Positions 1 to 64,000 of a stretch of DNA of 64,000 bases are shown here, piece after piece (positions within the stretch are counted from its first letter, which is position 1; each line of letters begins with the position of its first letter). The notes under the pieces are model-generated. The model saw only the letters and a program-made list of their open reading frames with translations. It ran no database searches and was not told the DNA's origin. A program made the translations under genes and the position numbers. This DNA comes from Candidatus Aenigmatarchaeota archaeon (lineage in GTDB: Archaea > Aenigmatarchaeota > Aenigmatarchaeia > CG10238-14 > SpSt-28), in assembly GCA_038742305.1 (NCBI GenBank), contig JAVYKI010000002.1, forward strand, positions 1,013-65,012. Direction: 5' to 3'.

Positions 1-3000
1 GCCTTTTCTATTAATTTTTCAATTTCTTCTTTAGATACTTCTTCAACATATTTTGGCATTTTAATTTTTCTTTTTTCAAATTCTTTTCTTATTCTTGGTT
101 CTATTCCTTCTAAATAAATATCTACTATATCAAAAGCACCTTGCATTAGTTTGCTTTCTGCAAGCTTAAGCTCTGTTTCTATATCAAACACATCAACTTC
201 ATGCTTTTTCAAAACTTCTAAGTAGAACTTTAATTCTTCAATTTTTCTATCTCTTTTATCATATTCTTCTAGTTCTTTATCACTTAACCTTGTTACTTGA
301 TGCAAAATTGGCCTAAAGCTTACAAAGTATGGCCTTCCTCTATTGTATTCTGCATTTACTATCATTCCAGTACCAACATTAGCTTTTACAATAGAACTTA
401 CAAATTCTTCCCCATACTTCATTTTTATTCTTTCCAAATCTCCTTCATACCTTGTTCTCATTTGAATTTCAGTACCAATATTTGCTCTAATTTCCCCAAC
501 AAAATCACTCAAAACTTGGCTAATCAATATTAAGCCAATTCCCCACTTTCTAAATTCTCTTACTCCTCTTTCTAAAGCAATAAATCCTTTACCGCTTCCT
601 CCAAATTTTGGCAATAATCTATGGACTTCATCATAAACTATTAAAGCTCTCAATTCTTTGCTTTCTTCTAGTTGGGAATTAAATATTTCTTGAATTGTAT
701 TTGCAACGAAAATGTCAATTTCTTCTGGTTTTAGTTTATTAATTACAAAAATATAAATATTGCCTTTTGGATTTTCAATTATTTCTTTTAAGTTTATTTT
801 TTGATAGGGGCTTCTTATTATTTTTATTTTGCCACTAAATCCTCTTGCTTGTTTTTTACTCATTCCAAACTTTGTATATTCTTTTAGCATATAATTTTCT
901 TTACACTTTCTTAAAAATCCAGTCCATTGAGCTGTTGGGTCAAAAACAATAACATTTTTGCCTTTTAATAGCGCTTCTTCTGCAATTACCATAGCAGCAA
1001 TAGTTTTTCCGCTTCCTGTAGCTCCAGCAATCATTGTATGCATTTTTAAATCATCTAAATAAATAAAAGCTCTTCTAGCAGTTTCTGCAATATTTCCAAT
1101 AAATGCTGAATTTTCAGTAGCTTGAGGCAAAGTTGAAAAATCTATTGGAGTAGCAAACCTTTTCTGTTTTTCTTTTATTTTCAAATATCTTCTATAAAAT
1201 ATTATTGAAATTGCAGAGCTAGAAGCTATTAATATTGCAAATAACAATAATGTTTTTAGCTCTACTCCTAAAACTTTTCTTTCTAATAGCGGAATTTCTA
1301 CTGTTACAAAAGCACTAGCTACAGCTTCTTGCTTAATGTCTTCAGTTAAATAAGTCGCTACTGCCTTTACTAAATATCTTTTTTCTGGAATGTTTTCTGG
1401 AACTTTTAGTGAAACAATTTTTGATAGAGAAGTTTCTACTGCTAAACTTTCTTCTACTTTGCTTATTTCTATCATCGCATCACTATCTATTAAAGCTACA
1501 GTTAAATTAACATCAACTCTTTTAGTTTTACCTAAATTGTAAAGTATTACTTCAGCTCTTAAATAATCTCCAGGCTTAACTTTATCTTGAAGCAAAGATA
1601 TTTTTAGATCTAAAAGCTTTAATTCGGAAGGTAAAACTTTTATAGTTATTGGAATGTTAAAGCTTTCGTTTTCTACTATTATTTTTGCATATCCTCTATA
1701 TGTTCTAACTTCTGCATCTTTTGGAATTTCTATGAAAAGTTCAAAATAGTTTGCAGATTTTTTATTTAGCAATATTCTTTTATTATAAACTTTTATAAAT
1801 TGAGAAGCTTCTCCATATAGCATTATTTCTGCATAAACATCTTTCTGCTTGTTGTTTGCAATATTTATTTTCTTAATATCTTTTTCTCCTTGCTTTAATT
1901 CAACATATATTTCTTCAGTTTTAATTTCAACTTTTTCTGTTAATTCTTTTAATGCTTCTTGTATTTTAGAATAATCTATGCTAGGTCTTTCATAATAACT
2001 TGGTGCTGGAGCTGGTGGAACAGAAGTTACTGGACAAGCACCACAATCAATAGAACAGCTTCTACAATCTTCATACAAACTATCACAAATATTATCTCCA
2101 CAAACTACTGCTTCAGCCAACAAAAATGCTGAAGAGGAATTTAATTCTATGTAAGCTTTACTTCTTATTAAATCTATTGTTGGAATTAATTCTATCCAAT
2201 TGCTTTCACAACTTCTATTTTCCAAATTCCAATTACTACACTTGTAAATTCTTAAATTACTAACTTTTATTATTGAGCTAGAATATTCTGAAATATCAAG
2301 TTCAAGCCTTAATTTATCGTAAGTAAAGTTTGGTTCTATTGCAAAAGCAAAAAACCTATTTCTTATATTTGAAACGTTTGGAATTAGAACGTTGAATACA
2401 TCTACTTTAACAAAATTAATAGTAGTAGAATTAATGCTAGCATTGTAATAAATAGCATCATGGTTTTCAATTTTTACTTTTACATCATATTTTCCTGCAA
2501 AAATAGAAGCATTAATTGTTGCGTTTTCATCAGGAACTAATAAATATTCTTTTTCTTTGCTTATTGGATTTAGTAATTCTAAGCTCAACTTTATTAATTT
2601 TTCATCTACAGTTTTTGAAAATGAAATAATACTAACTTTTTCTCCAGCTCTTAATAACTTTTCTTCTATTTTTGAATTGTTGCTCCTATCTCTTGCAAAA
2701 ACTTTTATTGTATAGTCTCCTTTTTCTTCTGGAAATATAATTGATTTGTAAACATTATTTTCTAAATAATAGTTTAGATTAGTTTCTGTTCCGTTTGGAT
2801 AAATTATAAATAGATAAACTTCTTGTATTTCATCATTATCTTCAACTAAAAACTCAACAGTATTATTTTTATTTATTTCTAGTTCTTTTGTTAAAATTGT
2901 TATGTTTGGGCTAATATTATCTATTACTTTTATAATTTGAGGAATTACTTGATAAGAAGTAAAGTTTAAGTAAGAAGCTTCTACAATTAAATCGTTGTAA

Positions 3001-6000
3001 AGCTTTGTAATAGGAACTAAGCAAGAAATGTTGAAAGAATTTGTAATGTTTGTTATTAAGCATTCTTTATTGCTCAACAAAACTCTAAAGCTTATGTTTT
3101 CAGTTATTTCATTATTTTCAAAATAAGCTTTTAAGCTAATGTTTAAAATTTGGTTTGGATAAACTTCTATTAAGTTTATTGGCTCTAAAACTATTAATGT
3201 AAAGTTAACTATAGTAATGTTGAAAATTATAGTTTTTGAAATGTTTAAAGTTTGATTAAATAAAGTAATGTTTTCTAAATAATTTCCTTCTTTAGTTAAA
3301 TTGTAATAAACTGGAATGCTTATTTCTTGAAGCTTTTGCAAAAATACTTCGTTTTCTACTTTTAAGTTTTCTGAAGAATTAATTTTTAATAGTAAATCGT
3401 TGTTTGCAATACTTTTAATAGTTAAATTAGTTAAAAATCCATAACCTTTACCTTTTTGCAATTCAAAATATTCATTTACTAAAAAGCTATAATTGTTTAA
3501 AACATTCACTCTTAAATAAACATACTTTTCAATTCCTTCTGAACTGCTTAACCTTAAAGTTCCCGCATAGCTGTTTGCACTATATCCAAAAGGTATTGTT
3601 ACATTTATTTCTATTTCCTTGCTTTCTCCAGGCATTAAAGTTCCTATAAACGGATTAAATTCTGGGTTAAATTCATAGCATATGGTTCCTAAAATGCATT
3701 CAGCTCTTATATTGCTTACTGGGTCTGTACCAGTAGATTCTATTAAGAATCTAATAGTATATTTTTGGCCGTGATGAGCATCTATCGGCAATGGGTCGTA
3801 TACTTCTAATCTTGCTTCTTTTTTAATTCCTTCAGCAATTACATATGCACCGCTTTGCAAAGTAGTATTTGCTTCTACAAACTTGTAAAGCTTGTTAACT
3901 TTGCTTGGCAACTGTATCCAGTTGTAACAAGTTTTTTCGTAAAAACTATAATCAGAACAATAAATTATTTTTAAATTATCTTCTATTGCACCAACTAATT
4001 GAGCTTCTTCTGGCTTATAATAAATTCTTATAGTTGAGTTAAAGCTTAATGGTAATAAGATTCCAAATCCTCCTAATGGCTTGTAAAGGTTAACTTCCGT
4101 AGAATAAATTTTATCGTATTTAATGAAATCGTTTGGTAAATCTAAAGTGCTTAAGTTATATATTTTTATTTTTGCTTTATCACTTTCTATTAATAAATCA
4201 TAAATTCTTTGATGCAGGCTTAAGTTTTTATATCCGTAAATATTTTCAAACTGCAAAATTTGATTAGTACCATTTCTGTAAAAAGTAAAGTTTAAGTTAA
4301 TTGGCTCATGTAATGCATTAGTAATGTTTACCCAAACATACTTCAAAATAAATACTTCAAAGTAATCTTCTAAAATTAGTGTGTTATTTGTTGTATCGTT
4401 TATGTAAAATATTAAATCGTAATCGTTTGGTTCTAAACTTGTTAACGTAATTTCCCAAGTTAAATTGTTTTCTGTTGTTAATTCAAAATATTGGTTTAAT
4501 TGCTTTACATGCATTAAAACTTTGTCTATTGCAACGTTATCTGTTAAATTAAGCTTTATTGCTACATTGCTTGGATATTCTACGCTTGGAATTTCTTTTG
4601 AAATTAAAGTTGGTTTAGTTACGTCTTTATAGTATAAAGCATTTATTTCTGTTTTTTGAACTGAAACATCATAAGCAATATAATAAGCTGTTAGCGTTAA
4701 GTTGTGCCATCTCCCATCTTCTAATTTTGGCAAGCTACAATTAATTAACCAATAAGCATTTTCTACTCTTAAATTGTTTATTTTGCATTCTTTATTATCT
4801 ACAAAAACTGAAAAGTTCAAATCTTGAGTTATGTATTCATCAACTAATTTAAAGCTAGCATTTATTTCTATGCTTTCGTTTTCCAAAACATTTAAGTATG
4901 GATTAATTTTATTAATTGTTAGCTCTGCAGGATAAACTTCAATTTTAATTGGCAATTTTCTAGTTCCTAAAATATTTTCATAAATAGTTAAGTTACCTTC
5001 GTAAAAGCTTAAATAATTTGGTGCAGTAATATTTGCAAAAACTTGGAATGTTTCTGCTGGATTTAGTTGTTTATAAGTTTCTGTTAAGCTTAATATATCT
5101 GTAACATTTCCTTCTAATGATAAACTACTAAATGTTAATATTTTATTTCCAACATTAGTAATGTTTAGAATGTTTTTAGTATAGTTTTTGCCTGCAATTA
5201 ATTTAATTGTAATGTTTTCTTTATCTGTAACATATCTATAATCTGCTGGAACTATAACTTGTAGTTCAAAGCTTGTTGAATTATCTATGCTTGTAATGTT
5301 TATTATTGGATAATAGTATCCATCTGAAAATCCTAGAGGCAAGCTAATAGTTAAAGTAATATTTCTAATTTCTCCTGCTGGAAAACTAGAAATAAAGCTC
5401 GGACTAAAGCTAACATATTGACATAACGTTGATTCTCTTATGCATTCAAAGCTTATGTTTCTTACTTCTGCATTTCCTTTTGAATAAATTGTAAAATTAA
5501 CTGAATAGCTTGAATTATGGCTTACTACAATGCTTGTTGGATAGTAAGTCAAGTTTATAATTCTTGTTGGCAAAACATTAACTTCTATTGTTGATGCTGA
5601 ATATGCTGTGCTTGAGCTTCCATCTGCATTATTCCAATTTACATATGGCCTAAACGAATATGTGTTTGGTAAAGTTTTTTCTGGAATTGTTACGTTTAAT
5701 AAACAGTAAACTGTTGTATTAGGATTAATAGAAGAAATGTTGCAAGATGTTATTATCCAGCTTGTTCCTCCTGGAGGTAAGGAAGTTAAAGAAACATTGT
5801 ATGCAGTAACAGTATCGTTTAAATTAGATATAGAAAAGTTTATTGAAATAGTTTTCGAATCTTCTTGAGTTATTCCGCTAACTTCGAAATAGTTATTAAT
5901 TGGAGATAAGCTCAATTGAGCTTTTGCAAAAGCTGTAAAATTAAAAGTTAAAGTTCTGCATTTATTACCAGTATCGCAAGCTGTTAAATTAGCTAAATAT

Positions 6001-9000
6001 AAACCTTCTATTGGAGGATAATAATTACAAGTTATTGTTCCATAGGTTAATGAATTTCCTTGAGCGCAAATTAAGGAATCTAAAGTTGAATTCGGTAAAG
6101 TAACGTTTAAATAAACTATTGCTAATTGATTTTGATCGTCATAGAAATAAGCACTAAATGCTTGCAACTTATTAATTTCAATTTTTTCGCTATATGCTAA
6201 ATTGTTGATATACGGAGCTACATCAACTATATGCCAATAAACTAAAGTATAGTTTAAAGTTGGATTTGCAGAATTGTTGCTAATAGTTATGTTTAAACCT
6301 AAATCTACTGAAACATAATAACCATTTTGCCAAAGCTTTATCTGATTGCTAGATTGCTTATCAACAAACAAATATGTTGGGTTATACAATTCACCATTTA
6401 CAACTTTATTTGTTTCAAAAATTCCATTTTCTATTGGATTAGTTGCTGATAATGAAGTATAACTTATGCTAAAGTTTAGAGGAACATTTCCAATGTTTTT
6501 AATAGTTATATTTCCAAGCAGTCCAGCTTCATTTAATCCATAAGTTTCTTCTATTCGGTCAACTTTTGTCCCATTCCTTGAAAAAACTTCCATTATCCAT
6601 CTTGAATCTATTGGAACAGTAACATTTATTTCTATTTCTTTTCTCCTTTCATCTGGATAACCTAAATTGCTAGTTACATTTATTATTCCTCTGTATAATC
6701 CAGGATCTTGGCCTAACGGAATGTTTATTGTTAAAGTAAAACTTTGATAACTTCCATCATCTATGCTTTGCCAATAGTTTGGACTAATTGTTATCCATTC
6801 TTTCGGCAAGTTAATTTCTGTATAATTAACCCAAACATCTTGTAAAGGAGCATTTCCAGTATTGTTTATTGTTATAATTATTGAAAAGCTTTGATTGTGC
6901 TGAATAGTTTGAGTAATGTTATACGTGCTTAGTTCTATTTGAGGATTGCCAACAACTGTAACATATTGTTTATTAGAAAAAATTATTGAAGATTTTTGCT
7001 GCTTGTTATTTATCCAGCTAGCATTGTAAACTTGAGTGTAAGTTCTTGGTTGAGTGCCTGCGGGAATTGTTATGTTGAAAGTTATATTTATTTCACTTTC
7101 TGGCAAAATTTCTGGAATCGGAGTTGCATTAATTATTGAAAATGGACCTGAATATTTAGTTATAGCTAAATTATGAATTGTTCCTTTTCCAGTATTTTTA
7201 ACTGTTATGTTGAATTGCTCAATTTTATCTTCTGTTAAGCTAACATTAAAAACTGTTAAATTGTAAGCAATTATTTGAGCTGAAGTTCTTAAATCTTCTA
7301 AATAATAATTAAAGCTAAAGTTTGCTAATTCGTAAAATGCACTAGAATTAAATGCCGAAACATAAATTGTTTTATTTCCAGCTAATAATTCGCAATTAGT
7401 TCCTATTGTAAAGTTTTGCTCGCAATTATAGCCATAACAAGTTTTTGTAAGACCATCTATTGTAATATTTATTTGGCCTATAATTAATTCATTAGTATCT
7501 ATTCTAGTATAATTACCAACTTTTATAGTTGTAATAGCGCAGCTTGGATTGCTTACAAAATCTTGAATAACTTTATATTCTTTTGTTAAATTAGTTGGTG
7601 CCCAAATTTTTATGTTGCTTGAATTTTCTCCATAAATTCCTTGATAATTTGTTATATTAACTTTTACGTAATGAATTCCTAAGGATGGAGAATTAAACTT
7701 AATTAAATAATTTCCCTGTTCATCTGTATTATTTGAAATTAAAAGGTTATTATCGAAATAAAGCTCTGTTAAGTTATTTATTAAGGGTAAATTATCTGGC
7801 AATAAAATTGCTTTTCCATAGAAAGAAGTTGAATTGTAGATTTTGTTGGAAGGATTTAATTCTATAAATATTTTCTTAACTTCAAAATAATAACTTAAGT
7901 TAATATTATTAGCAATTATTCCATTATTTGAAATTCCGCTAATGCTTACATTTAAATTATGGCTTCCCAAGTTTAAAGGAGCATTAAAAGTTTCTGAAGT
8001 TCTCCATTTGTTTAAAGTAGAATCAAAAACTAATGTGTAATTATTTCCATTTATAGTTAAATTGAAATTTCCTTGATTAACATCAAAATAGCTTGAACCA
8101 TTAAATTCCCTTATTCTTAAAGTTAAATAATAAGTTTCATTTGGATTAAGAATGTTATCTTGTTGATTATGAGAATCTAATAAAGTTAATTGGTCAAAGG
8201 TTAAATTTCTTACTTCTATTAAAATTGAATTTTCTCCATAAATTCCTTGATAATTTGTTATGTTAACTTTTATTTTATGAATTCCTAAAATACTGGATGC
8301 ATTTATTTGGCAAGAATATTCTCCATAATTATTTGTTGCACAACTTCCATTAAACACATTATCTTGATAAACAGAAACATTTTCATTACTAACATTTAAA
8401 TTATCTGGCAATAAAATTGCTTTTCCATAAACATTTATTGCATCGTTTGGATTAGCAATTGTAGAATTTAAATTTATTGTTATATTAATGGATTTAACAA
8501 AAAATGTTATATTTTTTTCTAGCGATTCGTTAGAAACAGAATAGATTATAACTGTAAAGTTATATTCACCAATAGAAGGCACAGAAGTATTGAAGTAAAA
8601 ATATTCTCTTTTGTCTATAGAAACCAAAGGAGTTAAACTAGAGTTTTCCCAAGTTAAAGCATTACCGTTAACTCTGAAAGTTGCGTTTGCTGTTGTTTTA
8701 TTACTTCCTGAAATAAAATTAAAATCACTTGGCAAAATTATATCAAATCTCAAAATATTTTCTAAAATTGATTGTACTGAAAATGTGAAAAGTTGATTTT
8801 CCTTGTTTGCTTGAAGAATTTTAACTTGTGTTGGGGGATTAGATTCTACACTAACAACTCCTATATAAGCTTTTAAAGGTAAGTAATCAGTATTATTGCT
8901 ACAGCTTGTACAACTACTTTTACTAATTAAATCATATGGGATATCACAAATTCCATTATTGTCATTATCTTGACATGTTTTAGAATAATTCTCAAAAGTT

Positions 9001-11072
9001 CCTAAATAAACATTACCGCCAATATAATTACCTTTAATAATATTTTCTGTTTGAGTTAAAGTAGTATTCCAAAAGTTTTGATAAATTGGAGGAATAAAGT
9101 TAGCTATATATTTCGTTTTAAAGAAATTATTGTAAATTAAATTATTTGAAGATGAAGATAAACTAATTGAAAAGCTCATAAGCTTAAAGATATTTGAAAA
9201 AATGTTTGTTGAATTAGATGATATCAAATATATTCCAGTAGAAATTCCTCCTGAACCTCCCGAACCTAAAAAACCACCACTTCCTCCAGCTCCACCAGTT
9301 AAATTACTTATTGTATTCGAATAAATTGTGTTATTTTGAGAATTTTGAAGGTATATTCCAGCAGAAATTCCTCCTGAACCTCCAGAACCTTGATAACCAC
9401 CAGTTCCTCCACTCATTCCTTTAAGTCCGGAAATTGTTAAATTATAAATTATTGAATTAGTAACATTTATTAAAGCTATTCCAGCAGAAATTCCTCCTGA
9501 ACCTCCTGAACCTTGATAACCACCGATTTGAATACTTCCTCCAATTAATATTGGAGGATTAGTTGAATTTATAGTAAAGTTAGCTATTATTATATTAGAT
9601 TTATTGAAAAAGTATAAAATTGGATTATTATCAAAATAGTTTAATTTTGAAGTATCTACAATGTTGTTGTTTAATAAGGTTATTTCATTATTGTAAGAAT
9701 TGGAATCTGAAATCTATATTCCAGCAGAAATTCCTCCTGAACCTCCCGAACCAAAATCACCACCACTTCCTCCAGCTCCACCAGTTAAATTACTTATTGT
9801 ATTCGAATAAATTGTGTTATTTTGAGAATTTTGAAGGTATATTCCAGCAGAAATTCCTCCTGAACCTCCAGAACCTTGATAACCACCACTTCCTCCAGCT
9901 CCACCAGTTAAATTACTTATTGTATTATTTCTTAACAAGTTATAACTACTTTTTACAAGAATTCCAATAGCATTACCTCCATTAAAAGATCCAAAAATAT
10001 AATTTATAATGTTGTTTTCTATAATTGAAAAATTAGCTTGAGAATCTAAAAAAATACCAGTTTGCCATTTTCTAATTATACAATTTTTAATAGTAACATT
10101 TTCAGAATTAACATATATTCCATACAAATTTTTTGAAGAGATATCATTAAGAGCAAAATTACCTTCTATTATTTTTCCATTACAATCCAAAGTTACATTT
10201 TCAGAAGTTATATTAATTCCTGTAGTTAAATTCAAATTTAAAATATCTTTGCTTAAAGTGTAATAACCGGGTTTATTTATTAATAAAACATAAATTAAGC
10301 TTGAGTTCAATCCACTTATTCCATTAGAATCTGTTGTATTAATTGTTATATTATAAATTCCTAAATCTGAAGGAACAGAAAAAGTATAACTATAATTTCC
10401 ATTAGAATCAGTAGTTACATTACTTAAAAAGTTATCATCTAAGTAAATGCTTATATTTATGTTTGGAACTGTTAAATTATCTGGCAATAAAATTGCTTTT
10501 CCGTAAACATTTATTGCATCTCCTGGATTAACAATTGTAGAATTTAAATTAATTGTTACAAAAATTTTTCGAACAATAACAGTAACATTTAATTCTTCAA
10601 TGCTTCCATTTTCATACAAAGCTTTTAAAGTAAAGTTATAATATCCAACATCTGGAACAGAAGAATTAAACCAAAAATTTTTTGTTTCATTAGCTAAAAT
10701 TAGCCCAGAAAAATTTTGCCAAACTAAAGTATTTCCATAAACAAAAAAATCAGAAAAAGCATTTGTTCCGTTGCTATTAGAAATAAAACTAAAGCCTGAA
10801 GGTAAAGTAATATTAAGCTGAGTAATATTTAAAGAAAGAGTATTGTTAACAGTAAAGTTAAAAAGCTGATTAGGTAAATTTGCTTGAACTGCTTGAGGAT
10901 ATGTAATAGAAAAAGGAGGGGTATGAACTTTAACTTCTAAGCTGAAAACGTTTATAAAAAAAGCTAAAGTTAATATTAATGTAAACCATAATTTTTTACT
11001 ATTCATATCTTTCATTAATGTTTCGAAGAATAAAAGCAAAGCTTTTAAATAAGCAAAAAATTTAAAAAGCAA
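1..11072 (-). CDS. Giant secreted/surface protein, partial (runs off the left edge). It has an N-terminal signal peptide, a beta-helix region with Gly-rich GGAGGSGG..GSGGSGGISAGI repeats, many Asn/Thr-rich Ig-like modules, a TM helix and a C-terminal cytoplasmic HerA/FtsK-like P-loop ATPase domain. An in-frame TAG sits at 9714-9716.
   Basis: The ORF track gives 9714..11072 (452 aa, MLFKFF...LILTLAFFINVFS signal peptide). I translated the minus strand by hand below the TAG and it continues in the same frame (codon starts at positions congruent to 2 mod 3), with the same Gly-rich repeat motifs. No other M-initiated ORF is listed anywhere in 534..8610 on either strand, consistent with a single open frame to position 1. 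Near the 3' end: the hydrophobic segment LLLFAILIASSSAISIIF, then Walker A HTMIAGATGSGKT (~1000-1040), Walker B LIVYDEVHRL, and a tail ...EKRKIKMPKYVEEVSKEEIEKLIEKA leaving the window. NxT/S sequons are abundant. Confidence 0.6.
7560..7700 (-). repeat. A ~70-140 bp intragenic duplicate of 8190..8290 (ttttctccataaattccttgataatttgttat(a/g)ttaactttta...atgaattcctaa).
   Basis: By-eye alignment; both copies lie in the giant ORF frame. Confidence 0.5.
8395..8480 (-). repeat. Ig-like module repeat (YGKAILLPDN...). It is ~90% identical to 10472..10557, and a partial copy lies at ~7797-7830.
   Basis: Shared string ttatctggcaataaaattgcttttcc(a/g)taaacatttattgcatc...ttgtagaatttaaatt. Confidence 0.6.
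9229..9402 (-). repeat. Intragenic repeat copy 1 (~175 bp). It is near-identical to 9714..9887 and encodes Gly-rich beta-helix turns (GGAGGSGG..GSGGSGGISAGIY).
   Basis: I aligned the two copies by eye at an offset of 485 bp and found only a handful of mismatches. The 26-nt core ccagcagaaattcctcctgaacctcc recurs at ~9231, 9361, 9481, 9721 and 9841, a period of about 120-130 bp. Confidence 0.7.
9714..9887 (-). repeat. Intragenic repeat copy 2. Its first codon is the in-frame TAG, where copy 1 has TAT (Tyr).
   Basis: Direct comparison of 9229-9240 (aatatattccag) with 9711-9723 (atctatattccag). Confidence 0.7.
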
Positions 11073-11172
11073 AGAAAAAGTTGAGAAAAAAGGTTAAAAA
11101 ATCAAAAAATAAAAAAGATAAAAGAAAAAATTTCGAAAAAGTTGAAACTTCGAAAATCGAAATAAATAAATA
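11073..11172. promoter_or_regulatory. Divergent intergenic/promoter region between the giant gene and the wHTH-MinD pair. It is poly-A rich and carries a repeated ttcgaaaa / ttcgaaaatcgaaa motif.
   Basis: Sequence ...tttcgaaaaagttgaaacttcgaaaatcgaaataaataaatattgataatt... lies immediately upstream of both divergent starts. Confidence 0.4.
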
Positions 11173-11469
11173 TTGATAATTATTATTATGGATAACAGAG
11201 AAATATTAAAAGAAAGAATTAAATTTGTTCTCGATTTATTAAAAGAAGAAAGAAAAGAGCAAAAAATTATCGGTAGAAAAGAAAAGAACAAAGAAAAAAT
11301 TTTGGAGTTTTTGAAGCAAAATAAATTTGCTACTTTAGAAGATATTGCAAAACTTTTAAACATTTCAATTAATAGAGCTTCAGAATATTTGAACGAATTA
11401 TTCAAAGAGCAAAAAGTTACTTACATAAGAAAAAACAAGAAAAAATACTTTAAGTTGTTAAATGGTTAG
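11173..11469 (+). CDS. Small K/E-rich winged-helix (HTH) DNA-binding protein. The true start may be the MDNREIL at ~11188.
   Basis: The C-terminal ...FATLEDIAKLLNISINRASEYLNELFKEQKVTYIRKNKKKYFKLL looks like a wHTH. It overlaps the downstream ATPase gene by 8 nt. Confidence 0.5.
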   Translation: MIIIIMDNREILKERIKFVLDLLKEERKEQKIIGRKEKNKEKILEFLKQNKFATLEDIAKLLNISINRASEYLNELFKEQKVTYIRKNKKKYFKLLNG

Positions 11470-12205
11470 AATAATAGGAATAGTAAGCGGAAAAGGAGGA
11501 ACAGGAAAAACTTTAATAGCAACCAACCTTTCTTATGCAATTTCTAATTTAGGCTTTAAAACTTTATTAATAGATTTTAACTTTACAACTCCCCACATTC
11601 CAATAATTTTAAATTCGAAGCCATCTTTTACTCTTAACGATTTTTTAGAAGAAAGGGCAGATTTTTACGAAATTTTAAATCCGCACTTAAACTTTTTCTT
11701 TGTTTCCCCTTCAACTAGCCTGCAGGATTTAAAAAATTTTAAAATAGAAAATATTGAAAAGCTTAAAGAAAAGCTAAGCTATTTTGATTATGTAATAATA
11801 GATTCTGCTCCAGGTTTTGGAAGAGAAGCAACTTATTCTTTTCTTTTTTCAGATGAAATATTAATAATTGCAAATCCAAATTTATCTTCTTTGTTCGATT
11901 CTTTAAAGTGCTATGAATTAGCCAAAAGATTAGATAAAAAAGTTTTAGGAATTTTAATAAATAGATATACTAAAGATTCAGCCCTAACAATTCAAGATTT
12001 TAAAAATGTTTTCGAAATACCAATACTAGGAATAATTGAAGAAAGTAAAATTGCAAAGCAGTTAGATTTAAAGAGGAAAATGCTTTACGATTTAGATAAA
12101 AACTTTCAAAATCAAATTCTTGAAGTTGCTTATAAAATTTGTAATCTCGAAATTAAAAAAGAAAGCTTTTTGGAAAAAATAAGAAGGTTTTTCAAAATTA
12201 TCTAG
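11462..12205 (+). CDS. MinD/ParA-family (deviant Walker A) ATPase.
   Basis: GIVSGKGGTGKTLIATNLS near the N-terminus and DYVIIDSAPG later. The gene ends with a TAG stop at 12203-12205. Confidence 0.8.
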   Translation: MVRIIGIVSGKGGTGKTLIATNLSYAISNLGFKTLLIDFNFTTPHIPIILNSKPSFTLNDFLEERADFYEILNPHLNFFFVSPSTSLQDLKNFKIENIEKLKEKLSYFDYVIIDSAPGFGREATYSFLFSDEILIIANPNLSSLFDSLKCYELAKRLDKKVLGILINRYTKDSALTIQDFKNVFEIPILGIIEESKIAKQLDLKRKMLYDLDKNFQNQILEVAYKICNLEIKKESFLEKIRRFFKII

Positions 12206-12800
12206 CACCTTCAGCTTCCCTTTCTATTCTTTCTTTTTCTTTTAATGCAAAGCTTTTAGAAATATCATTATTAGCTGCAGCAATAATTTCTTCTGCAAGA
12301 ACTTCTGACATTTTTGTAAAGTTAACTTTTCTTCTATAGCAAGAATTAACAATATTCCTTAAAGCTATATCTACTCTTCTTTGAGGGCTAACTATTACTG
12401 CACTCCTAGCAATTATTCCACCGACTTGATAAGAAACAGCTTCTTCTAATGGAGCAGAATTTTCTATTGCTCTTACTAAAACTTCAATCGGATTTCTTTT
12501 AGTTCTTTTTTCAATTATTTCAAAAGCTTCTTTAACAATTTTAATTATTTTTTCAGTTTTTCCTGCACAATGAGCAGAGCTAATTAAATGCTTTTTACCT
12601 TTATGCCCAGGTCCAAACATCTTGTTTATTAATCTTTCAACAATATTCATGTTTGCTTTCCCGAACCTTTTTTGGCTAAATCTTCCATAAGTTTTTGGAA
12701 TAACGCAAGGCTTAAGGTTTATATATCTTTTTAGCCCTAAATCTTTTACTTCAACATTCCAATCCCATTTTCCAAAAAGTTTTAATTCTTCTACAGCCAT
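12198..12800 (-). CDS. rps7: 30S ribosomal protein S7 (uS7).
   Basis: Length, sequence and position directly downstream of S12, in the conserved archaeal rpo/str-like block. Confidence 0.8.
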   Translation of the reverse strand: MAVEELKLFGKWDWNVEVKDLGLKRYINLKPCVIPKTYGRFSQKRFGKANMNIVERLINKMFGPGHKGKKHLISSAHCAGKTEKIIKIVKEAFEIIEKRTKRNPIEVLVRAIENSAPLEEAVSYQVGGIIARSAVIVSPQRRVDIALRNIVNSCYRRKVNFTKMSEVLAEEIIAAANNDISKSFALKEKERIEREAEGAR

Positions 12801-13222
12801 TATCTAGCAGGCTTTTGCTTTTTACCTTTTCTTATTGCATCCAAAGAAACTCCATTAACAGCTATAACTTTCCATCTTACTCCCCACATAGAACCTATTG
12901 GTCCTTTTTGACCGCCACCTAAAGGTTCAACTATTACTTCATCATGCTCATTTATAAAGTTTATACTTCCGCTTTTTGGAACAAAAGCAGTTAACTGTCT
13001 TCCATTTTTAACTAATTGAACTCTTACACATTTAATTAATCCAGAATAAGGCCTTTTCTGCTCTACTATTCTCTTTTCAATTACTATTCCTCTAGCTTGT
13101 GGAGCACCTTCTAATGGATCTTTTTTCCATAAGCCTAAAACTCTATTTTTAAACTTAAAAGAGCTCCATCTAAACTTTTTCCTTCTTTTTATTAATATTC
13201 TTGCAGCAAACTCTCCAGGCAT
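12800..13222 (-). CDS. rps12: 30S ribosomal protein S12 (uS12).
   Basis: ...[47 protein letters not shown]... is a typical S12 core. Confidence 0.85.
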
Positions 13223-13223
13223 A

Positions 13224-13631
13224 TTATATAATTTTTACATCATTTATTTTAAAGTTTCTTGAAAGTAAAGACTTATAAACTTCTAAGTTTCTTTTATTTC
13301 TACCTAAAACTAATCCTTTATACATTTTATTAACTTTTATTTCAATAATTTTTTTGCCATTATTATTCAAAATTCTATAGCTAATCATATAAGGAATTAA
13401 ATTTCTCAAAAATTCGTTTAAATCAGAAGAATATTCATAAACTTTTATTTCTTTGTTAAGCAATCTCTTCAAAATTTTAAGCATTGCAATGTTATACAAA
13501 GAGAACTTTGTTTTTTTATCTACAAGCAAATAAATTGTATTATTTTTAATTATACAATCTTTTATATTTGCATTTGTCAAATTTTCTACAAAATTTATTA
13601 TTCTTATTACTTCTTTATCAAACTCGATCAT
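13224..13631 (-). CDS. nusA: Archaeal NusA-like transcription factor (two KH domains, ~135 aa).
   Basis: Size and the KH-like [13 protein letters not shown], in the conserved position between rpl30e and rps12. Confidence 0.65.
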
Positions 13632-13887
13632 TTTTTATTACTATTACGCTTATAGGAAAAGGTTTTCCGCATAGTATTCCTAGCTCTATGCTTGTTCCAT
13701 TAAACTCTTTTATAAGATTTTTATTTCTTACAGCACTTATTATATCATTTTTCAAATCTTCTCTCATATTTTTTGCTATTATTACAAGCTTTGGTTCATA
13801 GTTTTTTAAATACTTGTAAGCTTTTCTGTATCCATATATTGCTTTATTTTCTTTTATTGCTTCTTTAACTATCTTTTCTATTTCCAT
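13618..13887 (-). CDS. rpl30e: 50S ribosomal protein L30e.
   Basis: An ~89-aa protein in the conserved slot between rpoA'' and nusA, with an L30e-like core. Confidence 0.7.
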
Positions 13888-14965
13888 TTTCCCTTAATGT
13901 TATTTCTACTGCTCCAGTTCCTATTGGAACAACATTTCCAATCATTAAGTTTTCAAAGCTGCTTTTTAATTCATCTTTTGCTCTTCTAACAGAAGCATTA
14001 ACAATGTTTTTAACTGTTTCTTCAAAGCCAGCTCTTGCAAGAATAGAATATTTTCTTCCAGCAACTCCATACCTTCCAATTGGGCTTATTGTACCATTAA
14101 AAGTCATAGTATCTGCAATTATAAATAAAAATCTTAAATTGACATCTAAACCTTGCTGTTGCAAAACTTTCATTACTTCCATTAAAAGCAAATTTCTAGC
14201 AGCCTCTATTCCCAAGACTTCAGCAACTTCATGAGGATTATTAGAAATTGTTCTTGTTTCGTCAACTTCTTCTATTTGCAAAACTTCTTTTAAGTTTGAG
14301 CCAATAGTTTGAATTATCCAATCATCTTTTTCTTTATAAACTATAGCAGTTTCGATTCCTTTAATTCCTTTAAATACCATGCTTCCTATTCTATCTCTAA
14401 GCCTTCTCAACTCTTTTATGCTATATTCTTTTCTAGGAATTATTTCAATTCTTTTTCCTTTTTTCTTTACAGAACCAAGCTTTATTTTTTCTTTTAGGAA
14501 TTCATAAACTTCTTCAAAATACTGTTCTTCGGGCTCAATTTCTAAAGAAAGCTCTGTAAGGTTTAAATAAATTCTGCTAACTTCTCCAATCTTTTTTTGA
14601 ATTAAAGAGCTTGCAACTCTATAAGCATCTTTTTCATTATTGTATTCTTTTTTTAAGTAAATTGTCATGCTTGGAGTAGAAATATCTTTTCTTGCATCAA
14701 AAAGCTCAATTAATCTTGGCAAACCTAAAGTAATTTTTATTCCTACAGCACCAGCAACATGGTATACTCTCATAGTTGCTTGAGTAGCAGGCTCGCTGAT
14801 GCTTTGAGCTGTTAAAATTCCAATAGCTTCTTGTGGCTCAAAAATAACTTTTTCATAAGCTTTTCTTACAGCTTCTTCTAATTTTTTCTTTTGCTCTTCG
14901 CTAAAATTATACTTTTTGCTAACTTTTTCTATTAACTCTTTTATTCTTATTGGTAGCTCAATCAT
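13865..14965 (-). CDS. rpoA2: DNA-directed RNA polymerase subunit A'' (C-terminal third of Rpb1).
   Basis: ...[26 protein letters not shown]... matches the trigger-loop region. The start overlaps the upstream rpo ORF by 4 nt. Confidence 0.85.
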
Positions 14966-17900
14966 ATTTCTTTTGCAATTTCTTCTACATTAATATCTCC
15001 ACCTTCAACTTTATATGGATCAATTAAATCTTCTCCAGCAATAAATTGAATTATATTTCCACTAGAATCTCTTATTGTTCCGTCATATTCAATTTTCAAA
15101 TCTTGTAAAGCTCCAATAAACCTCCTTTCCAAATAACCGCTATGCCTAGTTTTAACACTTTTATCCATAAGAGATTCTCTAGAATTAATCATTTCAAAGT
15201 ATAATTCTATTGGCTTTAATCCTTCTTTAAATCCTCTTGGAACAAATCCTTTTGCTTCTAAACTAATATCATTCCTTTCAAAGTGTGGAAAGCTTCTTAA
15301 GTAATAACCAATTTCTATTCTTCCTCCCATAACTTTTTCTTGACCGATCATTCCGGAAATTTGTATTATATTTACTAAGCTACCCCTTGCTCCAGAAGCT
15401 GCCATAACAAAAACTTCACTCTCTCTTTTAATTTCTGGCAAAACTAACTTAGAAACTTCTGTTAAAACTTCATTAACTATTCCATTAATTAATTGCTCCA
15501 AAGTTTCTTTTTCAGTCCTTCCTATTAAAGCTTCCAATTTTCCTTCTCTAAACTTTTTAATTAATTCATTAACTTTATCATTTGCTTTTTTAACTAACTT
15601 TTCAATTTCACTTTTAACTTTTTGAGAAATTGAATAATCAGCAAAAGAAATGCTAAATCCATGATAAAGCAAAAAGTTCATTCCAAGTTTTGAAACATTT
15701 TCAATAAACCTTTTTGTATAGTGCTCTCCAAACAAAGTTAATATTCTGTTTAATAATTTTCCGTTTTCTCCAACAGCTTTTTTATCTATTGCTCCATTTA
15801 TTAACTTTCCATCTTTTATAACTACATAACCTTCTTTTTCATCAACAGAAGCTAATGAACCTTTGAATTCTAATGAAATTTTTGGTAAGAAGCAGCTAAA
15901 TATTTCTTTTCCAGTTAAGTATTCTTTTCTCGGAATTTCTACGTTTAAATCTATTTCTCTTATAAGCTGTACAGCATCTTCATACTTTATTTTTCTTTCT
16001 CCATAAGTTAGCAAGAATAATCCAGAAATTTGATCGTGCAATAAAGCAATTATTGGACCTCCATACCTCGGGCTTCTAATATGCTTTATTACACTCATTA
16101 ATATTTCTGCTTCAGTCATAGCTTCTATTGATTGAGGAACGTGCAAATTCATTTCATCCCCATCAAAATCTGCATTGTATGGAATAGTTGTGCACAAGTT
16201 AATTCTAAAAGTTTTTCCGCTAGTAACTCTAACTCTATGAGCCATCATGCTCATTCTATGCAAGCTTGGCTGCCTATTAAACAAAACTATATCTCCATTA
16301 AGCAAGTGCCTTTCAACAATCCAGCCAGGGGCAATTCTTTTAGCAATTTCTTCTTTATTTTTATCCATTATTTTTATTCTTGTTCCATCTGGAGCAATTA
16401 CATAATTTGCTCCAGGCCATTTTTCTCCATTCAAAATAAGCTTTCTAATTTCTTCAATATTTTCTTCATTAACTACTACTGGCACAGTTAATTCTATAGC
16501 TAAAATTTCTGGAACTCCAACTTCATCTATATCTAAATATGGATCTGGACTAATTACGCTTCTAGCAGAAAAGTTTGTTCTTTTTCCTAGCAAGTTATAT
16601 CTAAACCTTCCTTCTTTTGTTTCTAATCTTTGAGAAAGAGTTCTTAAAACTCTTCCACTTCTATGCCTAGCAGGAGGAATTCCGCTTAACTCATTATCGT
16701 AAAACGTTGCAACATGATATTGTAATAATTCCCACAAATCTTTAATAATAAATTCTGGAGCACCAACTTCTAAAGTTTCTTTAAACCTTTCGTTTATTCT
16801 AACAATATCAACTAATTTATGAGTTAAATCGTCTTCACTTCTTTCTCCAGTTTCCAAAACTATAGAAGGCCTAACTGTAACTGGAGGAATTAGCATTACG
16901 CTTAATATAAACCATTCAGGCCTTACTCTTATACCAATTTTTTTCAGCTCTTCATCTTCGATAGAAGCTAAAAATTCTCTTAGCCATTCTCTATCAACTT
17001 CTTTATCATCAATTTTAAAAGTATAAGGCCTTATAAATTCAATTTTTGGCTGTTTTGCTTTGCAATGAGGACAAGTGGAAGGTAAAGATTTTAAGAATTC
17101 TTTAACTTTTGGCTTTTCTTCTTTTGTTAAAACTTTTTTACAGTTTTTGCAAACAGCTCTTAAAATAGTGTAAATATGCCTAACAAACAAAGGATGTATA
17201 ACCGGCTTAGCTAATTCTATATGTCCAAAGTGCCCAGGACAAGTTGCATATGTTCCAGCGCAAGTTCTACATCTTATTCCAGGGTCAACAGTTCCTAATC
17301 TTGGGTCCATTATTCCGCCTTCAACAGGATAACCTTCTTCATCATAAACATCAATTTTATTAATTTTTGCAACAGACATTTTCTTAATCATTTCAGGACT
17401 TAAAACGCTAAATTCAATGCTTATAACTCTTCCTAAGTTTTTATCTACAATTAATTTTGGATAAATGTGCATTGAAATAAGCTCTTGCAATAATAATTTA
17501 AATCCATAGCTCATTTCAACTAATACTACTTCACTACTATCATCACAAACATTACACCATAGTCTATTTCTTATTCTATCTTCATAAGCAATTAATCCGC
17601 ATCTCGCACAAACTGGAATTAATGTTTTATCGGAATCAAATCTTTCCTTTAAAGTAATTGCAGCACCATGAGCAATTAGTACATCCTTTTCCATTTCTCC
17701 TAATCTTAATCCACCTTCTTTTATTCTTCCTTCTGTTGGCTGCCTTGTTAATAATGTTACAGGCCCTCTAGTTCTTGCGTGTATTTTGTTAGAAACTAAA
17801 TGGTCTAATTTCATGTAAAATCCGCTTCCAATTAATATTCTAGCTTCATATTTTTTACCTGTTCTTGGGTCGTACATTACTTCTCTTCCATCTTCGCTAA

Positions 17901-19236
17901 ACCCAAGCTCTTTTAACATTTTAACTAATTCTTCTTCACTCATTCCTTCAAAAGCAGTGGCATCTATAAATTCTCCCTTTATTGCAGCAATTTTTCCAGC
18001 AACTATTTCTAATAATTGACCAACAGTCATTCTAGATGGAATGCTGTGGGGATTAAAAATTATATCTGGAACAATTCCGCTTTCTGTAAATGGCATATCT
18101 TCTTGTTTAACTAATAAACCAACGACTCCTTTTTGGCCATGCCTAGTTGCAAACTTATCTCCAATTTCCGGAACTTTTAAATCTCTTACAACAACCTTAA
18201 CCAATTTATTACCATCTAAAGTTGTAGTAATATAAACTCTATCTACAATACCTTTATCTCTATGCCTTAATTCTATCGAAGTTTCTCTTAAGTTTTCTGG
18301 AGAAATTATGAATTGAGTTGTTGTTCCAAGAAATCTTAACGGCGAAGTTCTGCCGATTAAAACTTGTCCTCCCTCTACTCTTGTTTCTGGAGGAACTATT
18401 CCATCAACATCTAAATGCTTATATGCATCTTCCCCTCTATATCCTTTAATTCCTGGCATTGGAATTCCTATTACATCTTCTTGTCCAGAAGGATATTTCT
18501 TTTCTTCAGCTTCATAAGTTCTAAACATGTAGCTCCAGAACAATCCTCTTTCTACGCTAGATTTATTTAATACAATAGCATCTTGCATTGCATAAGGATG
18601 AGAAATTATTGCAATTACAACATTATTACCTATAGGATGAGTATCAAAAGGAAAAGTTTCGTATGCAACAGTTCTAACTAATGGTATTTGAGTATATAAG
18701 CCAATGTTTGCCTTAGAATCTGCTCTAGTTTTATAAGCTAAATTATAAATTCCAATAGCTTGTCCACTCATTTTTGCACCATAGTTTATTCTATCCCCTC
18801 TATTATGTTCTACAAAAGGAATTAGAGAAGCATGCAACCCTAAAGTTATTGCTGGATGAATTTCTATATGAGTATGTTTTTCAGTTGCGTCTGGATATAA
18901 AGAAATATAAGCATTTTCTTCTTCTTCTGCATCCAAAAATTCTATTATTCCTTCTTTAACTAAATCGCTAAACTTTATTTTTCCATTTTTCAATTCTTCA
19001 ATCTTTTTAATTAAATCTTTATATCTTTCTCTTACAATTGCAGGCCTTCTAATTCTTCCAGAGCCAGTATTTATTCTAACTTCATTCTTAAATTCTAAAA
19101 CAGCAACATTTACTTGATATGATATTTTTCCACTTCTCCTTAATTCTCTTATTTTTTCAAATATCTTTTCTGGGCTAGAAGTGTATCCTAAAAATTCTCC
19201 ATCCAAATAAACTTTATATTTAGCCTTCATTTTCAA
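14962..19236 (-). CDS. rpoB1-rpoA1: Fused RNA polymerase subunit B' (RpoB C-terminal part) and subunit A' (Rpb1 N-terminal part), a single 1424-aa ORF.
   Basis: N-terminal half: ...[44 protein letters not shown]...[21 protein letters not shown] (RpoB C-terminus). It is followed without a stop by [51 protein letters not shown]...[29 protein letters not shown] (RpoA' zinc site). I checked the junction DNA at ~17400-17520 and found no stop. Confidence 0.75.
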
Positions 19237-20734
19237 TATATTTTATTATTTCTTCTTTTATTTTATCTCTTTCTTCATCCGGAATTCCAAAGGTAACTTC
19301 GCTAAATATGGCTAAATGCTTTCTTAGCCCAATAGTTGGACCTTCTGGAGTTTCTGCAATACAAAGCTTTCCATAATGAGTTGGATGCAATTCTCTAGCT
19401 TCAAAATGCTCTTGAGTAGTTTTTAATGGCGAACTAACAACTCTCATATGAGTAACGCTTTTATTTAAATTAGCCCTTTCTAATCTTTGACATGTTCCAG
19501 TTCTATTTCCAATCCATGTTCCAACAGCCATTGCGGATTGTATCATATTAGTTACATAATTTGATTCAATAACAGCATGTAATGGAGGCAACTTTTTTCT
19601 TCTAGCAAGCTTTTGGAAATTAAAAAGCATTCTATTAATTACTCCTTGCTTGCCCATTAAAATTGTTCTAAAAAGTATTTCGAAAAGTTCTCCAGCTAAT
19701 CTTACTCTTTTGTTTGCATAATGGTCAATATCATCTTGCTCTTCTTTTCCTATCGCAACTTTTATCATTCTTTCAACAATTTTGGCTAAAAATATTGCTT
19801 TATTTATTCTGTCTTTTTTAGTTTGTCCAACATGCAATAAAAAGTACTTATCTAGTAAAGTTTCAGCCCTTTCAATTCTTAGTTTTTTCTGAGGAATTTT
19901 CAAATATTTACCTATTTCGTCTAGTGCTTCTTCTTGAGTTAAAACAGGATATTCGTAAAGGTTAATTAAAAATTCTTCTTGAACTTCTTTATCTTGACTT
20001 ATAGTATTTAATAAAACTTCATCATTTTCCAACCCAAGAGCTTTAAGCAAAATAACAACTGGAAAATCATGTAAAGCGGAAAAAGTTGTTAAAACAATTC
20101 CATCCTTTTTTAATTCAAACAAATGCTTAACTATGTAACCTTCTTTTTCAGAATTTATTCTGCAATTAACAACTACATTATTTGTATTAACTTTTCTTAT
20201 TATTGGCTTGTTTGGAGCCAGTTCTTCAATTAAAATTAAATTTCTTTCAGTTCCGTTAATTATAAAATATCCTCCAGGATCATCTGGATCTTCTCTTGCT
20301 TTTATTAATTCTTCTCTGCTCATTCTTGATAAAGGACAAATTTTAGATTTTACCATAACTGGCAAATCACCAAAATAAACTTCTATAGGATCGCTTTTTA
20401 CTCCACCAACTTCAGTAACAACTTTTAAAAACATTGGAGTAGAATAAGTTAAATTTCTAATTCTGCATTCGTAAGGCAATAATGGATTTGAAGGTGTTCT
20501 TTGAGAGCCATCTGCTTCAATTAAAGTCGGATAATCATTAACTCTTCCATCTATAAAGTGAATTTTTACATTTCCAAGTTCAGGAATTTCTGGCTTAACT
20601 GTTCCAATGCTTTTAACAAGTTTAGGAAACTTTCTTTCAACAAAATCATTATAAGAATCTATTTGATATCTAACCCATCCTTTTTCAGCTATGTAAGCTT
20701 TCAATAAATCTGCAAATATTAAATTTAGGTTCAT
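19220..20734 (-). CDS. rpoB2: DNA-directed RNA polymerase subunit B'' (RpoB N-terminal part).
   Basis: [33 protein letters not shown]..., 504 aa, typical archaeal split rpoB. Confidence 0.85.
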
Positions 20735-20994
20735 TTCTCAACAACCACTCTATAATATAATGATTTAAAACCCTCAAAATTTCTTTCTATTTCTATTACA
20801 TCTCCAACTCTTGCTCCAAGCTTTATTACTACAGGATCTGTTGCCAATATTTTCGGAAGCTTATCCAAAGTAACATTATACTTTTTAAGCAAGGCTTCTT
20901 TTTCTTCTTCGCTTAATATTCTATGTTTTGGAACTAGTTTATGTTTAAAAATGTCTATTTCCTTCATAATATTTTCTTTTTTGTGCATGCTCAT
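20731..20994 (-). CDS. rpoH: RNA polymerase subunit H (Rpb5-like). The start is placed at the internal MSMHKK, because the upstream 38 codons of the listed ORF look like run-on.
   Basis: ...[52 protein letters not shown]... is the RpoH signature. Confidence 0.75.
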
Positions 20995-21022
20995 ATAATA
21001 TCTTAAAAAATATAAATACTTT

Positions 21023-21457
21023 ATGGTTAAGCTAGTTAGTGAAATTGTTGCAGTAGTTCTTATTGTTGCAGTTACTGTTGGAATAGCATTACTGGTTGGA
21101 TACTTCATTTCAAATTATATAAGTAAAAGACAAGCAGAAATTTCTTCTTATTGTTTTCTTGATAGAATAAATAATAAAGTTTATGCAAAAAAAATAAACG
21201 ATACTCATATATCTTTAAATTTTGAATATAATGTAGGTACACTTAAACTAGAAAACCTTTCTATAATAGTATATTGTAATGGAGAAGAGATCTTTAATTA
21301 CAAACACGATCAACCTTGTAATGTAGGATGTTTTATTTCTAAGGATGTAGAGACAAATTGTACAGATGGATTAAGAATAATGGTTTTTGCGAAATGTGAG
21401 AATGCTTTTTCAAACATTCTCGGATGTGGTAACGAGATTAGCTGTTTTTCTCAATAA
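21023..21457 (+). CDS. Hypothetical membrane-anchored protein (N-terminal TM/signal anchor) with a Cys-containing extracellular domain.
   Basis: [33 protein letters not shown]... is a hydrophobic N-terminus. There is no recognizable family. Confidence 0.4.
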
Positions 21458-22410
21458 AGAAAGTCTGGATCTAAAAATTTTGCTAATGGAGCTAAAGGCT
21501 TAAAAACTTTTATGTTAAAAGTATGAAACAATCTTTTCAATATTTTACCAATTTTAATAGATTTCCAAAAAACTTTTTTCATAGCTTTTTCATATTTTTC
21601 TATTTCTCCTCTCTTTATGTATTTATAAGCCAAGAAAGCGGAAAAAACAGAAAAAGTAATTCCTCCTAAACTAAAAGGTTTTATATATCCAGAAGCCTCC
21701 CCAACAATTAAATAATTTTTATTGCAAAGTTTTTTAGCAATAGAAGTATTTATCGGATATGCATAAAACTCTTTAACTTCTTTCAAATTAAATTTTTTCA
21801 AAAAATTCCAAAAAGTTTTTAGTTTAAGGTTATAATCCATTAATCCGATTTTTGTATAATTGTTAACATCAACTATCCACCCAAAATAATTTTTAGAAAA
21901 ATTGTTATCAAAAAATATGTTTACGTTTTCCATTATTTTTCCTTTTACAATAGCTTCAATTCCGATTGCAATTTTTTTATTTTTATTCAATAAACTATAA
22001 GGGCCTAAAGCATCTACTAAAATTTCAAATTCAAAATTTCCTTTATTAGTTATTACTAGATTATTTTTTAAACCTTTTGCAAAAGTGTTAAAACTAAATT
22101 TAGAAAAATTTTTATCTATATTTTCAAATATATATTTTTCAAAAGAGTTTCTATTTATTACTACCATTTTATTTTTTGATTTAACAGAAAAAGCAAGCTC
22201 ATCTTTATAATAAAAGTTTGCAATTTTATGCTCTTTTTCTACAAAATTTTCCAATTCAAAAAATCTTTCTATTTTTTTAGAAATTAAGCTTGTATCTCTC
22301 TTTTTTCCAACAAAATCTTCTTTTTCTATTACTAAATTTTTTATTCCAGAAGAAGAAAGAAAATAAGATAAACTTAAGCCAGCAATTCCAGAGCCTAATA
22401 TTACAATCAT
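21451..22410 (-). CDS. FAD-dependent oxidoreductase, geranylgeranyl reductase (GGR) family.
   Basis: MIVILGSGIAGLSLSYFL is a Rossmann FAD motif; ~320 aa; operon with UPP synthase. Confidence 0.6.
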   Translation of the reverse strand: MIVILGSGIAGLSLSYFLSSSGIKNLVIEKEDFVGKKRDTSLISKKIERFFELENFVEKEHKIANFYYKDELAFSVKSKNKMVVINRNSFEKYIFENIDKNFSKFSFNTFAKGLKNNLVITNKGNFEFEILVDALGPYSLLNKNKKIAIGIEAIVKGKIMENVNIFFDNNFSKNYFGWIVDVNNYTKIGLMDYNLKLKTFWNFLKKFNLKEVKEFYAYPINTSIAKKLCNKNYLIVGEASGYIKPFSLGGITFSVFSAFLAYKYIKRGEIEKYEKAMKKVFWKSIKIGKILKRLFHTFNIKVFKPLAPLAKFLDPDFLY

Positions 22411-23078
22411 TTACCAAAATTTCTTTTTTGACTCTTAAACCACTTTAAAGCATTAATTAAATCTCTTTTTGTTATATCAGGCCAATATTTTTTTAATACA
22501 TAAATTTCTGCATAAGAAGATTGCAAAGGAGCAAAATTTGAAAGTCTTGAAAAGCCGCCAGTTCTTATTATTAAATCTATGTCATCATTTATTAGCAAGT
22601 TTTGCTTTAAAGTTTTTTCAGTTATTTTTACTCTTTTTCTAACAATTTTTTTAAATGCTTGTAAAACATCGTAGAAGCCACTATAGCCAACAAGAAGATT
22701 TAGAAAAAATTTATTATATTTTTCAGTTTTTTTCATAACATTTTTCATAAGCTTTATTAAAGCATTAGGCACTTTTCTAAAATCTCCTAGAAACTTAACT
22801 CTTACTTCATATTTTTCAAATAATTTTTCTTTTTCCCATTTTTTTAAATAATTTTCGAGCAACTTAAAAATATATTCAACTTCTTCTTTACTTCGTTTTT
22901 TAACATTTTCATTAGATAAAAGGTAAAAAGTTACTTTTTTAATTCCTAGCTCTAAGCACCACTTTAGAAATTCTTCAACTTTTTTTGCCCCAAAATAATG
23001 CCCTAAACTTGCTTTTAATCCTCTTTTCCTAGCCCATCTTCTATTTCCATCCGGAATTACTCCAATATGAATATCCAT
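22407..23078 (-). CDS. uppS: Undecaprenyl/dolichyl-diphosphate synthase (cis-prenyltransferase).
   Basis: HIGVIPDGNRRWARKRG is the cis-IPPS signature. Confidence 0.85.
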   Translation of the reverse strand: MDIHIGVIPDGNRRWARKRGLKASLGHYFGAKKVEEFLKWCLELGIKKVTFYLLSNENVKKRSKEEVEYIFKLLENYLKKWEKEKLFEKYEVRVKFLGDFRKVPNALIKLMKNVMKKTEKYNKFFLNLLVGYSGFYDVLQAFKKIVRKRVKITEKTLKQNLLINDDIDLIIRTGGFSRLSNFAPLQSSYAEIYVLKKYWPDITKRDLINALKWFKSQKRNFGK

Positions 23079-23171
23079 AATTCTATTATTCTAGTTTTTA
23101 GTTTTTTATATGTTTATGTTTACCACCGATAAGTATTTAAATATTTAATTTATAAACTTAATAGTGGTGGC

Positions 23172-23513
23172 ATGTTCGGCAAAAAAGACTGGAAAGAATG
23201 CTTAGACCAAGAAACTAGGGAAATAGTAAAGAAACTAATAGAAGGAACTTTGCCATATGCATGTGCAGTACAGCAAGCAAGAGATGCAAGAATAGCTCAG
23301 CTATGGATAGCTTTAGCATTATTAAAGAAAGAACTTGATGAAAAAACTAAAATGCTAGAAATAGCAGTAAAGCCATGGAAAGCAATTGTAGAAGTAGGGG
23401 AAGCCGAAAAGAGAAAAGCTATAGAAAAAATCGTTAGCGAATTAATTCAGCCAAAAGATAAGGAACAAAAAGAAATAGTGGATAAGCTAGTAGATAGCTT
23501 AATGAAATTCTAA
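23172..23513 (+). CDS. Hypothetical protein, locally GC-richer.
   Basis: ORF only; it is preceded by the inverted repeat ccaccgataag...cttaatagtggtgg flanking a TATA-like tatttaaatattt. Confidence 0.35.
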   Translation: MFGKKDWKECLDQETREIVKKLIEGTLPYACAVQQARDARIAQLWIALALLKKELDEKTKMLEIAVKPWKAIVEVGEAEKRKAIEKIVSELIQPKDKEQKEIVDKLVDSLMKF

Positions 23514-23530
23514 TCCTTTTTTATTTTTTT

Positions 23531-23944
23531 ATGATATTGGATATAGTTAAATATCAATATCCAGAAGTATATGAATTTTTGAAAGAAATAGAGAATAAGT
23601 TAAGATTTGAGAAGAAAAAAAGAAAAATTATAGTTTATTTGGATGAAAAAGAGCTTTTAATTTTAAATCCTAGGTTTGGACTTTTTATTCCTTCTATAAA
23701 TTTTGCTGATTTTTTGTATAAAGCAGGAAAATATATAAAAATAAAGGAAAAAGATATTGAATTTATTAGGAAAAGCAAAAACTTGTTTAAAGTTAATGTT
23801 GAAATTTTTTCTGAAAATTTAAACATTTTCGAAGATTTTGCAATAGTAACTAATAAAGTAATAGGAATTGGAAGAACGAAAATAGATTTCGAAGAATTTT
23901 CTAACAGCAAAAAAGGATTAGTAGCAAAAGTTAGGAAAATTTAA
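23531..23944 (+). CDS. Hypothetical protein with a possible C-terminal PUA-like fold.
   Basis: The C-terminus ...VIGIGRTKIDFEEFSNSKKGLVAKVRKI is a weak resemblance only. Confidence 0.3.
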   Translation: MILDIVKYQYPEVYEFLKEIENKLRFEKKKRKIIVYLDEKELLILNPRFGLFIPSINFADFLYKAGKYIKIKEKDIEFIRKSKNLFKVNVEIFSENLNIFEDFAIVTNKVIGIGRTKIDFEEFSNSKKGLVAKVRKI

Positions 23945-25394
23945 AATAAATTATTTGAACATTTCTTTCTCTTTTTATTTTTAACTTTAACCCTTTAGGA
24001 ATTATTATTTTTATTTTTTTGTTAAAGTTTAGTTTTATAAATTCATTTATTTCTTTTGAAAGATTTTCAATTAAATTTTCATCAAAATTTTTATTAGTTT
24101 CTGATTGGAAGAAAGGAAAAGAATATGCAATCGATTCTTTAATTATTCCAAAATAAGGAGAATAAAGGTAAATTTCATAGCTTCTATCTATAAATTTTTC
24201 AAGTTTTTCTTTTTCTTCTTTAAAAATATGATAAGGCAAAAGTAAAACATTCTTTTCAGCTTTCCAAAGATTTTTTGCTCTTTCTTTTGCTAAAGAAACT
24301 TTAGGATTTTTTAAATCAAAAGATGAAAATAAGAAAAGGGCTTTTTGTTTTGGCTTGAAGAGATATCCTTTAAAAACTTTTTGTTCTGCAATTTTTTCAA
24401 AAGCTTCTCTTAATTTTGGATGAGAATAACTTTTCTGAACTAAATATTCCCAAAACCTCCCTTCTCTTATTGCCTGCTTTGCAGCATTCAATTCTTTTTT
24501 TAAAACATAAAGATTGTGCAATGCTAAAAGTTTAGTTCTTTCCTTCTTATTCATTTCTAATAATTCCTTTGGCTCATATTTACTACAAACTGTACAATTG
24601 CATGGAAAATAATCTAATTCTTTTAAACTATATGTTCTTTCTGAAGTCATGTATCTTTCATCTCTTGCAAAGAGAATATAGCTTGCGCTGTCAAACAAAT
24701 CAGCGCCTAGAGCAATTGCAAAAGGTAATAAATGTGAATGTCCAGCTCCAAAAAGATGCAAGGGTTTATCAAATTCAATAATTTTTCTTACTAAAGCTAA
24801 ATTTTCGAAAACTGGCAAATAATTATATTCTGTCATTAAAACTGTAGGACTTCCTAAAGCATAAACATCAAAATCTAGCTCTTTTCCTTTTTCAGCAGAA
24901 TATTTTACTAAATCTTTATAAATTCCACCTTGAATAGGATAAGCCCATAGCCTGATTTTGTCTATAATTTCTTTTGCTTCTTTAGCTCTTTTTATTGTTT
25001 CTTCAACAGTTTCTTTAGCTCTTTCATAATTAGAAATTCCAGTAGGAACATCTAGAAAAACTCCTATATCGGTATCGATTTTAATTTGATATTCAACAAT
25101 TTCTCTGTTTGTAACATCTATTTCTTTGTATTCCAAAATTTGATATCCGCCACTATCTGTCATTACAATTTCACAATCTAAAAGCTTATGAACATTATCA
25201 TTAAACTTTTTCTTAAATAAAATGTAAGCATTTGTTATAAGAGCTTTAAATCCAACTTTTTGAATTTCTTTTGGTTCGAGCTCTGTTTGAAAAGGATTAA
25301 TTACAGGAAATAAGTATGGAGTTTCAATCTTTTTTCCTCTAATTTTTAAACTTCCAATTCTAGCATTTAAATCTCTATCCTTTAAAGTAAACAT
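23931..25394 (-). CDS. tgtA: Archaeosine tRNA-guanine transglycosylase (catalytic part, no obvious PUA).
   Basis: TGT TIM-barrel motifs, a CNCTVCSKYEP zinc site and DSGGYQ. Confidence 0.75.
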   Translation of the reverse strand: MFTLKDRDLNARIGSLKIRGKKIETPYLFPVINPFQTELEPKEIQKVGFKALITNAYILFKKKFNDNVHKLLDCEIVMTDSGGYQILEYKEIDVTNREIVEYQIKIDTDIGVFLDVPTGISNYERAKETVEETIKRAKEAKEIIDKIRLWAYPIQGGIYKDLVKYSAEKGKELDFDVYALGSPTVLMTEYNYLPVFENLALVRKIIEFDKPLHLFGAGHSHLLPFAIALGADLFDSASYILFARDERYMTSERTYSLKELDYFPCNCTVCSKYEPKELLEMNKKERTKLLALHNLYVLKKELNAAKQAIREGRFWEYLVQKSYSHPKLREAFEKIAEQKVFKGYLFKPKQKALFLFSSFDLKNPKVSLAKERAKNLWKAEKNVLLLPYHIFKEEKEKLEKFIDRSYEIYLYSPYFGIIKESIAYSFPFFQSETNKNFDENLIENLSKEINEFIKLNFNKKIKIIIPKGLKLKIKRERNVQIIYFKFS

Positions 25395-25397
25395 AAA

Positions 25398-26870
25398 CTA
25401 TTCTTTTAAAATTTCTTTTATAAAATTTGGGATTTCCTCTATTTTTAATCTTTTTTGCTCTTTACTATCTCTAAACCTTATTGTAACAGTATTATCTTGT
25501 AAAGTCTGATAATCTATTGTTATTGCAAAAGGTATTCCTATTTCGTCGGCTCTGGCATAAAGTTTTCCAATAGAATCTGAAATATCAATTATTACATCTT
25601 GTCCAAACTCTTTTTTTAGAAATTCATAAACTTCTCTTGTTTTTTTCAAAATTTCTTCTTTATTTTTTACTAGAGGAAAAACTGCAATTAAATAAGGAGA
25701 AATTTTGTATGGAAAAGAAAAGTATGGCCATTCTCTTTCTCTATAATGTTCAAAAAATAAAGCTAGTAAAATTCTTTCTATTCCAAAAGATGGTTCAGCA
25801 ACATGCGGAATAAACTTTTTTCCATCTTTTTCTACGCTTAAATCTTCTTTAGAATGTTTTGAATGAGTAGATAAATCATAATCAGTTCTATAAGCATTTC
25901 CAACAATTTCTTTCCAACCAATACCTTCAAAATAATATTCTAAATCAAAATTTCCTGCAGAATAAAAAGGAGTTTCTTCTTCTAATACATGTCTAAATCT
26001 TAATTTATCTTCACTAATTTTTAAAACTTCTGTAAAAAATAAAAACTCTTTTGCTAAAAAATATGCTTGCCACTTTGATTTAATAATTCCTTTTTCCAAA
26101 AGTTCTTTAATCTTTATCCAAGTTATTTCATTACTATTTTTTCTTTGAGCTTCTCTTGTTAATAATGGAATTTTTAATTCTAAGTAATTTTCTATTGGGC
26201 AATTTTCATTTTCTGGGTCAAAAAACATTTCTATTTCTGCTTGAGTAAAAAATCTTAACCTTATTAAAAATTGTCTTGGAGAAATTTCATTCCTAAAAGA
26301 ATAGCCAACTTGATAAATAGCAAAAGGCAGTTTTTTTCTATAACTTTTCATTATCCTTTTAAAAGCTATAAAAATGTTTTGAGCAGTTTCCGGTCTTAAA
26401 AATGCTTCTTCTTTTGCTAAAGGCCCAATAAAAGTTTTAAACATTAAGTTAAATTCTTTAACATCTTCAAGCTCATTGTTACATTTCGGACATTTAATAT
26501 TTTTTTCTTTTATAATTTTGTTCAATTCTTCTACGCTTTTTCCTTCTACATAAATGTTCAATTTTTCTTCTATTAAATGGTCTGCTCTAAAAACTGTTTG
26601 ACATTTTTTACATTTTACAATTGGGTCAACAAAGCTTTTAGTATGACCGCTTGCATCTAAAACATCTTTAGGTAAAATTATGCTACCTTCAATTTCTACA
26701 AAATTTTCTTCAACAAAAAAATTTTTCCAAAGAGAAATTAATTTATCCTTTATTCTTTTACCTATTTCTCCTAATTCATAAAAACCAGAAACGCTACCAT
26801 AAATTTCTGCAGTAGGAAAAATTATTCCTCTTCTCAAACAAATGTTAATAATTTTTTCCAAAATTTCCAT
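25398..26870 (-). CDS. glyS: Glycyl-tRNA synthetase (class II, archaeal/eukaryal type).
   Basis: RRGIIFPTAEIYGSVSGFYELGEIG is the N-terminal motif typical of archaeal GlyRS, with class II core motifs downstream. Confidence 0.7.
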   Translation of the reverse strand: MEILEKIINICLRRGIIFPTAEIYGSVSGFYELGEIGKRIKDKLISLWKNFFVEENFVEIEGSIILPKDVLDASGHTKSFVDPIVKCKKCQTVFRADHLIEEKLNIYVEGKSVEELNKIIKEKNIKCPKCNNELEDVKEFNLMFKTFIGPLAKEEAFLRPETAQNIFIAFKRIMKSYRKKLPFAIYQVGYSFRNEISPRQFLIRLRFFTQAEIEMFFDPENENCPIENYLELKIPLLTREAQRKNSNEITWIKIKELLEKGIIKSKWQAYFLAKEFLFFTEVLKISEDKLRFRHVLEEETPFYSAGNFDLEYYFEGIGWKEIVGNAYRTDYDLSTHSKHSKEDLSVEKDGKKFIPHVAEPSFGIERILLALFFEHYREREWPYFSFPYKISPYLIAVFPLVKNKEEILKKTREVYEFLKKEFGQDVIIDISDSIGKLYARADEIGIPFAITIDYQTLQDNTVTIRFRDSKEQKRLKIEEIPNFIKEILKE

Positions 26871-26904
26871 TACTTATTTTTAAGGAAAAATTATTTAAAA
26901 ACTT

Positions 26905-27043
26905 CGCCGGGGGTGGGATTCGAACCCACGCGGGCGTAAAGCCCACCGGCTTTCTCTCTAATATTTGTTCATCATTAATCAGTTACCCCAGAGCTTATCA
27001 TTAACTCGAGGCCGGCGCCCTGGTCCAGCTAGGCGACCCCGGC
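26905..27043 (-). tRNA. tRNA-Ser(CGA), type II with a long variable arm and a ~54-nt intron after position 37.
   Basis: GC-rich island. The reverse complement GCCGGGGTC GCC TAGCTGGACCAG GGC G CCGGC CUCGAG [intron] A GCCGG UGGGCUUUACGCCCGCG UGGGUUCGAAUCCCA CCCCGGC G folds as a cloverleaf. The anticodon was read manually. Confidence 0.7.
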
Positions 27044-27106
27044 ATAATTAGAATTTCTCGACTTAGATTATGTTTTTTGCTTTAAAAGTAAATCTATTTT
27101 TATAAT

Positions 27107-28288
27107 ATGAAGGTAGGATTAATTTCAGATTTACATTTTGGTTTTGGAGAAGAAGAAATTTATGAAGATGTTTTTAAAATAGCTAGCAAAATATTTGAAA
27201 AAATGAAAGATTGCGATATAATTTTTTTGTTGGGAGATGTTTTTGATTCTAGAAACCCATCTTTAGAAACTATAGTTAAAGCAATAAGAGTTTTTAATAA
27301 TATTGAAAAAAGTGGAGAAATAGAATTAAAAGTTAATGGTAAAATAGAAAAATTTAGGAAGCCAGCCGTTTTTGCAATTCACGGAAATCATGATAGAAGA
27401 ACTAAGCTAGAATCTTCTCCACTAAAAATTTTGGAAGAAGTCGGAATTTTAAGATATGATAACTTTTTCGAAATAATTGATGAAAAAAATAAAGTTGCTT
27501 TTTTTGCAATGTCAAATTTTCCTGAAGCATATGCCAAAAAAATACTTTTTGAAAAATTTGACCCAAAACCAAAGGAAAATTATTTAAACTTTTTAATGTT
27601 ACATCAAAATATTTATCCATATGTTTATTCTAATGAAGAAAGCAGTTTAAAAGTAACTGATTTACCAAAAAATTTTGATTTAATAATTGATGGGCACATT
27701 CATTTAAAAAGGTTTGAAAAAGAGTTTAAATTGCTAATTTTAGGAAGCCCAATAATTACTAGGATTGAAAAAAATGAATTAGAAGAAGAGAGAGGATTTC
27801 ACATTTTAGAAATTGAAAACGGAAATTTTGAAATAAAATTTTATCCTATTGAAAAAGAAAGAAATTATTATTTATTAGAATTTAATAGTAAAGAAGATTT
27901 TTCTGTTTTAGAGCAAAAAATTCAAGAAATTATAAAAAAAGAAAAAGCTAAGCCTGTAATTAAAGTAAAAGTTTATGGAGAAAAACCAATAGCTACAAGA
28001 TTTCTAAGAAAAATAGAAGAAGTTTATAAAGAAAAAAGCATAATTAAAATAGAAAATTTGACAGTTAGTGAAGAAGTAGTTAAAATTTCTGAAAAAATTA
28101 AAGAGTTTAGAGAAGGAAAAAGTGTAAGGGAAATAATTTTGGAGGAATTGCTTAAAAGATTAGAAGAAAATAATTTTTCAAAAATTTTTAATGTTTTAGA
28201 AATAATAGAGCTTTTGGAAGATGGTGATACAGAAAGTATAATAGATATTTTGTTAGGTCAACAAAAAACTCTAGCAAGCTTCAAATGA
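27107..28288 (+). CDS. mre11: DNA double-strand-break repair nuclease Mre11.
   Basis: ISDLHFG, GDVFDS and HGNHD phosphoesterase motifs; 4-nt overlap with rad50. Confidence 0.85.
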   Translation: MKVGLISDLHFGFGEEEIYEDVFKIASKIFEKMKDCDIIFLLGDVFDSRNPSLETIVKAIRVFNNIEKSGEIELKVNGKIEKFRKPAVFAIHGNHDRRTKLESSPLKILEEVGILRYDNFFEIIDEKNKVAFFAMSNFPEAYAKKILFEKFDPKPKENYLNFLMLHQNIYPYVYSNEESSLKVTDLPKNFDLIIDGHIHLKRFEKEFKLLILGSPIITRIEKNELEEERGFHILEIENGNFEIKFYPIEKERNYYLLEFNSKEDFSVLEQKIQEIIKKEKAKPVIKVKVYGEKPIATRFLRKIEEVYKEKSIIKIENLTVSEEVVKISEKIKEFREGKSVREIILEELLKRLEENNFSKIFNVLEIIELLEDGDTESIIDILLGQQKTLASFK

Positions 28289-30618
28289 TTAAAGAAATTT
28301 ATTTAGAAAATTGGAAATCGCATTTAAAATCTAGAATTGTATTTAGCAAAGGAGTAAATTTAATTTTAGGTAAAATTGGAAGTGGAAAATCTTCTATATT
28401 TGAAGCAATTTGTTATTCATTTTTTGGAACTTTTCCAGATTTGAATTCTAAAAAAGTAAAGCTTGAAGATGTCATAATGAAAAAACCTGTTGAAAAAAGC
28501 TTTTCTGAAATTTTGCTAAAATTTTCATTTAAAAACAATGAATATGAATTAAGAAGAAGAATTGAAAAAGGAAAAAGCAGCTATGCCGAATTAAAAGAAA
28601 ATAATAAAATTGTTGAAGTAAATTCAGAAAATGTTAATAAGTTTTTAGAAAAGCTTTTAAAAATAGATTATGAAACTTTTTATAACATAATTTTTGGAGA
28701 GCAAAACAAAATCGATTATATTTTATCTTTGCCAAAAGGTCAAAGAAAAGAAAAAATTGATGAAATGCTTGGAATTGAAATTTTGGAGAAATATAGAAAA
28801 ACAACCGTAAGCGTAAAAAATAGATTAAACAGCATATTTTTAGAAAAAAGAAAAAGCTTGGAAAAACTAGAAAAAGAAAATATAAAAGAAAAACTAGAAA
28901 AAGAAAGAAATAATTATTTTGAATTGTTAAAGAAAAGAGAAGATTTAAAAAATAAAGCTGAAAATTTAAGTATTAAGTTAAAAGATCTAGAAGAAAAATT
29001 AAAAGAAGGCAAAAAATTAAAAGAAAAATATGTTTATTTAAAAAGCGAAAAAGACCAATTATTAATAAATTTAGATAGTATTGAAAAGAAAATTAGAGAA
29101 TTAAGAGAAGTTGTGAAGAATGTTGATTTTGATTTAAAAGAAAAATTAAGCGAAGTTAGCAAAAATTTAGAAAGTGTAAAAAGCGAAAAAGAAAAACTAA
29201 AAGCTGAATTAGAAAATTTACAAAAGAAATTAGCAGAAATTAATTATAAAATTAAAGTTCAGAAAGAAGTAGAAGAAGAAATAAACAAGCTGAATAAAGA
29301 AATTGAAATTTTTAAAAAAGAAGTTGAAAAAGAAAAAGATTTGAAAAAAAGATTTGAAGAAATAGAGAAAGAAATAGAAGAAATTAAAAATAAAAGAGCG
29401 TCTATTATTACTAAAAAAGATTTTTATTCAAATATATTAAATAATTTAGAAAAGGTTGAAGGTATTTGCCCAGTTTGTGGAAGAGATTTAGAAATTCATA
29501 AAAAGCAAGAATTAATAGAAGAATATCAAAGTTTATTAAAAAATTTAGAAAAAGAAAAAGAAGAAACCGAGAAGCATTATTTAGAAAAAGAAAGAGAAAT
29601 GGTAAAAATTAAAAATAGTTTAGAAGAAATAAAAAAGATTTTTGAAAGATTTGCTATTTACGAAAAAAGGATTGAAGAATTGAAAAGCAGAAGAGAAATT
29701 ATAGATGAAAAAATTCTAGATACTTTAGAAAAAGAATATGAGAGCAAAAAATTAGAGCTAATTTCTTTAGAGAAGAATTTAGAAAATTTATTAAAAGAGC
29801 AAAAAAATCTAGAATTTTTAATGTTGAAATTAGAAGAACTAAAAAATTTAGAAAAAGAAAAAGAAGAAACTGAAAAAAGGGTTTTCGAGCTAATTAATGA
29901 AATTGAAAAAATAGAAAATCTAGAAACTTTTAAAAACTTGGAAAAAATAGAGGAAGAATATTTAAAGTTAAATAAAGAAAAATCATTTTTGGATGCAGAA
30001 ATAAAAAATATAGATTTTAATATTTCGATTTTAGAAAAATTAATTTTAGAATACGAAAAAAAGTTAAAGGAAGAAGAAGAATTAAGAAATGAAATAAAAA
30101 GAATAGAAAAATTAATTAAGGATTTTGAAATTTTGGAAAAAAGTATAAGAGAAACTCAAACAATTGTAAGAAATAATTTAATAGATGCAATAAATTACTA
30201 CTTGAATATTTATTGGAGCGAGCTTTATCCTTATAAAGATTATGAAAGCTTAAGAATTTTACCAACTGAAGATGATTATTTACTTCAATTTAAAGATATT
30301 TTAGGAAGATGGATAGAATTAGAAAAAGTTGCTTCTGGAGGAGAAAGAACTATTGCTGCTTTATGTTTAAGAATTGCTTTAGCTAAAGTTTTAGCTTCTC
30401 AAATAGATATTTTAATTCTAGACGAACCAACTCATAATTTAGACGAAAATTCTATAAAAGAACTTGCAAGAGTTTTAAATGAAAAATTGCCTCAAATTTT
30501 TTCTCAAATATTTGTAATAACTCATGACGAAAGATTTGAAAACCTTTTAAATGCAAATGTTATAAAGCTTGAAAGAGATAAAATTAATGATCAGCCAACA
30601 ATAATTATTCAAGAATGA
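28285..30618 (+). CDS. rad50: DNA repair ATPase Rad50.
   Basis: Walker A GKIGSGKSS, long coiled coil, zinc hook CPVCGR, signature SGGE, Walker B ILILDEPT. Confidence 0.9.
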   Translation: MIKEIYLENWKSHLKSRIVFSKGVNLILGKIGSGKSSIFEAICYSFFGTFPDLNSKKVKLEDVIMKKPVEKSFSEILLKFSFKNNEYELRRRIEKGKSSYAELKENNKIVEVNSENVNKFLEKLLKIDYETFYNIIFGEQNKIDYILSLPKGQRKEKIDEMLGIEILEKYRKTTVSVKNRLNSIFLEKRKSLEKLEKENIKEKLEKERNNYFELLKKREDLKNKAENLSIKLKDLEEKLKEGKKLKEKYVYLKSEKDQLLINLDSIEKKIRELREVVKNVDFDLKEKLSEVSKNLESVKSEKEKLKAELENLQKKLAEINYKIKVQKEVEEEINKLNKEIEIFKKEVEKEKDLKKRFEEIEKEIEEIKNKRASIITKKDFYSNILNNLEKVEGICPVCGRDLEIHKKQELIEEYQSLLKNLEKEKEETEKHYLEKEREMVKIKNSLEEIKKIFERFAIYEKRIEELKSRREIIDEKILDTLEKEYESKKLELISLEKNLENLLKEQKNLEFLMLKLEELKNLEKEKEETEKRVFELINEIEKIENLETFKNLEKIEEEYLKLNKEKSFLDAEIKNIDFNISILEKLILEYEKKLKEEEELRNEIKRIEKLIKDFEILEKSIRETQTIVRNNLIDAINYYLNIYWSELYPYKDYESLRILPTEDDYLLQFKDILGRWIELEKVASGGERTIAALCLRIALAKVLASQIDILILDEPTHNLDENSIKELARVLNEKLPQIFSQIFVITHDERFENLLNANVIKLERDKINDQPTIIIQE

Positions 30619-31235
30619 AATTTTTAAAGGAAGGGGCAGTTTTCTTGAAAAAAGAAAAATTATTAATAATTGGAGATTTGCATATTGGCTACGAATTCGA
30701 ATTAAAACAAAAAGGTATAAATGTGGAAATAGATTTAAAAGAAATTTTGGAAAATGTAATTAAAAAAACTAGTGCGAATAAAATTGTTTTGCTTGGAGAT
30801 ACTAAACATTCTATATTTAAGCCAAATAAAAAAGAAAAAGAAAAACTTTTAGATTTTTTTAATTTTTTAGATAAAAAATTTGAAAAAATTTTTGTTGTAA
30901 AAGGTAATCACGATGCTTTTTTGGAAGAAATAATAAGAAATGAAAAAGTAAAAATTTTTCCTTCTAGAGGTTTTAAATATAAAGATTATGGATTTTTCCA
31001 TGGAAATTCTAAACCATTAAAAAAAGTTTTAGAAAGTAAAGTTGCTTTTTGTTCTCATTTCCATGTAAAGGAATTTGAAACAATTAGCTTTGTAATTTCT
31101 AAAGGAAAACCGAAAATAGTAATTTTACCTCCATTTAACCCTTTAATTTTAGGAAAAAATTTTGAAATAGAAAGCAAATTCCTTTCGAAACTTATAAAAG
31201 ATTATGAAATTGTAACTCCTTATGCTATTATTTGA
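30615..31235 (+). CDS. Small calcineurin-like metallophosphoesterase (Mre11/YfcE superfamily).
   Basis: IIGDLHIG, LLGDTKHS and VVKGNHD motifs; ATGA overlap with the rad50 stop. Confidence 0.6.
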   Translation: MKFLKEGAVFLKKEKLLIIGDLHIGYEFELKQKGINVEIDLKEILENVIKKTSANKIVLLGDTKHSIFKPNKKEKEKLLDFFNFLDKKFEKIFVVKGNHDAFLEEIIRNEKVKIFPSRGFKYKDYGFFHGNSKPLKKVLESKVAFCSHFHVKEFETISFVISKGKPKIVILPPFNPLILGKNFEIESKFLSKLIKDYEIVTPYAII

Positions 31236-32941
31236 AATTCTTTAAGTAACTCTATTTCATCCTGAGTCAAATATTTTTTGTATTTTAGCAAAACTTCTAT
31301 ATCATTTTTTTCCAAATGAGAAATTAAAATATCGTTTTCCTTACAATCTTTACCAATTTCTATATCCATACTTATTGCAGCTCTTTCATTTGTAAAAATT
31401 TTATCTATACTCATTTTTTCTTTTTGAATATCCAAAACATTTCCAAGAATTTTATTATCTATTTTTAGTTTTGAATTTTTTTGTAAGCAACCTTTTATTA
31501 CTTCTATTCCAAAAATTGCGGGATTGCTTCTTCTAAAAATATAGCCTTGTAAAATTTTAATTTTTACAGGCCTTGTAACATTTTTTAAAGCAATTTCTGC
31601 TTCATATTTTTCAATTTCTTTCAAAAAGTTTTCGTATTCTTCAAAAATTCTATAAATTACATTTCCAGAAAAAATTTTTGCATTCAAACTTTTTATTTTT
31701 TCTTTAGTTTCTTCATCAACTTCTATATTAAATGCAAGAATAACTTTATACTTTAAATCTTTTATTAATTCTAATTCTATTAAATCTTCTTTTTTAATTT
31801 TTCCAATGCTTGCCCTTTTTATTGGAATATTTAACTTTTTTGCAAAGTTTATCATTGCTTCTAAACTTCCGATACTTTCGGCTTTTAATATTACCCCTTC
31901 AATTTCTCTATTAAATTCTATTTCTTCAAAACTTTTTCTAAGCTCTTCTTTTATTTTTTCAATATCTTCTTTAGCTACTTCAAATTCTGTACCAGGAATT
32001 ACATTTTCTAAATTATCTGCAATAATTCTTATTCCAGCTGAAGCTACTATGCTATCTACATTTTGAAATTTTTTCTCAACTTTTATATCTTGAAGTTCTC
32101 TAGGAATTAATATAGCTTTAACTTTAGTAACTATTGGTTCTTTTGCTGCAAAAACAATTATATCATTTTTTCTAAGTTCTCCATCAAATAATATGCAATC
32201 AGCAACTTTTCCTAAACCTTTTACTTCTTTAATTTCTAAAACAATACCTCTAGTCCTATTACTTATAGTTAATCTATCTTTTAAAAATATTTGAGCTAAT
32301 CCAGTTAATATTAATAAAATTTCTGCAATTCCTTCTTTTGTTTTTGAAGATACTGGAACAATAGCTATTTGTTTTCTAAAATCTGTTACTCTATCAAATC
32401 TTTCAGATTCAAATCCAAAATTATAAAGCTCAGCAACTAAATTATAAACTCTTTTATCTAATTCATAAGCAACTTTTTCTGATTGTTTTTCTATTGCTAA
32501 AGAAAAAGAGAATTGATTTGTATTTTTCCAACCTTCTATTTTATCTATTTTTGTTGCAGCAACTAAAAAAGGGATTTTGAAATCTTTCAAAATATTTATA
32601 GATTCTATAGTTTGCTCTTTTATTCCTTCTATAATATCAATTACTAAAATTGCTAAATCAGCAACGCTTCCTCCTCGCTTCCTTAAATGTACAAAAGCAG
32701 CATGACCTGGAGTATCTATTAGAAGCAAACCATTAAACTTTATTTCAAATTTGAATTTTTTTAACAAATCTGAGCAAAGATATTCTATAATGCTTTTTGG
32801 AATAAAAGTGCTTGAAATATGTTGAGTAATTTGTCCTGCTTCTAATTCTGCAACTTTAGTATTTCTTATTGCATCGGCTAAAGAAGTCTTTCCATGGTCA
32901 ACGTGGCCCATTAATGTTACTATAGGAGCTCTTAGTTTCAT
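31220..32941 (-). CDS. infB: Translation initiation factor aIF5B (IF2 homolog).
   Basis: VTLMGHVDHGKTSLADAIR, DTPGHAAF; ~573 aa. Confidence 0.85.
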   Translation of the reverse strand: MKLRAPIVTLMGHVDHGKTSLADAIRNTKVAELEAGQITQHISSTFIPKSIIEYLCSDLLKKFKFEIKFNGLLLIDTPGHAAFVHLRKRGGSVADLAILVIDIIEGIKEQTIESINILKDFKIPFLVAATKIDKIEGWKNTNQFSFSLAIEKQSEKVAYELDKRVYNLVAELYNFGFESERFDRVTDFRKQIAIVPVSSKTKEGIAEILLILTGLAQIFLKDRLTISNRTRGIVLEIKEVKGLGKVADCILFDGELRKNDIIVFAAKEPIVTKVKAILIPRELQDIKVEKKFQNVDSIVASAGIRIIADNLENVIPGTEFEVAKEDIEKIKEELRKSFEEIEFNREIEGVILKAESIGSLEAMINFAKKLNIPIKRASIGKIKKEDLIELELIKDLKYKVILAFNIEVDEETKEKIKSLNAKIFSGNVIYRIFEEYENFLKEIEKYEAEIALKNVTRPVKIKILQGYIFRRSNPAIFGIEVIKGCLQKNSKLKIDNKILGNVLDIQKEKMSIDKIFTNERAAISMDIEIGKDCKENDILISHLEKNDIEVLLKYKKYLTQDEIELLKEFQIIA

Positions 32942-33021
32942 AAGTATTTTATGAAAAAGGAATTGATAATTACAATAATTGCAATTTTTATAGCTTTATA
33001 TTTCCTTTTCCAAAATTTAAT

Positions 33022-33519
33022 ATGGAAGATATTCTAGTTTTAAAATTAAATTTACCAAAATTAGAAAATGTAAAAGTAAATTTGGGCGAAGTATTCGATA
33101 AAAAATATACTTGCGAAGGAGAAAATATTAATCCAGAAATAATTTTACCTAAAAAAGGAATTTTTGCTGTTTTGCTTGAAGACCCAGATGCACCTTCAGG
33201 AACATGGCTTCATTGGGGAATAATTGTTTGGAATACTGATAAAATTGAAGAAGGTTTACCAAAAGAATTTAAAGGAAATAACTTTATTCAAATTTATAAC
33301 GATTTTTATTATTACAATTACATAACAGGAAAAATTAAAGGAATTGGTTATGATGGTCCTTGTCCTCCAAAAGGTCATGGATATCATAGATACTTTTTTG
33401 AAATTTTTGAATTAAAAAAGTTGCCGGAAAAAGAAATTAGAGAAAAGCAAGATTTAATAAATTTTGTAAAAGAGAATGCAATAGCATCTAATTATTTTGT
33501 TTCAAAATATAAAAGATAG
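33022..33519 (+). CDS. PEBP-family protein (YbhB/YbcL/RKIP-like).
   Basis: GYDGPCPPKGHGYHRYFFEIFEL motif. Confidence 0.8.
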   Translation: MEDILVLKLNLPKLENVKVNLGEVFDKKYTCEGENINPEIILPKKGIFAVLLEDPDAPSGTWLHWGIIVWNTDKIEEGLPKEFKGNNFIQIYNDFYYYNYITGKIKGIGYDGPCPPKGHGYHRYFFEIFELKKLPEKEIREKQDLINFVKENAIASNYFVSKYKR

Positions 33520-34494
33520 TTAAAGCTTTTTTATATAAAATTTTGAACCTTTTACACCTTTTGCTCTTATTAGCTTAACTTTTCCTAATTTTATTAGTTC
33601 TTTAACTAAATTGTTAAAAGTCCTTCTGCTTATATTAAATTCTTTTTCAATTATTTCAAAAACTTCGCTAGTAGTTACTTTTTCTTTTTCCCTAACTATT
33701 TGCATTATTCTGTTTAATCTTTCATCTTCAAACTTTTCACTTTCTTCAATTTTATTTAAAACTTCTTTTAAATGTTTAACTTGCAAAATTTTTGAATTTT
33801 CTTCAATCATTTTTTCTATAGCTAGTTTTGCTAATTTTAAAATTACTCTTACATCGCTATTCCTTTTATAACTTTCGTTTGCAAGCAAAACTATTACTGC
33901 ACTTTCATATTCCAAATTTAATAAATTTAATCTGTATTTTGCAATATCTTTTAATTGTTCAAAGCTATATTTTTTAAATTCAATAGTTTCTAGATTTAAA
34001 GAGCTTAATACTCTTTCTTCTAAAGATAAAATAAAATCTTTTGAATTAGAAATCAATATTAGCAAAACATTTTTTGCTTCTCTAAGTATTAAATAAAGAA
34101 GTTCGTTTAAATCTTTAACTTTATCTACTTCATCTAAAACAATTATAAACTTTTCAACTTTTTTACAAATTTCTAAAAACCTTTCTATAACTTCTTCTTT
34201 AGAAATACCCTTTTTAGGAATAATTTGCTTAAACTCTTCTAGAACTTTTTGTAAAATTGAAAATGTATCATTATATTTCCAACAGTTTATGTAAATGCTT
34301 TTTGCTGAAATATTTGATAAGGCAATTTTTATGGCAGCAGTTTTGCCTATTCCTGGAGGACCATAAATTAATAAATCATAAAATTTTCCGTAAAGCAAAA
34401 ACTTTTGAATTTTTGAATGAATATCTCTAATTTCATTTTCTCTATGTGGCAATTCTTTTGGCAAATAATCTTCTGAAAGTAAATCTATTTCCAT
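33520..34494 (-). CDS. cdc6: Orc1/Cdc6 replication initiator (short, 324 aa).
   Basis: DYLPKELPHRENEIRDI...LLIYGPPGIGKTAAIK with a C-terminal winged helix. Confidence 0.8.
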   Translation of the reverse strand: MEIDLLSEDYLPKELPHRENEIRDIHSKIQKFLLYGKFYDLLIYGPPGIGKTAAIKIALSNISAKSIYINCWKYNDTFSILQKVLEEFKQIIPKKGISKEEVIERFLEICKKVEKFIIVLDEVDKVKDLNELLYLILREAKNVLLILISNSKDFILSLEERVLSSLNLETIEFKKYSFEQLKDIAKYRLNLLNLEYESAVIVLLANESYKRNSDVRVILKLAKLAIEKMIEENSKILQVKHLKEVLNKIEESEKFEDERLNRIMQIVREKEKVTTSEVFEIIEKEFNISRRTFNNLVKELIKLGKVKLIRAKGVKGSKFYIKKL

Positions 34495-34518
34495 AATTGA
34501 ATCAAAAAAGAAAAAATA

Positions 34519-34620
34519 TAGCCCCGCCCGGATTCGAACCGGGGTCTCCGGGTTTCTTTCATTAGATCAAAGCTTTGGTTGCCCAAAGCCCGGCATCCTT
34601 GGCCGCTAGACGACGGGGCT
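34519..34620 (-). tRNA. tRNA-Gln(UUG) with a ~29-nt intron.
   Basis: Reverse complement AGCCCCG...CCGGG CUUUGG [GCAACCAAAGCUUUGAUCUAAUGAAAGAA] A CCCGG ...GGUUCGAAUCCGGG CGGGGCU. The intron carries CCAAAG complementary to the anticodon loop. Confidence 0.7.
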
Positions 34621-35009
34621 TTATAATTATCTTTATAAAATTATGATTAAAAAAATTAAAGCTTGTTTTATCCTTGCAGCTAATTTTAATTTTGATAAAT
34701 AAATTAGAAAATTATCGGATATTATACTTTGAAAATGTGTCAAAGCTTTAGAATTAAACTTCAAAAAAATTCTATATATTGAAAACTTTATTTAAATATG
34801 ATATTAGCTTTTGGAGTCAAATTTTTACTTAAAATATTTACCCTAAGAGCTAAACTTTTAAATAAAGAATTAGTTATATTTCTGGCTATATTTAAAGTAA
34901 TTAAAATTCATACCTTTATGGAAACGATTGTTAAAAATTTAAAACTTTTCAAATAAATTTCTCTTTATATAGGGAAAGAATTTAAAATTTTTTCCCTCTT
35001 ATAAATTTT
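34621..35009. other. Candidate replication origin region (AT-rich, ~390 bp, upstream of orc1/cdc6) with small hairpins.
   Basis: Position relative to cdc6; hairpins CTTTGAaaatgtgTCAAAG (~34728) and AGGGAAAgaatttaaaatttTTTCCCT (~34970); no coding capacity. Confidence 0.35.
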
Positions 35010-36263
35010 ATGGAGGACAAAATTTATCAGTATATAATTGATAGAAAAAGGGACATAGAGAAAATTGATGTAAAAGAAAGATTAATAAAAATAAATCCTA
35101 CTAAAGATTTTATTATTTCAATAATAGGTCCAAGAAGAGCAGGAAAAACATATTTCCTTTATCATTTTATAAAAGAAAATTTAAAAGAAGAGGATTATCT
35201 TTTTGTAAATTTTGAAGAAATAGAAGGAACTCTTGAAGAATTCGTTAAAAAGCATCAAGAAATATATGGAAAGCTTCCAGAATATTTGCTTTTAGACGAA
35301 ATTCAAGCTTTGAAAAATTGGGAAAAAGAAGTTTATAAAGTTTTTGAAAGAAAGAAGTTTTATATTTTTTTAACTGGTTCGTCTTCTAAATTTCTAAGCA
35401 AAGAAATCGCAACTCAATTAAGAGGAAGAAGCACGACAGTAAAAATATTTCCATTTTCTTTTCGAGAAGTTTTAAACTTGAATGGATTATTAAAAAAATT
35501 TTATAGTAGTGAAGAAATAGGTAAAATAAAAAGTATATTGAGAAATTTAATTAAAGAAGGCTCTTTTCCAGATATAGTTCTCAAAAAAATAGAACCTTCA
35601 AAATTTTTTTCAGAGTTTATAGACTTAATAATTTATAAAGACATTATTAAAAGGTATGGAGTTAAAAACAGAGTTGCTTTAGAATTTTTTATTAAAAACG
35701 TAATTTCTTCTAATTCAAATATTTTATCTCTAAATAAAATTTACAATGCAGCAAAATCTATGCAAATAAGAGTAAGTAAAAATACTCTTTATACTTTTCA
35801 AAAATTTTTAGAAGATATAAATGTAGTTTTCTTTCTAAAAAAATATTCAAGAAGCATTAGAAAAATTGAATTAAGCTTACCTAAGGTTTATTTAGTTGAT
35901 AACGGTCTTTATAGCTATACAGTTTACAAGCAAGATTTAGGTATTTTGCTAGAAAGTTTCGTTTTTCAAGAATTAATTAAAAAAGGTTATGAACCTAATA
36001 AAAATCTTTACTATTTTAGGAATGGTTATGAAGTAGATTTTGTTATATTAAAAGGCGAATTAGTCGAAAAGCTTATTCAAGTAACTTATGCTTCAAATAA
36101 AGATGAAATAGATAAAAGAGAAATAAGGTCATTATTAAAAGCAAGTGAATTATTAAAATGCAAAGATTTATTAATAATTACTTGGGATTATGAAGATGAA
36201 CTGAAAATTGAAAATAAGGAAATAAAGTGTATACCTTTATGGAAATGGTTATTAAAAAATTAA
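35010..36263 (+). CDS. AAA+ superfamily ATPase (COG1373-like, DUF4143-type C-terminus).
   Basis: IIGPRRAGKTYFLYHFI Walker A, LLLDEIQ Walker B. Confidence 0.7.
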   Translation: MEDKIYQYIIDRKRDIEKIDVKERLIKINPTKDFIISIIGPRRAGKTYFLYHFIKENLKEEDYLFVNFEEIEGTLEEFVKKHQEIYGKLPEYLLLDEIQALKNWEKEVYKVFERKKFYIFLTGSSSKFLSKEIATQLRGRSTTVKIFPFSFREVLNLNGLLKKFYSSEEIGKIKSILRNLIKEGSFPDIVLKKIEPSKFFSEFIDLIIYKDIIKRYGVKNRVALEFFIKNVISSNSNILSLNKIYNAAKSMQIRVSKNTLYTFQKFLEDINVVFFLKKYSRSIRKIELSLPKVYLVDNGLYSYTVYKQDLGILLESFVFQELIKKGYEPNKNLYYFRNGYEVDFVILKGELVEKLIQVTYASNKDEIDKREIRSLLKASELLKCKDLLIITWDYEDELKIENKEIKCIPLWKWLLKN

Positions 36264-36280
36264 TTCAATTTAAAATAAAA

Positions 36281-37570
36281 TTAAGCAAGTTTAAATTTTT
36301 TGAAAATAGTTTGAAATCTTTTATCGCTCATAAGCTTATTAATATTTTTTATCATTTTTTCAACTTTTTTGTAAGTTGAAAGCAATTCTCTAACTTCTTC
36401 TTCTTTTGTTCCACTACCTTTAGCAATTCTTCTTATTCTGCTTTCATTAATTATTTTCGGATTTTTTCTTTCTTCTTTTGTCATACTATCTATTATTGCT
36501 TTCCATTTTTTCATTTTTGCTTCTTGTAATTCCAAAACTTCTTCTGGAACAGAAATGCCAACCCCAGGAATTAATTTTGCTACTTGAGTTAAAGGTCCTA
36601 ACTGCTTTAAATATTTTAATTGTTTGTAAAAAACTTCTAAATTAAACTCTTCTATTTTTTCTTCTTCCTTAACAACTTCTTTAACTTTTTGAAGTAAAGT
36701 ATTTAAATCTCCTAAGCCTAACAACCTCGAAACAAAACTTTTTGGATCGTATTCTTCAAAGGCATCAACTTTTTCTCCATAGCTTATAAACTTTACTTTT
36801 GCATTGGTTGCACTACAAGCAGCAAGAGCTCCTCCACCTTTTGCTGTAGAATCTAGCTTAGTAACTATTATTCCAGTTATTCCTACAAGCTTATGAAATT
36901 CTTCAGCTTGTTTTTTAGCAACTTTTCCTATATCTGCAGGAATTACTAATAAAACTTCATCCGGCTTAATTATTTCTGCAAGTTTTTTTAATTCGTTCGC
37001 AAGCTCTTTATCTAAAGCATTTCTACCAGCTGTATCATATATTATTGCATCATATTTCTGCAAATAATTCAAAGATTTTTTAGCAACTTCTATTGCATTG
37101 CTATTTGCTAAATAATCTACATGTATTTGATTAGCAAGCTGTATTAATTGTTCTTTAGCAGCAGGTCTATGATAATCTAAGCAAACAAGCAAAACTTTTA
37201 ACCCTCTTTTTTGAAAATATTTGGCAAGCTTTGCAGCAGCAGTAGTTTTACCAGAACCAAAAAGCCCAACAAGCATTATTTTCTTTTTTCCTATTAAAGA
37301 AACTTTTTCTTTTCCAAGAATTTCAACAAGCTTATCATACATTAGCTTAATTATATATTCTCTATAAGTTAAGCCAGCTGGCAACTTTTCGCTTTTCAAT
37401 TCATTTTTTATAGAATTTATTATATTGTTTGCTAATTGAATATCTATATCAGCTTCTATTAAAGTTTTTTTAAATTCATTCAAAACTTCATTTATTAATT
37501 TTTCATCAACTTTTGAGCTAGAAATTTTTCTTATTAAGTTTTCAAAACTTTTTGCAATAAAGCCTAGCAT
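36281..37570 (-). CDS. srp54: Signal recognition particle protein SRP54.
   Basis: GLFGSGKTTAAAKLA and DTAGR; M-domain at the C-terminus. Confidence 0.9.
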   Translation of the reverse strand: MLGFIAKSFENLIRKISSSKVDEKLINEVLNEFKKTLIEADIDIQLANNIINSIKNELKSEKLPAGLTYREYIIKLMYDKLVEILGKEKVSLIGKKKIMLVGLFGSGKTTAAAKLAKYFQKRGLKVLLVCLDYHRPAAKEQLIQLANQIHVDYLANSNAIEVAKKSLNYLQKYDAIIYDTAGRNALDKELANELKKLAEIIKPDEVLLVIPADIGKVAKKQAEEFHKLVGITGIIVTKLDSTAKGGGALAACSATNAKVKFISYGEKVDAFEEYDPKSFVSRLLGLGDLNTLLQKVKEVVKEEEKIEEFNLEVFYKQLKYLKQLGPLTQVAKLIPGVGISVPEEVLELQEAKMKKWKAIIDSMTKEERKNPKIINESRIRRIAKGSGTKEEEVRELLSTYKKVEKMIKNINKLMSDKRFQTIFKKFKLA

Positions 37571-37593
37571 AAATTAATAGAAAAAATAAATTT

Positions 37594-38457
37594 ATGATTA
37601 AAGAATTTGAAAATAAGGTTTTTAAAACAATTGAAAAATATAGATTAGTAGAACCGAAAGATAAGATTTTTGTAGCTTTGAGTGGAGGAAAAGATAGTAG
37701 CGCTGCACTATTAGCTTTAAAAAGGTTTATTGAAGAAAAAAGTATAAGGGCTGAAGTTTATGCTTATCATATAAACTTAGGATTTGGTTATTCAGATAAG
37801 CTTCAAGAAGATGTCGAAAAAATTGCTGAAAAAATTGGAGTAAAGCTTTATGTAACAAATTTAAAAGAAGAATACGATTTTGATATAATTAAAGTTTCAA
37901 AAATTACTAAAAGGCCTATTTGTTCTGTTTGCGGATTAGTAAAAAGATATTTAATGAATAAAATTCCTAGAGAATTAGGGGCAACAAAGCTCGCAACAGG
38001 CCATCATGCTTCAGATTTCTTAATAATGTACTTTAAAAATGTTTTAAATAATAACTTTGAATGGAATTTTAAAATTTTGCCAAAAGTAAAATCAGAACAT
38101 CCAAAACAATTAACAAGAATTAGACCACTATTTTTTGCTTTTCCAGAAGAAAATAGAGAATATTGCAAAGCTTTCGAAATTCCAATAACAGAAATTAGTT
38201 GTCCATACTCTCCAAACTTTTGCTGCTATTTAACAAAAAAGCAAGATTCAAAACTTTTCGAAATAATAAACTTTTCAAACAGAATATATAAAGATTTTGG
38301 AGTACAGTTATTAAAATCTATAATAAACTTTAATAAAAAATACAAAATTGAAAAAGAAGAAATAAGAGAATGCAAAAAGTGTGGAGAACCTACTAATAAA
38401 GAAATTTGCGCTTTTTGCAAGCTAAAAAGTTATTTAGAAATAAATGTTTTTTCATGA
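37594..38457 (+). CDS. PP-loop ATPase, tRNA thiolation protein of the TtuA/NcsA (Ncs6/Ctu1) family.
   Basis: SGGKDS PP-loop; CxxC pairs at the N- and C-terminal ends. Confidence 0.7.
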   Translation: MIKEFENKVFKTIEKYRLVEPKDKIFVALSGGKDSSAALLALKRFIEEKSIRAEVYAYHINLGFGYSDKLQEDVEKIAEKIGVKLYVTNLKEEYDFDIIKVSKITKRPICSVCGLVKRYLMNKIPRELGATKLATGHHASDFLIMYFKNVLNNNFEWNFKILPKVKSEHPKQLTRIRPLFFAFPEENREYCKAFEIPITEISCPYSPNFCCYLTKKQDSKLFEIINFSNRIYKDFGVQLLKSIINFNKKYKIEKEEIRECKKCGEPTNKEICAFCKLKSYLEINVFS

Positions 38458-39359
38458 TAAAAATAACTATTTTAGGTTCTGGCTCTTCAATCCCAACTTT
38501 TGATAGATGGCATCCTTCAGTTGCTTTAGAACTCTTTTATGATAAATATTTTTTAATTTTGCTTGATTGCGGAGAAGGAACTCAATTAAGATTAATGCAA
38601 TCTAAAATTAGCTTTATGAGAATTTCTCATATTTTAATTACTCATTGGCATGCGGACCATTTTGCTGGTTTAATTCCTTTATTACAATCAATGCAATTAG
38701 AAGGAAGAAAAGAAAAATTATACTTAATTGCTCCAGAAGCTTCTAAAATGTTTGAAAATATAAAAAATCTTTATTATTACAAACTAAAATTTCCTGTAGA
38801 AACAATAGATGCAGAAGAAAAAGTAATTTTCGAAAACGAATATTTTTCAATAAGCGCATTAGAAGTTATTCATACAGTAAAAGCTTTTGCTTATAAAATA
38901 GAAGAAAAAGAAAAGTGGAAAATAAATGAAGAAAAATTAAAAGCTTTAGGGTTAAAAAGAGGAAAGTGGTTAAATATATTAAAAGAAAAGGGTAAATACG
39001 AAATTAATGGAAAAATTGTTAAATTAGAAGAAGTCGCAGATTTAGTAAAAGGTAAGAAAATTGTTTATACTGGAGATACAGAATATTGTGAAAAGCTTGT
39101 AGAATTTTCAAAAGATGCAGATATTTTAATTCATGATTCTACATATTTAGAAAAAGATAAAGAGAAAACAATGCACTCTAGCGCTTTAGACGCTGCAAAA
39201 ATCGCAAAACAAGCAAATGTTAAAACATTAGTTTTAACTCATTTTAGTAGAAGATATCAAAAAGAAGAAGATTTTAAAGAGTTTGAAAGAGAAGTTAGGA
39301 GTATTTTTAATGGGAACTTAATAATAGCAAAAGATTTACTTAGTTTTGAAATAAAATGA
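38454..39359 (+). CDS. rnz: Ribonuclease Z (tRNA 3' endonuclease). The start is set at the internal MIKITILGSGS.
   Basis: ILGSGSSIP, ITHWHADHFAGL (HxHxDH). Confidence 0.8.
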   Translation: MIKITILGSGSSIPTFDRWHPSVALELFYDKYFLILLDCGEGTQLRLMQSKISFMRISHILITHWHADHFAGLIPLLQSMQLEGRKEKLYLIAPEASKMFENIKNLYYYKLKFPVETIDAEEKVIFENEYFSISALEVIHTVKAFAYKIEEKEKWKINEEKLKALGLKRGKWLNILKEKGKYEINGKIVKLEEVADLVKGKKIVYTGDTEYCEKLVEFSKDADILIHDSTYLEKDKEKTMHSSALDAAKIAKQANVKTLVLTHFSRRYQKEEDFKEFEREVRSIFNGNLIIAKDLLSFEIK

Positions 39360-41185
39360 AAGAAATTAATTTAACTTTTATAGAATTAGAAAAATGGATT
39401 AAAGAAAATAGAGAAGAATTAATAGGTTCTAAAATTAAAAAAATTAAGCAAAGAGAAAATATATTTGATTTTGAATTGTTTAAAGGAAAAAACTTTCATT
39501 TAATAGTTTTATTGCCATATTTTTGCTTTATAAGAAAAAGTGGTATAAGAATTGAAAAGCCTACAAACTTCTCAATGCAACTAAGAAAAATTTTAGAAAA
39601 TGAAGTAATAAAAGATGTTTTCCAAAAAGAGTTTGAAAGGATTTTAATTTTTCAAACAAATAATTACAAAATAATTTTTGAATTTTTTTCTGAAGGAAAT
39701 ATAATAGTAGAAAAGGATAAAATTGTTACTGCATTAATTCAAAGAGAATGGAAAGACAGAAGCATTATTATAGGCAAGGAATATAAATTTCCACCTTCAA
39801 AAAATCTAATTAAATTAAGCTTTGTAGATTTAATAAATTCTATAAAGGAAGATAAAAACCTGGCAGCTTTTTTAGCTTCAGACTTTGGATTAAGCAGCTA
39901 TTATGCAAATTTAATTTTAAGTGAAACAAAAATTGAAAATAAAAAAGCAAAAGAATTAACTCAAAAAGAGTTAGATACAATTTTAAGAAAAATAGAAGAA
40001 ATAAGAAACTCAAAAAATTATTCTGTAATAACTAATAGCACTATAATTATTGATAGTTATAAGCGAAAGCAATTTGAAAAAATTAATGAAGCATTTAATT
40101 TTGCTTTTGAAGTTTATACTAAAAGAATTAGTAAAAAGAAGCAAGAAGAATTGCAAAAAAAGCTTGAAAAAATAATAGAAGAAAAAGAAAAAAGACAAAA
40201 AGAATTAGAAGAAAAATTAAAAGAATTAAGCAAAAAAATAGAAATTCTTGAAAATAGTAGAGAAGCCATTAATAATGCAATAAATAGAATATATGAACTT
40301 ATAAATGCAAAAATAGACTGGAAATTTATAAAAGAAATTATTAAATCTGAATTCTATTTTATAAAAGAAATAAATGAGAAAAAAGGAACAATTATATTAA
40401 ACTTAGAAAATATTGAAATACCATTCATTAAGCCATTAAAAAATTTTTTAGAAAGTTTGTATGAAGAAAGAAAAAGAATTAAGCAAAAATTAGAAAAAGC
40501 CGAAAAAGTTGAAATAAAAGTTGAAGAAGAAAAACCAAAAGAAAAAGCTGAAAAAGAGGAAAAGAAGTGGTTTGAAAAATTCAGATGGTTTATAAGTTCG
40601 GATGGTTATTTAGTTTTAGCTGGAAAAGATGCTGAAACTAATGAATTATTAATAAAGAAATATGCTAGAGATTACGATTACGTTTTGCATGTAGATATTC
40701 ATGGTTCTCCTTTTGTTTTAGTTAGAAACGATAAAAAAGAAGCAGTTCCTGCTCAAACTTTATATGAAGCAGCTCAATTTGCAGCTTGTTATTCAAAAGC
40801 TTGGAATTTAGGATTAAGCGTTATAGATGTTTATTGTGTTAGGCCTAATCAATTAAAAAAAGATAATTTGCCAAAAGGAAGTTTTTTAGTTGTTGGAGAA
40901 AGAATATGGTTTGAAAAAGTTAAACTTAGAATTTCTATTGGAGCAGTTATAGAAAACAATAAAGTATTTATAAGGGCTGCACCTCCAGTAGCTTTAAGGA
41001 AGCAAACACAATTTATAGCAACTTTAGTTCCTGGCAATAGGAGTGCTAAAGAATTAGCTCAAGAAATAAAAAAGCACTTAATATCAATTATTCCATTTGA
41101 ATTTAGAGATGAATTAGAAAAAAAGAGTTTGGAAGAAATAGAAAGGTTAATACCTTATGGAAAAGGCGAACTAGTAAAAGTTTAA
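39356..41185 (+). CDS. NFACT/Rqc2/FbpA-family protein (archaeal NEMF homolog).
   Basis: N-terminal NFACT domain, central coiled coil, C-terminal DUF814-like ...YVLHVDIHGSPFVLV... Confidence 0.65.
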   Translation: MKEINLTFIELEKWIKENREELIGSKIKKIKQRENIFDFELFKGKNFHLIVLLPYFCFIRKSGIRIEKPTNFSMQLRKILENEVIKDVFQKEFERILIFQTNNYKIIFEFFSEGNIIVEKDKIVTALIQREWKDRSIIIGKEYKFPPSKNLIKLSFVDLINSIKEDKNLAAFLASDFGLSSYYANLILSETKIENKKAKELTQKELDTILRKIEEIRNSKNYSVITNSTIIIDSYKRKQFEKINEAFNFAFEVYTKRISKKKQEELQKKLEKIIEEKEKRQKELEEKLKELSKKIEILENSREAINNAINRIYELINAKIDWKFIKEIIKSEFYFIKEINEKKGTIILNLENIEIPFIKPLKNFLESLYEERKRIKQKLEKAEKVEIKVEEEKPKEKAEKEEKKWFEKFRWFISSDGYLVLAGKDAETNELLIKKYARDYDYVLHVDIHGSPFVLVRNDKKEAVPAQTLYEAAQFAACYSKAWNLGLSVIDVYCVRPNQLKKDNLPKGSFLVVGERIWFEKVKLRISIGAVIENNKVFIRAAPPVALRKQTQFIATLVPGNRSAKELAQEIKKHLISIIPFEFRDELEKKSLEEIERLIPYGKGELVKV

Positions 41186-42267
41186 AGCCTTCCTCTATCT
41201 TTCATTGCTTGTAAAACTCTTTCTTGAGCAATTCTTAATGCAGCTTGTCTATAAGTAATTTCTTCTTTTTCTGCAGTTTCCAAAACAAGCTTAGTATTTT
41301 TTGAAATTTTTTCTTCAATAGTTTTAAACATTAAATCTATTTTTGATCCATATTCATATTCTATCCATGAACTAATTACTCCCCCAGCATTTACTAAAAA
41401 ATCTGGCAAAACTTTATATTTTTTATCCATTTCTTCTTCAATGCTTGGCTTAATTGGGGCGTTTGCAGCTTCAATTATAACTTTTGCTTTAATTTTGTTT
41501 GCAACACTTTCATCTATGCTAAAAGAAAGTGCAGAAGGAATTAAAATATCTACATCTAATTCAAAAATTTTTCTTGTTTCATAAACTTCTGCATCTTGAT
41601 AATTTATAACGCTATTGCTTCTTTTTTTAACTTCTATTACTTCATCAATTTTTAAACCTCTTGGATTATAAATAGTTCCTTTAGAATCGCTAACAGCAAC
41701 TATTTCATAACCTTTTTCATATAAGAATTTTGCAGCAAAGCTTCCTACATTTCCAAAACCTTCTATTGCAATTTTAGGATTATCTAAATTGAAATGCTTA
41801 ATTGCAATTTCTGTTGCAATAGCTACTCCATATCCAGTAGAGCCTAATTCATGTGGTAAACCATTTAAGCTTAATGGTTTTCCAGTAGCTGCTTTCAAAT
41901 TATTTAACTCATCGCAAAAAGCTGCCATATCCTTTTCATTAGTATTAACATCTGGTCCAGCAACATATTCGCTTGGGACAAACTTTTCTATTAACCTTGC
42001 AAACCTTCTAATTATTTGCTCCTTATCAATTCTTCTAGGATCGGCTCTTATTCCGCTTTTTGCTCCACCAAAAGGCAAATCAGCTAAAGCAGTTTTATAA
42101 GTCATAATTCTTGCAAGCTTTTTAACTTCTTCTTCATTTACGCTAGTAGTAAATCTTATTCCGCCTTTTCCTACTCCTCTAGCTGTATTGTCAATTACTA
42201 AAATTCCTTCAAAATTTAATTTTGGGTCGTAAACTTTTATTACTTTCTCTGGTCCAAATATATCCAT
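41182..42267 (-). CDS. gdh: Glu/Leu/Phe/Val dehydrogenase family (short GDH).
   Basis: LPFGGAKSGIRADP and a GFGNVG Rossmann motif. Confidence 0.75.
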   Translation of the reverse strand: MDIFGPEKVIKVYDPKLNFEGILVIDNTARGVGKGGIRFTTSVNEEEVKKLARIMTYKTALADLPFGGAKSGIRADPRRIDKEQIIRRFARLIEKFVPSEYVAGPDVNTNEKDMAAFCDELNNLKAATGKPLSLNGLPHELGSTGYGVAIATEIAIKHFNLDNPKIAIEGFGNVGSFAAKFLYEKGYEIVAVSDSKGTIYNPRGLKIDEVIEVKKRSNSVINYQDAEVYETRKIFELDVDILIPSALSFSIDESVANKIKAKVIIEAANAPIKPSIEEEMDKKYKVLPDFLVNAGGVISSWIEYEYGSKIDLMFKTIEEKISKNTKLVLETAEKEEITYRQAALRIAQERVLQAMKDRGRL

Positions 42268-42271
42268 AAAT

Positions 42272-43003
42272 TTATATAAACTTATTTAAATTCTTTTTTA
42301 TTTGATTAATTACTTTCTTTTCACTAACTTTATAAAAATTTGCAATTTCTTTAACAACTTCTATTACATCTTTGCTATTCATTTTTACATTTTTATATTC
42401 ATATGGACCATCGCTTTCAGTTAAAATATTTTTTAAATCTAAAATTTCTAAAGCTTTTCTATGATTTTCTTTAAATTTTAAAGTAATGTTGAAAGAGCAA
42501 AAGTATCCAACATTTTTAATTTCTTCTAAATAAGAAGAATATTGTACCCAATGAAAATTTGCTTTCTTTATATCAAATTTAAAAACTATATCTAAAACTT
42601 CTTTTATAGAATTTGCAGAGTGTAAATTTACAGGCAAATCATATTCTTTTGCAACTTTAATTTGCTCTACAAAAATTTCTTTTTGTTTTTCAATAGTTTT
42701 TGAAAAGAAAATTTTATCTAATCCGATTTCTCCAATTCCTATAGCATATTCAACTAATTTTTCAATTTCTTTTAAATCTTCTTTTTTTGCTAAATGAGCA
42801 TTCCAAGGATGAATTCCAACAAAAATTGGTAAATTAAATTTTTTATAAATTTCAATATTTTTTAAAGAAGTTTCCAAATTTTCGCTTACAGAAAAAATTA
42901 AAATTTTTTGATTTAAAAAATTTTCAATTTCTTTTTCAGAATATTCATAAGCATGACAATGAATATCGAAATATTTAAATAACTTGAGCTGTTCCTCCAG
43001 CAT
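42272..43003 (-). CDS. tatD: TatD-family metal-dependent hydrolase/DNase.
   Basis: FDIHCH...GIHPW...IGEIGLD...LHS...ESDGPY TatD motif series. Confidence 0.7.
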   Translation of the reverse strand: MLEEQLKLFKYFDIHCHAYEYSEKEIENFLNQKILIFSVSENLETSLKNIEIYKKFNLPIFVGIHPWNAHLAKKEDLKEIEKLVEYAIGIGEIGLDKIFFSKTIEKQKEIFVEQIKVAKEYDLPVNLHSANSIKEVLDIVFKFDIKKANFHWVQYSSYLEEIKNVGYFCSFNITLKFKENHRKALEILDLKNILTESDGPYEYKNVKMNSKDVIEVVKEIANFYKVSEKKVINQIKKNLNKFI

Positions 43004-44243
43004 GCCAACTTAATCTAGGCCTAATTACTGCAGTTAAAATTCTTTCAGAATTATCATCTAAAATTATTGCAGCTCCAGGAATTCTCGGCAATTTATTAAA
43101 TAATATTTCCAATTCTTCTTCTACGTAAGTTTGCATTATCGCTCTTAATGCTTTTAAATCTTCTCTAGCTGTTAATCTAAAAGAAATAACTATATCTGTT
43201 TGACTTAATAAATCTTGATGCAATTTATTTGGCATTTGAGTTATACAAATTAAATTTACTCCAGGCTCTCTTCCTTGCTTTGCAATTCTTAATATTGGAT
43301 CTAGTGCAATAGTTTGCTTATCGCTTGGAGCAAAATTTTGTGCTTCTTCAAAAAGCAGCCAAGTAATTGGAAAAAAATATTTTTGCTCTCTTCCTTCAAT
43401 TTTTGCAATTTCTTCTTCTTTTCTAGATAAAACTCTATTAAAATAAATAGTATTTGCAAGCCATGCAGCAATCATATTCATTATAGCAATATTTTTAACT
43501 CTTGATAAATCTATTACAGTAACTTTTCCAGGAACAACAAAATCTTCAATTCTATTTCCATATTTTTCAAAAATTTTCCAGGATTCTATTGTTTTAAAAG
43601 TGCTAACTAAAAACTTTTTAACTTCATCTTCTATTTCGTTATCATTTTTTATTTTCTCTATTAAATCGTTTAAATCATAAATTTCCTTTTCCTTTGCTAA
43701 TTCATTTAAATTTTTTTCTAATGCAATAGCTGCTTTGCTAGTTCTTTCTAATTCTAATGTCCTAATCCAATCTTCTGCAGTAAATATGTTAGTAGCTAAA
43801 GAAAAAGAATCGTCAACAGGAATTCCAGCATTAATATAATCTTCATACAAACCTTTTGGAACTAATACTCTAAAATATTCTTTAAAACCTCTTGGCTCTA
43901 AATTCCATTGTTGCAAAATTTGCTTCATTGCTAAGTTTGGATATTTCATGCTCCAATAAATTCCCATCGGGTCAACTATTACAAAAGCACTTTTATTCCT
44001 TATTTCATCTTCTAATTTGCAAAATTCTTCTATAATTACTCCAGCAGAAAAACTTTTTCCAGAGCCTCTTTTGCCACAAATTAAAACAACATGAGCTTTT
44101 ATAAAATCGAAATAAACTTTTGTAGTAAGCTGCCAATCATATTCACCAATTACTAATTGTCTTCCAATAAATCCAGCACCTTTAATTCCATATTTTTTTA
44201 AATCTTCTTTGCTTCTTCCAACAACATTTTCAATAATTTCCAT
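42975..44243 (-). CDS. HerA/FtsK-superfamily P-loop ATPase (DUF87-like).
   Basis: VVLICGKRGSGKSFSAGVIIEE Walker A; ITWLLFEEAQNFAP Walker B-like; overlaps the tatD start by 29 nt. Confidence 0.6.
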   Translation of the reverse strand: MEIIENVVGRSKEDLKKYGIKGAGFIGRQLVIGEYDWQLTTKVYFDFIKAHVVLICGKRGSGKSFSAGVIIEEFCKLEDEIRNKSAFVIVDPMGIYWSMKYPNLAMKQILQQWNLEPRGFKEYFRVLVPKGLYEDYINAGIPVDDSFSLATNIFTAEDWIRTLELERTSKAAIALEKNLNELAKEKEIYDLNDLIEKIKNDNEIEDEVKKFLVSTFKTIESWKIFEKYGNRIEDFVVPGKVTVIDLSRVKNIAIMNMIAAWLANTIYFNRVLSRKEEEIAKIEGREQKYFFPITWLLFEEAQNFAPSDKQTIALDPILRIAKQGREPGVNLICITQMPNKLHQDLLSQTDIVISFRLTAREDLKALRAIMQTYVEEELEILFNKLPRIPGAAIILDDNSERILTAVIRPRLSWHAGGTAQVI

Positions 44244-44287
44244 AATTACTTCGAGTTTAACTTAAAAATAAAATTATATATTAATAT

Positions 44288-44569
44288 ATGAAATTTCCAA
44301 AAGAAGTAAGGATATATTGCCCATATTGCAATAAGCACACTTTGCATAGTGTTGAAATTGTTAAAAAAAGGCCAAGAAGAACATTAGCTCATGGGCAAAG
44401 AAGATTTCTTAGAAAAATGAAAGGTTATGGAAGCTTTCCAAAAGAAAATCCAAAAGGAAGAGAAAAGCCAACAAAAAAAGTTGATTTGAGGTTTAAATGT
44501 AAAGAATGTAATAAAAAGCATGTGCATGGAAAAGGATTTAGAGTTAAAAAGCTTGAATTCAAGCAATGA
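44288..44569 (+). CDS. rpl44e: 50S ribosomal protein L44e (eL42).
   Basis: [22 protein letters not shown]...KCKECNKKH. Confidence 0.85.
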
Positions 44570-44742
44570 GCTCAAAATTTTTAAGAGTAGTTTGTTTAAA
44601 GTGTAGAAACGAACAAATTATTTTTGAAAAAGCTAGTACAATAGTAAGATGCTTAAATTGTAATGAAATTATTGCAATTCCTACTGGAGGAAAAGCTAAG
44701 TTACAGCATGTAGAAGTAATTGAAGAAATTACTAATTTTTAA
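44566..44742 (+). CDS. rps27e: 30S ribosomal protein S27e (eS27), 58 aa. It is absent from the ORF track because it is shorter than 60 aa.
   Basis: Hand translation [58 protein letters not shown] gives a C4 zinc ribbon, with an ATGA overlap with rpl44e. Confidence 0.8.
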
Positions 44743-44758
44743 AATTTAAATTCTTTTA

Positions 44759-45289
44759 GTGGAGGAAATAATAACTTTTGAAGAATTAAGAGAAGTTTTT
44801 ATTAGCGAAAAGAACGATTCTAAACTTACAAAAATAGATGAAAACTTTTTTTCTAAAGTAAAAAATTATTTAGAATTTAAAGAAAAAGCTTTTGAGCAAA
44901 CAAAAAACGAAAAGATATTGCAGGAATTGAAATCTGCTAAAAGAATGTTTGAAGAAATAATTTTAACAAGGCAGAAGAAAATAATAAATTCTGTTTTTGT
45001 TTTTCTTAAAACTGGAGCATTGCCAGAAAATATGCTAAATAGCGAAGAAGAAATATTTTTTAAAATAGTAGATTTATTAAAAGAGTATAGACAAAAATTA
45101 ATTTCTGGCTCTCAAGAAATAAAAAAGCAAGAAGTTAAAAAAGTTAAAATAAAAATGCTTTTTGATATTCCAGAATTTATTGGGCCAGATGGAAAAGAAT
45201 ATGGACCTTTTAAACAAGACGAAATTGTTGAAATAGAAGAAGAAGTAGCTAAATACTTAATTGAAAATGGATTTGCGAAAACTATTTAA
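44759..45289 (+). CDS. Hypothetical helical protein, possibly GINS-like; the family is uncertain.
   Basis: Size (~176 aa) and context after rpl44e-rps27e; no firm motif. Confidence 0.3.
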   Translation: MEEIITFEELREVFISEKNDSKLTKIDENFFSKVKNYLEFKEKAFEQTKNEKILQELKSAKRMFEEIILTRQKKIINSVFVFLKTGALPENMLNSEEEIFFKIVDLLKEYRQKLISGSQEIKKQEVKKVKIKMLFDIPEFIGPDGKEYGPFKQDEIVEIEEEVAKYLIENGFAKTI

Positions 45290-45311
45290 ATATAAAAACT
45301 TAATTTAATAT

Positions 45312-46235
45312 ATGGTTTCAAAAAGCTTTGGTGCTATATTTAATAACTTTATTATATTACTATTTTTATTTTCTGTAGTTTTTGCTCAGAATGAAACCAA
45401 TCCATTAGAAATAGTACTAGGAATAATACCGGTAATAATTGTAATATTAATACTTTTGTGGTTGGGCGGAGTATTTAAAGCTCCAGGAGGAAGATTTCCC
45501 CTAGCTCCTATACTTTATGTACTACTTATAGTAATAATTTTTGTATTACCTCTTTTACAAAGGTTAGGTTATATTAAGATTTTTCCCGATACTATAAGTT
45601 CTGAAACGTTAAAGCAATGGGGATTTCCTCAGCAAAACAAATTACCAGATTTCGCTTGTAAAGTTCTTACTGGTTTAACTTTGCAAGAAGAAATTGCTTG
45701 TTATGTTCCTGAACTTATATTCTTCTTTATTCTTCCTTTTGCAGCAATTTTTGCTATAACATGGGCATTTTTAAAAATGTTAAATATATTTGAAAATGTA
45801 CCAAATGCTGATAACATTTACAGATTATTAGCTTTTATAATAGCATTTATGACGATTCCTATGGGTATTTTTATGATTCTTATAGCTACATGGTTTAGCT
45901 TTTTAGGCGCTTTTTCTATTGCTGTTTTTGTTGCAATGTTTATTGCTGGAGTGTTTTTCAGAGGATATGGATATATTAGAGCAGAAGCTTATGGAGTAGC
46001 TTTAAAAACTTTATCTATAAGAATAAAAGAAGCTAGAGCTAAATTTGAAAAATTATTAGATCAAGTGGATGATTTGAGTGTAGATGCTCTAAGAAATGAA
46101 TTAAAAGATTTAAGAAGAGCTTATGGAGATCTAGATGCTGTAGTTTCTGAAATTCCAACTAAAACTGAAATTGATAATTGGGATAAAAATACAATAAAGC
46201 AAAGAATTCAAAACATAATTAACAAACTTAAATAA
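45312..46235 (+). CDS. Polytopic membrane protein with a signal peptide and a C-terminal cytoplasmic coiled coil. It appears related to the two small membrane proteins at 49516-50564.
   Basis: Hydrophobicity pattern; FILPFAAIFAITWAFLKMLNIFE resembles VPFLISFAFFYALFEKIKI in the downstream paralogs. Confidence 0.4.
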   Translation: MVSKSFGAIFNNFIILLFLFSVVFAQNETNPLEIVLGIIPVIIVILILLWLGGVFKAPGGRFPLAPILYVLLIVIIFVLPLLQRLGYIKIFPDTISSETLKQWGFPQQNKLPDFACKVLTGLTLQEEIACYVPELIFFFILPFAAIFAITWAFLKMLNIFENVPNADNIYRLLAFIIAFMTIPMGIFMILIATWFSFLGAFSIAVFVAMFIAGVFFRGYGYIRAEAYGVALKTLSIRIKEARAKFEKLLDQVDDLSVDALRNELKDLRRAYGDLDAVVSEIPTKTEIDNWDKNTIKQRIQNIINKLK

Positions 46236-48429
46236 ATTCTAGCATTTGTTTTTCCCATCTTCTAAGTATTTCTTTAGAATCTAAATATCCAAGCTCTCTT
46301 TTTACTTCTTCAGAAATTAAGTGAAAATACTCGTTTGCTAAAACAACATATTCCGCTTCAAGCAATTCTGGCTTATTATACTTTTCAGAAAATTCTATTA
46401 ATTTTTCTTTAATTTTTGCTCTTAGCATTATATTTTCCCAAACTAAATCCCAATTTCCATGAAATTCCGGAACTCTTCTCATTATTTCTCTAATTACAAA
46501 ACTTTCTCCATTAATTAAAGTTGGAGTAGGTATTAAATTATCTTCTTTTGCATTATAAATCATTAGCGGAATAAAAGCATTTTCTCTTAATGGATCGTCT
46601 TCCCAATTTTTTCTAACTTCTATAACTTCAACAACTCTTTTAAACCTTCTTATACCATCTGCGCTTTTTAAATTAGCGGTAATAATTATTAAATCTACAG
46701 CCTTAAAGCTTGTTTTTGGAACTTTTAAATCGTTTACAACTCTATCAAAAACTCCATAAGCAGATTCTCCATGAATAGTTCCTGCAACAACATGAGCTAA
46801 TGCTCCAATTCTCATTGCTTCAAACAAAGTAAGAGCTTCAGTACTTCTTATTTCTCCAATTATTAATGCACTATCTCCAAGCCTTAATGCAGTTCTTAAT
46901 GCTTCTTCAGCTGGCAACTCGCTTTCTACTCTAGTTATTACGCTTCTAGCTTTTAATCTTTCAATATTATAGCCAATTTCTCTCATTTGTGGAACAGGAA
47001 GCTCTAAAGTATCTTCAAGAACAATTATTCTATATTTTTTAGGAATTTCTAACATTAAAGCTTGAAGTAATGAAGTTTTTCCCGAACCTCTACCTCCAGC
47101 AACTAAGAAGCTTCTAGCACCACTAACTATAAAATTCATTAATCCAGCAAAAAGAGAATTTATCATTTTCTTTTTTATAAATAAAGGCAAAGTCCACGGC
47201 TTATCTCTATGCCTTCTAAAAGCAAAAGATAAACCTTCTGGAGTTAATGGTCTAGTAGTTATTGCAACCCTTGCTCTTCCTTCTGGCAAGTTTAATTCGG
47301 TATCCAAAACAGGGTTTGCTTCATCTAGCGGTCTTCCAGAATAAAGCCTAAACTTTGTTGCCCAGTTTTCAGCTTCTACGGGAGAAATTATAATGTTAGT
47401 TTCGCATTCTTCAAATTCAGAATGCTGAATAAAAACTGGCTTGCTTCCAATTGGCGAGTTAATATAAATATCTGTAATGTTTTCATCAGCAACAAATCTT
47501 TCTAAAATTCCATATCCAACAGTATATTTTAATAAAATATTTGTAAGCTCTTCAATCCTTTTTTCGGTTAATGGTATATTCATTTCTGCAGAAACTTTTT
47601 TTATTAAATCTCTTTCTAAATTAAAAAAAGCTTCTCTAGTTTTTTCAAAATCCTTTAATTCTTCTTCGCTTACTTTATGCTCAGCCAAAATTGCTCTTAC
47701 TCTTTCGAGTATTTTTATTTCTTCATCTGAAAGAAAAAATTCTGGAGCCAAAATCATATAAAGAGGCCTAACTTTATTAGGAACTTTAAAAATTTCTACT
47801 TCAAAATCTCTTACTTTATACTTAGCTAATCTAATAGAATTTTTTGGAGGCAAAATATAAAACTTTGTTTCTAAAAATATTGGCCTAATTATAGGATTAA
47901 GGTATTCTCTATAAACGCTTCTATCACCAATTTTAATATTTTTATCTTTAGAAACTTTTACAAAAAAATTTTTTTCTAGTATTGAAATTAAGGGCTCTAT
48001 ATGATATTTAATAAAATTTAAGTAAGTATCATCTTTTGTTTTTTCGTAAAGAGCTAAAAGTTTTGGTCTAAACAGTAAAAGTTTTTTGTAACTTGAAATT
48101 ATATCCTCTTTAATTTCTTCTATAAAAGAATTTAACTGATCAAAAAACTTTTGCAAAACGTTTAGCTTTCTCACTTCTTTTAAAGTAGGTACATTAATCC
48201 TATTTTTTATTATTTCTTCATAAGTTTCTGCAATTTCTCTTAATAATTTAGTTTGCTCATAAGGATATTCCAATTCTTTTAAACTTTGAATTATTATTTC
48301 TAAAACATTTTTATTTTGAATTAATTGTTCTATACAAATTTTCATAAGCTCTCTAGAATCTTCTATAGGTACAATTGGCTTGTCAGAAATTTTTATTATT
48401 AACTTATTTTCTTCGATTCTTATATCCAT
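46228..48429 (-). CDS. FlaI/TadA/VirB11-family secretion-type ATPase, with long N- and C-terminal extensions (733 aa).
   Basis: LVAGGRGSGKTSLLQALMLEI, IIVLEDTLEL, IIGEIR. Confidence 0.8.
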   Translation of the reverse strand: MDIRIEENKLIIKISDKPIVPIEDSRELMKICIEQLIQNKNVLEIIIQSLKELEYPYEQTKLLREIAETYEEIIKNRINVPTLKEVRKLNVLQKFFDQLNSFIEEIKEDIISSYKKLLLFRPKLLALYEKTKDDTYLNFIKYHIEPLISILEKNFFVKVSKDKNIKIGDRSVYREYLNPIIRPIFLETKFYILPPKNSIRLAKYKVRDFEVEIFKVPNKVRPLYMILAPEFFLSDEEIKILERVRAILAEHKVSEEELKDFEKTREAFFNLERDLIKKVSAEMNIPLTEKRIEELTNILLKYTVGYGILERFVADENITDIYINSPIGSKPVFIQHSEFEECETNIIISPVEAENWATKFRLYSGRPLDEANPVLDTELNLPEGRARVAITTRPLTPEGLSFAFRRHRDKPWTLPLFIKKKMINSLFAGLMNFIVSGARSFLVAGGRGSGKTSLLQALMLEIPKKYRIIVLEDTLELPVPQMREIGYNIERLKARSVITRVESELPAEEALRTALRLGDSALIIGEIRSTEALTLFEAMRIGALAHVVAGTIHGESAYGVFDRVVNDLKVPKTSFKAVDLIIITANLKSADGIRRFKRVVEVIEVRKNWEDDPLRENAFIPLMIYNAKEDNLIPTPTLINGESFVIREIMRRVPEFHGNWDLVWENIMLRAKIKEKLIEFSEKYNKPELLEAEYVVLANEYFHLISEEVKRELGYLDSKEILRRWEKQMLEFI

Positions 48430-48455
48430 AATATAAACATTAATGATTAATAATT

Positions 48456-48803
48456 ATGGAAAATGTATTGAACGAACTGCCAATAAGAATAAGAATTATG
48501 GAGCAACAATTAAGAAAGCTTGATGATAACGTTAAAAGTCTTGAAAATATGATTAATTTTAATGTTAAAAATATTAACGAAAAAATAAGAGAATTAAAAA
48601 ACGATATAGAAATTTTGAAAGAAAAAGTAAACGACCTATATCAAAAAATAGATAGAATAGAAAGTGAAATGAGAAGAAAAGCAAATTTAAGCGATTTAAA
48701 AGAATTAAAAGAGCTTATAGACATCTTCAATCCATTAAAATCTACTTTTGTTACTAGAGATGAAGTAAAGAGAATAATCGAAGAAATAATAAAAACTAAA
48801 TAA
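48456..48803 (+). CDS. Coiled-coil protein (115 aa).
   Basis: Heptad-rich sequence; it is divergent from the FlaI-like gene with only a 26-bp spacer. Confidence 0.4.
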   Translation: MENVLNELPIRIRIMEQQLRKLDDNVKSLENMINFNVKNINEKIRELKNDIEILKEKVNDLYQKIDRIESEMRRKANLSDLKELKELIDIFNPLKSTFVTRDEVKRIIEEIIKTK

Positions 48804-48808
48804 ATATT

Positions 48809-49519
48809 ATGGTTACTCTTTTTGGTAAAAAAGAAGAAAAGAAGGTTGGAAGAGGTTTCGTTCCTATAGAAAGGGTAAAAGAAATGCTTGATAAAGGTTT
48901 TAATGAAATTGAAATAATTGATACTTTGAGGAAAGAAGGATTTAGTGCAGAAGAAATAGATAAAGCTTTAACAGAAGCTTATAAAGACGTTATTTCTAGA
49001 CCTTTACAACCAAGCACTGAACAAACTACAAATACTCAACCTCCTCAAATTCAAGCCCAATATCAACCTTTTCAAAACATATCTGCTCCTCTAAAAGATG
49101 AAGGTTTATCAAAAGAAATAAAACCACTAGCTCAAACTCAAACTCAACAAACATTTTATCAACCCTTTAAATCAGAAATAGAAACTAAATTAGAAGATCA
49201 AATTTCTTTAGAAGAATACTTAGATGCTTTAATAAAAAGTAATTTAGATGAATTAAACAAAAGATTAATGGAAATTTCTTTGAAGCAAAGAGAATTAGAA
49301 GAAAAAATTGCAGATTTTGAAAATAAATTAGCCGAAACTGAAAAATCTAGAAAAGATGAATTAGAAAAAATTCTTTTAGAAATAAGAGGTTCTAGGGAAA
49401 ATATAAACGATTTGATTGTAAAAGTCGAAACTTTATCGAAAACTATAAAAGAATTATTACCAACTTTAATAGAAGCAGTAAGATTATTAAGCGAAATAGT
49501 TCAGCAAAAAACTAAATGA
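48809..49519 (+). CDS. Protein with an N-terminal small domain, a Q/P/T-rich linker and a C-terminal coiled coil.
   Basis: GFVPIERVKEMLDKGFNEIEIIDTLRKEGFSAEEIDKAL; linker PLQPSTEQTTNTQPPQIQAQYQPFQ; coiled-coil tail. Confidence 0.4.
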   Translation: MVTLFGKKEEKKVGRGFVPIERVKEMLDKGFNEIEIIDTLRKEGFSAEEIDKALTEAYKDVISRPLQPSTEQTTNTQPPQIQAQYQPFQNISAPLKDEGLSKEIKPLAQTQTQQTFYQPFKSEIETKLEDQISLEEYLDALIKSNLDELNKRLMEISLKQRELEEKIADFENKLAETEKSRKDELEKILLEIRGSRENINDLIVKVETLSKTIKELLPTLIEAVRLLSEIVQQKTK

Positions 49520-50037
49520 GCTATTTTGAAGAAGTTGCAAATTTTTTAATTCAGTCTGGAACAATATCTTTTTTAGTACCATTTTTAATTTCTTTTGCAT
49601 TCTTTTATGCTTTATTTGAAAAAATTAAAATTTCAGAGAAAAAATCAATTAGTACAATTTTAGCATTTTCTATAAGTTTACTAATTTTTACTTTTCCATT
49701 AATTAGCGGAATAGATTTAGGAGTAGCTCTTTCTTATTATTTTGCTCAAGCTTTTGGATTTTTAATTGTTTTAGTTTTTGGATTATTGGTAGCTTCTTTA
49801 TTTTATCCAGATTTTAGTGAAAAATTAAAGCAATTTTTTGTAACTAGAGGAGTATTAGTCGCTATGATAGCTTTAGCTTTAACTCTTTTTGTAACTAGTG
49901 GTATTTTAAACCTTCTTTTCTTTTCTTTTTCTCCTCAAACAGAAAACACATTATCTGAAGCTGTAAACGTAGGAATATTGGCTGCACTACTTATAATATT
50001 CGCAGTATTAATAGCTATTTCTAGTAGAATAAGATGA
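49516..50037 (+). CDS. Small polytopic membrane protein, paralog A.
   Basis: Four predicted TM segments; paralogous to the next ORF. Confidence 0.5.
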   Translation: MSYFEEVANFLIQSGTISFLVPFLISFAFFYALFEKIKISEKKSISTILAFSISLLIFTFPLISGIDLGVALSYYFAQAFGFLIVLVFGLLVASLFYPDFSEKLKQFFVTRGVLVAMIALALTLFVTSGILNLLFFSFSPQTENTLSEAVNVGILAALLIIFAVLIAISSRIR

Positions 50038-50564
50038 GCGATGCATTTACTCTTACAATACAATTTTTAGATTCAATAGGATTTTTTAAGTTTGTAATTC
50101 CTTATATTTTAACATTTGCAATTTTTTATGGATTGCTTAGAAAATCTCAAATATTTGGAGAAAGGAAAGAAGCTGTTGCTATAAATGCTACTATTGCACT
50201 TTCCGCAAGCCTATTAGTTACTGCAGCTCCAATACTAGCTGGAATAGACATTTCCACAGCTTTATCACAATTTTTGGCTTTCTTCTTAGTAATACTAGTA
50301 ATAATTCTTGTGTTAGTTTTTATTCCTTTAACAATTTATGGAAAAAGTTTATCTGACTTAGGACTTAAAGGTTGGAATTCGGCTATAGTTATAATTGTTA
50401 TAATAGCAGTTGCAGTATTAATTGCAACGGGCTTATTATTAGGTCCGTTTTTAAACTTTTTCGGTGCTGTTTCAGAGGAAACACTGTATTCAATAGTAAC
50501 TTTAGGCATATTTTTGGCAATAATGCTAGCAATACTATTCTTTCCTTCTAAAAAACAATCATAA
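50034..50564 (+). CDS. Small polytopic membrane protein, paralog B.
   Basis: Alignable with the preceding ORF (VPFLISFAFFYALFEKIKI/IPYILTFAIFYGLLRKSQIF; ISGIDLGVALS/LAGIDISTALS). Confidence 0.5.
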   Translation: MSDAFTLTIQFLDSIGFFKFVIPYILTFAIFYGLLRKSQIFGERKEAVAINATIALSASLLVTAAPILAGIDISTALSQFLAFFLVILVIILVLVFIPLTIYGKSLSDLGLKGWNSAIVIIVIIAVAVLIATGLLLGPFLNFFGAVSEETLYSIVTLGIFLAIMLAILFFPSKKQS

Positions 50565-50566
50565 AG

Positions 50567-51322
50567 CTAAAGGAAACTTAAAGCCTCTTTTTCTACAGAA
50601 GAAAGCTCTGAAGGAATTATTAAAACATAAGGTGGAAATCCAAAATCTTTTTCAAGAAGATTTTCTATTTTATCGAAAAATATTTTTTCATTTTTAAAAC
50701 CAACTCTACAAGCAATTATTACTTCTATTTCTTTATTTATTATATTTTGTTTATACTCTTTTTCAGCTTCTAATAAAAGCTTTAAAGCTTCATTCGGCTT
50801 AAGATATTCATTTTTTTCTTTATCTATATCTAATAAGCAAAGAGTATGAAGTTTGTTTTTTTTGTTAACTTTAATAGCTTCGTAAACGCTATAAGGCAAT
50901 TTTTCGTATTTAGATTTTAAAGGTATAGTAACTATTTTCCCGAATTTATAGCAGCTTAAACCTATTTCGAAAATTGCTGTTAAAATCGAAGAAGAGTGAA
51001 TTGTTTTTATTTCCACATTTTGCTTTTTTGCTTCAATTTTTAAAGAAATGTGAGTAGTTGCGAAAAAAGGATCTCCATAAACTAAAATAGCAACATCTTT
51101 TTCCTTTGCTTCTTCTATTATTTTTCCTAAGTTATTTTCTAAATCTTCTCTTTTTAAAATTTCAACTTTTTTACCTATAAAACTTTCGATTTCTTCTTTA
51201 GAAGATTCAAAATAATTTGTATAATCTTCTAAATAAACTTTTTCGCATTTTTTAATAGCATTTAAACCTTTAATGCTTATGTCTTCAACATTCGCAACTC
51301 CAAGCCCTATTAAGTATATCAT
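50567..51322 (-). CDS. dphB: Diphthine synthase (Dph5); the start is likely at the internal MIYLIGLG.
   Basis: YLIGLGVANVEDISIKGL...VYGDPFFATTH is a tetrapyrrole-methylase-like fold. Confidence 0.75.
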   Translation of the reverse strand: MIYLIGLGVANVEDISIKGLNAIKKCEKVYLEDYTNYFESSKEEIESFIGKKVEILKREDLENNLGKIIEEAKEKDVAILVYGDPFFATTHISLKIEAKKQNVEIKTIHSSSILTAIFEIGLSCYKFGKIVTIPLKSKYEKLPYSVYEAIKVNKKNKLHTLCLLDIDKEKNEYLKPNEALKLLLEAEKEYKQNIINKEIEVIIACRVGFKNEKIFFDKIENLLEKDFGFPPYVLIIPSELSSVEKEALSFL

Positions 51323-52109
51323 TATTAATTTCAAAAACTTCAACTTTTTTATTTTTTATTTTTGCAAAACTTACTTTTTCATTTCCATAAACATTTTTCA
51401 TAGAAAAAATTGTTAGAACTTTGTTTTCATGATTAAGTTTATATGCATTACATGGCTCATGAGACCTAATTACTAATTTAAAATTATTTTTTTCAAGAAA
51501 ATTTTTTGTAACTTCTTTTGAAAACAAATAACCAATTCCTCTAAAAGATGGAGCAGTTTCTTCTTCTGTAGGATCGTTCCAAAGCATTTGAATAATATTT
51601 TCTTTATCTAGCAATTCTTCAATTTTTGGGGAAGAAATAGGAATTCCTCCATGAACTAAAAATATTTTTTCATTAGCTACAGCAAAATAAGAAAGTTTAT
51701 TCCAAAAACTTTTTACTTTTTGATAAATTTCATAAGCTTTATTTCCAAATTTTGATAATAAAGCTCTTGGAAAATCGTGAGGAGCAAAAGGAATTTCAAC
51801 ATATTCATGATTCCCCTTTAAAAGTATAACATCTTTTTTCAAAATTTCTTTTAATTTTAAAATAAAATAATAAACTTCTACTTGATAGTTTCCTCTATCT
51901 CCATAATCTCCTAAAAAAACTATTTTTTCATTTTCTCTATTTTCCAAAATTTTTAGTAAAGAATCCAAATCTCCATGCAAATCTCCTATAACTAAAAAAT
52001 CTCCTTTCAAAATTTCATATTCATTCTGCTCTTCAAATTCTTCTAATAATTTTTCAAATTCATAAGGAGTTAATTTAAATGCTTCTTCTTTAATTTTTTC
52101 TAGATTCAT
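51285..52109 (-). CDS. PPP-family Ser/Thr protein phosphatase (metallophosphoesterase).
   Basis: GDLHGD, GDYGDRG, GNHE, HGG. Confidence 0.8.
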   Translation of the reverse strand: MNLEKIKEEAFKLTPYEFEKLLEEFEEQNEYEILKGDFLVIGDLHGDLDSLLKILENRENEKIVFLGDYGDRGNYQVEVYYFILKLKEILKKDVILLKGNHEYVEIPFAPHDFPRALLSKFGNKAYEIYQKVKSFWNKLSYFAVANEKIFLVHGGIPISSPKIEELLDKENIIQMLWNDPTEEETAPSFRGIGYLFSKEVTKNFLEKNNFKLVIRSHEPCNAYKLNHENKVLTIFSMKNVYGNEKVSFAKIKNKKVEVFEINNDILNRAWSCEC

Positions 52110-53254
52110 TTATAAATTTTGTTCCACATTTCTTGAGCCAATTTTCCGTCATAAAAATACTTTTCAATTTTTACTTTTTCTCTTCTTTTTCTAAACTCTT
52201 TTAAAAATTCATTAATTTTTTTTGCAGTATATTCTTTTAATTCTCCAGTTAAAAGATTTCCGCTCTTATATTCTTCTCTTATTTCTTCAATTTTTTTATC
52301 GTCTTCTTCAAAAAGTATATACAAATATTGAAAACAAACATCTATATCTGGATTTCCTCCTAATTTTCTATGCAATTCTACAGTTGGCTGTCCTCCAGAA
52401 AATGCATATTTAAAAATTTTATTTCTTACAACTTCTTCGCTATCATTCAAAAATATTGTAGTTTCTGGTTTGCTAGTAGACATTTTACCTTCTATTCCAG
52501 TTAGTGGAGGTAAAAATTTTGAATGAATTTGAAAAGCTTTATTTTTACCTAATTTTTCTGCTATATCTCTTTGAACTCTCCAAAAAGGATCTTGGTCAAC
52601 AGAAGCTGGAATTAAGCAATAATTATCTTCAAAAAAGGTTGGGGCAATTTCTAATGAAGGAAAAAATATTAATCCTATGTTTGTTTCTCCTTTAAATCCA
52701 AAAACTGCTTTAACAGTAGAAAAATTTATTCTTTTTGCAATTTTTAATGCTAACTGATAAAAATTTTTAATGTATTCTGTATTTTTAAAAATAAAAGTTT
52801 TGTTTTCATCAAATCCAACAGCTGCTATATCTAATGCATTTTCGTAAGCCCATTTTTGAGTTTCTTCAAGTTCTAATTTTCTTTTTGGTTCTAAAAACTT
52901 TTCATCATCAGTTAATTGAATATAAACATTTACATTAAACTTTTCTTGAAGCCATTTAGTTAAAATAAAGGGAATTAAATGTCCAATATGCATTGGACCG
53001 CTTGGGCCTCTACCAGTATATAAGAAAAAACTTTTACCTTTTTCAATTTCTTCTAGCAATAAATCAAAATCTCTATGAGCAAAAAAATGATTTCTTCTAA
53101 TTAATACATGTAAATCTTTCGTAAAACTTTTCAATTTTTCTTTTATTTCTTCTGTAATAGGTTTTAAACCAAAAACTTCTATTAATCTATTGTAATCTAC
53201 TCTTCCTTCTACTTCCCAAGGAGTTACTTTAAAATTATCTTGTAATTTGTGCAT
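52106..53254 (-). CDS. trpS: Tryptophanyl-tRNA synthetase.
   Basis: YTGRGPSGPMHIGHLIPF, KMSTS, FSGGQ. Confidence 0.8.
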   Translation of the reverse strand: MHKLQDNFKVTPWEVEGRVDYNRLIEVFGLKPITEEIKEKLKSFTKDLHVLIRRNHFFAHRDFDLLLEEIEKGKSFFLYTGRGPSGPMHIGHLIPFILTKWLQEKFNVNVYIQLTDDEKFLEPKRKLELEETQKWAYENALDIAAVGFDENKTFIFKNTEYIKNFYQLALKIAKRINFSTVKAVFGFKGETNIGLIFFPSLEIAPTFFEDNYCLIPASVDQDPFWRVQRDIAEKLGKNKAFQIHSKFLPPLTGIEGKMSTSKPETTIFLNDSEEVVRNKIFKYAFSGGQPTVELHRKLGGNPDIDVCFQYLYILFEEDDKKIEEIREEYKSGNLLTGELKEYTAKKINEFLKEFRKRREKVKIEKYFYDGKLAQEMWNKIYK

Positions 53255-54335
53255 TTTTTACTATTTCATAAAGTTCTCTTGCTTTTCCTTTTTCAAAGTG
53301 TTTTCTTATTGGCTCTAAAATTAAATTTAAATATTCTGCACAGGCATTCTTTAAATCTAAAGGATGAATCTTTCCTTCAGAATAAAGCTTTTCTAATTCT
53401 TCATAGTTTTGAATTTCAATATTTCCTCCATACTTTTCTTCTCTTTTAATTATTACGCTATCAAACTTTCTAAAAATAATGTATTTAAATATTTCTATTA
53501 TAGGATTGTTTTCAATTTGCTTTGGAGGACAGTAAGCATCTCTTATTTTTTCTTTTACCTCTTCTTCGCTATCATGAATAAATATTGCAGATTTCGGAAT
53601 GCTTTTACTCATTTTAAAAGATATTTGTTCAGAAATTTTTTCATTTTCATCAAAACTTTTCATTTTAGTAGGTCCTTGCAAACCAATAAGTAGATGATGA
53701 TGAACAGCAACTGGCTTTTTTCTTCCTAATGCTTCAGCAATTTCTCTAGCTAGCATGTTAACTTTTCTTTGGTCCAAGCCTAATTGACAAATATCAATAC
53801 CTTTTTTGTCGTTTAACATAAAAATGTCTGTTGCTTGCATTAAAGGATAAATTATTAAACTTGGTTCTTTTACTTCAGCTTCAGTTCTTCCAGCAATAGT
53901 TACAGCTCTTAATACTCTTTTCAAAGTTATTAATCTAGAAATTTTTAAAAAAGTTTCCCAGTATTCAACATCTTTAATTAATTCGCTATTCCAAACAATT
54001 TTTACTTTATTAATATCTACTCCACAAGCTTTCCAACCTTCAATAAAATATTCTCCAGCTTTTCTAATAAGTTCCATATTTCCTCCAAATTTATTGTTTA
54101 AATAGGCAAACCAATCTGCAATATAAAGAATAAAATCAATTTTTGCATCTAAAAAATCCTGAAGCTTTATAGCTCTTAATATTCCAGAGCCTAAATGCAT
54201 TAAGCCACTTGGTTCAAAGCCATCATAAGCAACAATTTTATCTTTTGTTTCCAATAGCTCTATTAATTCTTTTTCTGTTATTATTTCTTCAGTTGGTGGC
54301 CTTTTAATTAATTCTAATCTTTTTTCTATATCCAT
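53235..54335 (-). CDS. tyrS: Tyrosyl-tRNA synthetase (archaeal type).
   Basis: GFEPSGLMHLG, KMSKS. Confidence 0.8.
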   Translation of the reverse strand: MDIEKRLELIKRPPTEEIITEKELIELLETKDKIVAYDGFEPSGLMHLGSGILRAIKLQDFLDAKIDFILYIADWFAYLNNKFGGNMELIRKAGEYFIEGWKACGVDINKVKIVWNSELIKDVEYWETFLKISRLITLKRVLRAVTIAGRTEAEVKEPSLIIYPLMQATDIFMLNDKKGIDICQLGLDQRKVNMLAREIAEALGRKKPVAVHHHLLIGLQGPTKMKSFDENEKISEQISFKMSKSIPKSAIFIHDSEEEVKEKIRDAYCPPKQIENNPIIEIFKYIIFRKFDSVIIKREEKYGGNIEIQNYEELEKLYSEGKIHPLDLKNACAEYLNLILEPIRKHFEKGKARELYEIVKNAQITR

Positions 54336-54339
54336 AATA

Positions 54340-55065
54340 TTATCTTACTGGCTTATAGTTTTTCATGTAAATTCCAAAAAGATTAAATAAAAAGAAAAAT
54401 AAAGTATATTTAAATGCCATTTTAATTCTTCCCTCTTTTTCAAATCTTCTAGTGCTAGTAATTACTGGAAACTTTGCTAAACCAACTTTTGCAATTTTTG
54501 AAACTCTTTTTATTAAATCTAAATCTTCAGCAGTAGTCAAATTTTCATTAAATCCATTAACTTTTTGAAAAACTTCTTTTTTTATAGCTATAAAAAATCC
54601 TCCTGCTTGAGGTAAAATGTATTTAAGTAAAAGTATAGAAAGATTATAAATAAAGTAAAAAAAACTGTAAATAAAAGAAGAATCTAATGTCCAAACTCTA
54701 GGATAAATTAAATCATATTCTTTAAAATATTTTAAGCACTCTTCTAGAGTATTTGGTAGAATTATTGTATCAGCATCAATAAAAACTAAAAATTTACCTT
54801 TTGCATATTTTGCTCCTAAATTTCTTCCAACAGCAATCCCTTTTCTATCTGTAATTATTATTTTGTCTGCATATTTTTTTGCAATTTCGATTGTTCTATC
54901 TTTGGAATTAGAATCACAAATTATTATTTCATATTTATTTCTATCTAAAGTTTGGTTTGAAACAGCAATTAATGTTGTTCTTATATATTTTTCCTCGTTT
55001 AAAGTTGGAATTATAACACTTATTAAAGGTTTTTTCTTTTTTCTAATTTCTATAATTTTTTCCAT
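54340..55065 (-). CDS. GT2-family glycosyltransferase (dolichyl-phosphate sugar transferase-like) with a C-terminal TM.
   Basis: ISVIIPTLNEE, DSNSKDRT, DADT. Confidence 0.7.
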   Translation of the reverse strand: MEKIIEIRKKKKPLISVIIPTLNEEKYIRTTLIAVSNQTLDRNKYEIIICDSNSKDRTIEIAKKYADKIIITDRKGIAVGRNLGAKYAKGKFLVFIDADTIILPNTLEECLKYFKEYDLIYPRVWTLDSSFIYSFFYFIYNLSILLLKYILPQAGGFFIAIKKEVFQKVNGFNENLTTAEDLDLIKRVSKIAKVGLAKFPVITSTRRFEKEGRIKMAFKYTLFFFLFNLFGIYMKNYKPVR

Positions 55066-55072
55066 AAATATT

Positions 55073-55846
55073 ATGAAACCAAAGATTTCAATTATTATTC
55101 CTACAAAAAACGAAGAACAGGCAATAGCAAAAGTTATTTGTTCTATACCTAAAAAAATTCTTGAAGTTTCAGAAATTATTGTTGCAGATTCTTCTAATGA
55201 TTTAACTCCAATAATTGCGAAAAGGTTAGGAGCAAAAGTTCTTAGAATAAAAGGTGGAAAGGGGAAAGCTATGAAAGCTGCAGCTAAGAAAGCAAAAGGA
55301 GAAATTTTAGTTTTTTTAGATGGAGATGGTACTGACGATCCTAAATATATTCCTAAAGCTTTAAATTTATTAAAAAAATGCGATATAGTGCATGTTGCTA
55401 GACATTATAAAAAAGGTGTAAAAGTGAAAAATCCAATTATAAGGGCATCTTGGATTTTATATATTTCTTTTATGATAAGTTTTTGGAAACTTTTAGGTTT
55501 AAATTTTAAAGGAGATCCATTAGCCGGTTTTAGAGTTCTAAAAAAAGAAACTTGGGAAAAAATGAAATTGAAAAGCAACGATTTTTTAATAGAAAGTGAA
55601 ATGAATTTAAAAGCAAAAAAGTTAAATTTAAAAATTTGCGAAATTTTAGCACCAATTTTGCCAAGAATTGGAGGAACTTTTTCTAGTAAGTTTCTATCTA
55701 ATCCTAAGCAAATATCTAAATACTTTTCTTTTTGCTTAAAGTATATGACAAAAGAAAATAAAATTAAAGCTAAAGAAATTATAAGAAAATTCAAAAAATC
55801 TTTAGAAAAACTATTATTATTTTATGAAAATAATCGAAATAAATAA
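55073..55846 (+). CDS. GT2-family glycosyltransferase; start set at MKPKISIIIPTKNEE.
   Basis: IIIPTKNEE, DSSND, DGDG; divergent from the other GT2. Confidence 0.7.
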   Translation: MKPKISIIIPTKNEEQAIAKVICSIPKKILEVSEIIVADSSNDLTPIIAKRLGAKVLRIKGGKGKAMKAAAKKAKGEILVFLDGDGTDDPKYIPKALNLLKKCDIVHVARHYKKGVKVKNPIIRASWILYISFMISFWKLLGLNFKGDPLAGFRVLKKETWEKMKLKSNDFLIESEMNLKAKKLNLKICEILAPILPRIGGTFSSKFLSNPKQISKYFSFCLKYMTKENKIKAKEIIRKFKKSLEKLLLFYENNRNK

Positions 55847-56450
55847 TTTTTCGAATTCTTATTTATTGCTTTCTAAAAAATTAAACATATTAATTGATGC
55901 TTCTAACGATTTAAAAGCTGAAAAAATTATTCAAGAAATAAATAAAAACAAGATTAAAAAATTAGATTACATAATTATTACTCATGCTCATTCAGACCAT
56001 ATTAAAGGCTTATATTCTGTTTTATCTTTTTTTGAATTTAAACCGAAAGTTTTGTGTCATGAATTTGAAAGAAAATATGTTGAAGGAATTAAATTTATTG
56101 AAAGAAATTTTTTGGAAAAAATTTTTAGACCAAAAATTAAAAAAGTTTATGCAGAAGGAATAATTGAAGAAAGATTAAAAATTTCGAAAAATATAGAAAT
56201 TATTCATACTCCAGGGCATACTGATGGAAGCATTTCTGTTTATGTTAAAAATTTTTGTATTTTTGTTGGGGATTTGTTAATTAGAAATAAATTTGGAAAT
56301 GTAGATATAAGTGATGAAATAAATTCTGATATAGATTTAATAAAAGAAAGCATTAAAAAAATTTTAAATTTTGATTTTAAAAAAATTTATTTTGGACATG
56401 GAAAATCTGGAAATAAGAAAGAAGTAAAAAATTTTTATAAAAACTTTTAA
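55824..56450 (+). CDS. Metallo-beta-lactamase-fold hydrolase.
   Basis: IIITHAHSDHIKGL. Confidence 0.7.
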   Translation: MKIIEINNFSNSYLLLSKKLNILIDASNDLKAEKIIQEINKNKIKKLDYIIITHAHSDHIKGLYSVLSFFEFKPKVLCHEFERKYVEGIKFIERNFLEKIFRPKIKKVYAEGIIEERLKISKNIEIIHTPGHTDGSISVYVKNFCIFVGDLLIRNKFGNVDISDEINSDIDLIKESIKKILNFDFKKIYFGHGKSGNKKEVKNFYKNF

Positions 56451-56451
56451 T

Positions 56452-59133
56452 ATGATTAAAATTTTGAAAGTTAAAGAAAAGAAAAGTTTGGATTCGAAAA
56501 TATTTAAAATGCTAAGGCCTTACTTTTCAGAATGGTTTAGAAATAAGTTTGGAAAATTTACCTTGCCACAAAAATATTCAATACCATTAATAAAAGAAGG
56601 GAAAAATGTTTTGATAACTTCTCCAACAGGAAGCGGAAAAACATTAGCTTGCTTTGCAGCTGTACTAGATTATCTTTTTGAGCTTGCAGAAAAAAATCAA
56701 TTAGAAAATAAAGTTTATTGCATTTACGTTTCTCCATTAAGAGCTTTAGATAATGATATAAGAAGAAATTTAGAAGTACCTTTAAAAGAAGTAAGTGAAA
56801 TTGCAAAAAGAAAAGGAATTAATTTGCAAGAAATAAGAATTGCAATAAGAACTGGAGATACTAAGCCAAGCGAAAAGCAAAAACAATTAAAATATGCCCC
56901 CCATATTTTAATAACAACACCAGAAACTTTAGGAATAATATTAAGCACAAAAAAATTTAAAGAAAAATTAAAAGATGTAAAGTTTGTAATTATTGATGAA
57001 ATTCACGAATTAGCAAATAATAAAAGAGGAGTTCATTTATCTTTAAGTTTAGAAAGATTAGAATATTTTGTTGGAAAACCTGTTCAAAGAATAGGTGCAG
57101 GAGCTACATTAGAGCCTTTAGAAGAAGCAGCAAAATTTTTAGTTGGTAATAATAGAAGTTGCATAGTTATAGATGCAAGGTTTGTAAAGCCTGTAGATAT
57201 TAAAGTTTTAATCCCTTCAAAAAATCTAATTCTTGAAAAAGCAGAAGAAATAAATAAAAAAATGTATAAATTAATAGATAAATTAGTTTCGAAACATACA
57301 ACAACTTTAATTTTTACAAATACAAGGAGCGGAGCAGAAAGAGTTCATTTGCATTTAAAGCAGCTTTTCCCAACTAAATATTTAGATGAAACTACTGGAG
57401 TTCATCATTCAAGTGTAAGTAGAGATATTAGGTTTGAAGTTGAAGAAAAATTAAAACAAGGAAAATTAAAATGTGTAATAAGTTCAACATCTTTAGAGCT
57501 TGGAATTGATATTGGTTATATAGATTTGGTTATTCAAATTGGCAGCCCAAAAAGTGTTTCTAGATTATTGCAAAGAATAGGAAGAGCTGGTCATAGTTTG
57601 CATGAAATTTCTAAAGGAAGAATAATTTGTTTGGATAGAGATGATTTAGTAGAATGTTCTGTAATGGTTAAGAAAAGCAAAGAATATTGGCTAGATAAGT
57701 TCTACATGCCAAAAAATTGTTTAGATGTTTTAGCCCAGCATTTAGTTGGAATGGCTTTAGAAAAGAAATGGAATATAAATGAAGCTTATGAGCTTGTTAA
57801 AAAAGCTTATCCTTATAAGGATTTAGATTTCGAAACATTTTTAAGAGTTCTTAAATATTTGGCTGGATATTATCATACTTTAGAAGATTTTAACATTTAC
57901 GGAAAAATTTGGTTAGATTTAAATGAGCAAAAGTTTGGAAGAAAAAAGAACAGCAGAGTAATTTATATGCTTAATAGCGGAGTAATTCCTGAAGAAGTAA
58001 AAATTGTTGTAAAAACTTTAGAAGGAAAGTTTGCCGGATTTATAGAAGAAGGATTTTTAGAAAGATTAAGCTATGGTGATATTTTTGTTTTAGGAGGAAA
58101 AACCTATGAATTTATTAAAAGTGTTAAAAATATTGCATATGTTAGAGAAGTAAAAGAAAAAAGGCCAACGATTCCAAGCTGGTTTAGCGAACAATTACCA
58201 TTAAATTTTGATTTAGCAATAGAAATTGGAAAGTTTAGAGGGAAAACGTTTGAGTTATTAGAAAATAAAAAGAGTAAAAAAGAAATTTTAAAGTTTTTGA
58301 AAGAATATCTAGATTTTGATATAAATGTTGCAAAAGAAATTTATGAATATTTTTACTTAGAATATAAATTTTTAAAACTTTTAGGAGCTAAGAAGTTTCC
58401 TAGCGAAAAAGTAATTTTAATTGAAAATGTTATTGATAAAAGAAATCAAAACATTGTTTTCCATACATTGTACGGAAGAAGAGTTAACGATGCTTTAAGT
58501 AGAGCTTATGCTTATGCTTTAAGCAATTATTTAGGAAAAAGTATAGGAATTGCAATAAATGATAACGGCTTTGTTTTAATTATTCCTAGAGAAAAACATG
58601 CTAATAAATGGTATAATATTTTCGAAATAAAAAAGAAAACAGAATTTGTTAATCCAGAAGAAGTTTTAAAATTAGTTAATTCAGAAAATTTTGAAGAATT
58701 GTTAAGGAAAAGTTTAATAAATACAGAATTAATAAAAAGAAAGTTTAGGCATGTTGCATCTAGAGCATTTATGATACTAAGAAATTATAAAGGGCATGAA
58801 ATAAGTTTAGAAAAGCAACAAATGAATGCGGAAAGATTGATAAAAATTGTAAAAGATATTCCAGATTTTCCAATTTTAGAAGAAACTTATAGAGAAATTT
58901 TAGAAGACTTTATGGATGTTAAAAATGCAAAAGAGATATTGAAGAAAATTGAAAAAGGAGAAATAGTAGTTGAAATATTAAAAGAAAGCGATTTACCTTC
59001 TCCTTTTGCTCATAATTTGTTTGTATTAAGCGAAAGCGATGTAGTTTTAATGGAAGATAGAAGAAAACTTTTGCTTAAGCTTTATGAAAAAATTAAGGAA
59101 AGAATAGAATCTAAAGCTTTAGCTCGTGCTTAA
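56452..59133 (+). CDS. lhr: Lhr-type large superfamily-2 helicase (Lhr-core).
   Basis: ITSPTGSGKTLACF, DEIHE, ~893 aa with a C-terminal Lhr-like extension. Confidence 0.75.
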   Translation: MIKILKVKEKKSLDSKIFKMLRPYFSEWFRNKFGKFTLPQKYSIPLIKEGKNVLITSPTGSGKTLACFAAVLDYLFELAEKNQLENKVYCIYVSPLRALDNDIRRNLEVPLKEVSEIAKRKGINLQEIRIAIRTGDTKPSEKQKQLKYAPHILITTPETLGIILSTKKFKEKLKDVKFVIIDEIHELANNKRGVHLSLSLERLEYFVGKPVQRIGAGATLEPLEEAAKFLVGNNRSCIVIDARFVKPVDIKVLIPSKNLILEKAEEINKKMYKLIDKLVSKHTTTLIFTNTRSGAERVHLHLKQLFPTKYLDETTGVHHSSVSRDIRFEVEEKLKQGKLKCVISSTSLELGIDIGYIDLVIQIGSPKSVSRLLQRIGRAGHSLHEISKGRIICLDRDDLVECSVMVKKSKEYWLDKFYMPKNCLDVLAQHLVGMALEKKWNINEAYELVKKAYPYKDLDFETFLRVLKYLAGYYHTLEDFNIYGKIWLDLNEQKFGRKKNSRVIYMLNSGVIPEEVKIVVKTLEGKFAGFIEEGFLERLSYGDIFVLGGKTYEFIKSVKNIAYVREVKEKRPTIPSWFSEQLPLNFDLAIEIGKFRGKTFELLENKKSKKEILKFLKEYLDFDINVAKEIYEYFYLEYKFLKLLGAKKFPSEKVILIENVIDKRNQNIVFHTLYGRRVNDALSRAYAYALSNYLGKSIGIAINDNGFVLIIPREKHANKWYNIFEIKKKTEFVNPEEVLKLVNSENFEELLRKSLINTELIKRKFRHVASRAFMILRNYKGHEISLEKQQMNAERLIKIVKDIPDFPILEETYREILEDFMDVKNAKEILKKIEKGEIVVEILKESDLPSPFAHNLFVLSESDVVLMEDRRKLLLKLYEKIKERIESKALARA

Positions 59134-59314
59134 AATTATTTTTTTCAGCATCTTCTAATTTCCAAGCATCTTCCAATAGCATGTCTGGTATTTCTTCTTC
59201 TAATATAGGAAAAGCTAGCTTGCAATTATAACAAACTAGAAACATTCCTTTTTCTTCTAAGTTTCCTTTACATTTTGGGCATGCTAGTACTTCTAATAAT
59301 TCTTTCGGCAACAT
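59111..59314 (-). CDS. trm112: Trm112-like small zinc-finger protein.
   Basis: LLEVLACPKCKGNLE...LVCYNCKLAFPI. Confidence 0.7.
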   Translation of the reverse strand: MLPKELLEVLACPKCKGNLEEKGMFLVCYNCKLAFPILEEEIPDMLLEDAWKLEDAEKNNFKHELKL

Positions 59315-59316
59315 AA

Positions 59317-60279
59317 TTATTTATAAGTACCTTTTTCCATAAAAACTCTATCAATTCTTACTGCAATACCTTTTTCAGCTTTAATAATTTCTTGACTACT
59401 CATTTTAGCATAACCAAAAGCTACTAATTCGTTTTTTAAACTAAAGATTGCTACAACTTCATCTTTTTGTATATTATCTTGCAACCTTACTATTCCGCTA
59501 ACATATAAAGGAGCCCCATTAAGCAAGTTTGGAATTGCAGAATCTTTAACAAATATTTTTTTAATATGTGGTAAACAAAATTCTGCAGGAACAAATATTT
59601 CTCTAATTTTTTTCTCATCTTTATTAATTAAGGCATCTGCAATTTCTATTAAATTATGAGCTTTTTCTTCTTGAAAAATTCTAAAATATTCTTTTTCATA
59701 CTTTCCAATAGAAATTCTTCTTAGCTCCTTTAAATGAGCACCAATTTTTAATTTTTGACCTATATCATGAACCCATTTTCTAACATAAAAGCCACTTTCG
59801 CAAATTATTCTGAAAAGAACATCTTTTCCATCTTTTTCTATTAAATAAGCTTCATAAACTTTTCTTTTTCTCGGAACTCTTGCAACAGCGCTTCTTTTTG
59901 GGGGAACTTGAATTATTTCTCCAACAAAAAATTTTTGAACAAATTCGTTTAAACTATCTAAATCATAATCTTTATGTAAATGCATTATTCCTACATATTC
60001 TTTATCTAATTTTTGAAATAAAGGCAATAGTCTTGTACTTTTTCCTATTAAAGTTGGAAGAACTCCTGTAGCAAAAGGGTCTAAAGTACCTATATGTCCA
60101 GTTTTTTTAACTTTTGTTAAATCTTTTAGCCAATAAGATATTTGATGGCTTGTTGGCCCGCTAGGCTTATCAACAATAACAATAGAAGTATTAATAAGCT
60201 CTTCTAAACTTCTTTTTTCAGGTTCTTTTCCATATTCTGGATTTGTCTCCTCATCTAAACTTTTATATAGCCAACTCAC
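59317..60279 (-). CDS. cbf5: tRNA/rRNA pseudouridine synthase Cbf5 (TruB family with PUA).
   Basis: VDKPSGPTSHQ, GHIGTLDPFATGVL. Confidence 0.85.
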   Translation of the reverse strand: MSWLYKSLDEETNPEYGKEPEKRSLEELINTSIVIVDKPSGPTSHQISYWLKDLTKVKKTGHIGTLDPFATGVLPTLIGKSTRLLPLFQKLDKEYVGIMHLHKDYDLDSLNEFVQKFFVGEIIQVPPKRSAVARVPRKRKVYEAYLIEKDGKDVLFRIICESGFYVRKWVHDIGQKLKIGAHLKELRRISIGKYEKEYFRIFQEEKAHNLIEIADALINKDEKKIREIFVPAEFCLPHIKKIFVKDSAIPNLLNGAPLYVSGIVRLQDNIQKDEVVAIFSLKNELVAFGYAKMSSQEIIKAEKGIAVRIDRVFMEKGTYK

Positions 60280-60641
60280 TTTGACTCCTTCTTTTTCTTA
60301 GTTTTCTTTTCCTCCTTTTTTTCCTTCTCTTCTTCCTTTCCAGCTTTTTCCATTTCTTTTACTTCATGTGCTGCTGGAAGCTTTAGTCCAAGTTTTTTAT
60401 ATAGTCCACTTTTTATCCATGCTTCTAAAACTTCTTTATCGCTTGCTTCTTCTTTTATTTCTAGCTTTAAAGGAAGTTCTTCTAAATGTCTTATATTGCA
60501 TCTTCTTCTTTTTACTCCAGTTAAAATTTTTGGTCCAGTAACTATTACAAAGTTTTCATCTATCTTTTTTACTACTACGCAATACCTTGAAGCTTCTCTT
60601 CCTGCTGTTTTTATTGCAATTGTTCCAACTTCTATTACCAT
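60276..60641 (-). CDS. rpl14e: 50S ribosomal protein L14e with a Lys/Glu-rich tail.
   Basis: IEVGTIAIKTAGREASRYCVVV...VTGPKILTGVKRRRCNIRHLE. Confidence 0.8.
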   Translation of the reverse strand: MVIEVGTIAIKTAGREASRYCVVVKKIDENFVIVTGPKILTGVKRRRCNIRHLEELPLKLEIKEEASDKEVLEAWIKSGLYKKLGLKLPAAHEVKEMEKAGKEEEKEKKEEKKTKKKKESK

Positions 60642-60684
60642 AATATTGTAAAATTATTAAATTTTAGAAATTAAAAAGATAATA

Positions 60685-61764
60685 ATGATAGAAATAGAAA
60701 AGCCAGCAGTAATATATTCAGATGAAACTGTAAGGGAAGCAATAAAACTAATGAAAAATTTAAATGTAAAAAATTTAATAGTTGTAAAAAACAATAAATT
60801 CTTTGGAATAATAAGAGAAAGAGATTTATTAATAGAAAAAAATTTAAATACTAAGTTAGAAAAAGTAAAAAGGATTTTTGCTTATTGCGAAACTGATGAT
60901 GTAAGAGAAATAGCTAAAAAAATGTATGAAGCTGATTCTTATTTAGTAGCATATGTAAATGCGAAAGGAGAAGTAATAGGCCAAGTTTATATAGATTCTT
61001 TGCTAGAATATATAAAGAAAAATTTTGGAGAAATAAGGGCTAGCGAAATAATGAGCAAGCCAGTAATTTCTGTTGAAAAAGATGTACCAATTTCAAAAGT
61101 TTTAAAAATAATGTATGAAAATAACATTTCTCACATTCCAATTACTGAAAATTCAAAGTTAATAGCAATTGTAAGCGCTAGGGATATAATTTTAAACTTA
61201 AAAGAAAAAGAAAGAGAAACTATTGGAGAATTAAAGGGTGAAAAATTAAAGTTTTTATCAAATCCGATAATTTCTATAGCTTCTAAGCCAGTAATAACTT
61301 TTGAAGAAAACGATAAAATTAGATATTTAATAGATAAAATGTTTAAATACAATATTTCTTGTTTAGTAGAAAAGAATTTGAAAGGAATAATTACTAAAAA
61401 AGATTTTCTAAAAGTTTTGCTTGAAAGGGAAAAAGAAAAAATTTTAATTAGAGTTTCAGCAAGCGAATTAACTTCTTATCAGCAAGATGAACTTAAAAAA
61501 TATTTAAGAATTTTTGAAAGAAAAGTTTCGAAAGATATAAAGGGAGAACTAATTGTAATAATAAGGAAAGAGCAAAAATTTTATAGATTTAACTTAAAGT
61601 TTTCTTCTAACAAGAAAAGTTTTTTTGTTAATTTAGAAAGTGAAAAGTTTTTAGATGGTTTGCAAGAAGCTTTCGATAAATTAATAAGACAAATAAGAGA
61701 AGAAGAGGATAAAAAGCTTACTTTAAGAAAAAGAGCAGTTTATGAATATTTGAAACAAATATAA
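60685..61764 (+). CDS. CBS-domain (4x) protein.
   Basis: Repeated CBS-pair pattern. Confidence 0.6.
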   Translation: MIEIEKPAVIYSDETVREAIKLMKNLNVKNLIVVKNNKFFGIIRERDLLIEKNLNTKLEKVKRIFAYCETDDVREIAKKMYEADSYLVAYVNAKGEVIGQVYIDSLLEYIKKNFGEIRASEIMSKPVISVEKDVPISKVLKIMYENNISHIPITENSKLIAIVSARDIILNLKEKERETIGELKGEKLKFLSNPIISIASKPVITFEENDKIRYLIDKMFKYNISCLVEKNLKGIITKKDFLKVLLEREKEKILIRVSASELTSYQQDELKKYLRIFERKVSKDIKGELIVIIRKEQKFYRFNLKFSSNKKSFFVNLESEKFLDGLQEAFDKLIRQIREEEDKKLTLRKRAVYEYLKQI

Positions 61765-61767
61765 ATT

Positions 61768-62283
61768 ATGATAGAAAAAGTACTTTTAGCTATTGCAGTA
61801 TTAATTTCTGTAGTTTCCCTTTCATTAATTTTAACTTATCATCCAGGAATAGAATTAGAATTACCTCAAATTCCAGATTTAAGTTTAGTAAATTTTGAAA
61901 AAGTTAATGATATAGATGTTGCTTTTGAAAATAATGTGGCATTAATAACTCTTTATACGGACTGCTATAAGCTTTCTGCATGGGTAGAAGAAGTTCAAGG
62001 CAGGTCTATTTTAAACGGAAAAGAAGGTAAAAGAGATATAAGGCCGAATTCTCATGATATAGTTAAAGATATTTTTGAAGAATTAGGAATAAAAGTTTTA
62101 GATGTTAGGATTACAAACTTAAAAGAAAATACATATTTCGCTGTTATAAACATAATGCAAAGAAACAAAGTTTTATCTTTAGATATTAGACCTAGCGACG
62201 GAATTGCAATTGCATTAAGGACTAATTCTCCAATTTACATCAATAAAACTCTTTTAGTTGAAAAAGGAGAAAAAATTTGCTAA
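61768..62283 (+). CDS. DUF151 bifunctional-nuclease-family protein with an N-terminal TM.
   Basis: IRPSDGIAIALRTNSPIYIN. Confidence 0.65.
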   Translation: MIEKVLLAIAVLISVVSLSLILTYHPGIELELPQIPDLSLVNFEKVNDIDVAFENNVALITLYTDCYKLSAWVEEVQGRSILNGKEGKRDIRPNSHDIVKDIFEELGIKVLDVRITNLKENTYFAVINIMQRNKVLSLDIRPSDGIAIALRTNSPIYINKTLLVEKGEKIC

Positions 62284-62343
62284 TTTTATTACTGAAAGAA
62301 TTTTCTTTATGAATTAGTTGAATTAAGAAATATAAGCCAAAAG

Positions 62344-62961
62344 TTAAAGTAAGTTTTTAGAAAATAGTATACAAACGACTTTTATATTAACTTTTGGTTT
62401 TCTATGAAATTTAAACAAATATTTTATTGGAAAATCAAAAAATTTATAATAAATAATTTTAAATCCTTTATCTTCTGAAAACTTTTTTAGAAATTCTAGA
62501 TTTTCTTTTGTGCCATGATGAATAGAAAAGATTAAGTCAGAATTGTTAAATGCAAATTCCAAAAATTTTAAATCATTATAATTGCCTCTAAATCCAAAAG
62601 GCGGGTTTTGAACTATTAAGTCAAATTTTCTTTTAAATTTTATATTTTCAACATTTCCAATAATCAAGTAAATATTTTTAGCATTAATTTTTTTAATATT
62701 TTCTCTAGCAATTTTTATAGCTTCTTTATCTATATCAAAAGCAATTATAAACTTAGGATTAAAAAAAGATAATGCTATTGAAATTTTTGCAGTTCCACAA
62801 GCAGGTTCTAGAATTATTTTATTTTCGATTAAATTGTTCAAATTTAAAAAATTAACTATTTCTGCAATTATATTAGAAGGGGTTTCATATTGTTCTAATT
62901 CTACTTTTGGATTTTCAAATTTCTTCAAACTTTCCAAAATAATTTCTAATTCCTTCTTCAT
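62344..62961 (-). CDS. N6-adenine RNA/DNA methyltransferase-like (METTL5/COG2263-type).
   Basis: LEPACGTAKISI, DIDKEAI, VQNPPFG. Confidence 0.7.
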   Translation of the reverse strand: MKKELEIILESLKKFENPKVELEQYETPSNIIAEIVNFLNLNNLIENKIILEPACGTAKISIALSFFNPKFIIAFDIDKEAIKIARENIKKINAKNIYLIIGNVENIKFKRKFDLIVQNPPFGFRGNYNDLKFLEFAFNNSDLIFSIHHGTKENLEFLKKFSEDKGFKIIYYKFFDFPIKYLFKFHRKPKVNIKVVCILFSKNLL

Positions 62962-63889
62962 AAGTTAAAAGGTCTGAAAAGTTAATAAATGGTATTTTAT
63001 ATCTTTCAATATCATCGAAAATTCTTGGGCAAGCAATATTAACTAAACAATTAACGTTTATTCCATAAAGCTTTTCTGGTAATATTTCATCCATTACAAA
63101 AACATAAACTTTTTTCCCAAGTTTTTCTAGTATTTCTTTAACTTTAAAAGGATTAAAAAATATTTGACCTTTTTTCCAACTAACTAATAATCCAACTTCT
63201 TTTGCTTCTCTAAACTTTACAACATTCCAAGCAATAATTTTTTCATATTTTTTCTTTTCTTCAGTAATTTCTTTAATTTCTTCTTTTTCTAAATCAAAAA
63301 CATAAACTGGCTTATTAGTTTTTAATAGCAATCCAACAGGATAAAATTTTCCTTCTGTTATAACTAAAAATATATCTACTTTATTTTCAATAACTTTTGC
63401 AGCAGAAACATTGCAACCTAAAATTTGAGATTCATATTCTAAAGTTTTTGCAGAAAGAACATTAAATCCAAAATTTTTTAATATTTCTTTTATTTTTTCT
63501 ACATATTTTACATATTGCAAACTACTAACAATTCCAATGTTTTTAAAACTTTTTATTTTTTCAACTTCTCTTTCAAAAACTTTTAACTTTTTTTCATTAA
63601 CATTAAAAATAAAGTGAACATAATAAGTTTCTATTTTACTTTTTACTCCAAAATCTGCATGTCCAATATGAACTAAAGCATCACAATTAAATCTCAAAGC
63701 TTCATCATCTTTTAAATCGCAAGCTCCATAAGTTGGCTCTAAACTTAATAAATACTTTACTTTGTATTTTTCAAAAATTTCACAAATTTGTTTTGCATAA
63801 ATTTTTAGCCCATCAGCAATTTGTACAAAAACTTTTTTATTGCTTAATTTTTTTGCAATTTCTTCAATTTCCTCAAACATTATTTCCAA
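62915..63889 (-). CDS. dph2: Diphthamide synthase subunit Dph2-like.
   Basis: Size and Cys-containing pattern (YGACD...), together with the Dph5 context. Confidence 0.5.
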   Translation of the reverse strand: MEIMFEEIEEIAKKLSNKKVFVQIADGLKIYAKQICEIFEKYKVKYLLSLEPTYGACDLKDDEALRFNCDALVHIGHADFGVKSKIETYYVHFIFNVNEKKLKVFEREVEKIKSFKNIGIVSSLQYVKYVEKIKEILKNFGFNVLSAKTLEYESQILGCNVSAAKVIENKVDIFLVITEGKFYPVGLLLKTNKPVYVFDLEKEEIKEITEEKKKYEKIIAWNVVKFREAKEVGLLVSWKKGQIFFNPFKVKEILEKLGKKVYVFVMDEILPEKLYGINVNCLVNIACPRIFDDIERYKIPFINFSDLLTYEEGIRNYFGKFEEI

Positions 63890-64000
63890 ATTTCCTCTTC
63901 TTCGTTTTTTAATTTTTTAATCCATCTAGAAATTACAAAAAGCAAATCTGACAATCTATTAATATATTTTAAAATGTTTTCATCAACATTTTGCTTTTCA
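63887..64000 (-). CDS. Partial CDS (C-terminal end): PduO-type ATP:corrinoid adenosyltransferase-like.
   Basis: Hand translation of the minus strand gives ...ILKYINRLSDLLFVISRWIKKLKNEEEEIWK*. Confidence 0.45.

Follow-up and report, generated by a model that had tools for sequence, protein, structure and literature searches.

Background

A 2019 study described SPEARE proteins in Nanohaloarchaeota (PMC6642349), and their re-annotation in 2023 gave a giant ectodomain followed by a transmembrane (TM) helix, a VirB4/TraG-like ATPase and a coiled coil, the latter being described at the tip (PMC10266531). NAR1_1133 of Ca. Nanohaloarchaeum antarcticus has 5,998 aa, the proteins of Ca. Nanopetramus SG9 reach 8,553 aa and SVXNc_0300 of Ca. 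Nanohalococcus occultus has 9,409 aa. Laminin-G, protease and toxin domains have been reported for nanohaloarchaeal ectodomains, and the members from this group are stated to have one or more laminin-G domains (PMC6642349, PMC10266531). Homologues are known from Aenigmarchaeota, Woesearchaeota, Micrarchaeota and Altiarchaeales (PMC6642349, PMC10266531), those of Aenigmarchaeota having been counted by the intracellular region only (PMC6642349). Host attachment and the transfer of DNA or protein have already been hypothesised as roles of SPEARE proteins (PMC6642349, PMC10266531). Among archaeal ATPases, CedD consists of a TM segment, an N-terminal domain and an ATPase domain (PMC11868833).

We studied a locus in a 64,000-nt stretch of DNA (the window) which very probably codes for a giant surface protein of the SPEARE family; the DPANN archaeon that it comes from most likely belongs to the Aenigmatarchaeota. 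The initial annotation regarded the joining of ectodomain, TM helix and ATPase as a non-standard architecture. This view has to be given up: it is the defining SPEARE layout (PMC6642349, PMC10266531) and is very common in DPANN. Judged by its sequence, the protein is a new member of the SPEARE giant host-interaction proteins, and its architecture is not new. With its nanohaloarchaeal counterparts it shares a signal peptide, a giant adhesin-like exterior, one near-C-terminal TM helix, a P-loop ATPase and a terminal coiled coil, as well as Pfam signals for NPCBM_assoc, ResIII and DUF87, and short versions of ~650-720 aa are present in both lineages. However, it is Aenigmatarchaeota-like, with 27% GC and a non-halophile composition, it is smaller, its ectodomain is built from a beta-helix and CARDB/NEW3 modules, and this copy carries an in-frame TAG.

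The gene and its extent

A minus-strand frame that runs from position 11072 to base 1 and off the window contains one stop, compared with 213-467 stops in the other five frames, and the probability of its stopless run of 3,237 codons arising by chance, calculated from the base composition of the region (27% GC), is ~1e-134, indicating that the frame is a genuine giant coding region. It had been described as a single open frame; the run to base 1 and beyond stands, but the frame is interrupted once, by the TAG at 9714-9716. Judging from the sequence, the ATG at 11015, which opens MKDMNSKK and then a hydrophobic stretch, is likely to be the true start rather than the TTG at 11072. Since 291-292 residues follow DEVHR in three close relatives and 210 do so in the window, ~82 codons lie past the left edge, and we estimate a protein of ~3,750 residues with this tail included. 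The proposal that the host is a small-genome archaeon agrees with the archaeal RNAP/L30e/NusA/S12/S7 cluster in the window, the low GC content and top matches in Aenigmatarchaeota. The features of the gene are listed in Table 1.

Table 1. Features of the giant gene, in window positions
Feature	Position	Strand	Remarks
Whole gene within the window	1..11015	-	3,671 codons from the ATG to the edge, one in-frame TAG included
Predicted Sec-type signal peptide, MKDMNSKKLWFTLILTLAFFINVFS	10941..11015	-	basic n-region, then 16-residue hydrophobic stretch
Right-handed beta-helix (NosD/pectate-lyase-like) domain	9006..10208	-	GGxGGSGG...GGISxGIY repeats; spans the TAG
In-frame TAG	9714..9716	-	codon 453 of the frame; within beta-helix GGSGG repeat
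Variable sequon-rich ectodomain, CARDB / NPCBM_assoc (NEW3)-type Ig-like modules	2109..9005	-	mostly without Pfam match
Cys-rich knot (VVCGDNICDSLYEDCRSCSIDCGAC) and Pro/Ala linker	1998..2108	-	junction of variable ectodomain and conserved SPEARE core
Pair of conserved Ig-like (PapD/MSP/ASH-like) beta-sandwich domains	1299..1931	-	membrane-proximal; few sequons; K/E-rich
Single TM helix LLLFAILIASSSAISIIF, then basic stretch YRRYLKIKEKQKRF	1197..1250	-	codons 3275-3292; hydrophobic segment 3267-3292
HerA-clade (FtsK-HerA superfamily) P-loop ATPase core	291..1109	-	cytoplasmic; Walker A/B, REFRKWG and SQ motifs
Walker A, GATGSGKT	1002-1025	-	
Walker B, LIVYDEVH (DEVH)	621-644	-	
C-terminal helical/coiled-coil tail, start only	1..281	-	cut by window edge; AF2 helices 589-658

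Ectodomain, membrane-proximal core and tail

The ectodomain comprises ~3,000 residues overall. A single-sequence AF2 model of the N-terminus placed a helix at residues 4-24. In the beta-helix domain, which carries a family of 183-nt repeats, Pfam detected Beta_helix (5.3e-10) and NosD (7.3e-6) upstream of the TAG and NosD (1.4e-12) directly downstream of it. The variable ectodomain matched NPCBM_assoc (2.7e-15), and CARDB and further NPCBM_assoc matches were also found, so that the adhesion-type domains typical of SPEARE ectodomains are represented by Beta_helix/NosD, CARDB, NPCBM_assoc and the juxtamembrane Ig-like pair, which was modelled at a pLDDT >90. In an ectodomain of which Pfam leaves about two thirds unassigned, Laminin_G gave no match at E<=0.1, no protease or toxin domain was detected by Pfam and no WD40/PQQ propeller was detected, in contrast to nanohaloarchaeal SPEARE proteins. 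At the junction with the conserved core, the Cys motif has similar counterparts ~270-330 aa ahead of the TM helix in many giant relatives, and related Cys motifs followed by poly-Gly linkers were identified in the SPEARE protein of Nha. antarcticus and in one of the related loci (L003).

The protein has the SPEARE topology, with most of its length outside the cytoplasm, one TM helix near the C-terminus and an end that lies in the cytoplasm, as reflected by hydropathy, AF2 modelling, sequon placement and the signal-like N-terminus. The TM segment is the only 19-residue window with a Kyte-Doolittle hydropathy >1.9 in the whole protein, and AF2 predicted one long helix at model residues 263-294 that matches it. 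There are 158 N-x-S/T sequons, compared with 61.9 +/- 7.0 in shuffled sequences, and all 158 lie before the TM helix and none after it. A C-terminal coiled coil, another SPEARE trait, was recognised from the AF2 helices at the end of the window and from the tails of the relatives, which continue for ~82 further K/E-rich residues.

Relatives of the protein

[quoted passage not shown] S18, PMC6642349) and contains small errors. The intracellular P-loop region is thus homologous to that of the founding SPEARE member. A search at E<1e-3 yielded 1,516 cluster representatives. In 145 analysed proteins from the top 150 matches, 69 had at least 2,000 aa and 28 at least 4,000 aa, and a single TM helix just upstream of Walker A was present in 104. 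In relatives, the one TM helix lies ~80 aa ahead of Walker A. The sequon density of relatives was typically 2-7 per 100 aa outside, compared with ~0.3 inside. The core module was found in at least 511 loci of GTDB species representatives from seven DPANN lineages, most of them in ORFs >1,400 aa, and it is common to short forms of ~700 aa and to giant forms of up to 7,665 aa across DPANN.

The closest comparison is an orthologue in an Aenigmatarchaeota MAG (P0269, locus L006), which is collinear with the window protein at 65% identity over 3,154 aa and has the same divergent wHTH and ParA-like neighbours. The ATPase is 80-90% identical between the two, whereas the ectodomain is 47-74% identical, with the lowest values near the N-terminal end of the stretch that the orthologue covers.

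These relatives also bear on whether a chimeric assembly or a lost stop fused an ordinary giant adhesin gene with a separate ATPase gene of ~700 aa. Short forms of this size with their own signal peptide do exist, and the contigs of close relatives often break just upstream of the module. However, the independent orthologous genome keeps the same continuous arrangement, dozens of complete giant proteins have Met and a signal-like segment at the start and the module at the end, and stop-bounded ORFs of 2,567-3,954 aa occur at 10 or more loci of species-representative genomes. Moreover, the junction of Cys knot and linker is a recurring one, with a constant spacing to the TM helix. A fusion artefact is thereby effectively refuted.

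The in-frame TAG

Five other ORFs in the window that reach 150 aa or more, among them the ParA-like gene at 11462-12205, end in TAG, indicating that the genetic code is standard and that this codon normally acts as a stop in the genome; no tRNAs were found within the 64,000-nt window. If the TAG is real, the 3,237 in-window codons that follow it (~3,300 residues once the missing tail is counted) would be cut off from the signal peptide. The gene may then be a recent pseudogene with a fixed TAG, in which only a secreted beta-helix fragment of 433 aa is made and the remaining residues are unexported or untranslated. The normal use of TAG as a stop fits this reading, as does the position of the next in-frame start, 100 codons past the TAG inside the beta-helix, where there is no signal peptide or hydrophobic N-terminus. 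On the other hand, all codons after the TAG are intact at 27% GC, which would hardly occur by chance (P ~1e-134), so that any inactivation must be very recent.

The TAG is also one base from the codons found at the same position elsewhere. It sits in a 183-nt repeat whose paralogous copy, 97% identical, has TAT (Tyr), and the Aenigmatarchaeota orthologue has TGG (Trp), reading GIWIGDS compared with GI*ISDS in the window gene. In the assembly of the orthologue, this same repeat contains a scaffold gap of 100 N, and such repeats are places where consensus errors or minority variants become fixed in assemblies. Inactivation of the gene is therefore rather unlikely in our view, although it is the most serious of the alternatives. 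Given the TAT and TGG codons, the continuation of the NosD/beta-helix match on both sides and the lack of a signal peptide at the next start, the TAG is, on sequence evidence, a single-base nonsense change or a sequencing or assembly error inside one ancestral gene. It represents a very recent inactivation or, alternatively, an error or variant in a repeat that is hard to assemble.

The ATPase domain and its class

The cytoplasmic domain is built on an ASCE P-loop core, in which Walker A and Walker B (DE) are accompanied by the R/K and Q sensor motifs, and it matches the central domain of HerA; the Walker A/B, REFRK and SQ motifs were invariant across 80 homologues. Pfam DUF87 scored 38.2 bits (cutoff 23.2), in line with the HerA/FtsK class, and HerA gave the best sequence and structure matches. 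The proposed architecture, in which a giant adhesin-like exterior is exported, one C-terminal TM helix follows and an ASCE P-loop ATPase of the FtsK/HerA/VirB4 class lies in the cytoplasm, was thus borne out: the TM and P-loop motifs quoted for it are all present, and no stop was found between ectodomain and ATPase. In a model with a pLDDT of 92, the TM helix is separated from the P-loop strand by no more than a beta-hairpin (residues 313-329) and a HAS-barrel is absent, so the ATPase is HerA-like in its core but not a canonical HerA. Unlike HerA (Sulfolobus solfataricus 4D2I; HerA-NurA, HerA-Sir2, HerA-DUF4297), which has the N-terminal HAS-barrel, it is anchored in the membrane and joined to an ectodomain, its P-loop core is preceded by the TM helix and the short hairpin, neither NurA nor Sir2 nor another nuclease is encoded next to it in the orthologous locus, and it scores far under the cutoffs of the HerA equivalog models.

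Like CedB and CedD of the Sulfolobales Ced system, which acts in cell-to-cell DNA transfer, the protein is a membrane-anchored archaeal HerA-clade ATPase. CedD (NF053655) was its best NCBIfam match (3.8e-13), but 49 bits is under the equivalog cutoff of 600 and an identity with CedD was rejected. The Ced ATPases have no ectodomain, carry a VirB4-like cytoplasmic N-terminal domain and are partnered by CedA/CedA1/CedA2, and no partners of this type were seen in the related loci. Pfam FtsK_SpoIIIE, TrwB_AAD_bind and AAA_10 were all under their cutoffs. Compared with VirB4, VirD4 (TrwB) and FtsK-SpoIIIE, the protein lacks the VirB4 N-terminal domain, an FtsK-type multi-TM anchor and the gamma domain. 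FtsK/SpoIIIE identity was rejected on the score of its model and the lack of a multi-pass N-terminal anchor.

A T4SS-like 'straw' has been proposed (Reva et al. 2023), in which a VirB4/TraG-type secretion ATPase injects effectors into the host, through or along the giant protein, and acts alongside a second VirB4 ATPase. Against this, the best matches were to HerA, there was no match to PF03135 (CagE_TrbE_VirB), and TIGR00929 (VirB4) scored 14.5 bits against a cutoff of 643, so that a VirB4-type T4SS ATPase was rejected. An association with T4SS genes was likewise rejected for the related loci: within 6 kb, 79 related loci have no conserved polytopic membrane protein (VirB6/CedA-like) or second P-loop ATPase, no VirB4 gene was seen downstream in the orthologous locus, and a soluble coiled-coil protein is the sole neighbour that is conserved. 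We therefore regard the 'straw' as improbable. The original SPEARE annotation (Hamm et al. 2019) read the cytoplasmic domain as a nuclease/helicase resembling type III restriction enzymes and acting in the degradation of imported DNA, and it was a ResIII-type signal that led to it (PMC6642349). This signal recurs here, with Pfam ResIII at 37.6 bits (cutoff 22.5) and DEAD at 22.9 bits on the same stretch; we consider such an activity very improbable.

Proposed function

Adhesion to the host coupled to an ATP-driven hexameric motor is the likeliest function. The ectodomain is likely to be exported by Sec, glycosylated and directed towards the host cell as a long variable adhesin. By analogy with HerA, VirB4 and FtsK, the ATPase would, with somewhat less confidence, form a hexameric ring under the membrane that bundles six stalks and six TM helices. 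A translocation channel formed by one TM helix per protomer alone is unlikely. ATP hydrolysis may move a polymer at the cell-cell contact; DNA is its likeliest substrate, since all membrane-anchored members of the superfamily that have been characterised (FtsK/SpoIIIE, TrwB, CedB/CedD) offer this analogy, although the assignment to DNA is tentative. Alternatively, the motor could do mechanical work on the stalk. It is also possible, if less than even, that the coiled-coil tail docks the coiled-coil protein encoded directly downstream in most related loci. This neighbour is conserved in 59 of 80 loci, on the same strand and immediately downstream in 57 of the 80, and most of the downstream coiled-coil genes lie within ~130 nt or overlap.

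Reading frame of the giant gene and its in-frame TAG

Translation of the minus-strand frame from position 11072 gave 3,690 codons with a single stop, whereas the other five frames over the same stretch contain 213-467 stops. Together with a probability of ~1e-134 for 3,237 consecutive sense codons, calculated from base composition, this indicates that the stretch is genuine coding sequence. The stop, a TAG at codon 453 (window 9714-9716), contradicts the initial annotation, which had described the frame as uninterrupted. We rejected recoding of TAG, since other well-supported window genes terminate with this codon: it ends 5 of the 45 window ORFs of at least 150 aa, the Pfam-supported ParA-like gene among them.

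The TAG is located at the edge of a 183-nt repeat, and a 97%-identical paralogue carries TAT (Tyr) at the homologous codon. The orthologue in an Aenigmatarchaeota MAG (P0269, at locus L006) has TGG (Trp) at this site and its frame continues, reading 'GIWIGDS' where the window reads 'GI*ISDS'. Moreover, a NosD/beta-helix match flanks the TAG (5.3e-10 and 7.3e-6 upstream, 1.4e-12 downstream), and the nearest in-frame start after it lies 100 codons on and has no signal peptide. Taken together, these observations place the TAG inside one ancestral gene. The orthologous assembly contains a 100-N scaffold gap within the same repeat, showing that this region is difficult to assemble. Based on these sequence comparisons, we conclude that the giant gene is one ancestral gene with a one-base nonsense change. 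Either this change is an error or a variant, or the gene was inactivated very recently.

Domain architecture and topology of the giant protein

The anatomy of the giant protein is listed in the table, and the signal-like segment, ectodomain modules, TM helix and P-loop ATPase described in the initial annotation were all correct. Three close relatives have 291-292 residues after the DEVHR motif and the window has 210, indicating that ~82 codons are missing and that the full protein has ~3,750 aa. The length was estimated from these relatives because no contig in genome_contigs or metagenome_contigs matched window bases 1-60 exactly.

Features of the giant protein in the window, and examples of the coiled-coil partner gene at related loci
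Feature	Position	Strand	Remarks
Start	ATG 11015	-	Probable; followed by signal-peptide-like segment MKDMNSKK + LWFTLILTLAFFINVF
Right-handed beta-helix	~10208-9006	-	GGSGG repeats
Variable ectodomain	~2,300 residues	-	CARDB and NPCBM_assoc/NEW3 Ig-like modules, long stretches without Pfam match
Junction	2108-1998	-	Cys-rich knot and Pro/Ala linker
Ig-like pair	1931-1299	-	Two beta-sandwich domains
TM helix	1250-1197	-	Sole strong hydrophobic segment
P-loop ATPase	1109-291	-	Walker A 1025-1002, Walker B 644-621
Helical tail	Runs past window edge	-	
Coiled-coil partner	L014:12159-13313		
Coiled-coil partner	L079:6975-8000		
Coiled-coil partner	L064:12770-14269		
Coiled-coil partner	L007:13923-14969	-	

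N-x-S/T sequons were counted along the protein. Codons 45-3008 carry 158 of them, compared with 61.9 +/- 7.0 in composition-preserving shuffles, while the membrane-proximal Ig-like pair carries 2 (expected 1.1) and the ATPase part none. This asymmetry supports the outside/inside topology. It is shared by the giant relatives, which typically have 2-7 sequons per 100 aa outside and ~0.3 inside. The Ig-like pair is predicted to be extracellular, yet its composition is K/E-rich and cytoplasm-like, and with 2 sequons in 258 aa it contrasts with the remainder of the ectodomain; it may be a buried oligomerisation collar.

The N-terminal 433 aa, modelled with single-sequence AF2, reached a mean pLDDT of 50.5 (~55-88 for the beta-helix part alone) and were excluded from the fold search. 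This exact 433-aa product had no entry in the contig collection. Ectodomain codons 2425-3041 gave no match at E<=1e-3 in a word-indexed homologue search, despite the existence of a 65%-identical orthologue. This empty result was disregarded, since the list of candidates was probably swamped by N-rich composition.

The giant protein belongs to the SPEARE family

Giant nanohaloarchaeal proteins were named 'SPEARE' by Hamm et al. 2019 (PMC6642349). In their description the bulk of the protein is extracytoplasmic, the TM helix is C-terminal, and an intracellular 'type III restriction enzyme' region is conserved. They showed expression by proteomics, and reported homologues in Woese-, Aenigm- and Micrarchaeota and Altiarchaeales as well as short versions of 655 and 717 aa; size fractionation in the same study suggested cleavage of the protein. 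In a re-annotation, Reva et al. 2023 (PMC10266531) assigned the intracellular part to a VirB4/TraG-like ATPase with a coiled coil after it, and proposed a secretion 'straw'. The core module of the window protein matched the SPEARE sequence in the 2019 supplement (PMC6642349) with 42% identity over 624 aa (E 1e-157). The fusion of ectodomain and ATPase, which the initial annotation had presented as non-standard, is thus already described in these two papers, and the claim of novelty was not upheld. The giant gene is real and conserved, with one premature stop in this sequence, and is a new Aenigmatarchaeota-type member of the SPEARE family. Work on archaeal 'dark matter' secretory systems and on the Thermococcales Ig-domain module does not describe the family.

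We found that the C-terminal 435 aa matched hundreds of DPANN 'DUF87' proteins of ~550-760 aa, and these short forms consist of a signal peptide, Ig pair, TM helix, ATPase and coiled coil. With the last 1,000 residues as query, exhaustive HMMER searching gave 1,516 cluster representatives, and 145 sequences from the best 150 of these matches were analysed. Among the 145, 69 have at least 2,000 aa and 28 at least 4,000 aa, with a maximum of 7,665 aa; a single TM helix just before Walker A was present in 104, and a Met with an N-terminal signal-like segment in 70. The module is C-terminal in the giant proteins examined, and the same core of ~650 aa is found under ectodomains of ~300 to more than 7,000 residues. 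The nearest cluster is from Aenigmatarchaeota and includes P0269, a protein collinear with that of the window (65% identity over 3,154 aa). Conservation follows a gradient, from 47-64% identity in the distal ectodomain to 80-90% in the ATPase.

Scanning one genome per species identified at least 511 module loci in seven DPANN lineages (Aenigmat-, Woese-, Pace-, Nano-, Micr-, Alti- and Nanohalo-archaeota). At the best 80 of these loci, most ORFs are longer than 1,400 aa, and many of them extend beyond the 10-kb flank. This wide recurrence indicates that the ectodomain-ATPase fusion is ancient and common, and no artefact. For genome annotation, it matters that SPEARE-type genes are often broken by assembly gaps or errors in repeats and mislabelled 'DUF87/DUF853, partial'. 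In the 54%-identical relative at L003, a Cys-rich motif and a poly-Gly linker are encoded in frame ahead of the called start (L003:1-141). A TGA at bases 10-12, four codons from the contig end, lies near a place where the motif might have a Cys; this TGA may be a contig-end error.

The ATPase is closest to HerA

The ATPase of the giant protein matched Pfam DUF87 (HerA central domain) at 38.2 bits, above the cutoff of 23.2; FtsK_SpoIIIE, TrwB_AAD_bind and AAA_10 stayed under their Pfam cutoffs, and the VirB4 N-terminal domain was not found by Pfam search of the giant protein. The top NCBIfam match was CedD, which at 49 fell far short of its cutoff of 600. HerA proteins came first when PDB sequences were searched with phmmer. 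The last 681 residues, modelled by AlphaFold2 with 80 homologues, had a mean pLDDT of 92.1, and Foldseek ranked Sulfolobus HerA at the top. These profile, phmmer and Foldseek results place the ATPase in the FtsK-HerA superfamily, on its HerA/VirB4 side and closest to HerA. However, the HAS-barrel of HerA is absent here, and a TM helix and beta-hairpin precede the core instead.

A Pfam ResIII match was also reproduced in the giant protein (37.6 bits), confined to the stretch from Walker A to Walker B, and this match is what misled the first SPEARE annotation. The motor is nearest HerA, and is neither a restriction enzyme nor a canonical VirB4. All 80 homologues carry Walker A, DExH-R, REFRKWG and SQ unchanged, and from this motif conservation we consider the ATPase probably catalytically active. 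An anti-phage defence function, raised by PADLOC matches to HerA/mad8, was rejected, as these matches reflect the shared ATPase core only and no defence partner genes are adjacent.

A coiled-coil protein is the only conserved neighbour

Of the 80 related loci, 59 encode a soluble coiled-coil protein rich in K/E (245-1,166 aa, median 404), and its gene is the only conserved neighbour of the SPEARE module. The gene lies downstream on the same strand in 57 of the 80, where most copies overlap the SPEARE stop or lie within ~130 nt of it; the two closest genomes have it in convergent orientation, 1.6-1.8 kb off. Profile searches with the partner gave generic coiled-coil matches only (MCP, SMC/Rad50 coils, GCN4), and the SPEARE descriptions in PMC6642349 and PMC10266531 make no mention of it.

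Divergent from the giant gene, the window encodes a small winged-helix protein (11173-11469, +) and a ParA/MinD-like ATPase (11462-12205, +), a pair that recurs at this position in the orthologous locus (L006:7184-8223). A 103-aa ORF on the minus strand (11094-11405) is probably spurious. The window also has an AAA_14/DUF4143 ATPase gene (35010-36263, +), and the related MAG has three tandem copies of this family, a few kb upstream of its SPEARE locus (L006:3134-7179).

Proposed mechanism

DPANN archaea rely on physical contact with host cells, and SPEARE-type proteins stand out most among the candidate molecules for mediating this contact and the transfer of material. We propose that the ectodomain would act as a glycosylated adhesin and that the ATPase would form a hexamer beneath the membrane, where ATP hydrolysis may move a polymer at the host contact site or work mechanically on the stalk. 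By analogy with FtsK, TrwB and CedB/D, DNA would be the likeliest polymer, and the coiled-coil tail may engage the downstream coiled-coil partner. Part of a type IV secretion system (T4SS) is another possible reading of the gene, but no conserved polytopic membrane protein or second ATPase was found beside it in 79 related loci. It is doubtful that a channel could be built from the SPEARE protein alone, with one TM helix per protomer, and the transport step is the weakest part of every current model.

One tentative and rather improbable possibility is that the SPEARE core is an autonomous DPANN-specific trans-membrane motor, derived from neither T4SS nor Ced, which would be hexameric and either pull a polymer or actuate the stalk. 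Such a motor would comprise the Ig-like pair, the single TM helix, a HerA-clade ATPase lacking the HAS-barrel, the coiled-coil tail and a translationally coupled downstream partner. Six exchangeable adhesin stalks would be attached covalently to the hexameric ring, and at the contact site host DNA or another polymer would be pulled into the symbiont, or the stalks actuated mechanically. If true, this would constitute a distinct class of cell-to-cell transfer apparatus across the whole family, with the window locus as one example. The HerA-like motor, constant core, wide distribution and sole conserved partner narrow what merits testing, and do not settle the function.

Other genes in the window

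In a single 1,424-aa ORF at 14962-19236 (-), Rpb1 domains 1-5 come directly after Rpb2 domains 4-7, with neither a stop nor a Met at the junction. This ORF is an apparent in-frame fusion of RNA polymerase B' (the C-terminal half of subunit B) and A', located between a separate B'' upstream (19220-20734) and a separate A'' downstream (13865-14965).

The window also encodes a second, soluble DUF87/HerA-like ATPase of 422 aa (42975-44243, -; Pfam 1.3e-13), only distantly related to the SPEARE ATPase and directly followed by a TatD-family nuclease gene (42272-43003, -). These two may form a HerA-nuclease pair for repair or defence. Finally, a FlaI/T2SSE-type secretion ATPase of 733 aa (46228-48429, -), with a ~220-aa N-terminal extension before the FlaI-like region, may be part of a type IV pilus-like system relevant to host contact.

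Follow-up and report, generated by a model that had tools for sequence, protein, structure and literature searches.

The window analysed here, a 64,000-nt (64-kb) stretch of DNA from an AT-rich DPANN archaeon (Candidatus Aenigmatarchaeota), carries on its minus strand a giant surface-protein gene of ~3,700 codons that is interrupted by an in-frame amber codon, TAG, at positions 9714..9716. The presence of this codon inside the gene is a genuine observation and not a product of chance. On balance, we favour the reading that it is a plain premature stop which arose very recently from a TGG codon and which may be either fixed or polymorphic in the population; that this nonsense allele is present in cells and affects the protein is what we infer from the comparisons described below. 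Of the explanations listed in a sequence-only reading of this DNA, two stay live, namely a recent nonsense change and a repeat-related assembly or consensus error. Both are ordinary: the codon is either a Trp amber mutation or a repeat-associated consensus error of a kind already known, and it does not represent a novel type of feature. For annotation, the two ORFs on either side of the codon are not two genes but one giant gene, interrupted or mis-assembled, and the TAG gives no reason to suppose that a DPANN archaeon uses an altered genetic code.

The stop is codon 434 of the giant gene and appears on the plus strand as CTA at 9714-9716. From an ATG at 11015 on the minus strand, the same start that an independent gene caller picked on a Logan contig, the frame runs through 433 codons to the TAG; beyond it, another 3,237 open codons follow without a change of frame as far as window position 2, giving one stop in 3,671 codons between the ATG and the window edge. 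Shuffled sequence contains about 9% stop codons and its longest open run has a mean of 66 codons and a maximum of 111, so an open frame of this density and length is not due to chance; the remaining two frames at this locus are open for only 34 and 49 codons. There is no frameshift at the TAG, since the flanks on both sides align without gaps to the orthologue, and a frameshift reading was rejected because the frame is continuous across the codon. Direct reading and translation thus bear out the earlier statements that the TAG lies within the giant gene and that the frame is the same upstream and downstream. The first in-frame start after the TAG is an ATG at 9416, 99 codons downstream, with no ATG, GTG or TTG before it.

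The 5' part of the gene (9717..11015, minus strand, as are all features of the gene below) was delineated by translation and Pfam searches and comprises a signal-peptide-like N-terminus, an N-terminal domain, an Ig-like domain and the first half of a right-handed β-helix. The N-terminus is hydrophobic (MKDMNSKKLWFTLILTLAFFINVF...) and is predicted from its sequence to be a signal peptide. The 3' part (2..9713), defined by translation, Pfam and the orthologue, runs off the window and comprises the rest of the β-helix, Asn-rich arrays of the Ig-like/NPCBM_assoc type, one transmembrane helix and a cytoplasmic P-loop ATPase. The right-handed parallel β-helix domain spans approximately residues 250-717 (8865..10268) when the TAG is replaced by a residue, and is split mid-way by the stop. 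In the upstream 433 residues alone, the Pfam Beta_helix and NosD matches end at the TAG, covering profile positions 1-92 of 158, whereas with the TAG replaced the Beta_helix match extends across the site over profile positions 1-156 of 158. The segment read through the stop passes the Pfam gathering score both for Beta_helix (PF13229; 44.4 bits versus a cutoff of 25.9) and for NosD (PF05048; 66.6 bits versus 23.6), the latter matching just downstream of the TAG. Because the Beta_helix match spans the site once the stop is replaced, the TAG interrupts a single right-handed β-helix domain. Exact look-up of the product of the 5' ORF, as 422 or as 433 residues, returned no recorded match.

A single transmembrane helix (LKTLLLFAILIASSSAISIIFY, 1194..1259), predicted by inspection of the sequence, lies between the extracellular part and the C-terminal ATPase (2..1190). 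The ATPase matches Pfam DUF87 at 38.2 bits (cutoff 23.2) and also ResIII, contains a Walker A motif (GATGSGKT, 1002-1025) and a Walker B motif (LIVYDEVH, 621-644), and retrieves HerA chains from the PDB with E=3e-7. The DUF87 match and both Walker motifs assign the predicted C-terminal domain to the HerA/FtsK superfamily of P-loop ATPases. None of the NCBIfam equivalogs CedD, HerA and VirB4 was matched, the best being CedD at 49 bits against a cutoff of 600 and the others falling far under their cutoffs. A membrane-anchored giant surface protein with a HerA/FtsK-type ATPase could plausibly serve as a cell-contact or translocation device. Giant surface proteins occur in DPANN archaea, for example the SPEARE proteins of Nanohaloarchaeota, and the protein described here resembles these in the size of its gene, which exceeds 3,600 codons, in belonging to a small DPANN-like genome rich in AT, and in having a signal-peptide-like N-terminus followed by long arrays of extracellular domains. 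It differs from them in its domain set, with a NosD-like β-helix, Ig-like arrays, one transmembrane helix and a cytoplasmic HerA/FtsK-type ATPase. The literature on DPANN giant proteins yielded nothing that bears on this gene in particular.

The β-helix contains five Gly-rich units (...NLTGGAGGSGGxxGSGGSGGISAGI-X-L...), arranged in the order R1, R2, a unique linker module, and R3 to R5. Comparison of the units reveals a 183-nt repeat whose copy A (units R1-R2, 9715..9897) and copy B (units R4-R5, 9229..9411) are identical at 178 of 183 positions (97%), with an exact common stretch of 130 nt and an in-frame spacing of 486 nt. The last two bases of copy A are the TA of the TAG. Identity between the copies ends right after these two bases, copy A continuing with G ATT TCA and copy B with T TTG ATA, so that copy B is followed by TAT (Tyr) at 9228-9230. 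Between the two copies lies the unique 'long-linker' module (9412..9713; ISDSNSYNNEIT...SKLNYF...PILYFF...PILIGGS plus unit R3), which in homologues follows a conserved Trp. The TAG sits exactly where the homogenised Gly-rich repeats, which end in GGAATA-TAC or GGAATA-TAT, give way to a unique module, and the last 32 nt ahead of its G are identical to units R1 and R4, both of which continue with TAC.

Over their last 60 nt, the repeat units share 77-97% identity within each genome and 60-80% between the window and the orthologue genome. The orthologue's Trp-bearing unit shares 95% identity with a paralogous unit of its own genome and only 70% with its positional counterpart in the window, and unit R2, which precedes the TAG, appears to be a mosaic of R5-like and R1/R4-like stretches. 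The higher identity within than between genomes, together with the mosaic unit, shows concerted evolution of the β-helix repeats, with gene conversion active among the units. The near-identical internal duplication described in the sequence-only reading is therefore real as a 183-nt repeat of 97% identity, but the stop does not lie at a simple duplication junction; the repeat belongs to a five-unit β-helix set that evolves in concert. The Tyr codon of the paralogous copy is likewise real, though that reading placed it one base off, at 9229-9231.

Taking that TAT as the comparison codon proved wrong, and it was rejected as the ancestral codon because it belongs to a paralogue. In the syntenic orthologue, from the Candidatus Aenigmatarchaeota MAG JAWBAK010000001.1, which represents the nearest relative found, the codon at the site is TGG (11420-11422 of the orthologous locus, L001), within GGAATA TGG ATA GGA GAT TCA (G I W I G D S) as compared with GGAATA TAG ATT TCA GAT TCC in the window. 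The codons that follow the GGAATA anchor are, in order, TAC, TAG, GCT, TAC and TAT in the window and TAT, TAT, TGG, TAT, TAT and TAT in the orthologue. We also carried out an exhaustive HMMER search with the 138 residues downstream of the TAG; together with the first set of homologues, it provided 61 module boundaries in 42 proteins. The modules of the long-linker subtype, to which the window's module belongs (S..N...SKLN...PILYFY...PILIGGS), have W at the site in 19 of 20 cases and R in the other, whereas those of the short 'NPTN' subtype have Y (27), F (12) or H (2). The truncated proteins P0002 and P0058, which the pattern had missed, also have W at this position. With TGG in the orthologue and Trp in 19 of 20 modules of the same subtype, homologue comparison identifies TGG as the ancestral codon and the event as TGG to TAG, which would be a single G-to-A transition at the middle base. 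The paralogous repeat, with its TAT, can mislead here; it is the orthologous codon that identifies the change.

The orthologue shares synteny with the window, the ParA/MinD-like gene being followed in both by a small HTH gene and then by the giant gene. The MinD proteins are 63% identical, and the 3' part of the giant protein is 65% identical over 3,154 residues, collinear and free of stops and frameshifts. In the orthologous MAG, the corresponding repeat region is interrupted by ~95 N, and the record lists a 'partial' 502-aa gene and a 3,278-aa gene; this apparent two-gene state is thus explained by the scaffold gap. A profile search of genome contigs with the window/P0002 alignment retrieved only L002, which is the same locus as L001, and L003, whereas a search of the same contigs with the single protein found no relative. 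L003, from another Aenigmatarchaeota MAG, has only the first ~100 residues in common and then encodes a different giant protein that runs off the contig end, so the N-terminal module seems to be mobile between proteins. Among metagenome contigs, a protein-alignment search returned only an unrelated 768-aa surface protein (L004), and a search with the exact junction carrying N at the middle base of the stop gave 0 matches.

Downstream of the TAG, 3,237 codons remain intact and share 65% identity with the orthologue, so that the stop is either very young or not real. In the downstream part, 5.9% of possible single-base substitutions would create a stop, and an untranslated remnant would have a 16% chance of staying open at 0.3% neutral divergence and less than 5% at 0.5%.

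If real, the stop could have arisen by more than one route. A G-to-A transition in TGG is in the mutational direction favoured in a genome so rich in AT, the sequence having a composition of about 26-27% GC. An alternative would be a short conversion tract from a Tyr-type repeat that halted after the second base of the codon, leaving a chimeric codon with TA from the Tyr donor and G from TGG. Because the codon lies at the end of Tyr-type repeats, an ordinary transition and a conversion tract are both possible, and a template switch by assembly or polishing software would be a third route to the same sequence. The codon resembles a Trp amber mutation in a young pseudogene or truncated allele in that TAG is one transition away from a conserved codon, the frame is kept, the downstream part is intact and TAG is an ordinary stop in this genome. 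It is unlike a plain amber mutation in sitting, to the base, at the end of a homogenised repeat, where a conversion tract or an assembler could yield the same base. A comparable process is known from the pilE/pilS system of Neisseria, where some of the recombinants generated by conversion are non-functional. The likeness extends to repeat units homogenised within the genome, to a mosaic unit before the TAG, and to a codon whose TA matches the Tyr-type donors and whose G matches TGG; unlike pilE/pilS, the giant gene has neither a silent donor cassette nor a second allele and gives no evidence of switching, and a point mutation explains the data equally well.

The TAG shows what characterises a nonsense allele: it is one base from the sense codon of relatives, and frame and homology continue beyond it with no compensating restart. 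In cells carrying it, ribosomes would stop after residue 433 and the product would be an exported, unanchored fragment with half a β-helix. At least 3,237 codons would be left untranslated, including those for the rest of the helix, the Ig-like arrays, the membrane anchor and the HerA/FtsK-type ATPase. The downstream part would probably not be made separately, since the first in-frame start is so far from the TAG and a product begun there would be without a signal peptide. If the stop is real, the population or strain has just lost its giant surface protein, which bears on the dispensability of such proteins.

Three readings that give the TAG a biological role were weighed against a premature stop. 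The first holds that UAG is decoded by design, through pyrrolysine, a suppressor tRNA or stimulated read-through, so that a full-length protein is made; the perfectly intact downstream frame fits this, and the 64 kb covered here are part of a genome in which pyl genes or a tRNA(CUA) could sit elsewhere. TAG nevertheless behaves as a normal stop in the window. Table-11 ORFs of at least 100 aa cover 95.7% of it without a second in-frame TAG, and the many in-frame TAG codons and fragmented ORFs that mark a reassigned TAG were not seen. Stop usage over the 51 ORFs of the window is TAA 30, TGA 16 and TAG 5, including the TAG under study. This survey of stop usage, which had been proposed for the whole genome, was run on the 64-kb window, where TAG is the terminator of 4 of the 50 other ORFs, in each case at the true end of the protein. 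The MinD/ParA-like gene (11462-12205) ends in TAG within 5 residues of the end of its orthologue, as expected if the TAG at 12203-12205 is its true stop, and in the ProRS, PBP-family and TP_methylase proteins TAG directly follows complete domains, the frame beyond the ProRS stop merely entering the next gene. ARAGORN detected no tRNA in the window. Rfam recognised one only, a tRNA-Ser(CGA) that has a long variable arm and carries an intron, and on this basis the idea that the window encodes a suppressor tRNA was rejected. The 64-kb window contains no pylT tRNA(CUA) and no pylS or pylBCD, and Pfam revealed no Pyl or release-factor genes among the window ORFs scanned, which comprised all but a few short ones. 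The 120 nt from the TAG fold no better than shuffled sequence (MFE -6.9 kcal/mol versus a shuffle mean of -7.2, z=0.13), and an RNA structure that stimulates read-through was rejected. The genes for methylamine methyltransferases of methanogens, with their pyrrolysine UAG, are similar in that UAG likewise occurs in frame within conserved archaeal genes which are otherwise intact. They are dissimilar in that here TAG is an ordinary stop, neither pyl genes nor a tRNA(CUA) nor a structure after the TAG were found in the window, and homologues have at this position a Trp of a structural repeat. UAG is not avoided as a terminator, the host gene encodes a β-helix surface protein and not a methyltransferase with a Pyl position, and we know of no described genetic code that assigns Trp to UAG. 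True TAG stops elsewhere, the tiling of the window by standard-code ORFs and the lack of a suppressor tRNA or structure in the window make recoding unlikely, in agreement with the sequence-only reading on simple read-through. The same evidence, with the conserved Trp, argues against the programmed event which that reading had also listed, and we regard it as highly improbable. Only slightly less remote is a functional split into a secreted 433-aa N-terminal protein and a separately initiated downstream protein. The fusion of the N-terminal ~100 residues to a different giant protein in L003 is consistent with a split, but the stop cuts a single β-helix domain, no start codon is available for 99 codons, and the restarted product would lack a signal peptide for an extracellular part of ~2,800 aa. 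Moreover, the orthologue has a sense codon at the site and owes its two-gene look to the scaffold gap only. The remaining role would be that of a recombination-driven on/off switch of a giant host-contact protein, the TAG being a recurrent gene-conversion product at the boundary between Tyr-type repeat and Trp module. A tract ending before the codon would leave TGG (ON), one ending after the second base would give TAG (OFF), and one ending after the third base would give TAC or TAT (ON, Tyr being tolerated in the related module subtype); recombination between the 183-nt copies would delete 486 nt in frame and thereby remove the stop. Only one allele was seen, and the data support repeat conversion and not switching. 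We consider such a conversion-driven switch, for which the positional coincidence is the sole positive evidence, very unlikely.

A different kind of explanation is that the organism has TGG and that the A was introduced during assembly, gap-filling or polishing of the repeat region. This seems to us possible, though less probable than a real nonsense allele. The TAG lies at the exact end both of the 32-nt stretch common to R1 and R4 and of the 183-nt repeat, in a type of repeat that short-read assemblers mishandle, and three of the four sister units (TAC, TAC, TAT) have A at this column. The orthologous MAG is unassembled through the same region, every repeated 31-mer in this region is a break point in the Logan contigs of the same organism, and the 3,237 downstream codons show no decay of any kind, complete intactness over 9.7 kb being what an artefact, too, would produce. 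The apparent replacement of the rpoB' stop by TTA, as a possible second stop-codon oddity, could also hint at consensus errors. Against such an origin, every k-mer that a de Bruijn assembler reports should be present in the reads, paralogous reads that map wrongly would as a rule be clipped ahead of the mismatch, and paralogous reads would be expected to push the third base to C or T as well, giving TAC or TAT instead of TAG; these three points are inferred from the way in which such programs operate. No frameshifts or broken genes are seen in the rest of the window. The other 50 ORFs are all intact and none represents a split gene, and every domain that was checked has its full length, so that the consensus does not appear to be generally error-prone, and the view of a generally error-prone assembly was rejected as the five adjacent overlapping ORF pairs are all distinct full-length genes. 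The site is similar to the repeat gaps and consensus errors of short-read MAGs in the N gap and partial genes of the orthologue and in the breaks of Logan contigs at repeated 31-mers. It is atypical of them in that the region is assembled through, without an indel and within an otherwise clean 64 kb, and a substitution to exactly TAG is not what repeat collapse usually leaves.

Logan contig L005 (SRR21619488) is 100% identical to window positions 10473-12842, a stretch of 2,370 nt next to the giant gene, and when Logan unitigs were predicted from the repeated 31-mers, the contig end seen at 10473 was recovered. Look-ups of the partial products so predicted, carrying W, Y, Q, E, K or L at codon 434, gave no match, and neither did three positive controls. 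The site-specific k-mers for the Logan unitigs of SRR21619488 and SRR34265293 are GGAATATAGATTTCAGATTCC and GGAATATGGATTTCAGATTCC; nothing was found in the literature on these two SRA runs.

Elsewhere, the window encodes, by Pfam, split archaeal RNA polymerase subunits, ribosomal protein S7, aIF2, ProRS, archaeosine TGT, SRP54, GINS and Rad50/Mre11-type proteins, among others. The stop of rpoB' seems to be replaced by TTA at ~17430-17440, possibly a second oddity of stop codons in the window, and the Logan contigs around rpoA'' end short of the rpoB'/rpoA' junction.

The C-terminal end of the giant surface protein (window 2-1259, minus strand) is predicted to consist of one transmembrane helix followed by a cytoplasmic ATPase of the HerA/FtsK superfamily. 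The top NCBIfam match of this ATPase is the DNA-translocating ATPase CedD, with a score far under the cutoff, and there are weak matches to VirB4 and TraD as well. An architecture that couples a translocase-type ATPase to more than 3,200 residues of extracellular protein is unusual; the Aenigmatarchaeota orthologue shares it. Separate from the giant gene, the window also contains a stand-alone HerA/DUF87 ATPase gene (42975-44243, minus strand) and a gene for a type II/IV secretion ATPase (T2SSE) of 733 residues (46228-48429, minus strand), both of which might be part of a surface-structure or transfer machinery.

In that orthologue, from a public MAG (JAWBAK010000001.1), the same Gly-rich repeat region of the giant gene is broken by some 95 N of scaffold gap (locus positions 11509-11603), and for this reason the record lists a "partial" gene of 502 residues and another of 3,278 residues, which are almost certainly one gene. 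In a second Aenigmatarchaeota MAG (JAVYPJ010000001.1, locus positions 6001-7254), the first ~100 residues of the giant protein, comprising the putative signal peptide and the N-terminal module, recur with ~51% identity. There they are joined to a Gly-rich protein of quite another kind, which is cut off by the end of the contig. The presence of this segment on a different protein suggests that giant surface proteins exchange modules.

The organism of the window is present in no fewer than two or three publicly available sequencing runs, including SRR21619488 and SRR34265293. A Logan contig from SRR21619488 corresponds to window 10473-12842 and is 100% identical over 2,370 nt; one from SRR34265293 corresponds to 10473-12264 and encodes an identical MinD/ParA-like product. 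The two contigs share their start point, which lies directly after a 31-mer that is repeated inside the giant gene.

RNA polymerase subunits B' and A' lie in one frame, forming a single ORF of 1,424 codons (14962-19236, minus strand) with its junction near 17430-17440. The B' half comprises Rpb2 domains 4-7 and the A' half Rpb1 domains 1-5. In relatives the B' C-terminus reads IYPK(I/V)(V/I)xxx-stop; at exactly the point of that stop the window has TTA, one base from TAA. The conserved A' N-terminus has no start codon ahead of it, and none of the best 120 database matches covers both halves. The ORF represents either a natural B'-A' fusion, which would be comparable with the rpoB-rpoC fusions of bacteria, or a second stop-codon anomaly of the window assembly.

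A tRNA-Ser(CGA) at 26905-27043 (minus strand), not detected by ARAGORN, was detected by an Rfam match and features a long variable arm and a 57-nt intron within the anticodon loop.

Follow-up and report, generated by a model that had tools for sequence, protein, structure and literature searches.

A conserved in-frame fusion of the genes for RNA polymerase subunits B' and A' in an Aenigmatarchaeota genome

Are the B' and A' subunits of RNA polymerase carried by one polypeptide in this archaeon, or does the single open frame that spans both genes have another cause? The question arises from a stretch of 64,000 nucleotides of Candidatus Aenigmatarchaeota DNA, called the window below, for which the original prediction placed an in-frame fusion of rpoB' and rpoA' at positions 14962-19236. 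The open reading frame was found uninterrupted at exactly these coordinates, on the minus strand, which had been left unstated. Its announced length of 1424 amino acids holds for codons counted from a TTG, but the ATG at 19230 is the more likely start and gives 1422 aa, the length of NCBI protein MEM0480709.1, which is 100% identical to the fused protein. The features of the locus are the following:

20731 to 21108, minus strand: rpoH (Rpb5 C-terminal domain), an ORF of 125 aa, given a later start (87 aa) by gene callers
19220 to 20734, minus strand: rpoB'' (Rpo2N), a separate gene of 504 aa with Pfam Rpb2 domains 1-3
14962 to 19236, minus strand: fused rpoB'-rpoA' ORF, 1424 codons from TTG 19236, stop at 14962-14964
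17446 to 19230, minus strand: B' (Rpo2C) moiety, aa 3-597, Rpb2 domains 4-7, with the GEMEKD and RHGQKG motifs
17431 to 17445, minus strand: junction linker DKNLG, aa 598-602, about 5 residues
14965 to 17430, minus strand: A' (Rpo1N) moiety, aa 603-1424, Rpb1 domains 1-5
16156 to 16176, minus strand: catalytic NADFDGD motif, aa 1021-1027, intact
13865 to 14965, minus strand: rpoA'' (Rpo1C), a separate gene of 366 aa with Pfam Rpb1 domain 5
12198 to 13887, minus strand: downstream operon genes, from Pfam, listed in the next four lines
13618 to 13887, minus strand: L30e (Pfam)
13224 to 13631, minus strand: NusA-like (TIGR01952 nusA_arch, 1.9e-18, slightly under cut-off)
12800 to 13222, minus strand: S12 (Pfam)
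12198 to 12800, minus strand: S7 (Pfam)

Together these form a canonical archaeal rpo operon on one strand, rpoH-B''-[B'A']-A''-rpl30e-nusA-rps12-rps7, and the same gene order was found at two loci of relatives (L081 and L082). The 3' end of rpoB'' and the start of the fused ORF share 11 nt, and the ATG of rpoA'' overlaps its TGA stop (ATGA). Within the fused ORF, Pfam assigned Rpb2 domains 4, 5, 6 and 7 to aa 9-596 and Rpb1 domains 1-5 to aa 603-1404. With the archaeal B' profile TIGR03670 (rpoB_arch), the ORF reached 830.5 bits, above the cut-off of 811, its residues 9-599 matching positions 1-597 of a profile of 599, and the two subunit A' equivalogs were recovered on aa 603-1423 (NF006336, 1093 versus 819 bits; TIGR02390, 1082 versus 1042.55 bits). 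The clamp zinc motifs CRTC, CPGHFGH, CKNC and CPHC are all found in the A' moiety. That rpoB is still split, which would give an enzyme of B'' + B'A' + A'', was borne out by the separate genes on either side: rpoB'' matched the subunit B'' model NF007175 (460.9, cut-off 355), and rpoA'' matched TIGR02389 at 2e-111 and 372.5 bits, under its cut-off of 420.65.

We then looked at the joint itself. The junction peptide quoted earlier was found at aa 581-620, and the junction corresponds to window positions 17431-17448. Its linker stands in for the C-terminal tail of B', the stop codon and the first 7 or so residues of A', start Met included. A free-standing B' polypeptide would end after the C-terminal clamp strand, but here the frame continues into A'; likewise A' has no start codon of its own at the native N-terminus, the ancestral Met position being a Gly in the window. 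The codons between M589 and M616 include neither a stop nor any ATG, GTG or TTG, so that the claim of a junction with neither stop nor intervening start stands. The other two frames of the region are full of stops, and since the genome has 26.6% GC, an open frame of 1424 codons cannot be due to chance. An intein or an inserted domain at the junction was considered and excluded, as just 3-6 residues separate the ends of the B' and A' profiles (Pfam, NCBIfam). As for the alignment that had been proposed as a check, the sequence was aligned to PDB chains, and it runs without a break through the joint of 3qqc_A, a clamp fusion engineered from B, A' and A'' of P. furiosus (E 4.5e-58). In an AlphaFold model of aa 481-900, the junction has a pLDDT of 82-94 and forms a strand, a 4-residue turn and a strand, that is a beta-hairpin in the clamp, and the top PDB match of this model with Foldseek was again 3qqc_A (E 2e-30, TM 0.76).

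How widespread is this arrangement? The fusion occurs in at least 120 protein clusters of Aenigmatarchaeota MAGs. At 90% clustering, the 120 best-matching clusters, which reach down to 51% identity, are without exception fused and continuous through the junction, with in-frame linkers of 10-13 residues. With 50%-cluster representatives, the whole Aenigmatarchaeota fusion family came down to one representative, which provides no lineage count. Our first reading of the search with fused queries was rejected: such queries score fused matches higher, a sampling artefact, and unfused A' predominates outside the window's clade. Using A' only, the fusion was found in 11 of the 11 clusters of this clade (at least 66% identity) and in only 10 of the next 109. 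A stop codon or frameshift at the junction in related genomes, which would have spoken against the fusion, is therefore not seen in the nearest relatives, whereas a stop is present in many more distant Aenigmatarchaeota. These stop-bearing states are genuine alternatives and do not point to an error. A contig scan, which was pattern-limited and not a census, returned mostly Iainarchaeota with separate genes, and these were used as outgroup; all Iainarchaeota and other DPANN loci examined have a stop, a spacer and a Met between B' and A'. The fusion, first described as unusual in archaea, is indeed unusual across archaea, but it is common and recurrent within Aenigmatarchaeota, where fusions of whole B to A' (1911-1930 aa) also occur in other clades.

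In unfused Aenigmatarchaeota, the two genes meet at an in-frame TAAATG (L004), at an ATGA overlap (L050), or at a stop followed by 1-2 nt and ATG, and in their fused sisters the stop is absent. Because the B' stop abuts or overlaps the A' start in this way, 1-4 nucleotide changes suffice to fuse or to split the genes. Bootstrapped NJ trees grouped a fused member (P0062) with an unfused one (L048), and placed a fused pair (L006 and L007) inside an unfused clade, both with a support of 100. In a tree of 241 taxa, fused members formed 20 clades and unfused ones 31, which implies at least 17 changes, a number of switches to be taken as approximate, with NJ trees, p-distance-type corrections and low bootstrap at several internal nodes; some singleton fused or unfused MAG calls could also be sequencing errors. 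Reversions as frequent as these speak against the tether conferring a strong selective advantage.

Several explanations other than a working fusion had to be weighed at this point. A missed stop or a small indel may have joined two ordinary neighbouring genes during sequencing or assembly. The small distance between the two states and the presence of a stop at the same place in many Aenigmatarchaeota MAGs speak for this, and each of the singleton fused tips P0014, P0015, P0016, P0017, P0032, P0038 and P0062 could individually be an error. Yet the Logan assembly of run ERR14821858 encodes an identical protein: this contig, assembled independently from a sample that may be related to the window's, differs from the window at 15 of 10,269 nt; the ORF contains 7 of these differences, every one synonymous. 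The same operon with the same fusion is also present on an ENA contig at 82% amino acid identity. Compared to this relative, the Nei-Gojobori dN/dS is 0.108 across the whole fused gene, and dN in the 80 codons around the junction (0.117) equals the gene-wide level (B' body 0.128, A' body 0.114). Moreover, the A' start Met is replaced by G or L, and the linker changes by in-frame substitutions and indels. We concluded that the B'-A' fusion is conserved and under purifying selection; with all clusters of the window's clade fused, an artefact is essentially refuted. The fused gene might also be a decaying or redundant copy, a functional unfused pair being located elsewhere, given that the analysis covered 64 kb of the genome, on a contig of 87.7 kb. 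This idea is hardly tenable in view of the low dN/dS, of catalytic and zinc motifs that are all intact, and of the position of the gene in a canonical, single-copy rpo operon whose order is shared with relatives. In this group, small genomes are the general rule, and core genes are rarely duplicated in them.

A different possibility is that the ORF is fused and two proteins are made nevertheless, ordinary B' and A', either by internal initiation (at M616, M620 or a non-canonical codon) or by proteolysis of the linker. In about 19% of the fused clusters, the linker region includes a Met at some position. The ancestral A' start Met, which is absent in the window, is kept by 7 of the 120. SD-like motifs were found upstream of 1 of 45 genes in this genome; since it initiates without Shine-Dalgarno sites, the absence of such a site does not exclude internal starts. 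The frequent return to separate genes also means that the separate form works. Against this stands the lack of any usual start codon from M589 to M616. The suggestion of internal initiation at the MIKKM methionines found no support: the 82%-identical relative has I and L in place of M616 and M620, and these two methionines lie 13-17 residues inside the conserved N-terminus of A'. In the model, this N-terminus is a beta-strand pairing with the C-terminal strand of B', so that a start at M616 would remove the first conserved strand of A'. As for proteolysis, a linker modelled with high confidence as a tight 4-residue hairpin turn should be a poor protease substrate. The tethered bacterial beta-beta' works as a single chain, in Helicobacter. 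Altogether, production of two proteins appears quite improbable.

The locus is thus a genuine B'-A' gene fusion, very probably yielding a tethered polypeptide functionally near-equivalent to separate subunits, an archaeal analogue of the bacterial rpoBC fusion. B' (Rpo2C) would be joined via about 5 residues to A' (Rpo1N) in a single predicted polypeptide of about 160 kDa, made as such and assembled into an RNAP whose core would consist of B'' + B'A' + A'' and the small subunits. The tether would be placed within the clamp, where the last strand of B' and the first strand of A' are, by the model, already antiparallel neighbours; for this reason, the linker would need to provide only a hairpin turn, the rest of the enzyme being unchanged. 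The fusion arose when the stop codon of B' was lost, the operon being one in which this stop abuts or overlaps the A' start. Within the phylum, the state has changed back and forth many times; in the window's clade it is fixed, and the ancestral A' start Met was subsequently lost there.

As to its effect, the tether is probably nearly neutral or mildly beneficial. What is documented above concerns the anatomy of the fusion, its conservation and the purifying selection on it, its compatibility with the structure and the mutational route to it; beyond this, we can speculate on two candidate benefits, a guaranteed 1:1 stoichiometry and the dispensability of translational re-initiation in an SD-less genome. 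A stronger version would make the tether an adaptation of ultra-reduced, SD-less DPANN, replacing re-initiation and/or a lost assembly aid, holding the clamp halves at a 1:1 ratio and perhaps changing how the clamp moves. One candidate for the lost aid is the C-terminally shortened form of Rpo6 reported in Aenigmarchaeota (PMC13257274). If so, fusion and fission would track initiation mode or the small-subunit repertoire rather than drift. Across loci, SD usage and fusion state showed a weak trend (∼15% versus 36% of ORFs), confounded by phylogeny and GC. We regard this adaptive version as rather unlikely.

No description of an archaeal B-A' fusion was found in full-text literature searches or in PMC5484517, PMC13473441, PMC13257274 and PMC13556214. 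The near-neutral fusion that we favour would mean that covalent linkage of the two catalytic subunits in the clamp is tolerated by an RNAP of the archaeal-eukaryotic type, as a counterpart to the tether of Helicobacter and Wolbachia. Nature has replicated the event many times over, which provides matched fused and unfused sister lineages for comparison. Recombinant archaeal RNAP or clamp constructs can be designed directly after it. It can likewise serve to study the order of assembly and the control of stoichiometry, whose critical role in M. maripaludis was recently demonstrated (PMC13556214). There are consequences for annotation as well. PGAP labels the fused protein "subunit A'" only, the NCBIfam fusion models are for bacteria only, and fused proteins had to be split in PMC13473441 because of one-family-per-protein assignment. 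Pipelines of this kind can score RpoB as missing, which could affect completeness estimates and DPANN marker-gene phylogenies. Finally, a demonstrably homoplastic B'-A' fusion calls for caution where subunit splits and fusions serve as rare genomic changes for resolving deep archaeal relationships, as they do in PMC5484517.

The bacterial rpoB-rpoC (beta-beta') fusion, cited in PMC7483510, had been named as a precedent, and it is the right one. In the beta::beta' proteins of Helicobacteraceae and Wolbachia (NF007172, NF011417), as in the window, the C-terminus of the second-largest subunit is in frame with the N-terminus of the largest, the genes being adjacent in an operon, and both fusions are lineage-specific. 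Zakharova et al. reportedly described bacterial relatives of the rpoB-rpoC-fused lineages in which the genes overlap and are not fused, a parallel to Aenigmatarchaeota. The fused gene of the window has the gene-level attributes of naturally tethered catalytic subunits, namely one ORF, conservation in relatives and purifying selection. It falls far outside the bacterial fusion families, with 361.5 and 343.2 bits for NF007172 and NF011417 against 5372 and 4632, and is analogous, not homologous, to the bacterial fusion. It belongs to another domain of life and to an enzyme of the archaeal-eukaryotic type; its chain comprises only half of B and the N-terminal two-thirds of A, because B and A are themselves split; its linker, about 5 residues, is much shorter; and the archaeal fused state flips repeatedly within a phylum.

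A structural counterpart is the engineered P. furiosus 'rClamp' (PDB 3QQC; Martinez-Rucobo et al. 2011), which folds and binds Spt4/5 (PMC3094117). It has the same joint, the C-terminal segment of B being connected to the N-terminus of A' via a short linker, but it is an artificial fragment of 436 residues with Gly/Ala/Ser linkers and an additional A'' segment, whereas in the window the fusion is natural and both bodies, B' and A', are complete. Other archaeal events that PMC5484517 treats as rare genomic changes, namely the splits of B into B' and B'' and of A into A' and A'' and the secondary A'-A'' fusion of Pacearchaeota, belong to the same class, a repartitioning of the catalytic subunits into polypeptides, and DPANN lineages were already known to deviate in this respect. 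Those events split or rejoin one subunit and are called rare there, while the B'-A' fusion joins two subunits and is highly homoplastic. The whole-B-A' fusions of other Aenigmatarchaeota clades share the junction and linker of the window; B being unsplit in these lineages, the enzyme would have two large chains, BA' + A'', instead of the B'' + B'A' + A'' of the window.

An in-frame fusion of the B' and A' halves of RNA polymerase had been proposed from the sequence, and the ORF list, the translation, Pfam and the NCBIfam equivalogs all bear it out; the junction peptide originally quoted is found in the translation. Rpb2 domains 4-7 occupy aa 9-596 of the product and Rpb1 domains 1-5 aa 603-1404 (Pfam). 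Both halves pass curated NCBIfam equivalog cut-offs: TIGR03670 (rpoB_arch) scored 830.5 bits against a cut-off of 811, over aa 9-599 and profile positions 1-597 of 599; NF006336 scored 1093 against 819, over aa 603-1423, its match beginning at profile position 8; and TIGR02390 scored 1082 against 1042. A short stretch, DKNLG, is thus all that separates a complete B' from an A' without its first ~7 residues. With a GC content of 26.6% in the window, an open frame of 4.3 kb is not due to chance; the two remaining frames near the junction are stop-rich. The features are as follows.

20731-21108, minus strand: rpoH
19220-20734, minus strand: rpoB''
14962-19236, minus strand: fused rpoB'-rpoA', 1424 codons (ORF list)
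17431-17445, minus strand: junction linker DKNLG, placed from the profile ends
13865-14965, minus strand: rpoA''
after rpoA'', minus strand: L30e, a NusA-like gene, S12 and S7

Together with these neighbours the fused gene makes up an archaeal rpo operon of canonical layout; every gene is minus-strand, with overlaps of 4-17 nt. The rpoH frame is 125 aa long from its first ATG, compared with 87 aa and 77 aa called by gene callers in L082 (a Logan contig encoding the identical protein) and L081 (an ENA contig encoding a relative). These shorter calls, and the position of the Rpb5 C-terminal domain at aa 51-122, indicate that the true start probably lies downstream. The 125-aa version is overlapped by an opposite-strand ORF of 144 aa (21023-21457). 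Beyond S7, the window carries a ParA/MinD-like gene on the opposite strand (11462-12205), whereas in L081 the rpo/S12/S7 operon runs on into an EF-2 gene with an intein (13015-16254; Intein_splicing and LAGLIDADG domains).

An assembly or sequencing artefact was considered and rejected, given a second assembly, a relative's fusion, constraint at the junction and at least 120 clusters with both domains. The NCBI protein MEM0480709.1, from a Candidatus Aenigmatarchaeota MAG (87.7-kb contig), is 100% identical to the ORF product. The Logan assembly of run ERR14821858 also encodes this protein. Over 10,269 nt its contig and the window show 15 differences; the 7 that fall in the ORF are all synonymous. 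L081 encodes an 82%-identical protein, with operon and fusion as in the window. Between the two, dN/dS is 0.108 overall (Nei-Gojobori), and dN in the 80 codons at the junction (0.117) is close to that of the B' body (0.128) and the A' body (0.114), meaning that the junction is constrained like the rest of the gene. When the whole ORF was searched, Rpb2 and Rpb1 domains were both present in every one of the best 120 clusters (clustered at 90% identity), the most distant at 51% identity; those with a name were almost all Aenigmatarchaeota. All 106 junctions found by motif scan read through, and in the 120-sequence alignment the junction varies in length in-frame only, with 10-13 residues separating two conserved motifs, YPK and IEF.

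The predicted product is most likely a single tethered polypeptide. Production of two proteins, by internal initiation or cleavage, is a minor and rather improbable possibility. The methionines of MIKKM had been put forward as internal starts, but the 82% relative has Ile and Leu in their place, and they sit within the conserved N-terminal strand and helix of A'; the proposal is not supported. No ATG, GTG or TTG codon was found between M589 and M616 in a codon check of the ORF. The ancestral A' start Met, replaced by Gly in the window, is retained in 7 of the 120 fused clusters, and 97 have no Met at all across the linker region. Shine-Dalgarno motifs are unusable as a test of internal starts, since they precede only 1 of 45 window genes; overlaps of the ATGA type link the genes of operons instead. 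Such motifs were found at 0 of 15 ORFs in L081 and L003, both close relatives, whereas hot-spring Aenigmatarchaeota (L044-L054) have a clear GGAGG. Comparison of fused and unfused loci gave a weak, confounded trend in their usage.

Alignment of the junction segment with solved archaeal and eukaryotic chains gave the expected termini: B/Rpb2 ends ~3 residues past aa 598, and aa 605 is matched by residue 8 of A'. The fusion is mechanistically unsurprising, the termini being adjacent. The best PDB match was 3qqc_A (E 4.5e-58), unbroken over the joint with one 1-residue gap. This single chain, which bears the name "subunit b, subunit a', ...", was engineered by fusing P. furiosus B 1053-1115, A' 3-318 and A'' 334-371 with short linkers; the resulting clamp is soluble, correctly folded and binds Spt4/5 (PMC3094117). 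An AlphaFold2 model of aa 481-900 (45 homologues; pLDDT 82-94 over the junction) places there a beta-hairpin in which a turn of 4 residues joins the final strand of B' to the initial strand of A'. Foldseek, run with this model against the PDB, again ranked 3qqc_A best (E 2e-30, TM 0.76, rmsd 3.4 Å, 365 columns). Natural fusion and engineered clamp thus share the same joint, which is experimentally harmless to clamp folding.

In a pattern-limited scan of one genome per GTDB species, 6 of the 79 loci with both halves were fused, four labelled Aenigmatarchaeota, one Woesearchaeota (L001) and one 'uncultured archaeon' (L008). Iainarchaeota and other DPANN loci in the scan, as well as several Aenigmatarchaeota, all had a B' stop, a spacer and a Met-initiated A'. 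Among unfused Aenigmatarchaeota the genes abut or overlap: TAAATG in the same frame (L004), ATGA (L050), or a B' stop, 1-2 nt and ATG, with GGAGG upstream (L044, L045, L052, L054). Their fused sisters L006 and L007 simply lack the stop, so that changes of 1-4 nt interconvert the two states. Four contigs with Iainarchaeota-like rpoB'-rpoA' operons (L017, L071, L073, L074) come from MAGs labelled Candidatus Falkowbacteria, Chloroflexota/Chloroflexi or Thaumarchaeota, and are likely binning contamination.

Because a fused query is biased toward fused matches, the A' moiety was also searched alone. The best 11 clusters (at least 66% identity, the window's own clade) were all fused; of the next 109 (56-62% identity), 10 were fused and 99 were ordinary A' proteins of 827-849 aa. 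NJ on the concatenated B' and A' sequences (1399 columns, 61 taxa, with bootstrap) interleaves fused and unfused lineages with strong support. Fused P0062 pairs with unfused L048 (bootstrap 100), the fused pair L006-L007 (100) lies inside an unfused clade (100), and L055, L056 and L063, with unsplit, unfused B, are paraphyletic to a clade in which whole B is fused to A' (100, 90). With 241 taxa, 20 maximal fused clades (of sizes 28, 19, 17, 14, 14, ...) and 31 unfused clades were obtained; the root is unfused, and Fitch parsimony requires at least 17 changes of state. Fusion is therefore a recurrent, reversible condition, fixed in the window's clade without being ancestral to the phylum. Four architectures coexist within Aenigmatarchaeota: [B''][B'][A'], [B''][B'A'], [B][A'] and [BA']. 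Unsplit B is either free (L055, L056, L063) or part of a 1911-1930-aa BA' (P0038, P0093-P0120), so the B''/B' split also varies inside the phylum, and BA' leaves two large chains, BA' and A''.

The window opens with a separate long frame.

from the window start (running off it) to first codon 9713, the first 9.7 kb, minus strand: stop-free frame of at least 3237 aa
9714-11072, minus strand: Beta_helix/NosD ORF of 452 aa, upstream in the same frame

A single in-frame TAG (9714-9716) divides them, at the Tyr/Ala position of the repeated motif GSGGSGGISAGI(Y/A)L, which suggests a change of TAT to TAG. The stretch 1-11072 resembles the gene of a single giant surface protein (>3,690 aa) in which the TAG would be a nonsense mutation, a sequencing error or a site of read-through; TAG serves as stop in 3 other window genes.

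A search of 50%-cluster representatives returned three Rpb2-Rpb1 fusions unrelated to Aenigmatarchaeota. P0124 (2214 aa) and P0192 (2786 aa) hold whole Rpb2 and whole Rpb1 in one chain, each on one Logan contig. The third is listed here.

8001-12998 on contigs L083/L084: gene for P0129, 1665 aa, whole Rpb2 and Rpb1 domains 1-2, present on 13 contigs of up to 79 kb

Its neighbours (YqaJ, DOT1, GIY-YIG and DnaJ genes) make it look giant-virus-like.

Full-text literature searching found no description of an archaeal B-A' fusion, nor is one mentioned in recent studies of archaeal RNAP subunit evolution (PMC13257274) and assembly (PMC13556214); public fused sequences are annotated solely as "subunit A'". 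The fusion is thus an apparently unreported, clean natural experiment, bearing on annotation and phylogeny. For archaea, PMC5484517 discusses the splitting of A into A' and A'' and its secondary fusion in Pacearchaeota, and terms such events rare. In nature, the nearest analogue is the fused rpoB-rpoC of Helicobacteraceae and Wolbachia (PMC7483510, which cites Lane & Darst 2010 and Zakharova et al. 1999). Dedicated NCBIfam beta/beta' models exist for these bacterial fusions, and the window ORF scores below their cut-offs; its likeness to the bacterial fusion is therefore one of analogy, not of family membership.

Follow-up and report, generated by a model that had tools for sequence, protein, structure and literature searches.

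Does a HerA-like ATPase whose gene runs into that of a TatD-type nuclease also share a function with it? The question is raised by the genome of a Candidatus Aenigmatarchaeota archaeon, described as a tiny archaeal genome, of which a stretch of 64,000 nucleotides is analysed here (the window; G+C 22-33%, about 26% as one figure). A preliminary description of this DNA had reported a 422-residue DUF87/HerA-like ATPase that overlaps TatD by 29 nt, with glutamate dehydrogenase (GDH) coming next, and all these reading frames and Pfam matches are as described (Table 1). It had also proposed that the pair may be a unit of DNA-end processing or of defence. A machine of this kind would have been a further pairing of motor and nuclease in DNA repair or immunity; the evidence, instead, is that of local packing. 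The explanation that we consider probable, if by no means certain, is that ATPase and TatD are two separate, vertically inherited housekeeping genes, which became neighbours through the gene packing of one lineage.

Gene packing in the window

Reading frames of 243-422 codons in DNA of 26% G+C, with profile scores as high as these, are far beyond chance. The genes for L44e and GINS51 diverge from that of the ATPase, and an intergenic region of 44 nt lies between the L44e side and the ATPase start. At the other end, the ATPase stop codon occupies 42975-42977 and TatD begins with an ATG at 43003. This ATG is the sole canonical in-frame start upstream of the HxH motif of TatD (H15, H17); the overlap of the two genes is, therefore, no artefact of start choice. 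GDH, in which both ELFV dehydrogenase domains are matched in Pfam, starts 4 nt after TatD on the same strand.

Table 1. Genes and motifs at the ATPase-TatD locus (positions counted from the first nucleotide of the window)
Feature	Position	Strand	Basis or remark
Glutamate dehydrogenase (GDH), 361 aa	41182..42267	-	PF00208, E 1e-53; PF02812, E 6e-29
TatD/YcfH-family metal-dependent hydrolase (TIM-barrel 3'-5' exonuclease type), 243 aa	42272..43003	-	ORF; PF01026
HerA-clade ATPase without HAS-barrel, 422 aa	42975..44243	-	ORF; Pfam DUF87
Overlap of ATPase 3' end and TatD 5' end, 29 nt	42975..43003	-	
ATPase C-terminal tail, SWHAGGTAQVI	42978..43010	-	conserved yet disordered
ATPase Walker B, FEEAQNF	43332..43352	-	residues 298-304
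ATPase Walker A (P-loop), GKRGSGKS	44052..44075	-	residues 57-64, with Lys63
Ribosomal protein L44e	44288-44569	+	PF00935, E 1.3e-24
GINS51	44759-45289	+	PF22090, E 1.2e-12

Close contact of genes is nothing special here. Nearly all same-strand neighbours in the window are at most 4 nt apart or overlap by 1-4 nt, regardless of function; pairs of unrelated function such as tRNase Z/NFACT and TatD/GDH are packed as tightly as others, and among the same-strand genes there are also overlaps as long as 17 and 20 nt. Tight packing is thus the general rule of this genome and no specific mark of coupling, and the ATPase/TatD overlap, for that reason, says little on function. In the window's clade ATPase and TatD, and in the window itself also GDH, are probably co-transcribed, since the genome packs same-strand genes end to end. 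In very compact genomes, we would caution, overlapping frames do not evidence shared function.

The position of GDH directly behind TatD is an example of packing that joins unrelated functions. In the relatives L001, L004, L005 and L084 this position is not taken by GDH.

The ATPase and the nuclease

Within the FtsK/HerA superfamily, the ATPase is a member of the HerA clade that lacks the defining HAS-barrel. Its match to PF01935 (DUF87, "Helicase HerA, central domain") reaches 52 bits with a cut-off of 23.2 (E 1.3e-13), and together with this above-threshold profile it has the Walker A, Walker B and arginine-finger region of the superfamily. In NCBIfam and PADLOC it matches HerA models only, in NCBIfam far below the curated cut-offs: the HerA equivalogs NF040819 and NF040937 score 56 and 48 bits, respectively, while 970 and 800 would be required. 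In structural comparison (Foldseek, PDB) the top matches are archaeal HerA proteins, that of T. kodakarensis (9x1m, E 4.5e-21) and that of S. solfataricus (4d2i), with a probability of 1.00; next come HerA proteins of bacterial defence systems and the C-terminal domain of DndH, which has no HAS-barrel. The assignment as HerA-like, made in the preliminary description, can accordingly be kept at the level of the clade, on the strength of the DUF87 match and the likeness to archaeal HerA; the cut-offs of the equivalogs are not reached. A protein 100% identical to this ATPase is annotated as "ATP-binding protein" of Ca. Aenigmatarchaeota.

The catalytic core is intact. Both motifs that had been quoted for it are present (Table 1), and the catalytic motifs are conserved across 28 orthologues. 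In the alignment of these 28 sequences, G57, K58, R59, G60, G62 and K63 of the P-loop are invariant. Downstream of Walker B follow Arg325, in QGREPG, and Gln336, in ITQ; the region aligns with YEEAHKYAP...EGRKYGV...SQRP of a solved HerA (8xau). The glutamine that replaces the usual histidine of Walker B, to which the preliminary description had drawn attention, is indeed there. It is, however, a clade-specific substitution: most relatives have (D/E)EAH, and the variant marks the clade of the window, members without TatD included. By homology, the protein would be a hexameric ring that uses ATP, by means of Lys63, Glu299/Glu300 and Arg325, to travel along double-stranded DNA.

The AlphaFold2 (AF2) model, built on the alignment of 28 orthologues, is of good quality (pLDDT 89.8, pTM 0.90). 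It consists of a RecA-like core, into which four helices are inserted (residues 156-221), and a disordered tail. What precedes the P-loop strand (residues 52-56) is a short strand, a helix and one beta-hairpin, about 45 residues in all as compared with about 130 in HerA. A HAS-barrel is found neither by Pfam nor by NCBIfam nor in the model, and the search for one at the N-terminus, which the preliminary description had recommended, thus ended negatively. In line with this, the alignments of HerA profiles of Pfam and NCBIfam begin at profile position 130 or later (HerA_Thermprot from 130), i.e., past the HAS-barrel. The domain matters, as it is the dock of NurA: HerA from which it has been removed still forms hexamers, and NurA binding is lost (PMC3326311).

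The C-terminal tail is peculiar in being conserved yet disordered. All 28 aligned sequences have S412, H414, G416, T418 and A419, and pLDDT falls below 50 at residues 415-422. Most of the DNA for this tail also encodes, in another frame, the first nine residues of TatD.

The archaeal HerA of the HerA-NurA end-resection complex (4d2i, 9x1m) is thus the closest solved structure. Common to both are the RecA-like core with an inserted helical bundle, Walker A, a Walker B of the form (E/D)EA(H/Q), an arginine motif GR(K/E)xG and a TQ/SQ sensor motif; the TM-scores on the query are 0.58-0.67. The ATPase differs by its missing HAS-barrel, by a sequence identity of only 17-19% and by its company. No gene for NurA, Mre11 or Rad50 is found among the eight flanking genes scanned in the window. 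Nor is a NurA-like partner recurrent in the related loci, which bears out the earlier statement that NurA is lacking here, and in 80 loci from species-representative genomes no recurrent partner of the Mre11 or Rad50 kind is seen.

HAS-less relatives are known. The HerA/FtsK translocases of capture systems lack the HAS-barrel and occur as stand-alone proteins or as C-terminal domains (PMC12839542, PMC10853773). The C-terminal domain of DndH (7es4) is a confident structural match to the ATPase, with the highest target coverage and a TM-score on the target of 0.67. In the literature on HerA with TatD, with DPANN or with Aenigmarchaeota, we found no description of this ATPase family or of the pair. 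The orthologous group spans Aenigmatarchaeota and Nanohaloarchaeota; it is apparently undescribed and is best filed among the known HAS-less HerA/FtsK ATPases.

The second protein is, as had been supposed, a bona fide TatD-family hydrolase. It matches PF01026 over profile positions 1-251 of 253 (E 2.2e-44; 152 bits, cut-off 27). The ligand motifs HCH (15-17), GEIGLD (from 91), NLHS (126), NFHW (149) and ESDGPY (196) supply the complete set of metal ligands (HxH, E, H, H, D), i.e., H15, H17, E92, H128, H151 and D198. In these respects it resembles the TatD/YcfH exonucleases (E. coli TatD, YcfH and YjjV, human TATDN3), and its best solved relatives are YcfH-type proteins (2gzx, 6l25, which is YcfH, and 1j6o). 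It is unlike them in that it reaches 126 bits with the TIGR00010 subfamily model, below the cut-off of 206, and is for this reason a divergent archaeal member of the family. Most likely it acts as its family does in general, as a metal-dependent 3'-5' exonuclease.

Conservation of the adjacency

How far does the adjacency reach? Loci were sampled by homology to the ATPase, 80 from species-representative genomes and 80 from metagenomes, and searched for TatD; 69 and about 68 of them, respectively, were informative, i.e., had enough downstream sequence. Homologues of the ATPase of equal length and 50-86% identity are abundant and all labelled Aenigmatarchaeota. TatD lies downstream in four of the 69 informative species loci, the window counted, and the ATPases there are 74-76% identical to that of the window. 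In the metagenome set it is again four, out of about 68, with ATPases of 75-86% identity. A search from the side of TatD added the locus L084, with an ATPase of 86% identity, an overlap of 29 nt and L44e/GINS51 upstream as in the window.

The preliminary description had made its case depend on the pair being found in other genomes. There it is found, formally speaking, but in close relatives only (ATPases 74-86% identical); in the two sets TatD is absent beside ATPases of 68% identity or less, which make up about 130 more distant loci. Conservation thus amounts to synteny among close relatives. In a neighbour-joining tree the TatD-linked ATPases form one shallow clade. Nested within this clade is L007, which has an unrelated gene of 357 aa without Pfam match where TatD would be; the sister loci L006, L008 and L098 are devoid of TatD. 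The adjacency neither extends across distant genomes nor arose repeatedly. It has one recent origin and already one loss. The pair itself consists of two known families joined, and their adjacency is shallow synteny.

Within the clade, the pair is kept with some persistence. The overlap measures 29-32 nt in all relatives that have it, and the overlapping pair is present in no fewer than eight of the genomes or contigs sampled, despite differing flanks: upstream there is L44e-GINS or AsnRS, downstream GDH, NFACT or others. The persistence amid changed flanks may reflect selection or, likewise, the difficulty of separating overlapping genes.

The two proteins evolve differently. Between the window and L084 the ATPases are 86% and the TatD proteins 49% identical, and the two are therefore under very different constraint. 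TatD homologues about 45% identical are also found in Nanopusillus-type genomes, where they lie among genes for TFE, HIT, a RadA-like protein and the CCA-adding enzyme; in L085 and L086, which represent them, there is no DUF87 neighbour.

These data bear directly on the idea of a lineage-specific motor-nuclease module, in which the HAS-less hexamer would feed DNA ends to TatD, as a substitute for NurA, for resection or degradation, and the overlap would provide translational coupling and a fixed stoichiometry. That the overlap is kept in all pair-bearing members while their flanks are rearranged is what such a module would predict. HerA-type motors do pair with various nucleases, as the PDB matches HerA-NurA, Sir2-HerA and DUF4297-HerA illustrate, and in basal lineages the gene after the orthologous ATPase is that of Hef, itself a nuclease (see below). 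On the other hand, the adjacency is of single, shallow origin, was lost in L007 and is not seen with the distant orthologues; the HAS-barrel that would be the docking platform is missing; the sequence of TatD changes much more rapidly than that of the ATPase, and TatD is found elsewhere without it; and a metabolic enzyme, GDH, sits equally tight behind TatD. We regard the module as rather unlikely. Two separate genes that became immediate neighbours, with 29-32 nt in common, in one shallow lineage of Aenigmatarchaeota would account for the pair.

Neighbours of the ATPase elsewhere

What the ATPase does may rather be read from its recurrent neighbours. The gene for the small subunit of replication factor C (RFC), RFC-small, follows directly downstream on the same strand, with gaps of 27-76 nt, in six loci of the species set; it lies within 5 kb of the ATPase in 19 loci of this set and within 4 kb downstream in 15 metagenome loci. 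In many loci, an EF-Tu-like GTPase gene on the opposite strand is placed between ATPase and RFC-small, and co-transcription with RFC can, therefore, not be general. A full-length Hef, comprising a DEAD helicase, an ERCC4 nuclease and HhH, is encoded directly downstream in 7-8 loci of Nanohaloarchaeota and of deep branches of Aenigmatarchaeota. Upstream, a block of genes recurs that includes ribosomal and RNase P genes: Rpr2, S19e, L37ae, prefoldin, SepF, ProRS and FEN1. Even in the sister lineages L089 and L090, with 33% identity, ribosomal genes surround the ATPase, and an RFC gene lies at a distance of 2-3 kb. The two RFC genes, and Hef in basal lineages, are probably the ancestral neighbours of the ATPase.

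Downstream genes that appeared to be paralogous ATPases (about 320 and 390 aa) turned out to be the small and large subunits of RFC; single-linkage clustering had joined them to the family via shared inteins. Inteins concentrate in replication and repair proteins. In many relatives of the ATPase they are inserted at the P-loop lysine, in some also at Walker B.

Neighbours and inteins consistently point to a role in replication or repair, by association rather than by proof. Because of the RFC and Hef genes nearby, and of inteins in the catalytic motifs of relatives, we consider chromosome replication or repair, with no fixed nuclease partner, the most likely function of the ATPase, at about an even chance. 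Its remaining value is modest: it is a HAS-less relative of HerA, phylum-wide, intein-bearing and close to RFC and Hef genes, and one may reasonably propose it as a replication or repair factor of archaea in which the proteins of DNA maintenance are still little known.

A bolder version of this role can be formulated. The HAS-less ring could be a core motor of the replication fork or of repair, hitherto overlooked, in Aenigmatarchaeota, Nanohaloarchaeota and small archaea related to them. It would be tied by its genomic location to the clamp loader RFC and served by interchangeable nucleases, by Hef in basal lineages and by TatD, as a recruit, in the clade of the window, and so replace HerA-NurA/Mre11-Rad50. 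If so, the ATPase would stand in for the end processing by these complexes in reduced genomes. We hold this to be unlikely.

The Hef gene downstream in other genomes does encode a nuclease-bearing DNA enzyme, and a looser theme of a motor plus an exchangeable nuclease may be considered. In L017, a 34-nt overlap of the ATPase with an endonuclease related to Holliday-junction resolvases caught our attention, but it resulted from the first-start rule, which had selected a TTG; the likely ATG leaves an overlap of about 4 nt. The gene after this endonuclease looks Cas6-like by eye, and the endonuclease neighbour was not counted as support.

Not all neighbours belong to DNA metabolism. Pilin-like or surface-protein genes (cluster 9) flank the ATPase in several loci, and a FlaI/T2SSE-type ATPase and membrane proteins are encoded within 2-4 kb in the window and in L084. 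The ATPase might, then, work off chromosomal DNA, as a VirB4/CedB-like or protein-translocating motor of a surface, pilus or DNA-uptake apparatus, TatD being unrelated to it. However, its best structural matches are to HerA proper and not to VirB4 or TrwB, no conserved membrane partner was found in the loci surveyed, and the recurrent neighbours are RFC and Hef. Genes for surface proteins are numerous in these genomes, and the loci in which they adjoin the ATPase are scattered over the tree. A surface role is, in our opinion, very unlikely.

HerA-like proteins and TatD nucleases both occur in defence systems. An anti-phage or anti-plasmid pair, akin to the HerA-based systems or to Qat with its TatD nuclease QatD, would be in agreement with the PADLOC matches (HerA models up to E 4.6e-25 for the ATPase, QatD 7.4e-28 for TatD). 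It would also agree with the occurrence of relatives of the ATPase, 30-34% identical over the full length, in BREX-related capture-type loci (L087, L088). These contain PglZ, a BrxC-like giant ATPase and GNAT, with AddAB-like genes next to them; a Haloplanus plasmid carries one of the loci, and the other is part of a metagenome contig. BREX-related capture (BRC) systems are known to combine HerA/FtsK with PglZ, BrxC-like DUF6079, a STAND NTPase and DUF4007 (PMC12839542). Yet the NCBIfam defence equivalogs all remain far below their cut-offs, HerA_antiphage_2 with 47 bits (cut-off 850) and QatD with 101 (cut-off 230).

The surroundings are equally unfavourable to defence. PglZ, BrxC-like, STAND, Sir2, DUF4297 and NurA genes are not found near any Aenigmatarchaeota copy in the loci surveyed, and the capture partners PglZ, BrxC-like and GNAT are not found near any copy of Aenigmatarchaeota or Nanohaloarchaeota. 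The ATPase has no match in 50,697 phage records. Throughout the phylum it has been passed on vertically, and its synteny with ribosomal and replication genes is stable. The defence reading is extremely unlikely and already close to refuted. As a dedicated unit of either kind, for DNA-end processing or for defence, the HerA-TatD pair is not supported: it is confined to one shallow clade, lacks the HAS-barrel, has housekeeping surroundings and lies in no defence island. We see no indication that motor and nuclease form a dedicated complex or act against viruses.

The individual systems may be compared briefly. With the bacterial defence HerAs (Sir2-HerA/Nezha, DUF4297-HerA, TdpAB) the ATPase shares the fold, as seen in PADLOC and PDB matches; these proteins, however, have an N-terminal domain of their own that holds the effector, and an effector gene adjoins, both of which are absent here. 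The capture systems and DndFGH have in common with it a HerA/FtsK domain without HAS-barrel. They differ by their partners: PglZ, BrxC-like DUF6079, STAND NTPase, DUF4007, GNAT/TGT and DndF/G are all absent near the window gene and its orthologues, which form a clade separate from the capture-system paralogues and have housekeeping synteny. HerA-based defence and the BRC/Dnd capture systems were rejected as candidates for this reason, since only the paralogues reside in such loci.

Qat, suggested by the QatD profile matches, was rejected as well. This system is composed of QatA, QatB, a QueC-like QatC and the TatD nuclease QatD, and QatA is a KAP-family ATPase, not a HerA (PMC13434339). In the window the neighbours of the pair are L44e, GINS51 and GDH, QatB and the QueC-like QatC are absent, and the QatD score stays below its cut-off.

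The ATPase family extends beyond these lineages. A profile search of 1.8 billion representatives yielded 370 proteins at E <1e-30. Among them are long forms from Lokiarchaeota and Hadarchaeales, which are fused to DUF835, SAP, winged-helix or subtilase domains.

Clamp loader and Hef genes beside the ATPase

The linkage of the ATPase gene with those of the clamp loader is conserved. Across Aenigmatarchaeota, the genes for the small and large subunits of replication factor C (RFC) recur downstream of it, be it directly (loci L009, L010, L012, L014, L025 and L057) or nearby (L015, L029, L030, L041, L043, L044, L048, L051, L052, L060-L062 and 15 metagenome loci). RFC is also found 2-3 kb from the ATPase in L089 and L090, which represent two sister lineages at only 33% identity. 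We found no description of this linkage in the literature.

In Nanohaloarchaeota and in deep branches of Aenigmatarchaeota, a full-length Hef, built from a DEAD helicase, an ERCC4 nuclease and HhH, is encoded directly 3' of the ATPase (L068, L072, L073, L074, L075, L077, L078). In the nanohaloarchaeal loci (L073-L075, L078) the gene for a DUF460 protein comes next.

The ATPase tail and its overlap with TatD

The ATPase ends in an 11-residue tail (SWHAGGTAxxx) that hardly varies throughout the phylum. Despite this, the tail is predicted to be disordered; it resembles a docking peptide or a tail acting in trans. In the clade of the window, the same DNA also encodes the N-terminus of TatD.

Between the window and L084, its closest relative, the ATPases are 86% identical, the TatD proteins only 49%, whereas TatD identity amounts to 68-69% in more distant relatives with 74-76% identical ATPases. 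Judged from these sequence comparisons, the TatD of L084 either evolves very fast or has been replaced in place. Within the TatD-bearing clade, only L007 has no TatD; the gene in that position encodes a 357-aa protein without a Pfam match.

Coordinates of the features discussed (positions in the window or in the named locus)
Feature	Source	Position	Strand
ATPase-TatD pair	window	42272-44243	
ATPase-TatD pair	L084	3761-5705	
ATPase tail/TatD N-terminus	window	42978-43010	-
Gene in TatD position	L007	7337-8410	
Intein-bearing ATPase	L057	4477-7077	
Intein-bearing ATPase	L058	4555-7149	
RFC small subunit with intein	L057	7110-9335	
RFC small subunit with intein	L039	617-2938	-
RFC small subunit with intein	L012	1294-3024	
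PF10107 endonuclease region	L017	7230-8569	
Capture-like locus	L087, Haloplanus plasmid NZ_CP098519.1	109104-124255	
Giant open frame	window	1-9710	-
452-aa open frame	window	9714-11072	-

Inteins, fusions and defence-type loci

Inteins with LAGLIDADG homing endonuclease domains interrupt many ATPase orthologues (L057, L058, L065, L081 and, from the profile search, P0122, P0131 and about 25 further relatives). They are inserted exactly 3' of the Walker A lysine codon (GKRGSGK, intein C...HN, SYS); some orthologues contain a second one close to Walker B. Several of these genomes also have a large intein in the RFC small subunit, because of which RFC was wrongly merged with the ATPase in ORF clustering.

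Long relatives of 1200-1650 aa (P0225, P0236, P0240) are fused to DUF835, one DUF835-bearing protein to SAP DNA-binding domains as well; others carry a subtilase or winged-helix domain. The additional sequence outside the ATPase domain in P0166 (Lokiarchaeota, 925 aa) and P0184 (Hadarchaeales, 810 aa) was not identified by Pfam.

Paralogues with 30-34% identity occur in L087 and L088, loci resembling a published BREX-related capture system. Their partners are PglZ or a giant ATPase of the BrxC-like type, joined in L087 by a GNAT, and AddAB-like helicase-nuclease genes adjoin. In L017, the gene after the ATPase codes for an endonuclease with a membrane anchor, a relative of Holliday junction resolvases (PF10107). 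Next comes a protein that on visual inspection resembles Cas6 (GFGxxxxxGFG near the C-terminus); these genes may lie at the border of a CRISPR or defence region.

A giant open frame at the left end of the window

The left boundary of the window cuts through an open frame that spans at least 3237 codons. Its repeat-rich product, with GGxGGSGG and NxT motifs, is most likely a surface protein. The 452-aa frame just upstream shares these repeats, and the two might represent a single gene interrupted by a frameshift.
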